DNA from: Eledone cirrhosa
Lineage: Eukaryota
Reading direction: 5' to 3'
Length of the DNA stretch: 64,000 bases
Assembly (NCBI GenBank): GCA_964016885.1
Contig: OZ024752.1
Location: forward strand, 26,784,001-26,848,000
This document shows positions 1 through 64,000 of the stretch, one piece after another. Within the stretch, counting starts at the first letter, position 1; each line of letters starts with the position of its first letter. The translations under genes and the position numbers were made by a program. A model generated the notes under the pieces. It searched no databases, was not told the origin of the DNA, and saw only the letters and a program-made list of their open reading frames with translations.

Positions 1-78
1 CGAAAACAGCATGACGTGCTGTGACCAGCGGCGCCGAATGGACGTCCGACAGACTGGTCGGTCAAGGTCATCAAGGTG

Positions 79-104
79 ATATACATATATATATACATAT
101 ATAT

Positions 105-196
<92 letters not shown>

Positions 197-426
197 ATAT
201 ATATACATATATATATATACATATATGTATATATATATACATATGTATGTATATATATATATATATGTATATATATCTATGTATGTATATATATATATGT
301 ATATATATATACATATATGTATATATATATATGTATATACATATATGTATATATAAATACATATATATATATACATATATGTATATATATATACATATAT
401 ATAAATACATACATAGATATATTTAC

Positions 427-457
<31 letters not shown>

Positions 458-828
458 CATACATAGATATATATACATATATATATATTTATACATGGAT
501 ATATATATATATACATATATATATATACATATATACATGTATATATATGTATCTATATGTATATATATATGTATTTATATATATATATATATGTGTGTGT
601 GTATATATATGTATATATATATATACATATATATATATATACATATATATATACATATATATATATACATATATATATATATACATATATATATATACAT
701 ATATATATATACATATATATATATACATATACATATATATATATACATATATATATACATATATATATATACATATATATACATATATATATATACATAC
801 ATATATATATACATATAAATATATATAT

Positions 829-883
<55 letters not shown>

Positions 884-890
884 GTATATA
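79..890. repeat. (TA)n/(TACA) degenerate microsatellite
   Basis: Direct inspection. Confidence 0.98.
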
Positions 891-959
891 AATTACCCTA
901 ATGCTATCCCTAACAACCATGCATCTACACACCATATTAACCGGCAAGCAAACAGCCAG

Positions 960-1370
960 GATAACTGTAACTGTAGAACCAATAGACTTTGCCCCGTAGG
1001 TACAAATTGCTTAATCAAAGACATCATTTACTCATACACGGTCAATACAAACAACTCTTCAAAAACATGTATCAGTTCTAATTCGAACTGCTTCAAGACG
1101 AGATATAACTCGCACCTCCACACTTTCAAAACTCGCCATCTAGTCAACACCACATACACTATCTGAAAACTAAAAATAGACCATACACACTTCAATGAGA
1201 AGTAATAGATAAGACCGTATCGTATAAACCACCGAATAAATTATGTAACCTCTGTCTTCTAGAGACCCGCACTATAATTTATTCTAAACTAAACCTCTTA
1301 AATAGAAAATCAGAAATTTCTTCCATGTGCCAACATCACTACCGACACTCTTTACACAAGTTTAAACCTA
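960..1370 (+). mobile_element. Penelope-like element, degraded GIY-YIG endonuclease region
   Basis: Translates as NCNCRTNRLCPVGTNCLIKDIIY...FKTRYNSH...KLCNLCLLE...LLNRKSEISSMCQH, with a stop and an apparent deletion. Confidence 0.8.
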
Positions 1371-2694
1371 GCTGCTAGTATATAACAATATCATATCTGG
1401 ATTCCTCACCACCATTATCACTTCACCTCGAGGTTTTATCAGCATATAATTACCCCCATAGCATCACACTCTATGATCAGCTCCTTCCTCTACTTACCTC
1501 CTATTTATCTCAAATCTTATACTCTACAATAACTATTAAGAATAAACATAAAGTTACCACCATTTAATATAACTACTATAGTTTACTTGTATTTTATGCA
1601 GTAATGAGTAGATAGTAATATTATAAGACCTTTAATGTATTATAGGAAAATAGATTGTATATAAAATTAAATATATAAATAAATAGCATTATATAAAAGG
1701 GATTCACTTATGACATAATATATTAGCACAAGGAATTTAATTAAGTGGGGCTGTAAACAACTATACAATTTTTCTATTATATACAAATTAATCGCTAATT
1801 ACATCCCATTTCACATTAGCTCCCCTTAATATAGATCTCTAATTTACTTCCTGAAATTAAACCGTTAGACAGATCACTCTAGAACAACTCGAACCATGGA
1901 TAAGATTGTAATAGGACCAATATACATAGTTGTAACTACTTATAAACATTCACTAAAATATAACCAATGTAATGGAAAAGAAAACAATAATATTAATACT
2001 CTCAACACATGCACATTTGAATATTACAGGAACAATTATCACACTACATCCACCATAAACTTCATAGAAACACAAACACAAACATCTCTGTCTGCTTAAT
2101 ATACTTTTAAACCTGTATTGTATTATGTGATACCTTTGCCACACTGTAATATATATGCCTAGTACCATTGCTTGTTACCTACCTAGCTATTCTGTACATG
2201 CCTAACACATTTGCACTCTCTATACGCTTGCATATATACTGTTAATGTCCTCGTTTTGCGAGTAACTTTCTGCCTTAATTCATCTATAATTGTTATATTA
2301 TTCTTTTGTAATCTTTGTCGCATCTACTGATACTGACCTCAACATCTCCACTCTGTAAATATGACACTGTTGATGACAACACTAATATCGATGTATCTTT
2401 ATGTTTCTTCTGTAGAATAGGAAGTTAATTATATGTCTAAACTTTGCTAGCACTCCAACAATCCTTTCTTCCAAACGAAAGTTTGGAAGAAAGGATTGTT
2501 AGCAATAAAATGTTTTGAACATAGTTTTGATTATTCTGTAATTTATATTCCAGATCTGTAAAACATCTGATGTATTTACATCGAGCTTTTTTTTTTACTG
2601 GTAATAAGGTAGTAATGAATTACTGACATTTCCTGTTTATAATTATATATAGTGTATATATAAGTATAAATAATATTATTATAATTATTATACA

Positions 2695-3755
<1,061 letters not shown>

Positions 3756-6700
3756 TCATTATCTATAAAAGGCAGATTGTTGTTGTGTGTGTGCATGTTC
3801 CATGTTTATACATTTGCACAATTTCAAACCGATTCGACTCAACGTCTGTAAGAATGTTGTAAATTGTCTATCTTAGGTCAACGACTCTTTATTTATTTTA
3901 ATATCACCCACAATTACGGAAATAATCGATAAAACTAAATACATGGCGCTTTACCCCTCTAATACAATCTGAACCCTCTCTCTACTCCCCTTAAAAATCA
4001 AAAAAAAAGTTACACGCTGCAACCTTCTCTTATATACGGTTAAAACCCACTCCTTACTAATTTCCTTTAGAGAGAGAGAAAAAATAAAGGAGTGAGCCAG
4101 AGAGTGAGAGACAGAGACAAACGTTAAATGCATGACGCTTACATTTTATACCAAACTACAATTATTCAAAAGCCACAGATAAATTTATTCAACAACTAGA
4201 AAAATAGCGACAAATCTTTTTTTAAAACATCCATAATCCAACTCACACACAATTACATTTTGTGTATAACATATTTACACGTTTATTGAGTGTAAAAAAA
4301 AACACACGGATTTTTGGCCAAACAACTTCAAATTGCTGACAGAAGCGCGCTTTCAACAAACTGTGAGCTATTTATTTGCCGTTCGTTCTCCCATTTTTTC
4401 CCCTGCGGAACGCCGACAGTTTTCAGCCTTATACTTTCAAAGGCAATTTTGCTGTAGAAGTAACTTTCACCCTTTCTTTTTCACACAAAATGCCACCTAA
4501 AAAGAAAAGTCGCCTCGGTCGCCATACCGCGTCAGCGGCGGCTCAGAGGGCGATTACAGTAAACGAGTTTCCCGAAGAAACTGCTTTAAGACTTTCACAG
4601 AGCGCCTTACGTTCAGCGGAATGCAGAGCTGCTGAAAGTTTTCAACAACTCACCGCACGCCTAGCCAAGATGGCTTCATACGACGCCTCGAGATGTGCTG
4701 CGATGTGCTATTCAGAGCGGGCGATACCTCATTCCAAAAAACCGCTTCTACTGCTGCTTCCATGGCTTCAGAGGGCGCGGAACAAAGGTCGACTCGGCTG
4801 GCTAGAAACGCTGCTGCTACTGTGCTTCCAGGGCTTCAGAGGGCCCGCAAAAATGGTCGACTCGCCTGAATAGAAACGCTGCTGCTACTGCTGCTTCCAG
4901 GGCTTCAGAAGGCCCGGAACAAAGGGCGGCTCAACTGACTAGAAACGCTCCGGCTACTGCTGCTTCCAGGGCTTCGGAAGGTTTGGAACGGTTTGGAACT
5001 TGCTAGGAACGCTGCGGCTATGACTGCTTCCATGGCTTCTGAAGATGCAGACGGGCGCTCCATTAGGATTGCAAGGGTGGTTTCTGCTACTGCTGCGAGA
5101 GCTTCCCACGACCCACAGGAGCAACATTCTACGTTGGAGCGGAACAGTCGATGACGAGAAGCTGCTCGCGGTGTGACGAGCCCCAACAGCCTATACTGGA
5201 ACCTACGGGCTTTCAAGTATGAGCCCAACGTTAACTACTCGATGCGTGCCGACATAAATATAGGGGAAATGCGCTTCAATTGCAAATTCTGCAATGCTAA
5301 AAAGTGGGCTGGGGAGCCACCTGCAATGTGCTGCTTAAACGGTAAGGTCAGCTTGCCCCCTCTTGGGGAACCGCCAGAGCCTTTGAAGGAACTACTTACT
5401 AGTTCTACCTCAAGGTCATCCAAAATCCTTCAACTCATCAGGAAGTTCAATTGTGCGTTTCAAATGACTTCTTTCGGAGCCAACGTTGTCAGAGAAAGTG
5501 GTTGGATGCCTACTTTCAAGGTCCAGGGGCAGGTGTACCATCTTATTGGATCGCTCCAGCCACTACAAAATTGCAAGCCTTCGTTCCTTCAAATTTCTTC
5601 GTTCTTTCATTTCTAACTACAGTAGGCAAGTTGATGCGCGGTTCGGCGTTATTCCAACACCTGCAAACATTGACGCTGACACTTTTGAAAGCAACGTGCT
5701 GCTCGGTCTTCAAAACATGCTTCATGAGCACAACAGTTATATTCGCAGTTTCAAATACGCATTGGAAACAAACCCTTCACCAAACTTCACCATTGTCATC
5801 GATGCTGACAAAAGACCTTCTGGGGGAGCACGCACGCCGTTATAAGGCTCCTTCGTGCAATGAAGAGGCCGTAGTTATCCATGGTGAACAGCACAATAAG
5901 CGAGACGTAGTTCTTCAAAGCCGTGACAGTGGTCTTCGACGTATTAATGAGACACATCGTTCATACGACGTCCTGCAGTAACCCCTTCTTTTTGCATACG
6001 GAGAAGACGGGTACCATTTCGGCATTCCTCAGCGCAAACCAAACGAGCCCACTGCTGCGACATCTAAAACTGTTTAATGTATGGCTTTATACTCATACCG
6101 CTTCATGACGAGGTCTAACGATTTCAGCACCCTGCACAGGTCACGGGAACTGTTTCACCAGTTTGCAGTTGACATGGTTGCAAAGGTGGAGTCGGAGAGA
6201 CTGTGCTTCATAAAATTGAATCAGAAGAAGCAGCTCAGACTCCTACATCCATTTGCGTGGCGGCATCAGGAATGACACTGACCCCCGGAACATCGGCAAA
6301 ATGTCCATTCTCCCCTCAACCTATACGGAGGGGGGTGCATGCACGAGTGAACACAGGACGCTATGACGTTCGTTCGGCATTATGGGCGCCCCGATTTATT
6401 CATCACGTTTACGTGTAACCCCAAGTGGGTTGAGATTACGCGGGAACTTATCCCAGGGCAGCAGTACTGCCATCGGCATGATATTATTACCAGAGTTTTC
6501 AGGAAGAAGCTGGCTAAGCTAATTGATCTAATCAAAAAGGGAAGGTTTTCGGGCCTGTTAGGTGCCACATGTATACTGTTGAGTGGCAGAAGAGAGGGTT
6601 GCCACACGCGCACATTTTGGTTTGGTTGGTCACCAAAATAGACCCTACAGTTCTAGATGACGTCATCGCAGTGGAAATACCGGACCCCGTTGTTGACCGG

Positions 6701-9681
6701 CAGCTGTACGACATTGTGAAGGCACACATGGTGCACGGTCCGTGCGGTCCTAGTTTTCAAGAGTTCTCCTCATGCCACAAGGACCATGTGTTCACTAAAC
6801 GATACCCAAAGATGTTTGTTGAGGAGTCCCAAACCGGCGGCGACGGATACCCACTGTACAGACGAAGGCGGCCTAAGAACGGTGGATTCACTATGACGTT
6901 ACGGGGTCATCAAGTTGATAATAGGTGGGTGGTCCCGTACTGTCCATTTCTGATGAAAACTTTCAACGCTCATATAAATGTGAAGTTCTGTCATTCAGTG
7001 AAGTCGATAAAGTACATATGTAAATATGTTAACAAGGGTTCCGACGCTGCCATGTTCGGCCTTCAAAACTACAATAGCAGGGACGAGGTCTCGGAGTACT
7101 TGGAAGGTCGATATATCAGCAGTGGTGAAGCTTTTTTGCGGATATTCGGGATCCCACTTCACCAAAGGCACTCCGCCATCATACAACTAGAGGTTCATTT
7201 GGAAAACGGCCAGCGGACTTACTTTACTGAACAAACTGCTGCTCATTTGGCGGCCAATCCAAAAGAAACAATTTTGACTGTTTTTTTTACGCTTTGCCAA
7301 CTTGACACATTTGCAAAAACACTTTCCTATCTCAGGTCCCGTCCTACTACGTGTGGTCAAACAACACTTGGGTGCGTAGGAAGTCAGGTCAGGATGTTGA
7401 AGGACATCCTGGTGTCAAGTTTGACAGTTGTCTAGGAAGAGTGTACACTGTACCTCCTAATCAGCATGAGTCTTTTACCTGCGCCTTCTCCTCCATGAGG
7501 TTTTTGGCCCACAAAGCTTTCGAGACATAAGAACTGTTGACGGTGAATTATGTGATACTTTCCGGGAAGTCTGCTTTAGGCGTGGCCTTGTGGAGGATGA
7601 TTCACAATGGGGCGCCACTATGGCAGAGGGCGTTTTGTTGAAATCTCCTAAAAGATTAAGATCGCTTTTCGCTATTCTACTCCTATGGTGCGACTTGGGT
7701 GATCCGGCCTCTTTATCGCTTAGCTACAAAGATTACATGTCTGAAGATTTCCTGCGTCACGCTCAGTTGCTAAACCCATCGATGGAGGTCGGGTACAGGG
7801 ATCTCATTTAGAACAGGACGCTGCTTGAAATCGAAGATACTGTTCTCGATATGGGCGGTAGTGCGTTGGCGGTGTTTGGCCTACCTTCAACAAACCGGGA
7901 AGGCGCAAACACTCTGTCTTCGGATTTGCTGCGTGAGACATCTTATAATGTTGACGAGCTTGCCCAGTACATAGCGGAGAATGAGCCAAAGCTCCTTACA
8001 GAACAGAAATTCGCTTACAACTCCGTTGTTAATTCTGTCCGGGGCAAAGCTGGGGTTATTTCTTTCCTGGACGCTCCTGGGGGGACTGGGAAAACTTTTG
8101 TCCCCAAATTAATATTAGCTGAGATTAGGCGAACAGAAGGCATTGCCTTAGCTGTAGCATCATCTGGAATTTCGGCTACTTTGTTGCCGGGCGGCAGGAC
8201 AGCTCACTCCTATTTCAAGCTCCCGCTTGACTTAGCGAAGACTTAGACACCCACTTGCAACATCAGTAAGAGCTCCGATCAGGCAGAAGTGTTCAGACGA
8301 TGCAAGCTTATCGTTTGGGACGAATGCACGATGGTCCACAGAGGTGCTCTTGAGGCGCTAGATAGAACTCTGAGAGACATCAAAGACTCTACGGCACCCA
8401 TGGGAGGCATAACACTTCTTCTTTCAGGGGACTTCACGCAAACACTTCCTGTTATTCCCAAGGGGACTAGAGCTGATGCAGTACGTGTGTGTCTTAAGTC
8501 ATCCGCATTGTGGCTTCTGGTGAAGACTCTGAAACTTCACACTAACATGCGTGCTCATATGCGAGGTGATATCGCACCAGCAGCATTTTCTCACACCCTC
8601 CTTGCACTTGGCGAAGGCAAAACGCCCGGGGAGGAAAAGGGTAATATTGCCATCGACTCACTTTGTACCGTTGTTAGTACGCCTTCTGATCTCAGGGCTG
8701 CAGTGTTCCCAGATCTCCAAGTAAATTATCAGAATATGAATTGGCTTTCCCAAAGGGCTATTCAAATGCTAAAACTCATTCCTGGGGAAGGCTACGTATA
8801 TAAGTCTATCAATAGAGGACGTCATCAACTATCCAATAGAGGTACTAAATTCCTTTGGGCCCCCCGGATTACCCCCACATATTTTGAAACTTAAAGTTGG
8901 TGCCCCTGGGGCAAGGTTGTGCTCATACCGAGGATGCATCTTTTCCCATCAGGAGCAGACCTACCTTTCACATTTCGGAGGTCCCAGTTCCCGGCCAGGC
9001 CCTGCTTCGCAATGTCAATTAACAAAGCGCAGGGGCAAACACTGTCTGTCGCGGGAATACATTTGGGGGAGCCGTGTTTCTCTCATGGTCAGCTTTACGT
9101 TGGCTGCTCGCGTGCCAGCAGCAAGAGTGATGATTTCGCGTTCGTTCCGCAAGGAAAAACAAAAAAAATGACGAGATTTATATTTTTAGGCGGTTCCCTG
9201 CAATTACTTCACACTTCACCAACACCTGACCTCCGCTCAGCTCTAGTTCCCTCCTCCGTCGGCACAGCAGCAGGCTCATGTTCTACGTCCGACGTACATG
9301 ATGTACCAACCATACAATGACCCCTCTTCCTCTTTTTGGTTGTCATAATTCGACAATGTTTTCAGGCCCTATTTGCGGTTCCCTCATTTCACCCCCTCCC
9401 CCGTTAAAACATGTCATGCAGAACAACTCCATCGCAGCTCTGTTGTTCGGCTGGCACCCTCTACGCGCGTGTTGCGCAAGTACTGTGAAAAAATAAATTT
9501 CAACACTTCTTTGCACAGAGATAATATCAATAGGCGAAACTACAATTGTCACTGCTGGCGCAGCTCCTGCTTCGGCAGTCCAGGTCTGCATTACATTCAA
9601 ACAGTGCCTGGCAGACAAAAACGTGGTGCAACCTAACTTTGGTAACTTACTGACCCCGAACAACGCCGGGCTTTAATGCTA

Positions 9682-9682
<1 letters not shown>
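3756..9682 (+). mobile_element. Helitron, full length, Rep/Helicase ORF disrupted by stops and frameshifts
   Basis: 5' TC at 3756 or 3762 after an A; 3' CCCG-aacaacgc-CGGG hairpin then CTAG (9679-9682) followed by T; Rep motifs PDLFITFTCNPKW, VEWQKRGLPHAHIL, YICKYVNKG; PIF1-type helicase motifs DAPGGTGKT, IVWDE, SGDFTQTLPV, FAMSINKAQGQT. Confidence 0.95.
4730..5045 (+). repeat. ~66-70 bp imperfect tandem repeats in the 5' coding part of the Helitron
   Basis: Recurring tagaaacgctgctgctactgctgcttccagggcttc unit. Confidence 0.8.
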
Positions 9683-9719
<37 letters not shown>

Positions 9720-9788
9720 ATAATAATAAAATTGAAGACTAAAATCCAAAGCAGCGATTCTTTGCTTAAACTTTAATCTGTTATTTTA

Positions 9789-9850
<62 letters not shown>

Positions 9851-10192
9851 CGAAGGAAATGTGATAAGGAACCAGGTGGACCATAACGCACCAAAGTACT
9901 CAATACTTAGGGTAGTAGAGTGGGTAATAGGAACGAGTAGGACCCCGACGGCTGACCTCAAGCCGTCGGGGTCGAACTCGTTCCTATATATATATATTTA
10001 TTTATATATACATATATATATATATATAAATTAGAATTGGTGCTCTGAAATAGCGATATATATATATGAATGTATATATAGTGTATTTTGCAATACACTG
10101 TATGCTTAATTAAAAGCATTTTGAAGATCATACGCTATTGTTTTAAAGTAGTGACAATGTCACTTACTTAAATTTTTAGCAAACAGGGGAGA

Positions 10193-10241
10193 TAAGCTGA
10201 CAGAGCTCTGTTTCGTACTTGTTGCTACTTATCAAAGCTCA
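10193..10241 (-). ncRNA. Minimal type I hammerhead ribozyme, U3-A8 core variant
   Basis: Minus strand tgagct-TTGATAA-gtagcaacaagtac-GAAA-cagagctctg-TC-agctta; stem III is palindromic. Confidence 0.8.
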
Positions 10242-10509
10242 CTACTCTCCCTGTTGCTGAAAATTATGTGTGTTGGATTCTTATAGAATTCCAGTAATAA
10301 TCAGGAACTGATTATACAGAGCGGTCGCCGGTCCAGCAGAAATTGTATATTAGAATTGGTGCTCTGAAATAGCGATATATATATGAATGTATATATAGTG
10401 TATTTTGCAATACACTGTATGCTTAATTAAAAGCATTTTGAAGATCATACGCTATTGTTTTAAAGTAGTGATAATGTCACTTACTTGAATTTTCAGCAAA
10501 CAGGCGAGA

Positions 10510-10558
10510 TAAGCTGACAGAGCTCTGTTTCGTACTTGTTGGTACTTATCAAAGCTCA
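10510..10558 (-). ncRNA. Minimal type I hammerhead ribozyme, U3-A8 core variant
   Basis: As the previous copy, with a perfect gtac/gtac stem II. Confidence 0.85.
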
Positions 10559-10707
10559 CTACTCTCCTTGTTTGCTGAAAATTATGTGTGTTGGATTCTT
10601 ATAGAATTCCAGTAATAATCAGGAACTGATTATACAGAGCGGTCGCTGGTACAGCAGAAATTGAAAACTAGAATTGGTGTTCTGAAATAGTCCTGTTAAT
10701 GAAAATA

Positions 10708-10990
10708 ATTGTTTTTACTTTTGGCACATGGCCAGCAAATTACCAGTGTATTACTGGTACTTTATTTTATCGACCTCATAAGGATGAAAGTCAAAGTTAA
10801 TGAAAATAATTGTTTTTTACTTTAGGCACAAGGCCAGCAATTACCCAGTGCATTACTGGTACTTTATTTTATCGACCCCGTAAGGATGAAAGTCAAAGTC
10901 AACCTCGGCGGGATTTGAACTCAGATCGTAAAGGGACGTAACTATGCTGGAAAGCATGGCGTCCGACCCTCTACCGATACTGCAAATCCA
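10708..10990 (-). mobile_element. Truncated plus near-full tRNA-derived SINE in tandem
   Basis: B box gagttcaaatcc on the minus strand; aatgaaaataat present three times around the two copies. Confidence 0.85.
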
Positions 10991-11491
10991 ATGAAAATAA
11001 TGAACAGGAGACGGCTACTTTTAATATGTCCTGCTGGAAGGAGTGTTTGAGGACTGCCTTCACGGCCGTCTCAGGAATAAATGGGTGAAGAAGAAGATTC
11101 ACACACACACACAGGCATATATATATATATATATGCAGGATATCCGTAGATAAAACGCCAAGGAAAACATTGCTCAATCTATGGCAAGAGACCTTATTTA
11201 GTATAATTAAAATTTGCTACACTTAACATTTATGAAATTCGTACCATATATTTTAACATTGCGTATGTGTTACTTTACTATTTAATATTATGTACTAGTG
11301 GTACTAAATATTGAAATAGTATGCATATAATACCAATATATTTTGTTATATCTTACACCAAATATTCTAATATTGGATATACGACAACAAATATTTTAAC
11401 ATTCATTAAATACCACAATGTATTTTAATATTGGATAGATGATATTGTTCATAATGGTAAATAACTTACAGAATATTTACAGATGGGATAA

Positions 11492-11686
11492 CAGACCTGT
11501 CAACTCTCCCCGTCCAACTAGGAGATCTCCCACCCATTTGGGGGTGGGTGAGAGATTTCTTCTCTAGTGAAAATGAGTATAGCATTCATTATGAAAAATC
11601 TCCCCATTTTGCCCCATTTCTCCCCACTTTGCGGCACATTTTTTCATGGTACTCCCTGTTTGGGTTTTTAGAGATAGGCAGGTCTG
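11492..11686. mobile_element. MITE with CAGACCTG...CAGGTCTG termini and 6-bp TSD GGATAA
   Basis: Imperfect ~16 bp TIR; GGATAA at 11486-11491 and 11687-11692. Confidence 0.75.
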
Positions 11687-11804
11687 GGATAAGATTATAT
11701 TGTGTATGAATCTTTTGCAAAATATCAAACACTCTATAAAGCTGTGAAAGAACAATGCATTAAATTATATTTTGATAAATGAAGAAGAGATTTGAATCGC
11801 TTAC

Positions 11805-11909
11805 TTGCTAATTTATCCGTCAAAAGCTTGATTTTAGTTTGCTTTCTGCAATGATTATAATGTGTGAAGCACAAGCTAGACTGACAGCTTACTGGTTTTA
11901 TTATAATGG
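11805..11909 (-). CDS. 105-nt exon, probable start of ITIH C-terminal domain (AIIIKPVSCQSSLCFTHYNHCRKQTKIKLLTDKLA)
   Basis: Strong ttcttttttcttttag acceptor, gtaagc donor, phase 1/1; resembles the PHFII...(L/I)CF...IL.LV.D pattern that follows the vertebrate ITIH cleavage site. Confidence 0.75.
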
Positions 11910-14900
11910 CTAAAAGAAAAAAGAAATAAGTTCAAAGCATAGCAATTTTGTATTTATGAAAGAAATGAGTGAATGTGAGTGAATATGCTTGTGTTTGTAT
12001 AATAAATATATCACAGACACAAAGAAAAGCACATTGAAACATAGTTCTGAATGAAATATTAGATAAGACCTCTACCCCCCACCCACCACCAATAAACAAA
12101 TTTGATAAATAGAATATATTCCATGATGAATGGGGAACTCAGGACACTTCATCAAGTAGCTTTATCATTGATTTCCTAGACACAAATTTCTATAAAGAGT
12201 TTTGAATGATTAATTATTTAAAAATCGGTGAACTAATTATCCAAATATACAAGTAATTCAAATAATTAAACATTAATTTATAAACATTAAAGCATTTAGA
12301 AAGAAATCATGTTAATGTATTGCGAATTATGCTACTGAAATATCGTGGTGATTACTATATAGCTATATACTGCATCTCTTTATGGAGATATAGATTGGAT
12401 CAAACTGATTTATATATATTTTTTAATACTTCGAAATCAATATTGGGCAACAGAGTAACAATTGTAAACCAGCCAACAAATTTAAGTGAGACCTGATCAG
12501 TAGACAACATAGCTGCACAGATCAAACAACTTATTGATTTAATGATAAGATGTACAAAGTATATCTTCATATTTTGGTCACATTTGCCTCTTGACAAAAA
12601 TAGTGCAGATAATATCGCGCAATATTGCCGCTATCTCATACTAATGATTATCTCCGCTTTTGGCACAAGGGCTGCAATTATCCCAGTGCATTACTAGTGC
12701 TTTATTTTATCGACCCCGAAAGGATGAAAGGCAAAGCTAACCTCGGCGGGATTTGAATTCAGAGTGTAACAAACCGTAACAGAATGCCGCAAAGCATTTT
12801 GTCCGGCATTCTACTGAATCCACCAATCCACTGCCCTTACAATCTGAAAAAATGAAAGTTTCTAGTATTGTGTTTTTATTTTCGGATTTTTTTCAAATTT
12901 GTTATTCATTGTTTGCATTGATTAAATTATTCTAGAAAAGAAAAGATATATTATACATTCAAGAAAAGATGTAATGATTAATAGACAAAATAGAAATGTT
13001 GTTTCCTTACCAGGGATTTTTTCAACAGTTGGAATAATATTGGTGGTTGTTTCATTTAATGATATTCCAGTTCCTCTGGCTGATACAGATATGTTTAAAT
13101 CCGAAGGAATATGAATAAAATAAAAGTATAAAACAATATTTAAAATATGCTCAGCATAAAAGATAAAATGAAAATCTGCTTCGATTTCGGGATAAAATAT
13201 ATTATAAATCACAACATATGTGGACAGTATGAACAAATAAATATACTTGAAAATGAAGACACTTATTCCTTTACATCAAATATTTCAGTTTGAATTTGTT
13301 TACTTTATTTACATGACAACATTCAGGGTGCAAATATTTTCAGCCCAAATACTTTATTCTGAATGTAAAATTTAAAAATTACAAGAATATATTATATATA
13401 TTGATTTCTACAGCTGGATGCCCTTCCTAACACCAACTTCATTTACAGTGAGTACTAGGTACTTTTTTTTACCGTGGCGCCTACACGACCACTTTATAGT
13501 GTGGACTGGGTGATTTTTGTTGTGACACCTACACAATCACTTTATGGGGAGGCATACAGTCTATATATATATATTTATATATTTATATATACTTACGGTA
13601 AATATTGATGCAATTCAATTCAAGCACTCTACATACATTTTCCACATAGGAATGACAGAGTATATTTAGAATAAGGAAATGTGAAGTAGTTTCAAATTTA
13701 GGCAGAATCATGGTCACTGTCATCATTGAAATATGTATCACAACATTATCAATAAAGGACTTTAATATCTGAACCTACTTCGCATTTTCTTATTCTATAT
13801 ATATACATATATCATCATCATCATTATTTTACGTCCGCTTTTCCCTGCTTGCAAGGGTGGGACGTGTTCTATTCAGCACAGCATCTCTCCAGTTGTCATG
13901 GTCCTTTGTCATCTCCTCTGTGAGCTTCAGCAATCTGAGGTCTGCTCTCACCACCTCCGCCCATGTTTTTCGTGGTCTTCTCCTACTGCGCTGCCTCCTA
14001 CTGAGATTTCTTGGTACTTCTTTACCCAGCGGTCATCCTACATGCGCATCACATTTCCATACCATCGCAGTTTTCTCTCCTGCACACTACAATTTATCCC
14101 TCTTATACACAGTTTCTATTTCAACTCATCTATGCTTGTTCGTTCACGTACATTGGCATTGCATATCCAACGGAGCATGCTTGGTTCATTTCTCTTCAGC
14201 CGTCGTATATCCTCTACAGTTGCTGCCCATGTCACACTACCATGCAGCATCGCGCATCTCACACAGGTATCATATAATCGGCCTTTCGTATGCATGGAGA
14301 AATCCTTCTTTGTCAACAGAGGAAGAAGCTCCCTAAACTTCTTCCAACCCGTCCTTAATCTAGATACTATGGCCTTGGAACACCCCCTCCCATGCTAATC
14401 TGATCGCCTAGGAACCGGAAGTTATCAACCACTTCCATAGAACCCACCTGCATTTGAAAAGTGTGTCTATCACTGCGACATCTACTGTCAAATTTCCCTG
14501 TGCATCTACTGAATTTGTAGTTTTACCTACCTGTTAGTTTGCCTGCTATCCCACTACATCTCTTGTGTACCCAGGATCTGCATTGTGTTCATTTTATAGA
14601 ATTTATGCCAGCCCCTTTTCTACATACCGAACAAAGCCATTTCCCTGATGGAATCAGAGTTTTGTGCTCTGTTCTACTTATCAACACTTTTGTCTTAGCT
14701 AGGTTCACTCTCAATCCTATTGATTCCAAATACTGTGTCCATAGCCAGAATTTATTCTCTAGCTCCTCTACTGATTCTACTATAAGAACCAAATCGTCAG
14801 TATAGAGAAGTTCCCATGGGCAGCTAGTCTGAATCTCCTCTGTTATGGCTTGGAGGACTATAATGAAGAAGAAGGGGCTGAGGGCCGAACCCTGATGTAC

Positions 14901-15264
14901 TCCAACTTGTATCTGGAATTCCCTACTAAATTCCATTCCTACTCCCACTTTACTGACAGTACCCCTGTACATAGCTTGCATTGTCCTCACACGTCATTCC
15001 TTTACATCTAGTTGCTTTAGGGACCACCAGATGACAGATTGGGGTACCCTATCAAAGGCCTTCTCTAGGTCAACAAAAGCTAAGTATAGTGGCTTATTTT
15101 TCTGTAAGAACCTCTCTTGTAGTTGTCTCACTAAGAAGAGGGCATCTGTTGTACATTTTCCAGGCACAAAACCAAACAGCATCTTATCTAATTTGATGCT
15201 TTCTCTAATTAGTTGCACTAATATTCTTTCTGCCACTTTCATATATATATATATATATGAATAC

Positions 15265-15349
<85 letters not shown>

Positions 15350-18300
15350 CTCAGCAGAACACGGAACCTTTCTATGGATTTCACTGGCTTACTCGCCATC
15401 AGATTACATTGACTTTTATCTATGGCACAGTCCCTACCACCAAAGGTAGACAACACAGAAAACGTATATATATATATATCATCATCATCTTCATCATCAT
15501 TGTTTAACATCCATCTTCCACGCTAGCCTGGGTTAGATGGTCTTGTTCCGTTTGAAGTGGGAATGGTGGGGAGAACATGTCTCACTCACACAGAAGCGTC
15601 TCTGGCAGGTTTTTTACTGCTAGATGTCCTCCCTAACATCAACCCCGTTTACAGTGTATACTGAGAGCCTTTTCACCGTGTCTCCTACACAGCCACCTTA
15701 CAGTGTGAACTGTTGTGTCATCGACACAAGGGACGATACGGGAGAGGGAGGAAGGGGTAGGATGCGGGGTGGGGATACATTGGGTTAAGAGGTGCCTACT
15801 GACTGTAGTTTTGTATGCAATTGCAGTCGGGTCTTCTGTACAACTGCATGGCGCTAAAGGTCTCGATCTAGTGTCATTGTCTTAGAGACAATATGTATAT
15901 ATATATAACTGTTTCTACTTTTGGCACAAGGGCAGCAATTAACCAGTGCATTACTGGTACTTTTTTTTATCGACCCGGAAAGGATGAAAGGCAAAGCTAA
16001 CCTCGGCGGGATTTGAACTCAGAGTGTAACAAACCGTAACAGAATGCCGCAAAGCATTTTGTCCGGCATTCTACTGAATCCACCAATCCGAAAAATCCTT
16101 ACAATCTGAAAAAAATGAAAGTTTCTGGTATTGTGTTTTTATTTTCGGATTTTTTCAAATTTATTATTCATTGTTTGCATTGATTAAATTATTCTGGAAA
16201 AGAAAAGATATATTATACATTCAAGAAAAGATGTAATAATTAATAGACAAAATAGAAATGTTGATTCCTTACCAGGGATTTTTTCAACAGTTGGAATAAT
16301 ATTGGTGGTTGTTTCATTTAATGATATTCCAGTTCCTCTGGCTGATACAAATATGTTTAAATCCGAAGGAATATGAATAAAATAAAAGTATAAAACAATA
16401 TATAAAATATGCTCAGCATAAAAGATAAAATGAAAATCTGCTTCGATTTCGGGATAAAATATATTATAAATCACGACTTATGTGCACAGTATGAACAAAT
16501 ACATATACTTGAAAATGAAGACACTTAATCCTTTACATCAAATATTTCAGTTTGAATTTGTTTACTTTATTTACATGAAAACATTCAGGGTGCAAATATT
16601 TACAGCCCAAATACTTTATTCTCAAAGTAAAATTTAAAAATTACAAGAATATATTATATTATATAATATACCATGTATACGCACATATATATCATCATCA
16701 TATCATCACCGTTTTACATCCATTCTTCCACGCTAGCATGGGTTAGATGGGTTGTCCTGTTATGGGCAATGCCAGGTCAGGTGACCATGTCTTGCTAATA
16801 CGGAACTGATTTTGGCTTGATTTCTACAGCTGGATACCCTTCCTAACACCAACTTCATTTACAGTGAGTACTAGATACTTTTTATACCGTGGCGCCTACA
16901 CGACCACTTTACAGTGTGGACTGGGTGATTTTTGTTGTGACACCTACACAATCACTTTACGGGGAGGCATACAGTCTATATATATATTTATGTATACTTA
17001 CGGTAAACATTGATGCTTATTCAATTCAAGCACTCTACATACATTTTCCACATAGGAATGACAGAGTATATTTAGAATAAGGAAATGTGAAGTAGTTTCA
17101 AATGTTAAAGTCCTTTATTGATACGGCTGTGATAGATATTTCAATGACGACAGTTGCCACATGATTCCGCCTTATGAGATCATGGGACTTGTTAGGCAGA
17201 ATCGTAGTCACTGTCAGCATTGAAATATGTATCACAGCATTATCAATAAAGGACTTTAATATCTGAACCTACTTCGCATTTTCTTAATCTATATATATAT
17301 ATATATCATCATCATCATTACTTTACGTCCGCTTTTCCCTGCTTGCAAGGGTGGGATGTGTTCTATTCAGCACAGCATCTCTCCACTTGTCATGGTCCTT
17401 TGTCATCTCCTCTGTGAGCTTCAGCAATCTGAGGTCTGCTCTCACCTCTTCCGCCCATGTTTTTCGTTGTCTTCTACTGCGTATTCCTTCTACTGGGATT
17501 TATTGGTACTTCTTTACCCAGCGGTCATCCTACATGCGCATCACATTTCCATACCATCGCAGTCTTCTCTCCTGCACACTACAATTTATCCCTCTTATAC
17601 ACAGTTTCTATTTCAACTCATCTATGCTTGTTCGTTCACGCACATTTGCATTGCATATCCAACGGAGCATGCTTGGATCATTTCTCTTCAGCCGTCGTAT
17701 ATCCTCTACAGTTGCTGCCCATGTCACACTACCATGCAGCATCGCGCATCTCACACAGGTATCATATAATCGGCCTTTCGTATGCATGGAGAAACTCTTC
17801 TTTGTGAACAGAGGAAGAAGCTCCCTAAACTTCTTCCAACCCGTCCTTAATCTAGATACTACGGCCTTGGAACACCCCCCTCCCATGCTAATCTAATCAC
17901 CTAGGTACCGGAAGTTATCAACCACTTCCATAGAACCCACCTGCATTTGAAAAATGTGTCTATCACTGCGACATCTACTGTCAAATTTCCCTGTGCATCT
18001 ACTGAATTTGTAGTTTTTCCTACCTGTTAGTTTGCCTGCTATCCCACTACATCTCTTGTGTACCCAGGATCTGCTTTGTGTTCATTTTATAGAATTTATG
18101 CCAGCTCCTTTTCTACATACCGAACAAAGCCATTTCCCTGATGGAATCAGAGTTTTGTGTTCTGTTCTACTTATCAACACTTTTGTCTTAGCTAGGTTCA
18201 CTCTCAATCCTATTGATTCCAACTGCTGTGTCCATAGCCAGAATTTATTCTCTAGCTCCTCTACTGATTCTACTATAAGAAACAAATCTTCAGCATAGAG

Positions 18301-18757
18301 AAGTTCCCATGGGCAGCTAGTCTTAAACTCCTCTGTTATGGCTTGGAGGACTATAATGAAGAAGAAGGGGCTGAGGGCTGAACCCTGATGTACTCCTACT
18401 TGTATCTGGAATTCCCTACTAAATTCCATTCCTACTCCCACTTTACTGACAGTACCCCTGTACATAGCTTGCATTGTCCTCACACGCCATTCCTTTACAC
18501 CTAGTTTCTTTAGGGACCACCAGATGACAGATTGGGGTACCCTATCAAAGGCCTTCTCTAGGTCAACAAAAGCTAAGTATAGTAGCTTATTTTTCTGTAA
18601 GAACCTCTCTTGTAGTTGTCTCACTAAGAAGAGGGCATCTGTTGTACATTTTCCAGGCACAAAACCAAACAGCATCTTATCTAATTTGACCTTTTCTCTA
18701 ATTAGTTGCACTAATATTCTTTGGGCCACTTTCATATATATATATATATATGAATAC

Positions 18758-18795
<38 letters not shown>

Positions 18796-21700
18796 AACTC
18801 AGCAGAACACGGAACCTTTCTATGGATTTCACTGGCTTACTCGCCATCAGATTACATTGACTTTTATCTATGGCACAGTCCCTACCACCAAAGGTAGACA
18901 ACACAGAAAAAGTATATATATATATCATCATCATCTTCATCATCATTGTTTAACATCCATCTTCCACGCTAGCTTGGGTTAGATGGTCTTGTTCCGTTTG
19001 AAGTGGGAATGGTGGGGAGAACATGTCTCACTCACACAGAAGCGTCTCTGGCAGGTTTTTTTACTGCTAGATGTCCTCCCTAACATCAACCCCGTTTACA
19101 GTGTATACTGAGAGCCTTTTCACCGTGTCTCCTACACAGCCACCTTACAGTGTGAACTGTTGTGTCATCGACACAAGGGACGATACGGGAGAGGGAGGAA
19201 GGGGTAGGATGCGGGGTGGGGATACATTGGGTTAAGAGGTGCCTACTGACTGTAGTTTTGTATGCAATTGCAGTCGGGTCTTCTGTACAACTGCATGGCG
19301 CTAAAGGTCTCGATCTAGTGTCATTGTCTTAGAGACAATATGTATATATATATAACTGTTTCTACATTTGGCACAAGGGCAGCAATTAACCAGTGCATTA
19401 CTGGTACTTTTTTTTATCGACCCGGAAAGGATGAAAGGCAAAGCTAACCTCGGCGGGATTTGAACTCAGAGTGTAACAAACCGTAACAGAATGCCGCAAA
19501 GCATTTTGTCCGGCATTCTACTGAATCCACCAATCCGAAAAATCCTTACAATCTGAAAAAAATGAAAGTTTCTGGTATTGTGTTTTTATTTTCGGATTTT
19601 TTCAAATTTATTATTCATTGTTTGCATTGATTAAATTATTCTGGAAAAGAAAAGATATATTATACATTCAAGAAAAGATGTAATAATTAATAGACAAAAT
19701 AGAAACGTTGTTTCCTTACCAGGGATTTTTTCAACAGTTGGAATAATATTGGTGGTTGTTTCATTTAATGATATTCCAGTTCCTCTGGCTGATACAAATA
19801 TGTTTAAATCCGAAGGAATATGAATAAAATAAAAGTATAAAACAATATATAAAATATGCTCAGCATAAAAGATAAAATGAAAATCTGCTTCGATTTTGGG
19901 ATAAAATATATTATAAATCACAACTTATGTGGACAGTATGAACAAATAAATATACTTGAAAATGAAGACACTTAATCCCTTACATCAAATATTTCAGTTT
20001 GAATTTGTTTACTTTATTTACATGAAAACATTCAGGGTGCAAATATTTTCAGCCCAAATACTTTATTCTCAATGTAAAATTTAAAAATTACAAGAATATA
20101 TTATATTATATAATTGTTTATACTTTAGGCACAAGGCCAGCAATTACCCAGTGCATTACTGGTACTTTATTTTATCGACCCCGTAAGGATGAAAGGCAAA
20201 GTCAACCTCGGCGGGATTTGAACTCAGACCGTAAAGGGACGTAACTATGCTGGAAAGCATGGCGTCCGACCCTCTACCGATACTGCCAATCCACCGCCCT
20301 ATTATATATTATATTATATAATATACCATGTATACGCACATATATATCATCATCATATCATCACCGTTTTACATCCATTCTTCCACGCTAGCATGGGTTA
20401 GATGGGTTGTCCTGTTATGGGCAATGCCAGGTCAGGTGACCATGTCTTGGTAATACGGAACTGATTTTGGCTTGATTTCTACAGCTGGATGCCCTTCCTA
20501 ACACCAACTTCATTTACAGTGAGTCCTAGATACTTTTTTTATACCGTGGCGCCTACACGACCACTTTACAGTGTGGACTGGGTGATTTTTGTTGTGACAC
20601 CAATACAATCACTTTAGGGGAGGCATACAGTCTATATATATATTTATATATACTTACGGTAAACATTGATGCTTATTCAATTCAAGCACTCTACATACAT
20701 TTTCCACATAGGAATGACAGAGTATATTTAGAATAAGGAAATGTGAAGTAGTTTCAAATGTTAAAGTCCTTTATTGATACGGCTGTGATAGATATTTCAA
20801 TGACGACAGTTGCCACATGATTCCGCCTTATGAGATCATGGGACTTGTTAGGCAGAATCGTAGTCACTGTCAGCATTGAAATATGTATCACAGCATTATC
20901 AATAAAGGACTTTAATATCTGAACCTACTTCGCATTTTCTTAATCTATATATATATATATATCATCATCATCATTACTTTACGTCCGCTTTTCCCTGCTT
21001 GCAAGGGTGGGATGTGTTCTATTCAGCACAGCATCTCTCCACTTGTCATGGTCCTTTGTCATCTCCTCTGTGAGCTTCAGCAATCTGAGGTCTGCTCTCA
21101 CCTCTTCCGCCCATGTTTTTCGTTGTCTTCTACTGCGTATTCCTTCTACTGGGATTTCTTGGTACTTCTTTACCCAGCGGTCATCCTACATGCGCATCAC
21201 ATTTCCATACCATCGCAGTCTTCTCTCCTGCACACTACAATTTATCCCTCTTATACACAGTTTCTATTTCAACTCATCTATGCTTGTTCGTTCACGCACA
21301 TTGGCATTGCATATGGATCATTTCTCTTCAGCTGTCGTATATCCTCTACAGTTGCTGCCCATGTCACACTACCATGCAGCATCGCGCATCTCACACAGGT
21401 ATCATATAATCGGCCTTTCGTATGCATGGAGAAACCCTTCTTTGTGAACAGAGGAAGAAGCTCCCTAAACTTCTTCCAACCCGTCCTTAATCTAGATACT
21501 ATGGCCTTGGAACACCCCCCTCCCATGCTAATCTAATCACCTAGGTACCGGAAGTTATCAACCACTTCCATAGAACACACCTGCATTTGAAAAATATGTC
21601 TATCACTGCGACATCTACTGTCAAATTTCCCTGTGCATCTACTGAATTTGTAGTTTTTCCTACCTGTTAGTTTGCCTGCTATCCCACTACATCTCTTGTG

Positions 21701-24700
21701 TACCCAGGATCTGCTTTGTGTTCATTTTATAGAATTTATGCCAGCTCCTTTTCTACATACCGAACAAAGCCATTTCCCTGATGGAATCAGAGTTTTGTGT
21801 TCTGTTCTACTTATCAACACTTTTGTCTTAGCTAGGTTCACTCTCAATCCTATTGATTCCAACTGCTGTGTCCATAGCCAGAATTTATTCTCTAGCTCCT
21901 CTACTGATTCTACTATAAGAACCAAATCTTCAGCATAGAGAAGTTCCCATGGGCAGCTAGTCATAAACTCCTCTGTTATGGCTTGGAGGACTATAATGAA
22001 GAAGAAGGGGCTGAGGGCCGAACCCTGATGTACTCCAACTTGTATCTGGAATTCCCTACTAAATTCCATTCCTACTCCCACTTTACTGACAGTACCCCTG
22101 TACATAGCTTGCATTGTCCTCACACGCCATTCCTTTACACCTAGTTCCTTTAGGGACCACCAGATGACAGATTGGGGTACCCTATCAAAGGCCTTCTCTA
22201 GGTCAACAAAAGCTAAGTATAGTGGCTTATTTTTCTGTAAGAACCTCTCTTGTAGTTGTCTCACTAAGAAGAGGGCATCTGTTGTACATTTTCCAGGCAC
22301 AAAACCAAACAGCATCTTATCTAATTTGATCTTTTCTCTAATTAGTTGCACTAATATTCTTTGTGCCACTTTCATATATATATATATATATGAATACCTA
22401 ATATATATATATATATATATGTTTTAACTCAGCAGAACACGGAACCTTTCTATGGATTTCACTGGCTTACTCGCCATCAGATTACATTGACTTTTATCTA
22501 TGGCACAGTCCCTACCACCAAAGGTAGACAACACAGAAAAAGTATATATATATATATATATCATCATCATCTTCATCATCATTGTTTAACATCCATCTTC
22601 CACGCTAGCTTGGGTTAGATGGTCTTGTTCCGTTTGAAGTGGGAATGGTGGGGAGAACATGTCTCACTCACACAGAAGCGTCTCTGGCAGGTTTTTTTAC
22701 TGCTAGATGTCCTCCCTAACATCAACCCCGTTTACAGTGTATACTGAGAGCCTTTTCACCTTGTCTCCTACACAACCACCTTACAGTGTGAACTGTTGTG
22801 TCATCGACACAAGGGACGATACGGGAGAGGGAGGAAGGGGTAGGATGCGGGGTGGGGATACATTGGGTTAAGAGGTGCCTACTGACTGTAGTTTTGTATG
22901 CAATTGCAGTCGGGTCTTCTGTACAACTGCATGGCGCTAAAGGTCTCGATCTAGTGTCATTGTCTTAGAGACAATATGTATATATATATAACTGTTTCTA
23001 CTTTTGGCACAAGGGCAGCAATTAACCAGTGCATTACTGGTACTTTTTTTTATCGACCCGGAAAGGATGAAAGGCAAAGCTAACCTCGGTGGGATTTGAA
23101 CTCAGAGTGTAACAAACCGTAACAGAATGCCGCAAAGCATTTTGTCCGGCATTCTACTGAATCCACCAATCCGAAAAATCCTTACAATCTGAAAAAAATG
23201 AAAGTTTCTGGTATTGTGTTTTTATTTTCGGATTTTTTCAAATTTATTATTCATTGTTTGCATTGATTAAATTATTCTGGAAAAGAAAAGATATATTATA
23301 CATTCAAGAAAAGATGTAATAATTAATAGACAAAATAGAAATGTTGTTTCCTTACCAGGGATTTTTTCAACAGTTGGAATAATATTGGTGGTTGTTTCAT
23401 TTAATGATATTCCAGTTCCTCTGGCTGATATAAATATGTTTAAATCCGAAGGAATATGAATAAAATAAAAGTATAAAACAATATATAAAATATGCTCAGC
23501 ATAAAAGATAAAATGAAAATCTGCTTCGATTTCGGGATAAAATATATTATAAATCACAACTTATGTAGGACAGTATGAACAAATACATATACTTGAAAAT
23601 GAAGACACTTAATCCTTTACATCAAATATTTCAGTTTGAATTTGTTTACTTTATTTACATGAAAACATTCAGGGTGCAAATATTTTCAGCCCAAATACTT
23701 TATTCTCAAAGTAAAATTTAAAAATTACAAGAATATATTATATTATATAATATACACATGTATATATATATCATCATCATATCATCACCGTTTTACATCC
23801 ATTCTTCCACGCTAGCATGGGTTAGATGAGTTGTCCTGTTATGGGCAATGCCAGGTCAGGTGACCATGTCTTGCTAATACAGAACTGATTTTGGCTTGAT
23901 TTCTACAGCTGGATGCCCTTCCTAACACCAACTTCATTTACAGTGAGTACTAGGTACTTTTTTTTACCCTGGCGCCTACACGACCACTTTACAGTGTGGA
24001 CTGGGTGATTTTTGTTGCGACACCTACACAATCACTTTACGGGGAGGCATACAGTCTATACATATATATTTGTATATACTTACGGTAAACATTGATGCAA
24101 TTCAATCAAGCACTCTACATACATTTTCCACATAGGAATGACAGAGTATATTTAGAAAAAGGAAATGTGAAGTAGTTTCAAATGTTAAAGTCCTTTATTG
24201 ATACGGCTGTGATAGATATTTCAATGACGACAGTTGCCACATGATTCCGCCTTATGAGATCATGGGACTTGTTAGTTAGAATTGGGGTTCACTGTCATCA
24301 TTGAAATATGTATCACAACATTATCAATAAAGGACTTTAATACCTGAACCTACTTCGCTTTTTCTTAATATATATATCTACATATATCATCATCATTATT
24401 TTACGTCCGATTGTCCCTGCTTGCAAGGGTGGGATGTGTTCTATTCAGCACAGCATCTCTCCACTTGTCATGGTCCTTTGTCATCTCCTCTGTGAGCTTC
24501 AGCAATCTGAGGTCTGCTCTCACCTCTTCCGCCCATGTTTTTCGTTGTCTTCTACTGCGTATTCCTTCTACTGGGATTTCTTGGTACTTCTTTACCCAGC
24601 GGTCATCCTACATGCGCATCACATTTCCATACCATCGCAGTCTTCTCTCCTGCACACTACAATTTATCCCTCTTATACACAGTTTCTATTTCAACTCATC

Positions 24701-25790
24701 TATGCTTGTTCGTTCACGCACATTGGCATTGCATATCCAACGGAGCATGCTTGGTTCATTTCGCTTCAGCCGTCGTATATCCTCTACAGTTGCTGCCCAT
24801 GTCACACTACCATGCAGCATCGCGCATCTCACACAGGTATCATATAATCGGCCTTTCGTATGCATGGAGAAACCCTTCTTTGTGAACAGAGGAAGAAGCT
24901 CCCTAACCTTCTTCCAACCCTTCCTTAATCTAGATACTATGGCCTTGGAACACCCCCCTCCCATGCTAATCTGATCACCTAGGAACCGGAAGTTATCAAC
25001 CACTTCCATAGAACCCACCTGCATTTGAAAAGTGTGTCTATCACTGCGACATCTACTGTCAAATTTCCCTGTGCATCTACTGAATTTGTAGTTTGCCTGC
25101 AATCCCACTACATCTCTTGTGTACCCAGGATCTGCTTTGTGTTCATTTTATAGAATTTATGCCAGCTCCTTTTCTACATACCGAACAAAGCCATTCCCCT
25201 GATGGAATCAGAGTTTTGTGCTCTGTTCTACTTATCAACACTTTTGTCTTTGCTAGGTTCACTCTCAATCCTATTGATTCCAACTGCTGTGTCCATAGCC
25301 AGAATTTATTCTCTAGCTCCTCTACTGATTCTACTATAAGAACCAAATCGCCAGCATAGAGAAGTTCCCATGGGCAGCTAGTCTTAAACTCCTCTGTTAA
25401 TGCTTGGAGGACTATAATGAAGAAGAAGGGGCTGAGGGCCGAACCCTGATGTACTCCTACTTGTATCTGGAATTCCCTACTAAATTCCATTTCTACTCCC
25501 ACTTTACTGACAGTACCCCTGTACATAGCTTGCATTGTCCTCACACGCCATTACTTTACACCTAGTTGCTTTTGGGGACCACCAGATGACAGATTGGGGT
25601 ACCCTATCAAAGGCCTTCTCTAGGTCAACAAAAGCTAAGTATAGTGGCTTATTTTTCTGTAAGAACCTCTCTTGTAGTTGTCTCACTAAGAAGAGGGCAT
25701 CTGTTGTACATTTTCCAAGCACAAAACCAAACTGCATCTTATCTAATTTGATCCTTTCTCTAATCAGTTGCACTAATATTCTTTCTGCCA

Positions 25791-25854
<64 letters not shown>

Positions 25855-28640
25855 GTATTAACTCAGCAGAACACGGAACCTTTCTATGGATTTCACTGGT
25901 TTACTCGCCATCAGATTACATTGACTTTCATCTACGGCACAGTCCCTACCACCAAAGGTAGACCACACAGAAAAAGTATATATATATATATATATATATC
26001 ATCATCATCTTCATCATTATTGTTTAACATCAATCTTCCACGCTAGCCTGGGTTAGATGGTCTTGTTCCGTTTGATGTGGGAATGGTGGGGAGAACATGT
26101 CTCACTCACACAGAAGCGTCTCTGGCAGGTGTTTTACTTCTAGATGTCCTCCCTAACATCAACCCCGTTTACAGTGTATACTGGGAGCCTTTTCACCGTG
26201 TCTCCTACACGACCACCTTACAGTGTGAACTGTTGTCTCATCGATACAGGGGACGATACGGGAGAGAGAGGAAGGGGTAGGATGCGGGTGGGTATACATT
26301 GGGTTAAGAGGTACCTACTGACTGTAGTTTTGTATGCAATGGCAGTCGGGTCTTCTGTACAACTGCATGGTGCCAAATGTCTCGATCTAGTGTCATTGTC
26401 TTAGAGACAATATGTATATATATATAATTGTTTCTACTTTTGGCACAAGGCCAGCAATTATCAAGTGCATTACTGGTACTTTATTTTATCGAACCCGTAA
26501 TCAAATTTCACGTAGTTTAGGAGTGCAGACTTATGTTTTGAATGAAAAAAATACTTTGGGGATGAAAAGAGGTCAAGCCAGTGAAAGGTACACGGAAATT
26601 TGATGTTATTAAAGTATAATGTTAAAAACGAAGGAAAATAAAATTTTAGGGTAAGGTTACTAGTGAGAAATACCAATCTTATTTAAACCACAAGGAATCT
26701 AGATCTATAACAAGAAATTAAATTAATTGATAGGGATAAATTTATATTAATTCATATGAATGTGATAAATAAGAATTAGATGTTATTAAAAACGAAGAGT
26801 GTTGTTATAACGAAGGAAAGTAACATTTTGGGATAGGTGTAGTAGTGAGAAATACCAATCTTATATAAACTACAAGGAATCTAGATTGATAACAGGAAAT
26901 TAAATTAATTTATAGGTATAGTTTTAGGTATTAATTTTAGGAAAAGAGAGCTGTAAGAGCGAAATAAAATTATAAAGTTCTCTGTAGTAAAGTACTAATT
27001 ATAGGTTAACTAAATTAAAACAAACAATTATAATAATATGTAAAATATAAGTGTTATATTAATTAGGTTTATAATATTTGAAGGTTCTGCTAATTCTATG
27101 ATTGAAAGATATAATTAATTCCTGTCGCTTATTTAATAGGATATCCTTAGATTTCATGATTTTAAAAAGTTCCTGGGAGCATAATCTACACTCGTATCTG
27201 TTATTTTAAGGACCACCAGATGACAGATCGGGGTACCCTATCAAAGGCCTTCTCTAGGTCAACAAAGGCTAAGTATAGTAGCTTATTTATCTGTAAGAAC
27301 CTCTCTTGCAATTGTCTCACCAAGAAGAGGGCATCTGTTGTACTCTTCCCAGGCACAAAACCAAATTGCATCTCATCTAGTTTGACCCTTTCTCTAATTA
27401 GTTGTGCTAATATCCTTTCTGCCACTTTCATAGCCTGATCCATCAGTTTTATACCCCAATAATTGCTCCTCTCCAGAGCATCCCCTTTACCTTTGTAGCA
27501 ATTTATGAGAATACTGCTGCACCAGTCTTTGGGTATGACACCACCATATATAGCCTGATTGATGATGCGTGCAACCAGTTTAGTGCCTACGTCCCCTGAT
27601 GCCTTCAGCACCTCAGCAACTATTCCCGATGGTCCAGCAGCCTTACCACTTTTCATTTCCTTAAACGCCTCTTGGACCCTATATTCGTCAATCTCAATAG
27701 CTGGTCCCTCTGTCGGATCTACTGAGGGTAATTTCTCTCTCTCCCATTCGTTCTCCACATTCATCAGTCTCTCATAATTACATTTCCAGGCCTCCTTTTT
27801 CTGATCATTCGCTACACTAAGTACAACGGCATCGTTCCGGACACATTTATCTCCAACAACATCCTGATTTGCATTGACACACTGCCTTGCAATGTGAAAC
27901 ACAGCACGCCTCTGATCTTCCCATCGCAGAACATTGGCAAACCTCCTACTCTCAGCCTCCCTGCGTGCTAAGTACACCTGACGTCTAGCTTCTCTGTTAG
28001 CGGCTGTATATTCTTCCCTACTCCCACCCTTTTCCAAGCCTTCCATGCTAGTCTTTTGTCTCTAATGGCCTTTACTGTGCTGTTCCACCACCAGGTCACT
28101 CTCTGTCTGGTTGGAGCTCAGTAGCCTGCAGTAAGTTGTCACGTAAGAAATTCCAGTTATTATCTATGTCATACGTCTCTAAATCGTCTTCTTTTTCGTC
28201 ATACACATCTTGAAGTGCTTTCCTAAATTTGTATTTTAGTGAAAGGTCTTTTAGCTTCCAGACCTTTCTTCTCCACACCTTCCTGTATGTCTCATTCCAT
28301 CTCTTGCTTACTGAGATATCACTAACGACTAACCTATGCTGTGGGGTACATTCTTCCCCAGGGTATGCCTTGGTATTAAACACCATCTGCCTGTCCCGCT
28401 GCCTAACTAGTAAGAAGTCAATCAATTTGTAGGTTATTAGGTGGTTGACAGGTTTCTGGAAGTTTGTGTTGCAATAGTCAGTGTACCTGCATCACAAAAT
28501 TCAAGAAGTTTCACTCCTTCATTTCTTGAGTCGTAACCGTGCCCACCATGTACACAAGTGTAACCATCCTGCAGCTATCCAACATGACCATTGAAGTCCC
28601 CTGCTAGCATAACGATGTCTCCGTCCTCTGTCATTGTGGT

Positions 28641-28678
<38 letters not shown>

Positions 28679-29611
28679 TTAATATGGAAATGGTTTCTAC
28701 AGGACTAGAACTATTTTATTCAAAGAAAATCATCAGGCTTTCCTGGTGAATTCTTTCGAATGAAACATTGTATATACTCTACTATGTATTGAGAACCTTA
28801 GTTACTATGGTTACCCCTGATTGAATCCGACACACACACACACATATATATATATATCATATATTTACACACATATATATTTACACATATCTCCTTATAA
28901 TATATAACCACCAATTTCTCTGTCTGTCTGTCCGACAGTGGAAACACGTGCGCGCGTGGTTGCTATCTCTCTCTCTCTCTCCAGCTATCCCTCTCTTTTA
29001 GTCTGTCTGTTTCTCTCACTCTCACTCTTTCTCTTTGTAACACACTAACATTCCTCCCCTCTATCGCTGTGACGAATGGGGAGATGGAGGAGGAGGAGGT
29101 GGAGGAGGAGGAGGAGGAGGAGAGAGTCAGTTTGTCACTTCACCTCTGCCTTTCTTTCTCTCCCCTCTCACTCCCTCATTACGTACAGACATTAGGGCAG
29201 TGGATTGGCAGAATCTGTAGAGAGTCGGACACCATGCTTCATAGCATGGAGTTACGTCCCTTTACGGTCTGAGTTCAAATACCGCCGAGGTTAACTTTGC
29301 CTTTCATCCTCACGGGGTCCATAAAATAAAGTACCAGTAATGTACTGGGTATTTGCTGGCCTTGTGCCAAAAGTAGAAACAATTATTAGAAACATTGCTT
29401 CATTTCTACATATCTAAGCATTAGTAAAATAACTAATAATTTCAAAAGTAATTTTTCAATTCCAATTGTTATGAAGAGCAAAACATTAATAATAATTTTG
29501 TTCTAAGAAATATATATACATTTCTGTGTGTGTGTAATATATATATATATATACACACAGAAATATATATATATATACACTCAGAAATATATATACATTT
29601 CTGTGTGTGTA

Positions 29612-29648
<37 letters not shown>

Positions 29649-29721
29649 GAAATATATATACATTTCTGTGTGTGTAATATATATATGGACTAGAACTGTT
29701 TCATTCTTGAGAAATCACCAG

Positions 29722-29762
<41 letters not shown>

Positions 29763-29835
29763 TTAGTTTCAGAAGATCCCGTTAAGGGTGAAAGCAGCGA
29801 TTCTTTGCTTAAACTTTAATCGTTTATTTTAATAA

Positions 29836-29879
<44 letters not shown>

Positions 29880-30384
29880 GTACGTATGTAATATATTAAT
29901 AATATATATATATAATGTATGTATATATAATATAATATATATATATATATGTTAGTAAATACGAAGAAATATTTATACTATTCCACACACATATAATATA
30001 TATGTTATGTCGTCGACCACTGATTCCAACAACCAGCGTTCTAGGCCAGCACGTGACACCTGCGTTCCCAGCCATGGCACGCGCGACCTTGGAGTAGTTA
30101 CCATGGAGATCTAGCAAGACACAGCCGAGTTCTTTGAATTTACAGACGACAACTTTAAGACTGGCTTTTGGTGTTTTAACCAACTCACTGGGGCTGAGCA
30201 TATAATATATATATATATGTGTGTGTGCGTGTGTGTGTGTGTTATATGTGTGTGTATGCGTGTGTGTGTGTGTGTATTATATGTGTGTGTGTTATATGTG
30301 TGTGTATGTGTGTGTGTATGTGTGTGTGTATGTGTGTGCGTGCGTGTGTTATATATATGGGTGTGTGTTATATGTGTGTGTGTG

Positions 30385-30415
<31 letters not shown>

Positions 30416-31823
30416 ATATATATATCTGTTAGAACACGAAAAGTGTGAAACACAGAATGTTCACTTTTCGTGTTCTAACATATATGCCTAGCTTCTTTAA
30501 AAATTTTTCGGGGATAGCCGTGGTGGTGGTGATCGTATGTCATTGGCTAATTTTCAACCAATCAGAGTACCTCTCTCTATATCTCTTCCACTGTTACTTA
30601 CGCCTGTTTCTCTCTATCTGTTCCGTCTCTATATATATCTCTTACTCTTTCGCTTTGCACTCCTCCCCTTCAATACCATCTCTCCCCCTCTCTATATATT
30701 TGTTACTCTATCGCTGCACGCTCCTCTCCTTCAATATATCAATTACACACGCTTTACACTCCTTTATCCCCAGCGCCCCTATATATACACCCCCCTCTCC
30801 CGCATCTATATTTTAATGTACCGTTGCACCGTGAATATATGTGTCTATATATATATACATATATATTGTATATACACATTCATGTATGTGTATACACATT
30901 CATGTATGTATATACACTGGTTTTATGTGTGTATTGTAAATTTGTACTGTTAAAACACGAAACTAACATTCGATTGACACTTTGATTACCTGTACAGGCA
31001 ATAGTTATTAGAATGCTGTTGAAGTGTGTATATATTTTTGGGGGACATCCTGTATATACACACATTATATATAATACAATAAACAGATAAATACACACAT
31101 ATATATATGAGCTTATTTAATTATAAATATTGTGAATTTTTAACTCAGTTCAATTATATATATAAATGGCTTCTACAGGACTAGAACTGTTTCATTCGAA
31201 AGAAATCATCATAATATTGAGAGGGGGGACTAGATAAAATATTTCAAATCAAATGTGTATAAGTTATAAGTTAAAATGTATAAATAGAGACGATAGTGGA
31301 GGTATATCTGTTTAGTGGAACAGTAGACGATAGAATTAAATACAGACGATAATCTCCCTTTAATGAAACAGCAGACGATAGAATTAAGGCAATTTAAATT
31401 TTAAGCATTTGCATTTTTGCCTTTCATCGTTACGGGGTCGATAAAATAAAGTACCAGTAATACACTGTCACTAGACGACTTTCAAATTGAATTGTTGGTT
31501 CCATTTCTTTAGTATTTTCAATTGTAGTTATCCACTTAAAAAGCGTTACACGGTTAGAGACATAATTCGTAAGTTATATCTTCCCTATTAAACCATTGCA
31601 TTATTTCGCCTACAATAGAACAAAAATGAAATGTTCTTTAAAGAAACAGGAATATAACTTTATAAAAAAAAAAGTTGCATCCGCTTCTTTTATCATTGAT
31701 AATTTTTTCGTTTTAATATTAATTGTTTTTTGTAGTTGTTTATATTAAAAATCTTACTGTAATATTTACTTAAACGAAGGCAAACATCTAAACTTATAGA
31801 TTAATCTTGAGCGAAGGACTAGA

Positions 31824-31906
<83 letters not shown>

Positions 31907-34143
31907 GAAGAATGATAAAATTTCAAGCAAAGAGTTTAATTAGGTATATTTTGTAATATTATTAACTAATTATTATAATTAACGCGCATATTTTGCTATC
32001 CTCAAACACGTTTACACATGGCATGAAATATAACTAATCCGAGATGGCTAGGTTTCATCTTCTAACTGGATAAACGAAATCCATTATGTCTTGACAACAA
32101 CATGAGGTAACATTATGTTATTCACAGACACACTTTGTACACTGTTCCATATCAGAATGTATTTCCTTCGTCACATTCACAAACAGTATTGAAAATATGT
32201 TCTTCGGCAAATAAAAATGTTTTGTTCATAATATTTCAACTAGCGATTGCTCTACTCCACGCACGACCACCATAAATTAATGACCAGCTCAACACAAGTA
32301 TTGGTAGAGCGTCAGACACCATGCTTTGCAGTATTGTTATGGTCCTTTGCATTCTAAGTTCAAATCCTGCCGAGGTTAACTTCGACTTTCATACTTACTA
32401 ATTCGATAAAATAAAGTACCAGTAATGGACTGCCGTAATGGATTTGTGCCGAAAAATAGAAACACTATTAATGTGCAATACGAGCAAAATATAACGACAT
32501 TGCTCAATTATTTTATCTAATGTTGTAATAACACAAGGAAATGTTGTTTGTGTATTTTTTTTTATATTTGCTCATAGGCTTTTACAATTTCGCTCAGCCA
32601 ACAACTATTAAAAAGTGAGTTGCTTAAGATAACAATTTAATCACAAATTGTTGCTATCTTTTAATACACTCCAACAAGTCATCAAATTATGTACAATAAA
32701 AACAAATCTTATTAATTTGCTCAGGGAATATAAAGAAAATGTATATACACTGATAATTGCAAATGTATGTAAATATTTTGTTTTTGTATTGTATATTTTA
32801 TGTTTTCTATTATGTATAATATATTGATTTAATATTGATTGTTTTTTGTAGTTGTTTATATTAAAAGTCTGAAAATATTTTTATACATCTTACACTAATA
32901 TTTATAAGATAATTTATAATAACAATTACATAATCTAATTACATTACAACGATAATTTATTATTAATATATATCCTGTTTAACTAGAGTTATTACAAGCG
33001 TTGCCTTAAAAAAATATTAAACTAGACATGAAAAATGCGCAAGCTCAAAAGTGCCACAGAATGTTATAATAAACCTTCAAAAGTGTGGGACTAGAGTTGT
33101 TGCTAAAAAATATTGTAATCATTATATATCGTACATTCTGTGGCATCCTTTATAAAAATAGCTTAAACCAACGAAGCCTTTATTTTTACGCTATTTCACT
33201 TAGTTAATTCTTAGAGTGTAACATATAAAAATAAATACATCTATGTTTAATGTAATAACAGCTATAAATAATTACGTAATATTATTATCATATACTCATA
33301 GTAACAAAATAATTGTGTTGAAACTTAATATGATGCTTATATGAACGATCAAATCTATAATGATAATTTCTTAAATATACTAATAGTAAAATAATTTAGT
33401 TATCTATTGTTACATTTTCATAGAACTATAATATTAACAATCGTATTGCATTATCAAATTTTTATCACTACAAACTTTCATATTGGAATTACCTTAAGCC
33501 ACTTATTATTACTTCGCTTTCGTACTTTTACAGCTGTAGATATTGCGCTGTATCTTATATCTAATATCAATATCTCGTGGTAATTTGCATGAAGTGTAAA
33601 ATAGGTTTATTAATAACTTTAATATGAAATGTATTATACAGGGCTGCGGAGTCGGTCAAAAATTGACTGGCTCCAACTCAGGATCCGATACTCCATTATT
33701 TCCTAAATTTCAGCTCCGCAGCTCTGTTATTATATTAATTAATTTATTTTATAGTTGTAAATCATATTTTTATATGTTACACTCTAAGAATTAACTAAGT
33801 GAAATAGCGTAAAAATAAAGGCTTCGTTGGTTTAAGCTATTTTTATAAAGGATGCCACAGAATGTACGATATATAATGATTACAATATTTTTTAGCAACA
33901 ACTCTAGTCCCACACTTTTGAAGGTTTATTATAACATTCTGTGGCACTTTTGAGCTTGCGCATTTTTCATGTCTAGTATATATATATTATATATATATAT
34001 TATATATGTATATTATGTGTGTCTATATATATGTACATATATATAGGTTTAAGTGTGTATGTGCGTGTGTATGTGTGTGCGTGCGTGTGTTATATATATG
34101 GGTGTGTTATATATGTGTGTGTGTGTATATATATAATATATAT

Positions 34144-34185
<42 letters not shown>

Positions 34186-37100
34186 ATTATATATGTATAT
34201 TATGTGTGTCTCTATATATATACATATATATAGGTTTAAGTGTGTATGTGCGTGTGTATGTGTGTGTTAGCGTGTGTGCATATGTGCGTATGTATGAGCG
34301 TGTGTATGGTATGTGTGTGTTAGCGTATGTGTCTGTATGCGTGTGTGTCTGTCTGTGTGTATCTGTGTCAGTGTTTGTGTGTGAGTGTGTACAGGAATTC
34401 ATAAGTTTCCTAAAATATGTCTGTATGCTTAATTTTTCTTAAAAATTATAAACTGGTTCTTCCTGTCAGAGATAATAATCTGATTTGAGAATAATGCATC
34501 TCAAAATATGAACATGGGTGTATATATATATATGTATGTGTGTGTGTGTCTGTGTTTGTGTTTGTGTTTGTGTGTGTGTTAAATATATATCGACTAGCAG
34601 AAAACCACCCAGCGGGTGGTTTTCTGCTAGTCTACTTATATATATAACCAGCAATTTCTCTGTCTGTCTGTCCGACAGTGGAAACACGTGCGTAGAGAGA
34701 GAGTGAGAGTGAAAGAAAGAGACAGACTACGAGAGGGGGATAGCGGGAGGGAGAGAGGGAGAGAGAGAGAGAGAGTGAATAGATGCTAAAACACGTGCTA
34801 CAGAAACATTACATTTCCCTCTCCACTGATTTTGGTCACTGAGGCCGTGGGAATCGCTGGTTGCTATAGAGACACCTTGCACAAGCCAGAAGTAACCAGT
34901 TCGAGACGGTTCTGACTTGACACCATGCGAAGAAGGTTGCCATTGAATTTGTGGTTGTTGCTGCTGATAATAAGGACTATTTGAAGAAGGTTGCTGCTGA
35001 TGAGGTAATTTATTAATCAGATTGCGCAGTTCCATAACCTGCGTTTGATTTGTTCAATATTTTTCTTCAAATTTTTTGTTGTTTTTTTTTTATTTCTTAT
35101 TGAAAAAATATAAATAATAAAATAAGGTTAGAAATTTAAATACAATTAAATACGATTTAATTTCCATTTCCAGCAGCCAATGTCCAGTGTTCAATTTCAT
35201 GAAAAAATTGGAAATAAATCAAAAAATTGAAGTTTAACTTTTGAACATTTGTTTTGACAATAAAAAAATATTTCCTTATTCACACCTAATGGTATGATTA
35301 AAATTTCATAGGAATATTTTTTTCTAACCGCCAGTTATTTAAATATTATTAAAAATAATTTTTTTTTGTAAAAAGAATGGAAGATTTTGTGGATTTTTTT
35401 ACCACCTTCCAAGCCTTAAACACTAATTCTCGCGAATTTGTGTTTTGTAATGACCCTCAGGACGCTGCTATTGTTGATTCCAATAGTGCCTGGTATTCGA
35501 ATATGTTAGTATACAATTTTTTGAATAAAATTAAGGCGCAATTAGAGCTGCCAAACAAAATTTTTTTCGGCTTCGGCCCATATTATTTTTGGGAAAATTC
35601 TATTGGCTCTAATGAGTCTGCCTCTGTTGGCGTTATTTGCGACAGTCACCATTTCTTGACTTTCAAGTCTATATATGTAAAGCTGAGGTTGTCTGTCTGT
35701 CTGTCTACTAAAGCCTTCGGCACACATCTCCTCTTAAACCGTACGTTTAAATTTCGGGGAAATTGCTACACTTATAGATGAAGGTCCGGCGGAGTCACTG
35801 TCTGTCTGTCTACTAAAACCTTCGGCACACATCTCCTCTTAAACCGTACGTTCAAATTTCAGTGAAATTGCTACACTTATAGATGAAGGTCCGGCGGAGT
35901 CAACATTTTTCAAATCGACCCACGCCAAGTGTAAAAATCGAATTTGTAATCTCCTTATAATATATAACCAGCAATTTCTCTGTCTGTCTGTCCGACAGTG
36001 GAAACACGTGCGCGCGTGCGAATGCTTTTTGCGCACGCGTAGAGAGAGAGTGAGAGTGAAAGAAAGAGACAGACTACGAGAGGGGGATAGCAGGAGGGAG
36101 AGAGAGAGAGTGAATATACGCTAAAACACGTACGCGCGTGCGAATGTTTTTTGCGCACGCGTAGAGAGAGAGTGAGAGTGAAAGAAAGAGACAGACTACA
36201 AGAGGGGGATAGCGGGAGGGAGAGAGGGGGAATTTAGGAGTGCTACAGAAACATATATACATTTCTGTGTGTATCTAATATATATATATATACACACACA
36301 GAAATATATATATATACACACAGAAATATATATACATTTCTGTGTGTGTAATATATATATATATACACACAGAAATATATATACATTTCTGTGTGTGTAA
36401 TATATATATATATACTAGCAGAAAACCACCCACCGGGTGGTTTTCTGCTAGTATATATATATAAAACTGAGGTTGTCTGTCGGTATGTCTGTCTACTAAA
36501 ACCTTCGGCACACATCTTCTCTTAAACCGTACGTTCAAATTTCGGTGAAATTGCTACACTTATAGATGAAGGTCCGGTGGAGTCATCGGTCAAAAAATGT
36601 TTCAAATCGACCCACGCCGAGTGTAAAAATCGAATTTGTAATGTATTGATTTTTCAGTTCAAATGTATAAATAGAGATGAGAGACGAGCTATTTCCCTTT
36701 TATGGCGTAATTTGCTTATCTATTTATGTTACGTATAAACGATGCGGTGGACCGAGAAGAACAATTTCATGCAAAGACAAGACCAAGTTTATGGTGTAAA
36801 TGGAGTCGTTAGATTAATATTCTATTTAAAATAACCGAATGATTTCCAGCTCCGGATTTTAAGAATGAGGTAAATAAAATTGTAAACGAAAAGGATAGGT
36901 CAATAAATAGTTGTTTCTACTTTTGGCACAAGGCCAGCAATGAACCAGTAAATTACTGGTACTTTATTTTATCAACCCCGTAAGGATGAAAGGCAAAGTT
37001 AACCTTGACGAGATTTTAAATTTGCCTTAACATAGTAAAAGTAAATAGTGAAGATTTAGGTCAGTACATACGTATGCGCCGACGAACATACACATACATA

Positions 37101-37846
37101 TACATACGCACACACAAATACATACACAAACATGCGCGCGCGCGCGCGTGTGTGTGTAAACCTTATGCATTTCTACAGTATTTTCACCAAACTTAAAACA
37201 TAGGTTACTTATGTACTCCGGATGGTCATGGGCACTTTCATTTTTCCAGATATTGATTATAGGTCCTCCCGGCAGATAACCCCCTTTAACCACTTCCTTG
37301 GAGTCGACTGAAGCACTCCAGTGCAATGCAAAAAAACGTCATAACTTCTGGAGATGGCAACCGATTTTCACAAAACTTGACACATGGGCTACATTTGTTC
37401 TACAGATGAATGTGAACTCTCAGAATTGGCACATATTGAGTAGGGGACCCGGGGGGGGGGCAGGAACCCCCTTTTGGAACCCCCATTTTGTAAAAGTATA
37501 GTTTTCGAAGCAGCACTGAAGTATTGACATAAATGGTATACATAACTACTATTTAATACCCGAGCAACGCCGGGTACCTCTGCTAGTATCATATATTTAC
37601 ACAAAATGTACATATATATATATAGACACCATTACACTGTACAAGAAAAAGTGGGCGATTTCAGCATCTATAAATATTGTGGGATAGGTTGCTGGAGAAA
37701 TCGTTGTTAGAATATTGCTATATATACTAGTGACATATATATATAATTAAACAGTACTAGTCCTGTAGTAGCCTTTTCTATATAAACTCATGTCTTCACT
37801 CTACACATGTATTGAGTACCTTGTTTACTGAAGTTACCCCTGACTC

Positions 37847-37899
<53 letters not shown>

Positions 37900-38387
37900 T
37901 GGTGGAACACTGGAAGGTAATATCCGTAGGGGTAGCGCACTCAGTCCAAGGGACGAGTTAGTTAGAAGTGGTTACAGAACAGTTAGTTCACCATACCGAG
38001 AACAATTGTTTCACCTTCGCGGATCTTCAGCTCGGGATGTGTATGGTTATAGAAACAGCTGTCGGAGAGGACGAAGGTGTTATTAGAAGACCTAAATTTC
38101 TTAATATCGTTTCTGAGTTTCGTTTGAAAGGTGTTAGTGTGTTTGCGAAAGGAAATGTTAGCGACTAAGTAAAGAAAGTCCGTCTCGAAAAGAGCAAGTT
38201 CGGTTACCTTAGGAGGGTAGGCTCTCGATTTCAGGTTGAAGGTGTTGTTGGTGCCTGTAATTTTGCCGTCGAAAGCTAGGGCTCGCCATCTTAACGCTGT
38301 TTCTATAACCATACACATCCCGAGCTGAAGATCCGCAAAGGTGAAACAATTGTTCTCGGTATGGTGAACTAACTGTTGTGTAACCAC

Positions 38388-38475
<88 letters not shown>

Positions 38476-41400
38476 TCAGGATTTATAGTAATTTCTAATA
38501 CAAAATCTTATAGATTTTGGAAGAACTGTTTTAGAAAACTTTCAAAAATACACAATTAGAGTTACATCATTTCTAATATATCAAAATTAATCATGAGAGA
38601 AACGTGTCATGCTTGTTGAATAAATACGAGCATATCTGTGTTAACTAAATATATCTATATTTACAGTTAGATAAAGAAAATCTAAACTATAATAAAGCAA
38701 GGAGCGCGGGACTGCGTACGGTTTATAATTTGTTATCCCATTAGTAAAACAAGTTGGATTACTTTGAATAAATAATTATTTCTACTTTTGGCACAAGGCC
38801 AGCAATTACCCAGTGCATTACTTTGAATAAATAATGAATGAATATTACATAATTTATCTACTATATTTCGTGGTTGTTGATTAAATATATTTTGTTTATT
38901 TGTTTATTTAAAGATTCACTTCTTTAAAATTTCTGAAATGTCAACATCTCCGTTTGACCATCACTTAAATAAACATACTAATTTTCTGTCACTAATTTTC
39001 TCCTAATGCAGTTTATATATAATATCGTCTTTTTTAATGTACCATGGATTACGTTATTGATTAAATAAGACAGTAATGCAGTCTTCGTTCAATTTCTATG
39101 TATTATATATTGTCAATTACGATTTTATTTGATGTATCATATCTACATTTACATATACCTGCGTATAATATCAATATACACACTACACATACTAGCAGAA
39201 AATTAGAATTATGAAATCTTCTACTTACGTTTATTGTTTGGGAAACGTGACATAGCTGAAATGTAAGACATAATTTTAGGTAACATTCTGTTATTTTCTA
39301 ATCTATTTAACTGTTTAAATCTAAATAAAGAATGCCTTACTAGTGGTAACAATGTTGTATATTATTCAAAAAAGAAAATTGATTCCATGAAATACTACAT
39401 CGACAATTGACGGCATTCTCGTGAATAGCGAAATAACCATAATCCCAAAGAGAAGAAACCGCAGCATTATTCTCTGAAAGTTCCGTACACTCTGAAGAAG
39501 GGAATTTTAAGTCCCGATATATTAGGATGGAAGAAACAATAGCAACAACAACAAACAAAACAAAGATTGCCAGGTAGCTTATTTTTTTGTTACCTCATCT
39601 TGCAGTCCATTTTGCATTGTTTAGCCTTATATATCTTTCCACATTATATATGTTATATATATGTTTCCTGTCTCAAATGCATTAGACAATTTTAGTTAAA
39701 ACAGATCAAAATTGATTTTTCTTATAAACCCCTACAAACACGAGTATTCAGCTGACCTAGGCATGTTTACATGATCGACGAACATCCCATACAAACAAGA
39801 GTGTTGTATGATGCCCTATCCATATGTTATCATGGCAGTAGGTTATCAAAGATCAGATACATGAATATACATATGGAATCTCCGAGTGTCTATCATATTG
39901 ACCTTAGCCCCAAATCAAATCTCTCTATATTTCTATATAAAATTCAAGATTACCCTCTGATGTATATTCATTCTATCATATTTCTGAAACACTAAGAGTT
40001 ATTCTTTAGAGAAATTCTATATTTCTGTTAATTTATTTAAAACATTCTCTCTATATATTCCCCCTAATTTCTGAAACAGAATTGTGTTAGTTATTAGAGT
40101 TTAATTAATATAGTATATATTGCTTATAGTGTAGTCAATCGTCAGGGTTAACTTTTCGGGAAAGAAATGATTTAGAAAGATTTCTTAAAATGCTAAAATG
40201 AGAGAAATATCACATTGAATGTATTACATATTGTCATAAGACAAACATGCAATTTTTGTTTATTTATATATATTAGAAAATACATATTTGCAGTTGAATA
40301 ATGATGAAATATAAAGAACACAAAGTGAAATTAGTAAATATCTGCTTACCACCATGGTGGAGGGCATGTATTCCAGCTGAAATTTGAAAACATGAAATTA
40401 TTACATAAAATGTTGCTATATGCTAATCCATTTAACTGTTTAAATATAAATTAAATACAGTTTATTCATGCCAGGTCACTCTTGAGTGCTACTGGTAGCA
40501 TATAACCCAGTACAACCTGTCACATCGTCGGGTTGTCGGCGACTAAACCGGCAACCCCACCAAGTTTACTTGGAAGGAGGGTGATTTTGAACACCCTACA
40601 GGACAAAAAACAAAACCTGACAAAGGGCGGAAGAACTCATAAGAGTCAACAGCCATCTAAAAGAAAGAAAAAAAAAATCCTGCCAAATCAATGGGTGACA
40701 GTAGTTCCAGAAAGATAGTGGTTCTGAGAACAATGTGGCTTTGCAGATGATCAATGCAAATTGACAATGGAAAGGCGCTTCCACTCGAGCTAGAAGAGAA
40801 CTATTGACCTTCAGGAGTAGCAGCGACCCCTGATTGTATTTAGCAACCAAAACAAATATGAAATACACCAAATCCAATTATGCGAAATTAATTGTTTATA
40901 CTTTTAGCACAAGGCCAGAAATTACCCAGTACATTACTGGTATTTTATTTTATCGACCCCGTAAGGATGAAAGGCAAAGTTAACCGCGACGGGATTTGAA
41001 CTCAGATCATAAAGGGACGTAACTATGCTAGAAAGCATGGCGTCCGACCCTCTACCGATACTGCCAATTCACCGCCTTTAATTAAGAAATAATTAAATAG
41101 ATGAACAATGTGTTCGATATTAGCGGTTAATCAATGTCATGTATATTTTTTTGTAATGTAGCGGTGTGTCTCTCAACATTTATCAACATGATTTTTTTTT
41201 TCTGATCATACCATCAACAATATTGATATCTTCAGCTTGATATTTATACCAGACAATCATACAAATATTTGAAATATATATCCGTGTCTAGCGTCTGTAG
41301 GTGATGAGACAAAGTTATATATCTAACAAAATAATGTCTAGAATTCATGATTATGAAATCTATGCACTATTTCAAACGTTAGCAAAATTTGTAATATTAT

Positions 41401-44400
41401 TGCCAGAGAGAGAGTAACACATTATAGTTAGTTTTAGTCTCAGTGTGCAAAACACGTATCTGCTACACAGTATCTTATTGTCACCACAGTGTTTAAAGCG
41501 TGTGTTTAGTGAAATCTTACACCCGCAAATCGACCTCAGCTTTCTATCTACAAACATATATATAGAACTTCTATTAGATAATTATGTACGCTTCCATCAC
41601 TTGTATTACTATGTAAATCAAGGTAGCCTAACTTAGTTGCAAGATGTTTGTGTATTTTATAAGTAGTTATGCTGTATCATGCACTTTGTGGTATGAAAGT
41701 TGGGTACATTGTTTAGAGCTTGTAATTCTCGCTGCAATAAAGGTTGAAGTAAGTAGAATATTCTATATTCTTTTCCTGAATAACTTGACTAATGAAAAGT
41801 TGTGATTATTTTCACCAGAAAAAAGAGGAATCACGATAAAAACTAAATAATTAAAATCAAAATAAGTTGCCTATTTTTCTCTTTTTATTTTTTCTTCATA
41901 ATTCGGAAATCACAATTTTAAATAATCCACGCTAGTGTGTACTTACGCATCTCTAATAGTTTGAATGGTAGTAATGGTGGTCCTAATGATCTAACTTCAT
42001 ATACTGTTGTCAAGTATTCAGCTACAAATAGAACAGAAATGAATATATAATATATCAATCAATTACTCACACTCAGACATGCATGTACATACTCACACAC
42101 ACATATATATATATATATATATGGGAGCAAAGATTAGAAATACAGAGGATGATGTAGTGGAGAGGAAGAAAAAAGCCTGGGCGGTGTGTCGCATTAAGAC
42201 CTGAATATCTGTCTCTTTGTCTCCACAGTGGAGTCTGCGCTGTTGTACTGGTCTGAAACTTGGACACGTACCAAAGACTCACTCAGATGGTCGCTGGGTG
42301 CTAAAAGAGGTAACTATAAAAAAACCAAGGTAGGCAACTTGTGTTTCACAGGGTTAATTTGATAAGTCGAAGAAAATAAATTCAATTAATTCAGACTAGA
42401 CCATTTTCCATAACAAATTTTGCTTCATGTGGGCAGCGACTGAAGTGGTCAAAGCGCGTATTTAAGCAGCGAATCCCTGAAGCCAGTTATGAGAGTATAT
42501 TCCACTTTTCTGAGTTACACAGCTGGCAACATTTTGTTTCATTGACATATGAGGTAGATTTTTCCAGTATCCTCCATTTAAGGGAGAACGCTGGGCCGTA
42601 AAGCATAACACACAAACATATGAATGTTGTGACGAACAGAATAATATATATTATAAAAATTAGAATTGGAGCTCTGAAATAGCAATATATATATGGATGT
42701 ATATATAATGTATTTTGCAATACACTTTATGCTTAATTAAAAGCATTTTGAAGACTGTAAGCTATTGTTTTAAAGTAGTGACAAATTCACTCACTTTGAT
42801 CTCAGCAAACAGGGGAGATAAGCCGACAAGACTTGTTTCGCTTTGGTTGAAGCTTATCAAGGCCAACTACCCCACCTGTCTGCTGAGATCATTGATGTTA
42901 TATTCTTATAGTGTATTGCAAAATACATTATATATACATCCATATATATATTGCTATTTCAGAGCTCCAATTCTAATTTTTAATTTCTGCCTGACCAACA
43001 ACCGCTCTGCATAATCAGCTCCTGATTATTTACTAGATTTCTATAAGAATATAACATCAATGATCTCAGCAGACAGGTGGGGTAGTTGGCCTTGATAAGC
43101 TTCAACCAAAGCGAAACAAGTCTTGTCGGCTTATCTCCCCTGTTTGCTGAGATCAAAGTGAGTGAATTTGTCACTACTTTAAAACAATAGCTTACGGTCT
43201 TCAAAATGCTTTTAATTAAGCATAAAGTGTATTGCAAAATACATTATATATACATCCATATATTATAAAAGTTTAAAAGTAGATTATCAGTAAATTCAAC
43301 AGGTTTTCATATTTTATATACTATCATATGTATTATCATTGATAAAATAATTTTCCATTGATTTTTTCTTTCATATTTTAGCATAATCTACTTTATTTCT
43401 TGTTATAAAAAATTTGAACTTCAAAGCAATTAGACAATTGCCATATATGTATATATATCAATGGTTTATTTTGAGTGTGGGTGTGTCAGGAGAATCAGGT
43501 AGTCGTAAAATAGAAGAGAATACTACTATGGAAAAGCGCCTAAGTTATAAATCTCTCAGATTAACATGAAAACACATATCTAACAAAGCAACTAGACAAT
43601 GGCAAACATTCTTTATGTATGGCTACAGGAAAAACATGATTTTGAGTGATATATGTATATGTGAAGTCAATTATAGTTTCTGACTTTCTGAGATAAACAA
43701 TTCGTGGCAACAAAAAAAAAGAAGAATGACAAATTAAATGATATGTCTATATAGCATCAATTTGATCCTTATGAATATGAATTAAAGTGGCATGAAGTAT
43801 AAAATTACCTTCTTCAAAATGTTCCTCTTTAACGTAGGCTTTCTCGACAACCATTGATGTTAGTGGAGTTACAAAATTATACTGTCAAAATAAACACTAT
43901 TAACGTTTAGCAAAAGAAAAATATTTCTTGAAATATGTTAAAGCAATAAATGGAAATATTTCACATAATTTGAATTCTAAATTATCGATCTCGTGTTTTC
44001 TTTGCTGGTATAATTTAGATAGTAATAAATAAGGTTCAAAAGCAGTGAAAAAGACAATAGAATGACATATTCATTGTATTACGCTATTTAGCTTCATCCA
44101 TCTTTGTTCTAAATTCAAATCGAATCATAGTCTACTCTATTTTTTTCTCAGTTGATTATGAGATAATTATCACTGATATACTGGTATCAAGGTAATAAAT
44201 GCCATCTCGTTTCTATAAGTATTCACTTTATGCTTAAGGAATATCTTTATAAATCATGATTTCAACCTTTTTTAAAAACTATAGGTAGTATCTATCATTA
44301 GACATATGTTAATAAAACGGCGAAAATATTAATATTTATCTAAAAATACTTCCATCATGATTTTATATAAGAACCTTTGTTAAGTAGGTAGCTGGTTAGT

Positions 44401-47400
44401 ATAATAAGGGAGAGATGTGGGTAGGTAAGAAATATATATACATATGTTTGGACCAAAGTATGACTGAACTTGGATTTGTAGACAAAGAGCGCAGTTCCCT
44501 AATTCACTCTTAGCTATTTGTAACCACAAGGATATGGTCCAAACGTGGAAGAGTTGAACTCCCACTGTCATCGCCTCCATCTCTGTCACCCTCCCCATCT
44601 CTTTTTATGGTGAGCAAATGGGGTCCCACATGCTGGCCTCCCCCACAGCCCTAGCGGACAGAATAGAGAAGGCTTTTCCCCAGAGGATGGTAAGGGATAT
44701 GGACTGGAAGAGCCATTCCAACTCGCGAGCCTCACACCTGCAGCTGGACAGCTCAGCACCTATGATGGTGAGTAGGGAGGTAGCCCTAGGGCCAAGGACA
44801 CCAGAAGTTACCACTGCCAAGGGCACCTGTCGGAAAGCAACCGGTACTTGGAGAGTTTGGCCTCCTCAGTCCGGCGTACAGCAGAACCTGGGTTAGTCGC
44901 AGACTGCACCATGTTGCGGCTGGAGAAAGTGTCACTGCAAGTGTCATCCCAGGCAAGGGGTTTGCCACCGCGGAACGAGAAGATGGTCATACTGTCTGGT
45001 CTTTTGCAGTCCACTCGGTCCAGCCCCACTGGCTCAAGCTGAGGGCAGCATGGCGTGGAAGGTGGCCAGCACTGTGGTGACAAGAAAGCGGGTGGAGGCC
45101 GAAAGAGTTCACGTTGGATTCACAGCGACATTTATGTGACTCGCAGATCCGGAGACCAAATATCAGGGAAATGCCGATGTGCAGGCTATCGTTATCCAGC
45201 TGCATGCCAGTGGAGAAGGAGGGCAAGGCATGGAGCCAGACACCACTGTGGAGTTCGGAGGCCATGCAAAAACAGGCAAGGCGGTGCTGGTGAAGCTGGT
45301 GCGTGAGACTGATTGAGACCAGGTTGCACTGGATGGCATCCCACATGCTTAGGGATGCCATGACATTAGCAGGGGGAGAAGGAGGAAGGACGTCTACTGG
45401 GCTAAGTCTCAGCCGGTCCCATATCTCACAGGCAACCTGACGTTCCCTGATCACAGAGTGTTCCATTGTGTTTTAGAGAACCCTGCTGACGAGGACGGGA
45501 CATGAGGTTACCGGTGAAAAAAACGCCGGCAAAGCCAGCGAGATCAGGGACCAGTTGCCAAGGCCACCATATCTGACAGGTAAAGTGGCCTGTTGCCATC
45601 CAATGTCATCAAACCTGGCGTTGTATATCTCCTTGGCTGCCGATCAGATACCAGTATCGAGGTCAGCGAGGAAATATGTATGGCTGTAGCACGGAGTGCT
45701 GCAAAGGTTATAGAGGAGCTTCAGCAAGCAGTTCCTGAACAGGAAGAGTGCTGGGTGGCCGTCAATCAAGCCCAGTCGGTTTGTGAGGGTCTCGAGTTGC
45801 TGGAACCTGGACCCGATGGTGGAGCAGATGGCCAGTGAGTGGATCGGTGACCCGAGAACGAGGACATCCTCTTTGGGGTCACCTGTACCTGGTGGAAAAT
45901 GGACCGCACGTCCGAGACGGAGGCTGCAGAGCTCTCAGCATCGTGGTTGACATTCATTCCCTCCTACTTGGACGAGTTGACCTGGAGGCCGATTCCCGCC
46001 AGGGCAGGAATCACCATTATAGGTCATGGCAGACAGTCTCTACGGGCCCACCCAAAAGACACATAAATAGTATGCAGACTTCATGATGGAATAGCCTATA
46101 AATGTATTAGATTCGTCACAATCAAACAAAAGTAAGAAGTGTTTATCTAGAAATTTCCTATTATCTAAAGTGACCTGACTCGGAAATAATAATTGTTTCT
46201 ACTTTTGGCACAAGGCCAGCAATTATCCCAATGGTACTTTATTTTATCGACCCCGTAAGGATGAAAGGCAAAGTTAACCTCGGCGGGAATTGAACTCAGA
46301 TCGTAAAGGGACGTAACTATGCTGGAAAGCATGGCGTCCGACTCTCTACCGATACTGCCAATCCACCAATAATAAAACGTCATCATTATCAACGTACAGG
46401 GATACCATATCATTTTTGCTGTAAACAAGAATTTAGATTTTTTAAACTTACTTTTAATATCAAAATTAGGTAGTTACAAATACAATAATTGGAAATTTGT
46501 ATTTGTTAGGGAGAGAGGGTTCTTCATATGATTTTAAACTATTAATCTTTCAAGGTTATATTGTAACTAAAAAAATGAGCTATTTTTAATATTCAACAAT
46601 TAAAATACAATTCGTAAGAGTTTCATTTTTACTCACCTTAAGAGCTAAATTGACAATTTTATTTCTAACATCTTGTGTTCTGTTTTTTTTAAGAAGTTCT
46701 TGCAATGTGAGGTAAACATACGTCTTTTTAGGAATTTCATAAAATGACTCAATAACAGTGTCATTATGCTCTTTCCCCCACATACGAATTTGACCACCAT
46801 TTATTGTCACTTCAAAAAGTTCCATGTGTTTGCCCATTCGATCTGTCTTTGGTAAACTCAAAAGTATACTCTGCAGGCTTTTATCTGATAAAACTCCAGC
46901 AACAACTAGTTCAGAACCTTTAAAATAATTACTAAATGATGTAGAGCTAGTATCAAAAGTTCCATCCAAGTATATTATTGATATATCTTTTAATAGGATG
47001 TTAGCTATTTCTTCATATAGATTCTTAATTTGAAATTTACTATCACTGTCTACATAGATCTTCCTATTAAAACCACCGTTTTCACTGGTAATCTCATGTA
47101 GAAATTTGCTGTCGCAGTCTTCTCCGAAACCCAGTGTAAATAGTGAAATATCGTTGTTCACAGATTTTATATTTGTCTTAATAATATCTACATTACTTTC
47201 TCCCAAAGTTGGCTGTCCATCAGTAAGAAATATTATGATTTTTTTCTTTGTGGTCGATAAAACATTTTTATGCTTCTCTATACTTTGAAGAAGAGCAGAG
47301 TTGATATTTGTACCTGAAACAACAACATCATCAATTTACTTTACGACCGCTTTTCAGTAAAATGAAAACAGTAAAAGGAAAATAATTAATATATCTTCTT

Positions 47401-50400
47401 GTCGTATGACATATGCACAATAGTTAGAAAGGCAGATTGAGATTAGCAAGCCAGACTAAGGCATCATCATCATCATCATCATTATACGTCCGCTTCTCCT
47501 TGCTTCCAAGGTTGGGACGGTAACTGATTCTGGCTTGATCTCTACAGCTGGATGCCCTTCCTAACACCAACCTCATTTACAGTGAGTGCTGGGTGCTTTT
47601 TTGCCGTGACACCTCCACGTCCCATTTACAGTGTGGGCTGGGTACTTATTTTGCCGTGGCACCTCCACGACCACTTTGCAGTGGAATGATAGGGACCCCA
47701 TTCCTATCATCTCATTTCTACAGCTGAGTAAACTGGAGCAATGTGAAATAAAGTGTCTTGCTCAAGGAAACAACACATCACCCGGTCTGAGAATTGAACT
47801 CAACATTTCGATTGCAAGCCCAATGCTCTAACCATTAAGCCATGCGCATCATTTCTAGTATTATGGATTGCCTCTAGGCTGCCAGGAAAACGTCTGAAGG
47901 GGCAATCCTGAACATCATGCAGCACTGTCTGATCAAGTCCCTACAGTCATATGTTAGGCTGTCTTTCATTTTCCATTGATGTAAATGATGGGCTGTCTGG
48001 GCATGTGTTGTGTGGATCTGATTCATAGTGGGAGACGGCAACCTACATGTGGCCCACCCTGTACAGGATTTGTTCCAACTAATGCCATTGCTCGGCATGT
48101 GCACCACCACGAAGAAGAAGAAGAAGAAGAAGAAGAAGAAGAAGAAGGAGGAGGAGGAGGAGGAGGAGGAGGAGGAGGAGGAGGTGGAGGTGGAGGAGGA
48201 GGAGGAGGAGGAGGAGGAGGATGAGGAGGAGGAGGAGGAGGAGGAGGAGGAGGAGGAGGAGGAGGAGGAGGAGGAGGAGGAGGAGGAGGAGGAGGAGGAG
48301 GAGGAGGAGGAGGAGGAGAAGGAGAAGAAGAAGAAGAAGAAGAAGAAGAAGAAGAAGAAGAAGAAGAAGAAGAAGAAGAAGAAGAAGAAGAAGAAGAAGA
48401 AGAAGAAGAAGAAGAAGAAGATTCATTCAGGCTATGTTTTGCATCGTCTCTTCTGTCTTACAAATGTTCCATGTATGAAATGTGCTATTACTAATGAAAT
48501 GTATTCTTAGATCAACTCACTGGTTTGAAACTAAAATCAAAACAATAGAAATATAAACTTTAACTTACCTCCTTTGACTGCAAGTTTACCAATGTAATTT
48601 TTAGCTAATTGTTTGTTAACTTCATTAGCTTTTAAAAATATGTTCTTGATCCACGAAACTTTTCTGCTGAAGACTCCAATAAGAAATTCATCAAGTTCTG
48701 GATCAAGTTGATCAATTATCATGATCATAGCTTCTTTTAATTGTTTCATTTTGGTTCCAGACATTGATTTACTGATGTCAAGCATAAATACAATGTCCTT
48801 TTTTAAGCTTGGCACGGAATCAATAGAAAAAAAGTGTACAAAGTAGCCATCAAGCGCCTATAAATGGAGGGTTGAGAAATAGAACAGTAAGGATGATTTG
48901 ATTTAATAATTCACAGCAAAAGAATATTACCACAATGATTTAACCTTAGATATTGAACATATACATAGCAATCATTAAAGTTTGATTACTTAACATGTTA
49001 AACATATATTGATATATTATATTATTATATTTGGGGATGGTCATTTTGCCAATTTTGCCAATAAAAATACATGCACTATGCGATTTTCACTTCAGTTTTA
49101 TCGTTGGTTATTAGTTAATTCCTCAAAGCTCTTTCATCACACATTCCCTGATCTTCTCAATGACATTTGGTTTTCTCTTTGTCACCTCTTCTTTTTGGAC
49201 ATGTAATGATATTTCATAATTTCATGTGAATTTCTTTCATGTTGTTTTTAGTTTAGTAGTTTTGTTATGTTGATATGGACACACTATCTATCAAGGTTGC
49301 GTTGTATTGCACAGCTAGTCGCTTTTCAAAATATCTTATTGCTACAGATTCCATGAATTTACCGACTACGTTTTTAGTACATTTGAATATAGAGTAGAAT
49401 TTTTTTCTAATATAATACAATGTTATTATTCTTTCGCAAGGCGGTGGATTGGCAGTATCGGTGGAGGGTCGGACACCATGCTTTCCAGCGTAGTTACGTC
49501 CCTTTACGATCTGAGTTCAAATCCCGCCGAGGTTGACTTTGCCTTTCATCCTTACGGGGTCGATAAAATAAAGTACCAGTAATGCACTGGATAATTGCTG
49601 GCCTTGTGCCTAAAGTAGAAACAATTATTCTTTCGCATGACTCATCCATACTTAGTATATGGGACATGATTGAATTATATATTTTTAGTTTTCGGATATA
49701 TTCAAATATAATGCAAATTTGTGTGATCAAATGTTCACTTTAAAAAAGTAGGGGATCGCTGTATATAAATGCATTTGTCTGAAAGGATTAGTATCCATGA
49801 ATTTTTGTTGACCGTAATACACCTTTTAGGCCTACCATACATTTCTACGGTAGCTTTGACTAACGGAATATATGTACAGAATTCAGGTAACTAGTGCATA
49901 GTACATCTAGTGCATAGTACAACTAGTGCATAGTACGGCTAGTGCATAGTACATCTAGTGCATAGTACAACTAGTGCATAGTACAACTAGTGCATAGTAC
50001 ATCTAAAATAACTAGCTATATTATTTGGTTAATTACCGATACCTATTTTCTGACAATCCGTCTAGGATTTGACACGGTAGTGAAAATTTCCACTGTGGTA
50101 GTCCAGCCATTATTGCTAAAAACCCTCAGTTGCATTATACATGAGCTCAGCGAAAAACATTGGGGTCCACATTATTTGTGATTATAATTTTTCCTTTAGT
50201 TCTTCTCCTTCACACATAGAAAATAATTGTTTCTGATTTAAGCACAAGGCCAACAATTTTAAGGGAGGAGAAAGTCAATTAAATCGACCCTGATGCATTA
50301 CCAGAGCTTTATTTCATCGACCCTCAAAGGAGGAAAGGAAAAGCTAATCTCGCCGGGATTTGAAAATAATAAAACATCACACCCTCAAACGCAGCTGATA

Positions 50401-53400
50401 TACTAGTTAATCGTTTCAACATGCAACAAAATGATTCTTTCAGAGGTCCTAGAACGTTTGTCTTCTGCCGTCAGTATCTCAAGAATGATGTATTGTACAG
50501 TATCAAATGAATCAAAATGATGTCCCGCCGAGGTTGTCTTCATGGCAATAATTCAATAATGGAGTCTGTAGTGCAATATTTTCTTAAATACATTACAGAA
50601 TAGTAAAAGCCAACTAGATTCGAACATTCATCATATTATTGAACAATAAATAAACGGTCCCATCACCCTTTTAGGGATAAGGAATATTGTAAAAGACAGT
50701 AGGAGAGGAGAAAGAACTGACATGTGAATGACACAAACATACTAAACACGAAAAAATTGAGGCATTTTAAATTATAAATGCCATGATAGTTTAATAATTC
50801 ATTGTAAAGGACAAGACAATTTGATTTAAAACAGTATCTTACATATATAAAATTAGAATTATCTGTACGTTTCAGATCATACTTCACTGTTAGTAAACCT
50901 GCAACACCATCCTTTGAAATTTCTTGTTGTTGTTTACGACTAGGGTTGTATTTGATGTAAACATTCTTACTAGTGATGTTCTTAATACTTGCAGAATCTA
51001 GCCCTGAAAATTAATAATATATTGAATATAATGGGGTGTATGTATGGAACAATACAAATGATGAATGGGAGAGACGAGTGCCCGAGAAGACATGGCATGA
51101 AATCAACAAGCTTCGAGTATTAGAAAGCACTGTAGTAGAGCTAGAAATGACAGTGGTTGGATCTGGTTTGGAGAATTGGATACATAAGCAGAGTATGTTT
51201 ATTTGTTTTGTTTATTGGGAGAATTTATTACAGTAGGAAAGAATATGCAGTAGAAAATAGGCAGGGAAAATGATGATAAATGGAACAAATAAAAACAAAG
51301 TAATGTTTTACCCAGTGTATTTACCCTCTTTTCAGGTGCGAGGCTGAAACAGTCCAATACAAAAGAAATGAGAGATCAGAGTTTTCAAAGTTTTCTTCCT
51401 TAATAATATTTAATTTTTTTTTTCAACATAAATCTCAAAAGATAGTACAAGTCTACATCATGGTATTACTGCATTCAGGAAAAACATTACTGTTCTTCTA
51501 AGTCAAATGTCTTTAACTGTGAGTCATGATTATTAAGCCGTTTATCATCCAGCAGCCTCAGCTGAAATGGACTCAACAATTCATCTCCACGTGGGTCTGT
51601 CGTTCATTGCCACTGCCAAGGCCTGGATTTCAATATCAGAATCTCTGGAGATAACATCGGGATAGGAGAGCTTGCGCCCCTTGTTATTAGTGACTGATTG
51701 TCGTTTTCAAAGCACTAATGGGAACACAGCCTCATAGGTGGCGCGATGGCAGTGACCAGCAAATCTTACTCTCCTTTTACGTACGACAGATATGTGTGGG
51801 AGACCAGCATATATCTCTCTCAAAATCAGATGTCACCAGCTTATGTTCTGAATGGGTTGAAGCAGGCGAGTGTAAGTGCCATCAAGGTGCTTTTGTTGTT
51901 TGAATGAAAGCGTCCATGTTTCACTTCCATATAGCAAGATTGGTTAAATTGTTACTTGAAATAGGCTGATCCTGGTGTGGTTGGAAAGATTTGAGCACCA
52001 AATTCGATCCATCTTGCTGCAAGCTGACCATACTTGGGCCTTTCTGGTGGCAAAATCCTTCTCAGAGTCCATGAACCAGGACCCAAGATACTTGATATCA
52101 CTGCCGTTGATTGCTTTGATGCTGTTGCCTGTAGTTTTATATGTACTCTGTTTTACTCTCGTTGAAATGAAGGCCAACGAGGGCAGCTGCTTTCTGGAGA
52201 GATTTCAAATGTTGTTGCGCATTTTCTAGGCAATCTGAAAGAAGTGCAATGCCATCTACAAAGTAAATGTTTAGAGGGCTGCCTAGAGCTCATGCAGGGT
52301 TTGATGGTTATACCTTTGTTATTGATTTTGTCAATTGAGAGTCTTAGAACATAGTCTCTAGAGCAATGATAAAGAGGAATGGGGCAAGAGTGTCAGCCTG
52401 CAGCATTCCTGCTGAGATATCAAAGAACTATGTTGAGCCATCAGGGGTGATGATAGGGGCATTTGTGTTGAGATACAGAGCCTTAATTGCTTTCACAAGT
52501 CTTGCTGGTATGCCATACAAGGGTAGAATTTCAAACAGAATCTCTGTTTATGCTGTCAAAAGCTTTTCTAAAGTCAACAAAAAACTAGAGCCATTTGTCT
52601 GTTGGAGTTTCTCATTTCTTCCACTACTCTTCTCGATGCCAAAATCTGTGCAAGTGTAGATCTACCACGCCTAAAACCGTTTTGGTTGATGTGAAGGATT
52701 GGATCAACATACGGAACTATATGGTTGAGGATTAGCTTGTAGATCTTGACAGCAATGGGCATAAGTGATATTCCTCGGTAGTTTTGGGGCGATGAGAGGT
52801 CGCCTTTTGGGGGGACAGGAACTATGCCTGCTTTTAGCCAACTTGTTGGAGGAATTTTGTTGCTTAAGGTGTCGTTGCAGATTGATAATGGGACTGGAGT
52901 AAGGTTGGAGTCTTTCCAAATTATACTGGGTATGTTGTTGAGACCGGGTGATATTTTTTCAGCCGTTTATAGACAACCACATCAAATAATTCCAGCTATG
53001 TTAAATGATGATAAGTAAAATAATGATTTATTCTTTACACATATTTCTCTCACAGCTTATATTTTTGTTTAATTCTTTCGTAATAGCTTTATATGTTTTA
53101 CATCTCCGTTGGTACGGACATGTACAGCGAGCCACGTCATGCATCAACTCCATCACTCACTTGGCAATCCCTGGCACAAGAGATCACGGTATACCAAGCA
53201 AGACGTGGTTGGAGTGCGTGAAGAGTGATTTGTATAAATGGAACTTGGCCGATGTCGATGCGTGCGGTGTTCCACATTGCAAGGCTGTGTGTCAATGCAA
53301 ATCAGGATGTTGTTGGAGATAAATGTGTCCGGAATGATGCCGGTATACTTAGTGTCATGAATGATCAGAAAAAAGAGGCCTGGAAATGTCATTATGAGAG

Positions 53401-56400
53401 ACTGATGAGAATGAATGGGAGAGAGGGGCGAGCTATTGAGATTGACGAATATATGGTCCAAGAGGCGATTAAGGAAATGAAAAATGGTAAGGCTGCTGGA
53501 CCGTCAGGGATAGTTGCTGAGATGCTGATGGCATCAGGGGACCTAGGCACTAAACTGGTTGCACGCAGAATCAATCAGTCTATATATGGTGGTGTCATAC
53601 ACAAAGACTGGTGCAGCAGTATTCTCATAAATTACTACAAAGGTAAAGGGGATGCTCTGGAGAGGAGCAATTATAGGGGTATAAAACTGATGGATCAGGT
53701 TATGAAAGTGGCAGAAAGGATATTAGCACAACTAATTAGAGAAAGGGTCAAACTAGATGAGATGCAGTTTGGTTTTGTGCCTGGGAAAAGTACAACAGAT
53801 GCCCTCTTCTTGGTGAAACATTTACAAGAGAGGTTCTTAGAGAAGAATAAGCCACTATATTTAGCCTTTGTGGACCTAGAGAAGGCCTTTGATAGGGTAC
53901 CCCAATCTGTCATCTGGTGGTCCCTAAAGAAACTAGGTGTAGAGGAATGGCGTGTGAGGACAATGCAAGCTATGCACAGGGGTGCTGTCAGTAAAGTGGG
54001 AGTAGGAATGGAATTTAGTAGGGAATTCCAGATACAAGTAGGAGTACATCAGGGTTCGGCCCTCAGCCCCTTCTTCTTCATTATAGTCCTCCAAGCCATA
54101 ACAGAGGAGTTTAAGACTAGCTTCCCATGGGAACTTCTCTATGCTGACGATTTGGTTCTTATAGCAGAATCAGTAGACAAGATAGGGAATAAACTCTGGC
54201 TATGGAAACAGCAGTTGGAAGCAAGAGGACTAAGGGTGACCCTAGCTAAGACAAAGTGTTGATGAGTAGAAAAGAGGACAAAACTCTGATTCCGTCAGAG
54301 AAATGGCCATGCAGAAGAGGAGCTGGCATAAATTCTATAAAATGCACACAATGCAGATCCTGGGTACACAAGAGATGTAGCGGGATAGCAGGCAAACTAA
54401 CAGGTAGGGAGAAATACGTATGCAGTAGATGTACAGGGAAATTAGACAGTAGAAGTCGCATTGATAGACACATTTTTCAAATGCAGGCGGTTGCTATAGA
54501 AGTGGTGGATAGCTTCCGGTACCTAGGCGATCAGATTAGCATGGGGTGGGGGTGCTCCGAGCCATAGTATCTAGAATAAGGACGGGTTGGAAGAAGTTTA
54601 GGGAGCTGCTTCCTCTGTTGACGAAGAAGGGTTTCTCCCTGCATACGAAAGGCTGGTTATATGATGCCTGTGTGAGGAGCGCGATGCTGCATGGTAATGA
54701 GACTTGGGCAGCAACTGCAGAGGATATGCGATGGCTGGAGAGAAATGAGGCAAGCATGCTCCGTTGGATGTGCAATGTCAATGTGCGTGAACGACCCAGC
54801 ATGGATGTGTTGAGATAGAAACTGTGTATAAGAGGGATAAATTGTAGCGTGCAGGAGAGAAGACTGCGATGGTATGGACATGTGATTCACATGGAGGATG
54901 ACGGATGAGTGAAGAAGTGCCAGGAAATTCCTGTTGTTGAAGACGTGATAGAGGTAGACCACGAAAAACATGGGCAGAGGTGGTGAGAACAGATCTCAGA
55001 TCGCTGAAGCTCACGGTGGAGATGACGAAGGACCGTGACAAGTGGAGAGATGCTGTGTTGAATAAGACCCGTCCCACCCTTGCAAGCAGGGAAAAGCGGA
55101 CGTAAAATAATTATGATGATTATGATGATGATGATAAGAAAAATATTTAATAAAGTAAAAAACACTTAATAGAAATGTTTCCCTTACCTCCATCATCGGT
55201 AGTATTTGTTAATGTACCGTTTGTAATTTTTGGTACAACCAAATTAATAATGTCTTGAGGTTCATTAATGAAAACTTCCACTAAAAACTTATCAACAATT
55301 CCACCATGGGACAAATGAATTTCGTGATTGTATTGATGGCTCTTTCGTGTCAGAAGTTCTTGATAAGTCAGGTTGTAAACAATATACTTTTCAGGTTCAA
55401 CATTAACAGATATATCGAAGATATCTGTGTAGCGGTGTCTGGAACAAAAATGAAAAAAAAATCAATTCAAATACTTTAAACATTAATGGAAATCTATAAA
55501 ACATATACTAAATTATTTCTATAAAATAGTTGAGAATAATTTGGCAATGTAAATCGTTGGAGATGAAAAATAGGATTATTGCACTACATAAGTTTGGGGT
55601 CCAACATTAACAGATATAATGAAATAATTTGAGAAGTGGTGTCTAGAAAGCGATAGAAAAACAGTTGAAACATTTTAAAGATTCTGTTTGAATACTGAGA
55701 GGAAGAAGTATCAAATAAAAGGAAAATAATGCATTACTTGACTTCAACATATCCAGCACCACTCCCTCTTTTAATGGCATCCTGGAAAATGTTTTCAGCA
55801 TCCAATCTCTTTTTTACCTCTCCTACTGTCACTTTGCCATCCATTTCCCTGTAATTATCAATAATATTATATCAATAATCAACACAAAAAATCATTTAAA
55901 TTATTTTATAATATCTCGAATACTTATTGATTTAATACATATTGAAAATAAAAATTGCTTAACATTTTATAATGTATTTCAGTTGATATTTTAATTTTGG
56001 AGAATATATTTTGTATTAACTATTCACAGAAGGGAAAGGAACAATGCCCATGACGTTTCCATGAGTAATTGAAGGGGTGGTGTTAAGTTTGGACTTCTGT
56101 AGTCTGATATCCAAGAAAAAACGTTGTAGAGGAAGAATTCTAGAGGATTTTTGTTACAATAATGGTTGGGGCTACTTTATCTCTTCTGCTGTAACAACGC
56201 TTGGCCTTGCTCCACTGTATATGAATCTTTTGCTGTGATGCAGTGGATTGACTGAATCATTGGTGCGTCAAATGAACTGCATTGAAATACTTCATGATGG
56301 TCCTTTAGATTCATCATCATCATCACCGTTTTACGTCCGTTCTTCCACGCTAGCGTGGGTTAGATGGGTTGTCCTGTTGTGGGCAGTAGCCGGTCGCCTG

Positions 56401-57317
56401 ACCATGCCTTGCTCATACGGGAACTGATTCTGGCTTGATTTCTACAGCTGGATGCCCTTCCTAACACCAACCTCATTTACAGTGAGTGCTGGGTGCTTTT
56501 TTTCTGTGTCGCCTACATGCCCACTTTACAGTGTGGGCTGGGTGCTTTTTTGCCATGGCACATCCATGACCACTTTGCAGTGGGAGGGTGTGGGGTCATA
56601 TTGTCTATGCCTGGTTTGAAATCGCACCAAAGTCATCTATGCTGTTCATCCTTCCGCGTTCGATAAAATAAAATACATGTCATTAGGTGGTATTGATTTA
56701 ATCAACTTTTTCTTTTCTCAAAATTTGCTGGCATTGTGTCTAAATAAGAAATTGATATAATCGACTTTGAGAAATCGTGGGAGAACTGTCAAGAGGTATA
56801 TACATGTTTCATAGACCTAAAAAGGGCATATGACCGCATTCCTCAGGACCTGTTGTGAAATGTTCTGCAAGAATATGGATCAATGGATATCTTCTTGTTG
56901 CCCTGATGTCTCTATACGAATGCCCTAGTATTTGTGTTTGGATAACCGGCAGGAGACCCAGGGTAGATTCCTAGCAAAATGGTTGGATATCATCCATGAG
57001 CTTTCTTGGTCTGACTTGGAGATAGAGCTGGATCTATTGGAAAAGGTTGCTTCTGACAGGATTTGCTGGTAGGTATGTTTGAGGACTTTGCTCCAATGAC
57101 TCTCCCAGGAATATGTGGAAGAAGGAGGAGGGGTGGAGGAGGAGGAGAAATATACTTACATTGAAAAATTCGATATAAATGCATTTTTGGGTATGTTTAC
57201 GTGTAAATCAGCAGTGACAGCAAAACTATCCGGATTATAATATGTCATTGATACTCTAGTGGTTGCAAATCGATATTTAATGTCACTGATTATATGGATA
57301 GATTTCAGTTCTGCTGT
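11805..57317 (-). CDS. ITIH-like (VIT-VWA-linker-C-terminal domain) multi-exon gene, incomplete at both ends
   Basis: Manual splicing with GT-AG sites and consistent phases: 57317-57160, 55848-55738, 55438-55188, 51003-50843, 48857-48569, 47313-46637, 43881-43809, 42021-41947, 40376-40350, 39255-39229, 23424-23356, 19788-19720, 16341-16273, 13079-13011, 11909-11805. Motifs: YRFATTRV, AFISNFSM, YNLTYQELL (VIT); DGYFVHFF, DISKSMSG (MIDAS), IIIFLTDGQPT, FTLGFG, YFKGSELVVAG, YLTLQELL, YNFVTPLTSMVV. Orthology to a particular vertebrate ITIH cannot be assigned. Confidence 0.9.
13011..13079 (-). CDS. 69-nt repeated exon, fourth copy
   Basis: Same sequence and intact splice sites. Confidence 0.7.
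13812..15242 (-). mobile_element. 5'-truncated RTE-clade LINE (RT fragment); further copies at about 17305-18735, 20960-22375 and 24386-25797
   Basis: FVDLEKAFDRVP, GVHQGSALSP, LLY(A/T)(D/E)DL motifs; (GAT)n tail; premature stops. Confidence 0.92.
16273..16341 (-). CDS. 69-nt repeated exon, third copy
   Basis: Same sequence and intact splice sites. Confidence 0.65.
17109..17255. mobile_element. Palindromic MITE, Kolobok-like (TTAA|AG...CT|TTAA); also in units 3 and 4, left arm deleted in unit 1
   Basis: ttaa-agtcctttattgata ... tatcaataaaggact-ttaa, imperfect ~60 bp arms. Confidence 0.65.
19720..19788 (-). CDS. 69-nt repeated exon, second copy
   Basis: Same sequence and intact splice sites. 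Confidence 0.65.
20113..20299 (-). mobile_element. Full-length tRNA-derived SINE present only in array unit 3
   Basis: A box tggcagtatcgg, B box gagttcaaatcc; flanking duplication atatattatattatataat; empty site in unit 2. Confidence 0.92.
23356..23424 (-). CDS. 69-nt phase 1/1 repeated exon, first copy in transcript order (xRGTGISLNETTTNIIPTVEKIP)
   Basis: atcag acceptor, gtaagg donor, open frame. Confidence 0.7.
26500..27200 (-). mobile_element. Penelope-like fragment (endonuclease C-terminus plus AT-rich 3' region with an internal ~180 bp-period repeat)
   Basis: Minus strand 27200-27085 reads RYECRLCSQELFKIMKSKDILLNKRQELIISFNH. Confidence 0.65.
27205..28645 (-). mobile_element. RTE LINE fragment (end of endonuclease plus start of RT)
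   Basis: IDFLL, HRLVV, KAAGPSG, KGKGD, FVDLEKAFDRVP; cut off at VIWWSLK. Confidence 0.92.
29193..29385 (+). mobile_element. tRNA-derived SINE of the main family; further copies at about 31415, 32300, 36911, 38778, 40891, 46192, 50227, 56615, 57720 and 63230
   Basis: A and B boxes and shared body gcctttcatcct...ataaaataaagtaccagtaa. Confidence 0.9.
30003..30200. mobile_element. Possible solo LTR (TG...CA) inside a TA microsatellite
   Basis: GC-richer 198-bp island with TG...CA ends flanked by TATA on both sides; no PBS or PPT seen. Confidence 0.3.
33021..33977. repeat. ~213-bp apparently perfect inverted repeat (33021-33233 / 33765-33977) with ~530 bp spacer
   Basis: Arms read as reverse complements; ends ACTAG...CTAGT. 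Confidence 0.95.
33639..33726. mobile_element. hAT-like mini-MITE
   Basis: TIR cagggctgcggag / ctccgcagctctg; flanks gtattata / ttattata (7 of 8 match). Confidence 0.7.
34592..36645 (+). mobile_element. Cluster of non-autonomous Helitron-like modules; related 5' module at about 28889-29050
   Basis: Repeated TC..TATATATAA starts followed by (CTGT)n, CTAG-ended palindromes, and internal direct repeats of ~105-120 bp. Confidence 0.6.
37230..37586 (+). mobile_element. Non-autonomous Helitron 3' portion (5' boundary uncertain)
   Basis: cccgagcaacgccggg-tacctctg-CTAG|T, nearly the same 3' signature as the large Helitron. Confidence 0.75.
37996..38035 (-). ncRNA. Minimal type I hammerhead ribozyme
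   Basis: ccgag-CTGAAGA-tccgcgaaggt-GAAA-caattg-TT-ctcgg. Confidence 0.8.
38320..38359 (+). ncRNA. Minimal type I hammerhead ribozyme
   Basis: ccgag-CTGAAGA-tccgcaaaggt-GAAA-caattg-TT-ctcgg; palindromic stem III ACAATTGT. Confidence 0.8.
39229..39255 (-). CDS. 27-nt phase 1/1 microexon (AMSRFPNNK)
   Basis: cttacatttcag acceptor, gtaagt donor; upstream intron similar to that of the 40350-40376 microexon. Confidence 0.7.
40350..40376 (-). CDS. 27-nt phase 1/1 microexon (PGIHALHHG)
   Basis: tttcag acceptor, gtaagc donor, in frame. Confidence 0.7.
41947..42021 (-). CDS. 75-nt phase 1/1 linker exon (AEYLTTVYEVRSLGPPLLPFKLLEM)
   Basis: ttctgttctatttgtag acceptor, gtaagt donor, open and in phase. 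Confidence 0.75.
42820..42865 (-). ncRNA. Minimal type I hammerhead ribozyme, U3-A8 core variant
   Basis: Reverse complement of 43087-43132. Confidence 0.8.
43087..43132 (+). ncRNA. Minimal type I hammerhead ribozyme, U3-A8 core variant
   Basis: tggcc-TTGATAA-gcttcaaccaaagc-GAAA-caagtcttg-TC-ggctt; predicted cut after C43127. Confidence 0.8.
43809..43881 (-). CDS. ITIH-like exon YNFVTPLTSMVVEKAYVKEEHFEE
   Basis: Hallmark FVTPLTSMVV motif; cag acceptor, gtaatt donor (phase 1). Confidence 0.93.
44600..46070 (-). mobile_element. CRE-like (restriction-like endonuclease) non-LTR retrotransposon fragment
   Basis: SGVWLHALP, CRC...HPLSC...RH zinc knuckle, KRPDSMT...GKPLAWDDTCSDT; frameshifted. 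Confidence 0.8.
46637..47313 (-). CDS. ITIH-like exon, second half of VWA domain and post-VWA region
   Basis: GTNINSALL...FLTDGQPT...FTLGFG...GSELVVAG...YLTLQELL; cag acceptor, gtgagt donor. Confidence 0.95.
47716..47847 (-). mobile_element. tRNA-derived SINE of a second family
   Basis: Minus strand tggcttaatgg (A box) and gagttcaattc (B box). Confidence 0.75.
48111..48420. repeat. (GAA)n-(GAG)n-(AAG)n polypurine triplet tract
   Basis: Direct inspection. Confidence 0.98.
48569..48857 (-). CDS. ITIH-like exon, first half of VWA domain with DxSxS MIDAS
   Basis: ALDGYFVHFFS...KDIVFMLDISKSMSGTKMKQLKEAM; tag acceptor, gtaagt donor. Confidence 0.95.
49439..49623 (+). mobile_element. Full-length SINE with 14-bp TSD attattctttcgca
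   Basis: TSD at 49425-49438 and 49624-49637. Confidence 0.93.
49891..50004. repeat. 16-bp minisatellite ctagtgcatagtacNN, 7 copies
   Basis: Direct inspection. Confidence 0.95.
50843..51003 (-). CDS. ITIH-like exon (...YIKYNPSRKQQQEISKDGVAGLLTVKYDLKR...)
   Basis: tttcag acceptor, gtaaga donor, motif typical of the ITIH segment before VWA. Confidence 0.9.
51535..52960 (-). mobile_element. Degraded RTE-like LINE of a different family
   Basis: NQNGFRRGRST and IKYLGSW fragments. Confidence 0.75.
53260..55135 (+). mobile_element. 5'-truncated RTE LINE, same family as the array copies
   Basis: RT ORF with LLYADDL, frameshifts, (GAT)n tail. Confidence 0.93.
55188..55438 (-). CDS. ITIH-like exon, end of VIT domain (HRYTDIFDISVNVEPEKYIVYNLTYQELLTRK...)
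   Basis: ttccag acceptor, gtaagg donor, open frame. Confidence 0.92.
55738..55848 (-). CDS. ITIH-like exon, VIT domain (EMDGKVTVGEVKKRLDAENIFQDAIKRGSGAGYVEVK)
   Basis: cag acceptor, gtaatg donor, phase 2/2 matching neighbouring exons. Confidence 0.9.
56766..56950 (+). mobile_element. Short non-LTR RT fragment
   Basis: FEKSWE...CFIDLKRAYDRIP with a stop. Confidence 0.7.
57160..57317 (-). CDS. ITIH-like exon, start of VIT domain (TAELKSIHIISDIKYRFATTRVSMTYYNPDSFAVTADLHVNIPKNAFISNFSM)
   Basis: ttttccag acceptor, gtaagt donor, open frame, VIT-type motifs. Confidence 0.9.
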
Positions 57318-58423
57318 CTGGAAAAAAAATTGTGAAACTCTTTAAAGGAATGTTTTATATTTTTACCTAAATGTACGAATTAAACTTTTTTCATTAAATC
57401 ACATTTTTTTAAATGATACCAAATAATATTTCCAGATTGTTAAATTTAATATATTATAAACTATTCTGATATTTATTTTGAAGATAATATAACCAACAAC
57501 AATCATGTTACCATTTATGTTACAAGTAAGATATTATAATGATTATAATGCATCCTGTGCGAGATGTAAGGGCGACATATTGACATACAGCGTTTCTAGA
57601 GCATTTTGTAAACCTGGTGGAGCCCATCTCCTCTCCAGGTCTGAATATAGCAGATTTCTTCCAGTGAAGGAAAGAGTGAGTTAGAAAATGGAAGTATGAA
57701 AGAGATATAATGGAAGAATCGATCTCAGTACTAGACTGGTACTTTTTTATCGACCTCAAATGGATGAAAGGCAAAGTTGACCTCAGCATGATCAGTTACT
57801 TTTGAGGTCATCTTTAAACAGTTAGATGACAGTTTACCTGAAAAATATACAATGTAGTTATTAATAAGAAGAGTTGAAATTAACGTATGCAAGATTTCAC
57901 AGCTCTAAAGTCAATCCTTCAGAGTCAGCTTATGAAGTTTTCAGTTCACCCTCTATGAATTATTACTAGTTGAGAAAGCTCTTTATGAAGCATTTGAAAC
58001 AAATTCTTTAACAAGCACGAGTTATTGGTATACAAAATGATGAAGAAGCATAAATATGTTTTATGATGTTTTACGATAAATTGTGTGTCGACCTTCATAA
58101 TAAATATCCTCAATTTCTGAGAAAGCTCACACAATACTCATAGATATTTGTCATGTGTTGAGGTTTGTATAACAACACGATTTAAACCAAAGAATGTGTA
58201 CATGCAGTCAATACAGATATTTTCTCAAGTTTCACAAATATTTCCTTTAAAAGCCACATGAATCTAAAAAATATGACTTTCTATAAATTACGACGCACAA
58301 AAAAAGCAGGAGAGTTTAGGTATGTTTTCACTATGTTATGGCTCTTTTGCCCGCAGTTTTATTTTGAGAACTACGTCGTATGAGCAAATGAATGCGGCGA
58401 AATACATAAAGAACGTTTGGGAT

Positions 58424-61400
58424 ATCATCATCATCATCATCATCATCGTTTAACGTCCATCTTCCACGCTTGCATGGGTTTGGACGGGAGTTTTCCCACT
58501 TGAGGCAAGATTGGTTGTCCTGCTATATAGGACTGTCTGACTGGTTTTCTATGGCTAGATGCCCTTCCTAACACCAACCACGTTTACAGTGTGGACTGGG
58601 AGGTTTTTACCGTGTTACCTACACGGCCACATTACAGCGTGGATTGTGTGTTTTTTTTGTCGTGACACCTACACGACCTCATTTGTTTCGGACTGGATGT
58701 TGTGGTACCAACATAACTTCACATTTAAGGGGGGGGGGGTGGATGAGGTGGGGGTAGTGGGACAGGGGTGTATTTTGTTAGAGGTGCCTGCTGACTGTAG
58801 GTTTCGCTTTGTACTTAGGCAAGGCGGGTCTTCTGTATTACTGTGTAGCGCCAAAGATCTCGGTCCAGTGACATTGTCTTGGAGAGGTGTAAGTGTGTGA
58901 GGTCTGAATTTATCAAGTCGTCCCAGGTTTTTCTGGGTCTGCGTACTCCGTGGCTACCGTCTATTTTTATCGCCCTGCACTTTTTCTATACAGCTGTCGT
59001 CTTTCATGCGCATCACGTGACCGTACCAACGTAGTCTTCTCTCGAGTAAACAACATCTAATCCCTCTTATTCCTAATTTCTCCCTTAGTTCGTTTGTGCT
59101 TTGCCGTTCACGTATATTACTATTACACATCCAGCGGAGCATGCAAGCTTCGTTCCTCTCCAGTCTGCGTATAGCCTCTGCACACAATGCCCAGGTCTCA
59201 CTGCCATGTAACATTGCTGTTCGTATGCAGGCATCATACAGACTGCCTTTCATTTTTAGAGAGAACCCTTTAGCGGCCAATAGTGGTATAAGCTCTCTGA
59301 ACTTTTTCCATCCCGTTCTGACTCTAGCTACTGTACTTTCAGAGCACCCTCCCCCACTGCTGATTTTGTCACCCAGGTAACGGAAGGTGTCCACTATTTC
59401 TATAGAATCATCTATGCAATGAAATGAGCTAGTATTCTGTGGGCACTTGCTGCTACTTATTGCACCAGAGCACCGGCCGCATATAAAATCTATATTCTTA
59501 GTTAGCTTACCTGTGATCCCACTACATCTTTTATGCACCCATACTTTGCATTTGGGAGATAAAATGGAGTTTCTGCTTACTCCTTTCCTACACACTGAGC
59601 ATGGCCATTTCCCAGATGGGACCGGTGCCCTATTTTCCTTCATACAAACTAGAACTTTAGTCTTAGACAAGTTAACTTTAAGGCCTTTTGATTCTTGGCC
59701 ATGCTTCCATGTTTGGAATTTCTTCTCTAGTTCAGCCATTGATTCAGCTATGAGCGTTAGATCATCTGCATATAGGAGTTCCCATGGGCAGCCGGTCTTG
59801 AACTCCTCTGTTATAGCCTGAAAGGCAATAATAAATAGTAGGGGGCTAAGAACGGAGCCCTGATGAACACCAACTTTTACGCTAAACTCTTCACTATATT
59901 CATTGTTAATTCTAACCTTGCTGACTGTTTCTTTATACATGGCTTGTATAGCTCTCACAAGCCATTCTTCAACACCTAGTTTTCTAAGAGCCCACCAGAT
60001 AATGGAGCGGGGGACTCTGTCAAAGGCTTTCTCCAAGTCGACAAAAGCTAAGTATAGGGGTTTACTTTTAGCTAGGTACTTCTCCTGTAGTTGCCGTACA
60101 ATGAAAAGAGCATCTGTGGTACTTTTACCTGACACAAACCCGAACTGCATTTCATCTAGATCAATTCGCTCTCTGATTAGTTGCGCTATTACTTTTTCTG
60201 TGACCTTCATGACCTGGTCGATTAATTTAATGCCTCTATAGTTACCCCTATCTAGGGCATCTCCTTTACCCTTGTAGTAGTTAATGATGATACTGCTACG
60301 CCAGTCCTTCGGAACTACCCCATTCTGTATGACTTGGTTTACTATCCGGGTGACCATAGTGTGTCCCACCGTTCCAGATGCTTTCAGCATTTCAGCAACT
60401 ATTTCCGCAGGCCCATCCGCCTTACCCGTCTTTATATCTTTGATTGCCTTACTTATTATACTACCTTCAACTAGCACTGCTGGTCCCTCTATTGGATCTA
60501 TCGTGGGGGAGACTGTCTTTCTCCCATTTATTCTCCTCATTTAGTAGCCTTTCGTAGTGACACTTCCAAGCTACCTTCTTATCAGCGTCAGTGATGGCAA
60601 GTACACAATCATCATTAAGGACACACTTCTCCCCGACAATATCACTGTTTTCCTTGACACATTGCCTAGCAATCCTGAACACCTCACGTTTTTGGTCCTC
60701 GCGTTGTAGAACATGCTTGAACTTTCTTTCCTCTGCTTCCCTTCTTGCGAAGTACACTTGTCTCCTAGCTTCCCTCCTGGCCACTTGATAGTCTTCTCTA
60801 CTTCCCCCATCCCGCCATACTTTCCAAGCCTGCTTTTTGGCCTTAATTGACTCCTCCACCTTACTGTTCCACCACCATGTTACTCTCCTCCTGCCTACAG
60901 GACTGCTCTAGCCACAGACATCATCTGCCGCCTTCAGCAGGTTAGCTTTCAGGAATTCCCACTGTTCCTCTATATTGTACGACTCTAATTACTCTTCCTT
61001 ACTGTCAAAAGCATCAAGTAATATGCTTTTAAATTTATTACTGGCTGTGGGGTCCTTTAGCTTCCATATTTTTCTCCTGAGGATAGTCCTCCTCTGTTGT
61101 CGAGTACGTCTTGTCCTGACTACGAGGTCGCTGACTATGAGTCTATGTTGGGAGGTGCATTCTTCGTGGGGGAGGGATTTAGTGTTTACGACAGACACTC
61201 TATATCACGTCTTCTGGTAAGGATGTAATCTATCTGACTGGCGTGTTCCTCTGATCTATAGGTGATCAAGTGATTGTCTCATTTTTTGAAGTTAGTGTTA
61301 CAGACAGTTAGGTTATTTGCGTCACAGAATTCCAGGATTCTGGCACCTCCCTCATTTCTAGTACCACACCCATAGCCTCCGTGGATTCCGGCATAACCGT

Positions 61401-62100
61401 CACAATGTTGTCCAACGTGACTATTTAGGTCGCCAGCAATAATTATATAGTCACTGTCGGTTATTTGGGACGTCGTGAGCATCAATGTCTCATAGAATCT
61501 GTCTTTTATAACGCCAAGCAGTCCGGATTGGAGTGCGTACGCAGATATTACTGTCACAGTAGTTCTATTTAGGACAAGTCTTATTTTAATTATTCTGTCG
61601 TTCACTCTATTTACGTCTATTATCTTATCTAACTATTTTTCTGCTAACATGATTCCTACCCCACCCAGCCCATTGTCATTTCCCACCCAGAAAAGCTTAT
61701 AGCATCGTTTTTTACCCACAATGAATCTATCAGACCCACCCCTCCACAGCAAACATCAACCTCCTTACGTTCAAGCATTTCTACAACCTCGTTAGAGCGA
61801 CCTTTTAAGGTGCCTACATTCATGGTACCAACTGTGAAGTTTTGGATTGCGTTTGGTGGGTCGGAACGGTGGGGCGCGGGGAGGGGGGAGGGCGAGGGGG
61901 TTGGGATTATCTTGGCCATCCGCGGCTGAAACAAAGAGGAGGAGGAGTCCTTGCGTTTTCGTTCGGAAGCATAAGATGAATTTGTCTTTATCTTTGGCAT
62001 TGTCACTGAGTGTCCAGGTTTTCTTTTTTCAGACTCTCCAGAATTCCCTAGTCTATCCATCATAACGAAAGGCAACCGGAAGAAGTGATAGCATAGGCCG
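58424..62100 (-). mobile_element. Near full-length RTE LINE (APE endonuclease + RT), frameshifted
   Basis: VGTMNVGTL, IIAGDLN, HRLIV, 528-aa RT ORF with YADD, 3' UTR and (GAT)n tail; 5' end approximate. Confidence 0.95.
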
Positions 62101-62131
62101 CTGACTTATGATTGGTCGAAATAATAATAAT

Positions 62132-62312
62132 TGTTTCTACTTTAGGCACAAGGCCAGCAATTACCCAGTGCATTACTGGTACTTTATTTTATCGACCTCG
62201 TAAGGATGAAAGGCTATGTCAACCTCGGTGGGATTTGAACTCAGATCGTAAAGGGACGTAACTATGCTTCAAAGCATGGCGTCCGACTCTCTACCGATAC
62301 TGCCAATCTACC
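62132..62312 (-). mobile_element. SINE with 18-bp TSD ggtcgaaataataataat
   Basis: TSD at 62114-62131 and 62313-62330. Confidence 0.93.
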
Positions 62313-63469
62313 GGTCGAAATAATAATAATGCTGGTGAGTGGGAGGGGTATGGGGTAGTTAGCGAAAAGGTTTAAATAAAATCCTCGAAATTTGGGTATA
62401 ATTGGACAAGCATATAACAGTAATAAGCGAATAATATTTAGTTTAAATAAAATCCTCGAAATGTGGGTATAATTGGACAAGCACATAACAGTAATAAGCG
62501 AATAATATTTAGAACAACTTGACAGAATTATAGAATAGCATTGAGATGGACCGGGAAATGGAGAGACAAAAAAAGAAAATTGCATTTTACATTATATTTC
62601 ACAGGAGAACGAACAGTGTGACCATTAATAAGATTTGACAAATTCTGAGATTCGTACCTCGTAACAGGTTTATTTTATATTTGGTGAGAGAAGGGGGGGG
62701 GGGGTAGTAAAGATTAGGAGGGACAAGGAGGCCATTTTATAAATCCTAGGATTTTCGGCCAAAATTAAATGAACGGGATCGAGATTGTTATTTTAGAAAA
62801 ACAAACGAGGAGATATGTGGATTATATTTCCAAGTGTATTTTAATCAGCTCTTAATGTAAGATTATTACAGTGCATTTGAGTGATGTCTAGTTACAATGA
62901 TGCATGCATGGTCTCATAACACATAAGGGAGTCATAGGAATGCTGTATTGACATACCGAGCGGGATTTGTCGTGTCGCCATACCGACATATTGCATTTCT
63001 AGGGCATTTTAAAATCTGGCGGAGCCTATCTCCTTTCCAGGTCTGAATACAATAGATTTCTTCCAGAGAAAATTAGATAGTGAGGGAATGGAAGTGAGAA
63101 AGTGATATAGAGGAAAAACTGACACTTTTTAAATTTTGATATAATTCCTAACAAAATAGCAACACTATAGTGTAAAAATCCTTTCTTGCTAATTCTGGGT
63201 TATTGATGCAATATATATATAATTCTTTCTTCATTTGGCACATGGCCAGAACTTTGATGAGAAAGGGAAAGTCGATTAAATCGACCCCAGTGCATTACAG
63301 GTGCTTTCTTTTATCGACCCCCTATAAGGATAAAAGTTAAAGCTAACCTTGCCGGTATTTGAGCTCAGAACGAAAAGAGGCGTAATTCTATGGCTCAAAC
63401 CATGTTGTCCGATGGTCTACCGATACTAGCAATCCACCATCCCTTGTGCAATATCTATATCTATATCTA

Positions 63470-63773
63470 GGCAATGCTCTGGTGTATCCATTGTATCTCG
63501 GTGTCTCCATTGAATTGAAGTGTGGAAAGGTTTGCTTGAGCAAATCTGTTCTCAGGAGCCAGAGTCGCAGCCATGTTCAAAGAGAACAAGTGAACTATGA
63601 TCTCCACGGTGTTGTGAAGGTTCACAGGCAACTTGAGACAAGACCTGAGGCCAGGGAGATCCATAGTTGTTGTCAATGTGTGAAGGAGTGCAAGTCTCTA
63701 GCTGGCTTGAAAAGCGTCACACATCTGAATCTGACAAGCGATTGCAATACTCTTAGTAGAGTTTTCAGCCATC
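63470..63773 (+). mobile_element. LINE 3' fragment with C2H2-like motifs
   Basis: CGKVCLSKSVLRSQSRSH and CCQCVKECKSLAGLKS; flanked on both sides by atctatatcta. Confidence 0.55.
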
Positions 63774-63927
63774 ATCTATATCTATATATAATATAAAAGA
63801 GAGATGTTTGTTGGTTGGTTGGTTGAATCATTCGAAAACTACACACACAGACACCTAAAGAGAGAGAGGGGAGGCAGAAAGAGAGAGATAAGCCGTTATA
63901 CAGAGAGATACAATTAAAGTGTTAAAT

Positions 63928-64000
<73 letters not shown>

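Follow-up and report, generated by a model that had tools for sequence, protein, structure and literature searches.

Four identical copies of a 69-nt stalk exon in an octopod ITIH-like gene, likely generated by SINE-mediated unequal crossing-over

Results

The window (i.e., the whole 64-kb stretch of Eledone cirrhosa DNA that was analysed) carries on its minus strand an ITIH-like gene, for which a partial model of 15 exons was obtained (743 aa, no stops, canonical splice sites, intact DxSxS motif; Table 1). Its ITIH-like nature, already proposed in the initial annotation, was borne out by Pfam matches to a VIT domain (PF08487, E 1e-7, 32.5 bits vs. a cut-off of 26.5, exon 57162–57317) and a VWA domain (PF00092, matching both VWA exons). 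The predicted protein moreover contains DISKS, GGTNI and LTDG, which we take to be the pieces of the MIDAS motif of the VWA domain. The best matches to the model were octopod ITIH4-like proteins, identity to cephalopod ITIH4-like paralogs (database proteins of Octopus, Argonauta and Sepia) being 49–62% over the model, and a tree of 15 rows, comprising only molluscan or unnamed proteins, grouped the window protein with Octopus and Argonauta proteins in one clade (95/96). Protein searches did not retrieve a transcript-derived protein of the window gene itself (best identity 62%), and a sequencing-run search with the VWA exon matched three runs of one study, with no RNA run among the matches listed.

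Table 1. Features of the ITIH-like locus and its tandem array (window coordinates)
Feature	Position	Strand	Basis or remark
Seven core exons, VIT and VWA domains	57160-57317, 55738-55848, 55188-55438, 50843-51003, 48569-48857, 46637-47313, 43809-43881	-	
Stalk exon, 75 nt, phase 1/1, predicted	41947..42021	-	lower donor score
Stalk microexon, 27 nt, phase 1/1, predicted	40350..40376	-	
Stalk microexon, 27 nt, phase 1/1, predicted	39229..39255	-	
69-nt stalk exon, copy 1	23356..23424	-	sequence match and exon scan
69-nt stalk exon, copy 2	19720..19788	-	sequence match and exon scan
69-nt stalk exon, copy 3	16273..16341	-	sequence match and exon scan
69-nt stalk exon, copy 4	13011..13079	-	sequence match and exon scan
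C-terminal domain, first exon	11805..11909	-	tblastn matches from seven homologs (E 5e-7 to 8e-3)
Tandem array as a whole (four units, 3.26-3.64 kb each)	12640..26500 (about, 13.8 kb)	-	alignment of the units
Array units	U1 22980-26415, U2 19344-22979, U3 15897-19343, U4 12640-15896	-	
SINE, 5'-truncated, upstream array edge	26424..26500	-	inferred recombination partner
SINE, full, downstream array edge	12657..12837	-	inferred recombination partner
Hybrid SINE, junction U1/U2	22988..23172	-	
Hybrid SINE, junction U2/U3	19352..19536	-	
Hybrid SINE, junction U3/U4	15905..16089	-	
Young SINE, U2 only	20110..20301	-	target-site duplication at its flanks
Dead 5'-truncated LINE fragment, in each unit	24400..25790 (U1 coordinates)	-	
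Palindromic MITE-like element, one per unit	24147..24377, 20723-20953, 17067-17297	.	U4 copy partly deleted
Antisense SINE, intron upstream of array	29193..29386	+	complementary to SINE after each copy

The C-terminal domain of the family was not recognised by Pfam ITI_HC_C (PF06668), which matched none of five paralogs, nor the 34-aa window exon, P0053 or P0063. Comparison with frog ITIH3 gave a weak alignment (hhalign E 0.16) at the start of the ITIH3 C-terminal domain, and phmmer returned an E-value of 5.6e-3. The predicted structure of a paralog C-terminal domain was of low confidence (pLDDT 52), and Foldseek with this low-confidence model yielded no match at E 0.001, the best rows being mucin D domains (E 0.018).

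All stalk exons of the model are phase 1/1, and the 69-nt exon indeed lies, as had been proposed, in the stalk between the VIT–VWA core and the C-terminal domain. Across all 69 nt its four copies show 100% identity; each has the acceptor ...tatcag, the donor GTAAGG and phase 1/1, so that the earlier reading of four identical, splice-competent coding exons holds. Each copy translates into RGTGISLNETTTNIIPTVEKIP, with one NET sequon and five Thr in 23 residues, which makes the stalk only modestly "Thr-rich", and the pyrimidine tract of the acceptors is likewise modest (10/17). The copies are spaced 3636, 3447 and 3262 nt apart and separated by introns of 3193–3567 nt; no fifth copy was found within the 64-kb window. 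In a phase-1 in-frame exon scan of 11910–43808, the four copies and the two 27-nt microexons were the top six of 14 minus-strand candidates and scored above all ten plus-strand control candidates.

Alignment of the four units gave 2888 unmasked, ungapped columns, of which 143 were variable, with pairwise divergence ranging from 1.0% (U2–U3) to 3.6% (U1–U4). The absence of variable sites in the 69 nt corresponded to a Fisher p of 0.029 when set against the whole unit and of 0.067 against the non-TE flanks (20/486 variable). The identity of the exon is thus unusual only weakly (p 0.03–0.07), in line with the initial caution that identity over 69 nt does not prove selection. Of the six invariant runs of at least 69 nt, five fell within TEs; the longest of these covers 101 nt of the dead LINE. 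Selection on the exon was also considered via the number of expected changes, which gave no significant result for either synonymous (0.7–0.9 expected, P(0) 0.41–0.48) or non-synonymous changes (2.1–2.5 expected, P(0) 0.07–0.12).

This statistically weak invariance would also suit a neutral structural variant in a truncated or unexpressed gene. In the same vein, tblastn with the C-terminal parts of five homologs detected no further C-terminal exon anywhere in the window, including 1–11800, where a Helitron-like element sits; the best E-value was 0.11. Nevertheless, the reading frame stays open across all 15 exons of the model, the splice sites are canonical and the DxSxS motif is preserved, and since introns in the model reach 15.8 kb, the next C-terminal exon may sit outside the window; we therefore hold a neutral variant to be quite improbable. 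At the other end of the gene, a scan of 57318–64000 revealed no signal-peptide exon or first exon.

The array had initially been placed at 13011..23424; its tandem nature was confirmed, but its true span is wider (Table 1). The dead LINE in its units is 10.4–11.1% divergent from an independent copy at 53.7–55.1 kb, and an RT domain was detected in a related LINE fragment (27204–28061). Homologous SINEs in the same direction flank both array edges, and each junction carries a hybrid SINE whose 5′ part is that of the downstream SINE and which continues into sequence flanking the upstream one; this is the arrangement of a repeat-mediated duplication. All three junction SINEs have derived changes in common.

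The inner units were subsequently painted using the 104 sites that distinguish U1 from U4, of which four adjacent ones represent one event. At the 5′ end, the first 22 sites were U4-like in 21/22 (U2) and 22/22 (U3), while at the 3′ end the last 19 sites were U1-like in 15/19 (U2) and 17/19 (U3); in a runs test on the mosaic pattern, the counts were 2 and 0 of 20000 shuffles. The inner units are thus mosaics of the outer ones, the pattern of unequal crossing-over. Taken together, hybrid-SINE junctions and mosaic middle units point to a four-exon array that likely arose when two SINEs of the same direction underwent unequal crossing-over, with re-expansion afterwards. A single SINE–SINE crossover would yield two units, after which unequal crossovers between the diverged units would yield the mosaic middle units, with U2/U3 arising last. 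This origin via hybrid-SINE junctions, as well as the family context, had been overlooked in the initial annotation.

An assembly artefact, in which haplotypes or reads were placed in tandem, would be compatible with the 1.0% difference between U2 and U3, a level possible for two alleles. It is at odds, however, with the 3.6% between the outer units, with the unit-specific indels and the SINE insertion bearing a target-site duplication, and with a window free of Ns, whereas recombination predicts the hybrid-SINE junctions and mosaic painting that were seen. An artefact is thus highly improbable, and doubt from the assembly would at most concern the unit count (three vs. four).

Among 14 homologous stalks (several being orthologous pairs), length ranged from 58 to 167 aa, and repeated 5-mers occurred inside six. 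The 69-nt exon corresponds by homology to the last stalk segment, at the end of which all 14 carry a Pro before the C-terminal domain; this Pro disappears from the model when all 69-nt copies are skipped. For two paralogs in O. bimaculoides, the annotated isoforms compared (five of six members of one cluster and three of four of another, with two short members left out) differ solely in stalk segments of 5–11 aa. These variable pieces are microexon-sized and lie ahead of the last segment, which is single and constant in all eight compared isoforms (annotation models). P0063 (907 aa), whose stalk has degenerate ~10-aa repeats occurring together, is encoded on a 2986-nt Logan contig and hence probably derives from a spliced transcript. 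The claim of a length-variable stalk consequently has precedent in the family, and a repeat-bearing stalk of 151 aa would fall within the family range. The window stalk resembles those of the cephalopod paralogs in position, end motif and its repeated, variable character, but differs in having the last segment repeated whole four times, which was seen in 0/14 stalks.

Discussion

Regarding the use of the copies, we give slightly better than an even chance to the reading that the last linker exon was quadrupled via SINE unequal crossing-over and re-expansion and that all four copies are spliced by default, which would give a linker of 151 instead of 82 residues. As the copies have identical splice signals and introns of 3.2–3.6 kb, no choice among them would be forced, and some skipping would remain in frame. 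Human ITIH4 suggests by analogy that the linker may be unstructured, susceptible to proteases, bait-like and able to accommodate changes in length, so that its duplication would be tolerated and perhaps mildly conserved instead of serving as a dedicated switch. The position and variability of the stalk match the protease-susceptible region of ITIH4, described as species-variable and spanning residues 633–713 (PMC7793589), and a bait function of the cephalopod linker is suggested by this analogy.

Alternatively, inclusion could be graded, as had initially been proposed for one to four copies alongside possible copy-number variation, with skipping producing an mRNA ladder of 0–4 copies. Every stalk exon being phase 1/1 would allow this, and paralog isoform models, which include 5–11 aa stalk segments alternatively, make cassette behaviour at the window locus plausible as well. 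Moreover, the antisense SINE upstream of the array could loop out one to four exon copies: its complementarity is 80–81% to the SINE that follows each copy (79% for the last one) and 91% to the U2-only SINE, with predicted duplexes of –239 to –253 and –330 kcal/mol, respectively. The homologous last segment was, however, skipped in 0/8 compared isoforms, the SINE is common (20 matches in the window, four antisense), and the antisense SINE pairs equally (–296) with an upstream SINE that is transcribed first. Identical copies would, furthermore, not be individually regulable via exon sequence, and graded inclusion thus seems unlikely, though worth keeping in sight.

Pairing between units by the MITE arms was set aside, as a local hairpin (predicted at –95 to –113 kcal/mol) likely forms first. 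Identical direct copies offer no base-pairing for back-splicing, and the suggestion that identical exons might favour it was therefore abandoned, the copies being direct repeats. Base-pairing for back-splicing could be supplied only by the antisense SINE upstream.

A further option is that each mRNA takes up a single copy (mutually exclusive or redundant), leaving the protein unchanged and the array as raw material for later divergence. Mutually exclusive choice is described as associated with tandem exon duplications (PMC9013439), and BgTEP2 is described as having 12 tandem mutually exclusive bait exons over 30 kb (PMC7016707). Nevertheless, with introns of 3193–3567 nt and in-frame joins, neither steric hindrance nor decay would be expected to exclude a copy, no dedicated docking–selector pair was found (generic inverted SINE and MITE pairings only), and Rfam gave no matches in 11700–27000. 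Since the copies are identical, they are not the diverged alternatives of a Dscam/TEP2-type mutually exclusive cluster either, and one-copy use appears improbable.

Repeat-mediated tandem exon duplication is known from non-allelic recombination of the Alu–Alu type. The octopod array resembles this in its same-direction edge SINEs, the hybrid SINE at each junction and the mosaic inner copies, but involves an octopod SINE family, four copies and an in-frame landing in a tolerant linker. In human LPA, the KIV-2 repeats similarly comprise multi-kb tandem units with near-identical short coding exons (98–100%), intronic LINE pieces and unit subtypes, as described in PMC7613587. There, a folded two-exon domain is described as repeated at about 5.55 kb per unit with about 40 alleles, in contrast to one 23-aa linker exon in four copies, known from one assembly. 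Like human ITIH4, the cephalopod proteins combine VIT and VWA domains bearing a MIDAS motif with a low-complexity variable segment (about residues 600–700; PMC7793589), followed by a C-terminal domain whose start lacks an Asp-Pro-His-Phe motif. Unlike in human ITIH4, this domain escapes Pfam recognition, the likeness being one of sequence. Finally, in invertebrate TEP/A2M proteins (BgTEP2, BgA2M, Drosophila TEP2, CfTEP), tandem exons are described as encoding a hypervariable protease-sensitive segment (PMC7016707), comparable to the variable, putatively bait-like segment here. Those bait exons are described as diverged and largely mutually exclusive within a thioester protein, whereas the octopod copies are identical and belong to an unrelated protein family.

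The four-copy stalk exon is thus a familiar kind of exon duplication, the same kind as the LPA KIV-2 repeats and the variable bait regions of TEP/A2M. Among the papers listed, literature searches found none bearing directly on the four-copy stalk exon. Nor did the listed papers include a report of the cephalopod ITIH-like cluster, with its linker variable through splicing and repeats, to which the locus draws attention. If the linker is a bait region, it would allow a direct test of ITIH4-type trapping and bait diversification outside vertebrates. As identical exon copies collapse in short-read data, such cases are probably under-counted. In an octopod genome, the locus offers a clean, young case of coding-exon duplication, likely by SINEs, in which junctions and event order are still legible.

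A bolder reading, which we regard as speculative and rather unlikely, would hold the cephalopod ITIH4-like cluster to be protease traps, with a bait linker of phase-1 microexons diversified by combinatorial splicing and SINE-driven exon copying, paralleling TEP/A2M. The antisense SINE would then be a docking site and the unit SINEs selectors, giving a 0–4 copy ladder of glycosylated, Arg-Gly-bearing repeats. If this protease-trap reading is true, the window locus would represent exon diversification caught mid-process.

Gene model and the fourfold exon array

Fifteen minus-strand exons with canonical splice sites, running from 57317 to 11805, yielded a 743-aa partial frame with zero stops, in which VIT and VWA domains (the latter with a DxSxS motif) were found, in agreement with the ITIH-like assignment of the initial annotation. 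The closest matches were Octopus and Argonauta proteins named ITIH4-like (49–62% identity), and a 15-row tree placed the window protein with Octopus and Argonauta proteins in a 95/96 clade, without a resolved ortholog. Within the 64-kb window, neither the first exon nor the greater part of the C-terminal domain was located.

The predicted stalk exons are all phase 1/1 (i.e., one of 75 nt, two 27-nt microexons and four 69-nt copies), and the copies indeed sit between the VIT-VWA core and the C-terminal domain, as first proposed. In an exon scan, the 27-nt and 69-nt exons were the top six of 14 candidates and outscored all 10 opposite-strand controls. The positions and identity of the four 69-nt segments were also borne out, each being flanked by ...tatcag and GTAAGG, and the 64-kb window contained no fifth copy. 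We regard the fourfold exon array as real, with one copy in each of its units (U1 to U4).

Features of the window
Feature	Position	Strand	Remarks
Tandem array, four units	about 12640-26500		each unit with one 69-nt exon copy
69-nt exon copies (U1 to U4)	23356-23424, 19720-19788, 16273-16341, 13011-13079	-	
Truncated SINE	26424-26500		upstream array edge
Full SINE	12657-12837		downstream array edge; same direction as upstream-edge SINE
Palindromic MITE-like element, 230 nt	24147-24377, 20723-20953, 17067-17297		one per unit, half deleted in U4; predicted long hairpin, possible RNA-editing substrate
Near-perfect inverted repeats	33011-33988, 42689-43263, 37963-38392		stalk introns; arms 224, 223, 97 nt, 98-99.6%; probably young DNA transposons
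84-aa stop-to-stop frame	39340-39594	-	inside stalk intron; strong hydrophobic stretch, no start codon, no Pfam match above cut-off; perhaps remnant of another gene
Nested broken LINE copies, several	52574-61929	both	first introns
Second small tandem duplication	10027-10690		~320-nt unit, 95% identical; repeat also at 42.6-43.3 kb
Broken Helitron-like element	about 4300-9320	+	downstream of last found exon; Rep and PIF1-helicase-like motifs

Among the four units, 143 of 2888 unmasked, ungapped alignment columns were variable, with pairwise divergences of 1.0% (U2-U3), 2.6–2.8% (four pairs) and 3.6% (U1-U4). Measured against the whole unit, zero changes in the 69-nt exon had a p-value of 0.029; with the non-TE flanks as the reference, the p-value was 0.067. 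Since the 83-nt invariant run containing the exon was accompanied by five further invariant runs of at least 69 nt, all in TE sequence, the exon identity is suggestive at best, and the original caution against taking it as proof of selection was well placed.

Probable origin of the array by SINE recombination

Each of the three unit junctions consists of one SINE, of which the 5′ part resembles the downstream-edge element while the tail runs into the flank of the upstream-edge element. All three share derived changes, and therefore descend from one event. When U2 and U3 were painted at the 104 sites differing between U1 and U4, their 5′ ends were U4-like and their 3′ ends U1-like, with additional switches between, giving 33 and 31 runs, respectively, instead of the expected ~52 (in a runs test, 2 and 0 among 20000 shuffles). 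Unequal crossing-over within an array of two units leaves just such a mosaic. The LINE fragment within the units predates the duplication, because it differs more from an independent copy (10.4–11.1%) than between units (1.1–3.4%). A further SINE, flanked by a target-site duplication, occurs solely in U2. The hybrid junctions, mosaic painting, old LINE and U2-only SINE all speak against an assembly artefact, which we consider very improbable, although U2 and U3 are so close that the true count may be three rather than four. The junction SINE heads (23172–23185 and the U2/U3 equivalents) also carry a short replacement that looks like nearby sequence copied in inverted orientation, which may reflect a template switch.

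Predicted use of the copies in mRNA

Because identical splice signals, introns of 3193–3567 nt between copies and in-frame joins favor no single copy, inclusion of all four by default is our best guess, with a chance barely above even. Its main rival, a ladder generated by skipping, appears unlikely: an antisense SINE (29193–29386) is predicted to be able to pair with the SINE after each copy, whereby between one and four copies would be looped out, but SINEs are frequent in the window (20 matches, 4 antisense) and this one should pair equally well with an upstream SINE copy. Use of one copy per mRNA is improbable and a dead gene marginally more so; both, like an artefact, are less likely than default inclusion or the ladder.

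At least one of the copies is probably spliced in, since a Pro directly before the C-terminal domain ends 14/14 homologous stalks (some being orthologous pairs), the 69-nt exon ends likewise, and a gene model skipping all four copies loses this residue. This shared Pro further indicates that the 69-nt exon represents the final exon of the ancestral stalk.

Stalk variation across the family

The 14 homologous stalks span 58–167 aa, six of them containing repeated 5-mers, and the window stalk falls within this range with either one (82 aa) or four copies (151 aa). For two O. bimaculoides paralogs, the annotated isoforms (predicted models; P0039/P0005/P0040/P0038/P0042 and P0044/P0007/P0043, i.e., 5/6 and 3/4 cluster members, short members being left out) differ solely by in-frame stalk segments of 5–11 aa, which points to combinatorial microexon splicing across this cephalopod family. 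The last stalk segment was single in all eight. Between an O. sinensis and an O. vulgaris ortholog, a short repeated stalk motif differs in number and order, and P0054/P0063, an unnamed 907-aa homolog (2986-nt contig), carries about eight degenerate, Arg-rich stalk repeats of ~10 aa with many paired basic residues, which look like a panel of protease sites.

Separately, two homologs (P0009, P0008) have a duplicated VIT region. P0047 (2709 aa) is a fusion of three ITIH-like units, and the same longest contig is given for several paralogs, suggesting a tandem gene cluster.

Known systems and a possible bait function

The exon array is a further case of an already known kind of exon duplication. 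Its anatomy is like that of LPA KIV-2 as presented in PMC7613587. In contrast to the diverged alternatives of a mutually exclusive exon cluster (PMC9013439), its copies are identical. Among the papers listed in searches of the open-access literature, none dealt with cephalopod ITIH stalk variation.

In position and variability, the octopod stalk resembles TEP/A2M bait regions (PMC7016707). In human ITIH4, cleavage falls within a variable segment (633–713) acting as bait, after which the protease is trapped via the VWA MIDAS (PMC7793589); the octopod stalk occupies the same position and, by analogy, may be a bait region. With each added exon copy, the stalk would gain an N-glycan sequon as well as an Arg-Gly bond. 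O. vulgaris ink proteomics listed ITIH-like proteins, and one tabulated peptide corresponds to the end of the stalk in paralog P0002 (PMC10142993); this shows that the family is made as protein, while saying nothing on the window gene itself. It is the family-level reading, in which splicing may vary a bait region, that deserves most follow-up.

Follow-up and report, generated by a model that had tools for sequence, protein, structure and literature searches.

A hammerhead-bearing tandem repeat with Penelope-type insertion footprints in the octopod Eledone cirrhosa, likely a retrozyme with a predicted self-pairing block

Two loci in a 64,000-nucleotide stretch of the Eledone cirrhosa genome (contig OZ024752.1, positions 26,784,001 to 26,848,000; the whole stretch is called the window here) carry a repeat with type I hammerhead ribozyme motifs, and the locus near 43 kb is probably a recent insertion of a retrozyme that was mobilised in trans by a Penelope-type enzyme, next to an endonuclease remnant that likely goes back to an older Hydra insertion. 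The hammerhead repeat is real, structurally conserved and of an already known kind, and its cleavage is predicted. The rare U3-A8 core, the pairs of hammerheads on opposite strands and the association with Penelope elements have already been published; a predicted inactive fold (off-fold) that would be released in tandem dimers is possibly new. A retrozyme-sized unit with Penelope-specific footprints bears on the hypothesis that Penelope enzymes move animal retrozymes, and this family also provides a precise and cheap test case for a self-pairing lock.

When both strands of the window were scanned, four hammerhead motifs of type I were detected (Table 1). All four have the U3-A8 pair at positions 3-8, G12-A13-A14-A15.1 and U16.1-H17, and the blocks TTGATAA, GAAA and GTC are identical among them, in agreement with an earlier note on this DNA, whose placement of the cleavage position at C43127 was also confirmed by the motif scan (C17). 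Natural U3-A8 covariation has been described by Perreault et al. (PMC3088659), and such cores were active in vitro. The 43 kb hammerhead has stem I GGCC/GGCT, stem II GCTT/AAGC with a 6-nt loop and a near-palindromic helix III, and in the plus arm its outer helix spans approximately 43061-43155. A relaxed descriptor recovered three of the four motifs, missing the 10.2 kb one because its rule of four pairs in stem II is not satisfied there; in 30 dinucleotide-shuffled windows there were one relaxed and no strict matches. At gathering thresholds, an Rfam scan of the whole window recovered none of the four motifs, and a permissive scan gave Hammerhead_HH9 (RF02275; E 0.0012). HH9 resembles the unit hammerhead in type I topology, stem II, a CAAnnA loop and GUA/UA bulges around stem I, whereas the latter, at 24.6 bits, stays far below the gathering score of 52 and differs in its U3-A8 core and shorter proximal stem I. 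As C3-G8 descriptors would miss cores starting with U and the Rfam gathering thresholds missed all four motifs, the number of such families in cephalopods may be underestimated. Rfam matches to MIR7533 were discarded as an artefact of the 43 kb inverted repeat. Pattern scans for extra copies returned nothing from metagenome contigs (0 and 0), prokaryote genomes (0) or viral contigs (0). Similar variants may reportedly already be contained in the work of Lunse et al. 2017.

Table 1. Hammerhead-bearing repeats, insertion marks and the adjoining endonuclease remnant, in window coordinates
Feature	Position	Strand	Remarks
Hammerhead, 43 kb plus arm	43088..43131	+	motif 43092-43127; core 43092-43098; predicted cut after C43127
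Hammerhead, 43 kb minus arm	42821..42864	-	motif 42860-42825; identical to the plus-arm one; core from 42860, C17 = 42825
Hammerhead, second variant	10512..10556	-	motif 10552-10516; stem I AGCT/AGCT; stem II GTAC/GTAC; helix III perfect 10-nt palindrome
Hammerhead, second variant	10195..10239	-	motif 10235-10199; stem II gtag/gtac, G.G mismatch closes stem II
Head-to-tail dimer of unit	10027..10690	-	hammerheads 317 bp apart; 3' end enters (TA)n
Plus arm	42907..43263	+	~1.13 monomers of 316 bp unit, 41 bp terminal direct repeat
Minus arm	42654..42911	-	inverted copy, 5'-truncated; unit positions 43041-43263, then next monomer
Inversion junction	42907..42911	.	single; microhomology 2 bp exact, 4/5 overall
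3' tail, one arm only	42654..42688	-	~35 bp; same endpoint as 10 kb insertion
Target-site duplication, left, probable	42646..42658	+	13 bp; last 5 bases also readable as element end
Target-site duplication, right, probable	43258..43270	+	first 6 bases also readable as element end
GIY-YIG endonuclease fragment, C-terminal, degenerate	42391..42588	-	65 codons, internal stop 42489-42487
Fragment's own 3' flank	42309..42390	-	common to other genomic copies; unrelated to 316 bp unit

It had also been proposed that all three stems differ between the copies and yet remain paired, which holds for stems I and II. Between the variant at 43 kb and that at 10.5 kb, 9 of 16 bases of these two stems differed and all 8 pairs were retained, a result matched by random placement of the changes in 210-890 of 400,000 trials. 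Stem II is changed on both sides at three of its four pairs around a constant core. In a count over only three related sequences, 5 of 23 pairs had both bases replaced, a number reached by 3 of 500 shuffles, and the two broken pair cells both belong to the 10.2 kb copy. The stem II pairing gtac/gtac, which had been attributed to both 10 kb copies, is correct only at 10.5 kb, as the 10.2 kb copy has a mismatch. Regarding stem III, the pairings cagag/ctctg and caag/cttg can be full only between two molecules, because they would otherwise leave 0- and 1-nt loops, and owing to an indel helix III was scored at three invariant pairs only. The 10 kb and 43 kb copies are 82-84% identical, and since the two motifs at 43 kb form the arms of a single inverted repeat, the covariation comprises only two independent variants; within this limit it supports selection on the hammerhead structure. 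In read snippets of other copies, the same core is accompanied by AGCC as an additional form of stem I and by GCAT as another stem II start.

The hammerheads sit in a unit with a period of 317 bp at 10 kb and 316 bp at 43 kb, a GC content of 34.7% and one type I hammerhead per monomer. Metazoan non-LTR retrozymes were defined by Cervera & de la Pena 2020 (PMC7229834; this and the other papers are cited from their accessible parts), and the unit is similar to them in being a tandem non-coding repeat within the size range of about 150-450 bp, in having less than 50% GC and a type I hammerhead, in its strongly self-paired predicted circle and probable large target duplication, and in the proposed Penelope-like mobilisation. 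The predicted circular fold of the unit has a z of about -6.5, and none of 100 shuffles was equally stable. No coding homology was detected in the unit by tblastn with 126 endonuclease/RT homologues (E<0.01), ORFs with RT and GIY-YIG domains are absent between and within the repeats at both window loci, and no autonomous partner element was identified in the window. The U3-A8 core, the 10-nt palindromic helix III and the predicted self-pairing block distinguish the unit from these retrozymes. Altogether, the unit is likely a non-LTR retrozyme, and by analogy with the published families it would be expected to give rise to linear as well as circular RNAs of monomer length. An AT-rich frame of 28 codons in its 3' part (42746-42660 on the minus strand and 43206-43263 on the plus strand), which ends in the tail, is probably due to chance because it overlaps small hairpins.

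The unit is very abundant in the sequence data: in run X1, the summed contig depth, which is not equivalent to copy number, was approximately 5-6 for unique contigs, 268-1,392 for the endonuclease remnant and 23,690-287,448 for the unit. Pieces of the unit of 122 and 104 bases in run X4 had no differences from the window. A literature search that covered few subscription papers found neither an octopus retrozyme nor a description of this U3-A8 repeat family, and ribozymes are not mentioned in the accessible part of the Octopus vulgaris repeat annotation (PMC13282606).

The structure of the 43 kb locus indicates how the unit may have been inserted. The plus arm stops about 35 bp short of the longer 3' end of the unit, and the two arms differ at one position in 223 bp. 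A doubly inverted layout suggesting template switching had been described for this locus; a double inversion was rejected, as the only junction is that at 42907-42911 and the apparent second inverted pair is produced by the minus arm, which extends into the next monomer, and template switching is plausible at this one junction. Thirteen X1 contigs stop at 42652, with a TA-rich flank. At three junctions from two divergent variants the tail leads straight into the start of the unit, and X4 contigs covering 42910-43030 also display this direct continuation, which therefore points to a repeating template of 317 nt without an ORF. The 13-mer of the probable target-site duplication occurs twice in the window, bracketing both arms, and 11 of its 13 bases overlap element ends; none of 306 control segments reached a repeat of 13 bp, many of them reaching 12 through TA runs. 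At the 10 kb dimer, no target duplication of at least 6 bp was found. Non-LTR retrozymes by definition lack LTRs, primer-binding sites and polypurine tracts, and their target duplications, where there are any, exceed 4 bp. According to Craig et al. 2021 (PMC8557442), insertions of Penelope-like elements typically consist of partial tandems with inverted 5'-truncated copies and a one-sided tail of 30-40 bp, and a partial tandem, an inverted 5'-truncated copy, a one-sided tail and an AT-rich target are all present here. The tail has been tied to two internal RT start sites by Frangieh et al. (PMC11167929), who also demonstrated AT-rich targeting. With a tail on one arm only, an inversion and TA-rich targets, the unit thus likely has a Penelope connection. 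Read-end pile-ups in the RAD-seq run X18 (42664, 42738, 42982, 43039 and 43217) were not accepted as element boundaries, and the AATT/TTAA words found there suggest that they are likely restriction-site ends.

The Penelope-type tail and inversion would also be expected if the unit were the pLTR of an autonomous Penelope-like element located outside the window, with the tandems as solo 5'-truncated products. U3-A8 cores and opposite-strand pairs were reported in Schistosoma Penelope hammerheads (Cervera & de la Pena 2014, PMC4209133), and the hammerheads of Schistosoma Cercyon and other Penelope pLTRs are similar to that of the unit in the U3-A8 core, a palindromic helix III implying cleavage in dimers, the G10.1-C11.1 pair, opposite-strand pairs 100-700 bp apart and many compensatory changes. 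In addition, a preprint by Li et al. (bioRxiv 10.64898/2026.07.22.740005) connects retrozymes to pLTRs, the two being related in Xenopus. However, the junctions between tail and unit start, including those in the X4 contigs, imply a repeating template without an ORF, and the unit has no coding homology. Furthermore, the Penelope pLTR hammerheads are minimal, with a helix II of 7-8 bp and an extra base after position 9, whereas the unit hammerhead has an HH9-like stem II of 4 bp with a 6-nt loop, as suits canonical hammerheads, no extra base, an extended helix I and no attached ORF. We consider a pLTR origin unlikely and favour a retrozyme moved in trans.

The Penelope endonuclease fragment that had been noticed beside the repeat is real: a profile of 126 homologues matches it with an E value of 6e-22. 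These homologues remained from 131 proteins matching the fragment at E<=0.001 after five matches to repeat proteins had been dropped (P0002 and P0003, the top two, as well as P0054, P0118 and P0127). The fragment can be aligned at 37% identity with the C-terminal 60 residues of an RT-endonuclease protein of 723 aa and contains the pattern CxxC..E..N..CxH, which is shared by 121 of the 126 homologues; the same pattern, in which CxxC and CxH flank a conserved E and N, was described for the Hydra clade (Craig et al., PMC8557442). RT motifs, DKT and a CxCX5C linker were recognised by eye in the longest homologue, P0075. Hydra-1_Obim from Octopus bimaculoides is similar to the fragment in its C-terminal CxxC..E..N..CxH pattern and in (TA)n targeting, whereas the fragment differs from Hydra elements in its remaining length and internal stop (Table 1). 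Judged from its sequence, the fragment is likely the remnant of a Penelope-like element of the Hydra clade. No RT sequence remains at the 43 kb locus; Pfam gave only a weak match of the fragment to DUF5113, and a word-index search with it returned no matches.

The attachment of the hammerheads to this endonuclease, which the earlier note had assumed, is not supported. The fragment has a 3' flank of its own, which other X1 copies keep down to 42309-42372 while differing by about 14-19%, and neither the fragment nor this flank has nucleotide similarity to the unit. It is located outside the probable target duplication, and no significant endonuclease homology was found past the rejoined empty site. 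Its contig depth in run X1 is about 20- to 1000-fold below that of the unit; 15 of the 40 variants listed (302 in total) fall in the remnant and its flank, and in nearly all of these 15 most of the X1 depth departs from the window. The Hydra hammerheads in file S2 of Craig et al. are C3-G8 in 26 of 26 rows, in contrast to U3-A8 in the unit, and two words of 9-14 bases from the unit are absent from the accessible part of that supplement. The endonuclease fragment is likely an older and separate Hydra insertion, and its adjacency to the unit may be explained by a common preference for TA-rich DNA.

A joint insertion of fragment and repeat could also be envisaged, in which the reverse transcriptase of a Hydra element first copied the 3' end of the element's own RNA and subsequently moved on to a retrozyme RNA as template. 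The two lie on the same strand with 65 bp between them, Hydra elements are known to target (TA)n, and an alternative 7 bp repeat at 42315/43264 would bracket both. Nevertheless, the 13 bp duplication brackets the unit alone (the 7 bp word occurs 52 times in the window), the endonuclease is decayed whereas the arms are nearly identical, and nothing joins endonuclease to unit in other copies among the pieces and the 15 of 29 joints listed. The published Hydra hammerheads, with their C3-G8 cores and, for Hydra-1_oBim, a location 3' of the ORF, also argue against such an event, which appears improbable to us; separate insertions are preferred.

Three other remnants of Hydra-type Penelope elements were observed in the window (891-1438 on the plus strand, 27062-27250 and 38058-38294 on the minus strand). 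The first is a frameshifted linker and endonuclease beside a long (TA)n tract, and the remaining pieces are another endonuclease C-terminus and an N-terminal piece; the 316 bp unit is found beside none of the three. A short degenerate LINE-like fragment at 42126-42310 (plus strand) abuts the 3' end of the Hydra remnant at 43 kb and contains LLYWSETWT, which we take to resemble an RTE-type RT motif. No hammerhead was found in the 3' flank of this remnant or near the other Hydra remnants in the window. A GAAAC..AGTT stretch in that flank (42330-42350, minus strand), without a recognisable 5' core, resembles the 3' half of the Hydra hammerheads in file S2 of Craig et al.

Most metazoan retrozyme circles, with the exception of some from mussels, were predicted to leave the ribozyme free to fold, and the mechanism that prevents their self-cleavage was left open (Cervera & de la Pena 2020, PMC7229834). 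In the unit, folding predicts an off-fold in which the 5' half of helix III base-pairs with the 5' strand of stem I and with U3-U4-G5. In 100-nt fragments as well as whole circles, the active single-motif fold would lie above the minimum by 6.2 kcal/mol at 43 kb and by 5.7 kcal/mol at 10.5 kb, and the predicted probability of the off-pair G5-C15.2 is 0.96-0.99. Neither tertiary contacts nor magnesium enter into these energies or into those given below for other forms and for tandems. In the 10.5 kb variant, eight pairs are predicted between stem I plus U3-U4-G5 and the helix III palindrome because the centre of the palindrome is identical in sequence to stem I. For the 43 kb locus, the read table contains a one-base insertion (63 and 36 reads) and T43121C (107 reads), and a snippet supported by two reads has a GGCC centre in the helix III palindrome; a palindrome with this centre is implied for the 43 kb variant, provided that the changes are linked in single reads, and would form seven off-pairs with a predicted gap of 9.1 kcal/mol. 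The palindrome centre would thus follow stem I in both variants (AGCU with AGCU and, as implied by reads, GGCC with GGCC).

In a test devised after the folds had been seen, 16 of 1,500 random palindromes reached the gap of the 10.5 kb variant (median 0.0), and the gap disappeared when this motif was given stem I of the other variant. The native 43 kb copy gave a weaker control, with 77 of 1,000 reaching its gap (median 2.9). In silico reversion to C3-G8 lowered the off-pairing from 0.96 to 0.14 in the 43 kb variant and raised the lock from 5.7 to 8.4 kcal/mol in the 10.5 kb variant, suggesting that U3 is only partly coupled to the lock. In tandems, a double hammerhead is predicted to be 9-17 kcal/mol better than two single ones and to equal the minimum or to lie at most 4 kcal/mol from it; in the natural 10 kb tandem, it would beat two singles by 11 kcal/mol and lie 2.8 kcal/mol above the minimum-energy fold. 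A tentative interpretation, which we put forward as a possibility, is that this octopod retrozyme has evolved a hammerhead switch, in which covariation between palindrome centre and stem I would lock monomers and circles while tandems unlock as doubles. If true, it would explain what keeps retrozyme circles from cleaving themselves in one animal family. For comparison, eight of nine Xenopus retrozyme dimers tested were uncleaved and cleavage occurred in one (bioRxiv 10.64898/2026.07.22.740005).

That the unit is by now a SINE-like or satellite repeat with a dead relic hammerhead, its covariation and off-fold resulting from palindrome-perfecting mutation or from having two samples, would agree with the short palindromes that make up each strand of stem I and the centre of helix III, the 5.7-6.2 kcal/mol needed for the active single-molecule fold, the stem II mismatch at 10.2 kb, the imperfect 43 kb palindrome and the finding that PAc insertion in vitro did not need hammerhead cleavage (Frangieh et al., PMC11167929), and is nonetheless very improbable in view of the two-sided changes at three of four stem II pairs with a constant core and of the AGCC and GCAT forms around the same core in reads of other copies.

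For a retrozyme mobilised in trans, the following cycle may be proposed, in which transcription, cleavage and circularisation of the unit RNA are drawn from the literature. Tandem transcripts would cleave themselves into monomers as double hammerheads, and the resulting monomers and circles would stay in the off-fold. A Penelope-type reverse transcriptase-endonuclease acting in trans could then copy the unit RNA back into TA-rich DNA, where, following published models, two internal start sites of reverse transcription would produce the one-sided tail and a single template or strand switch the inverted arm. In a read-through transcript of the 43 kb locus, the arms would likely pair as a duplex of 223 bp and thereby silence the ribozyme. 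If the cycle is correct, the tails and inversions would directly record in the genome that a Penelope enzyme had mobilised the unit in trans.

Both loci are located near exons of a host gene. An exon at 46.6-47.3 kb had its top matches among inter-alpha-trypsin inhibitor heavy chains of Octopus and Argonauta, and exons similar to inter-alpha-trypsin inhibitor heavy chain 4 extend on the minus strand from 57320 down to the one at 43884-43810, possibly to 11803. A possible exon at 11910-11803 was found by one of three queries, and together with the exons down to 43810 it suggests that the 43 kb locus is probably intronic. This locus begins approximately 550 bp downstream of one exon, and the dimer at 10 kb about 1.1 kb downstream of the possible exon at 11910-11803, the last one found; a hammerhead in the sense of the gene is present at each.

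Several other repeats occur in the window. An array of tandem segmental copies at 12657-27912 (3.4-4.1 kb each, approximately 95% identical) contains RT fragments; LINE-like RT ORFs to which it is related lie at 53.2-55.1 kb and 59-60.5 kb. Fragmented ORFs at 4367-9130 (plus strand) resemble, by eye, what we take to be Helitron Rep/helicase. A young inverted repeat at 33011-33988, whose arms of about 223 bp are 98.7% identical, is unrelated to the hammerhead unit. A tRNA-like sequence at 47788-47842 (minus strand; 29.4 bits, at the Rfam threshold) is likely a SINE head, and a separate SINE-like repeat of approximately 190 bp is found at 10806, 20110, 29200, 40884, 46185, 49440 and 62125.
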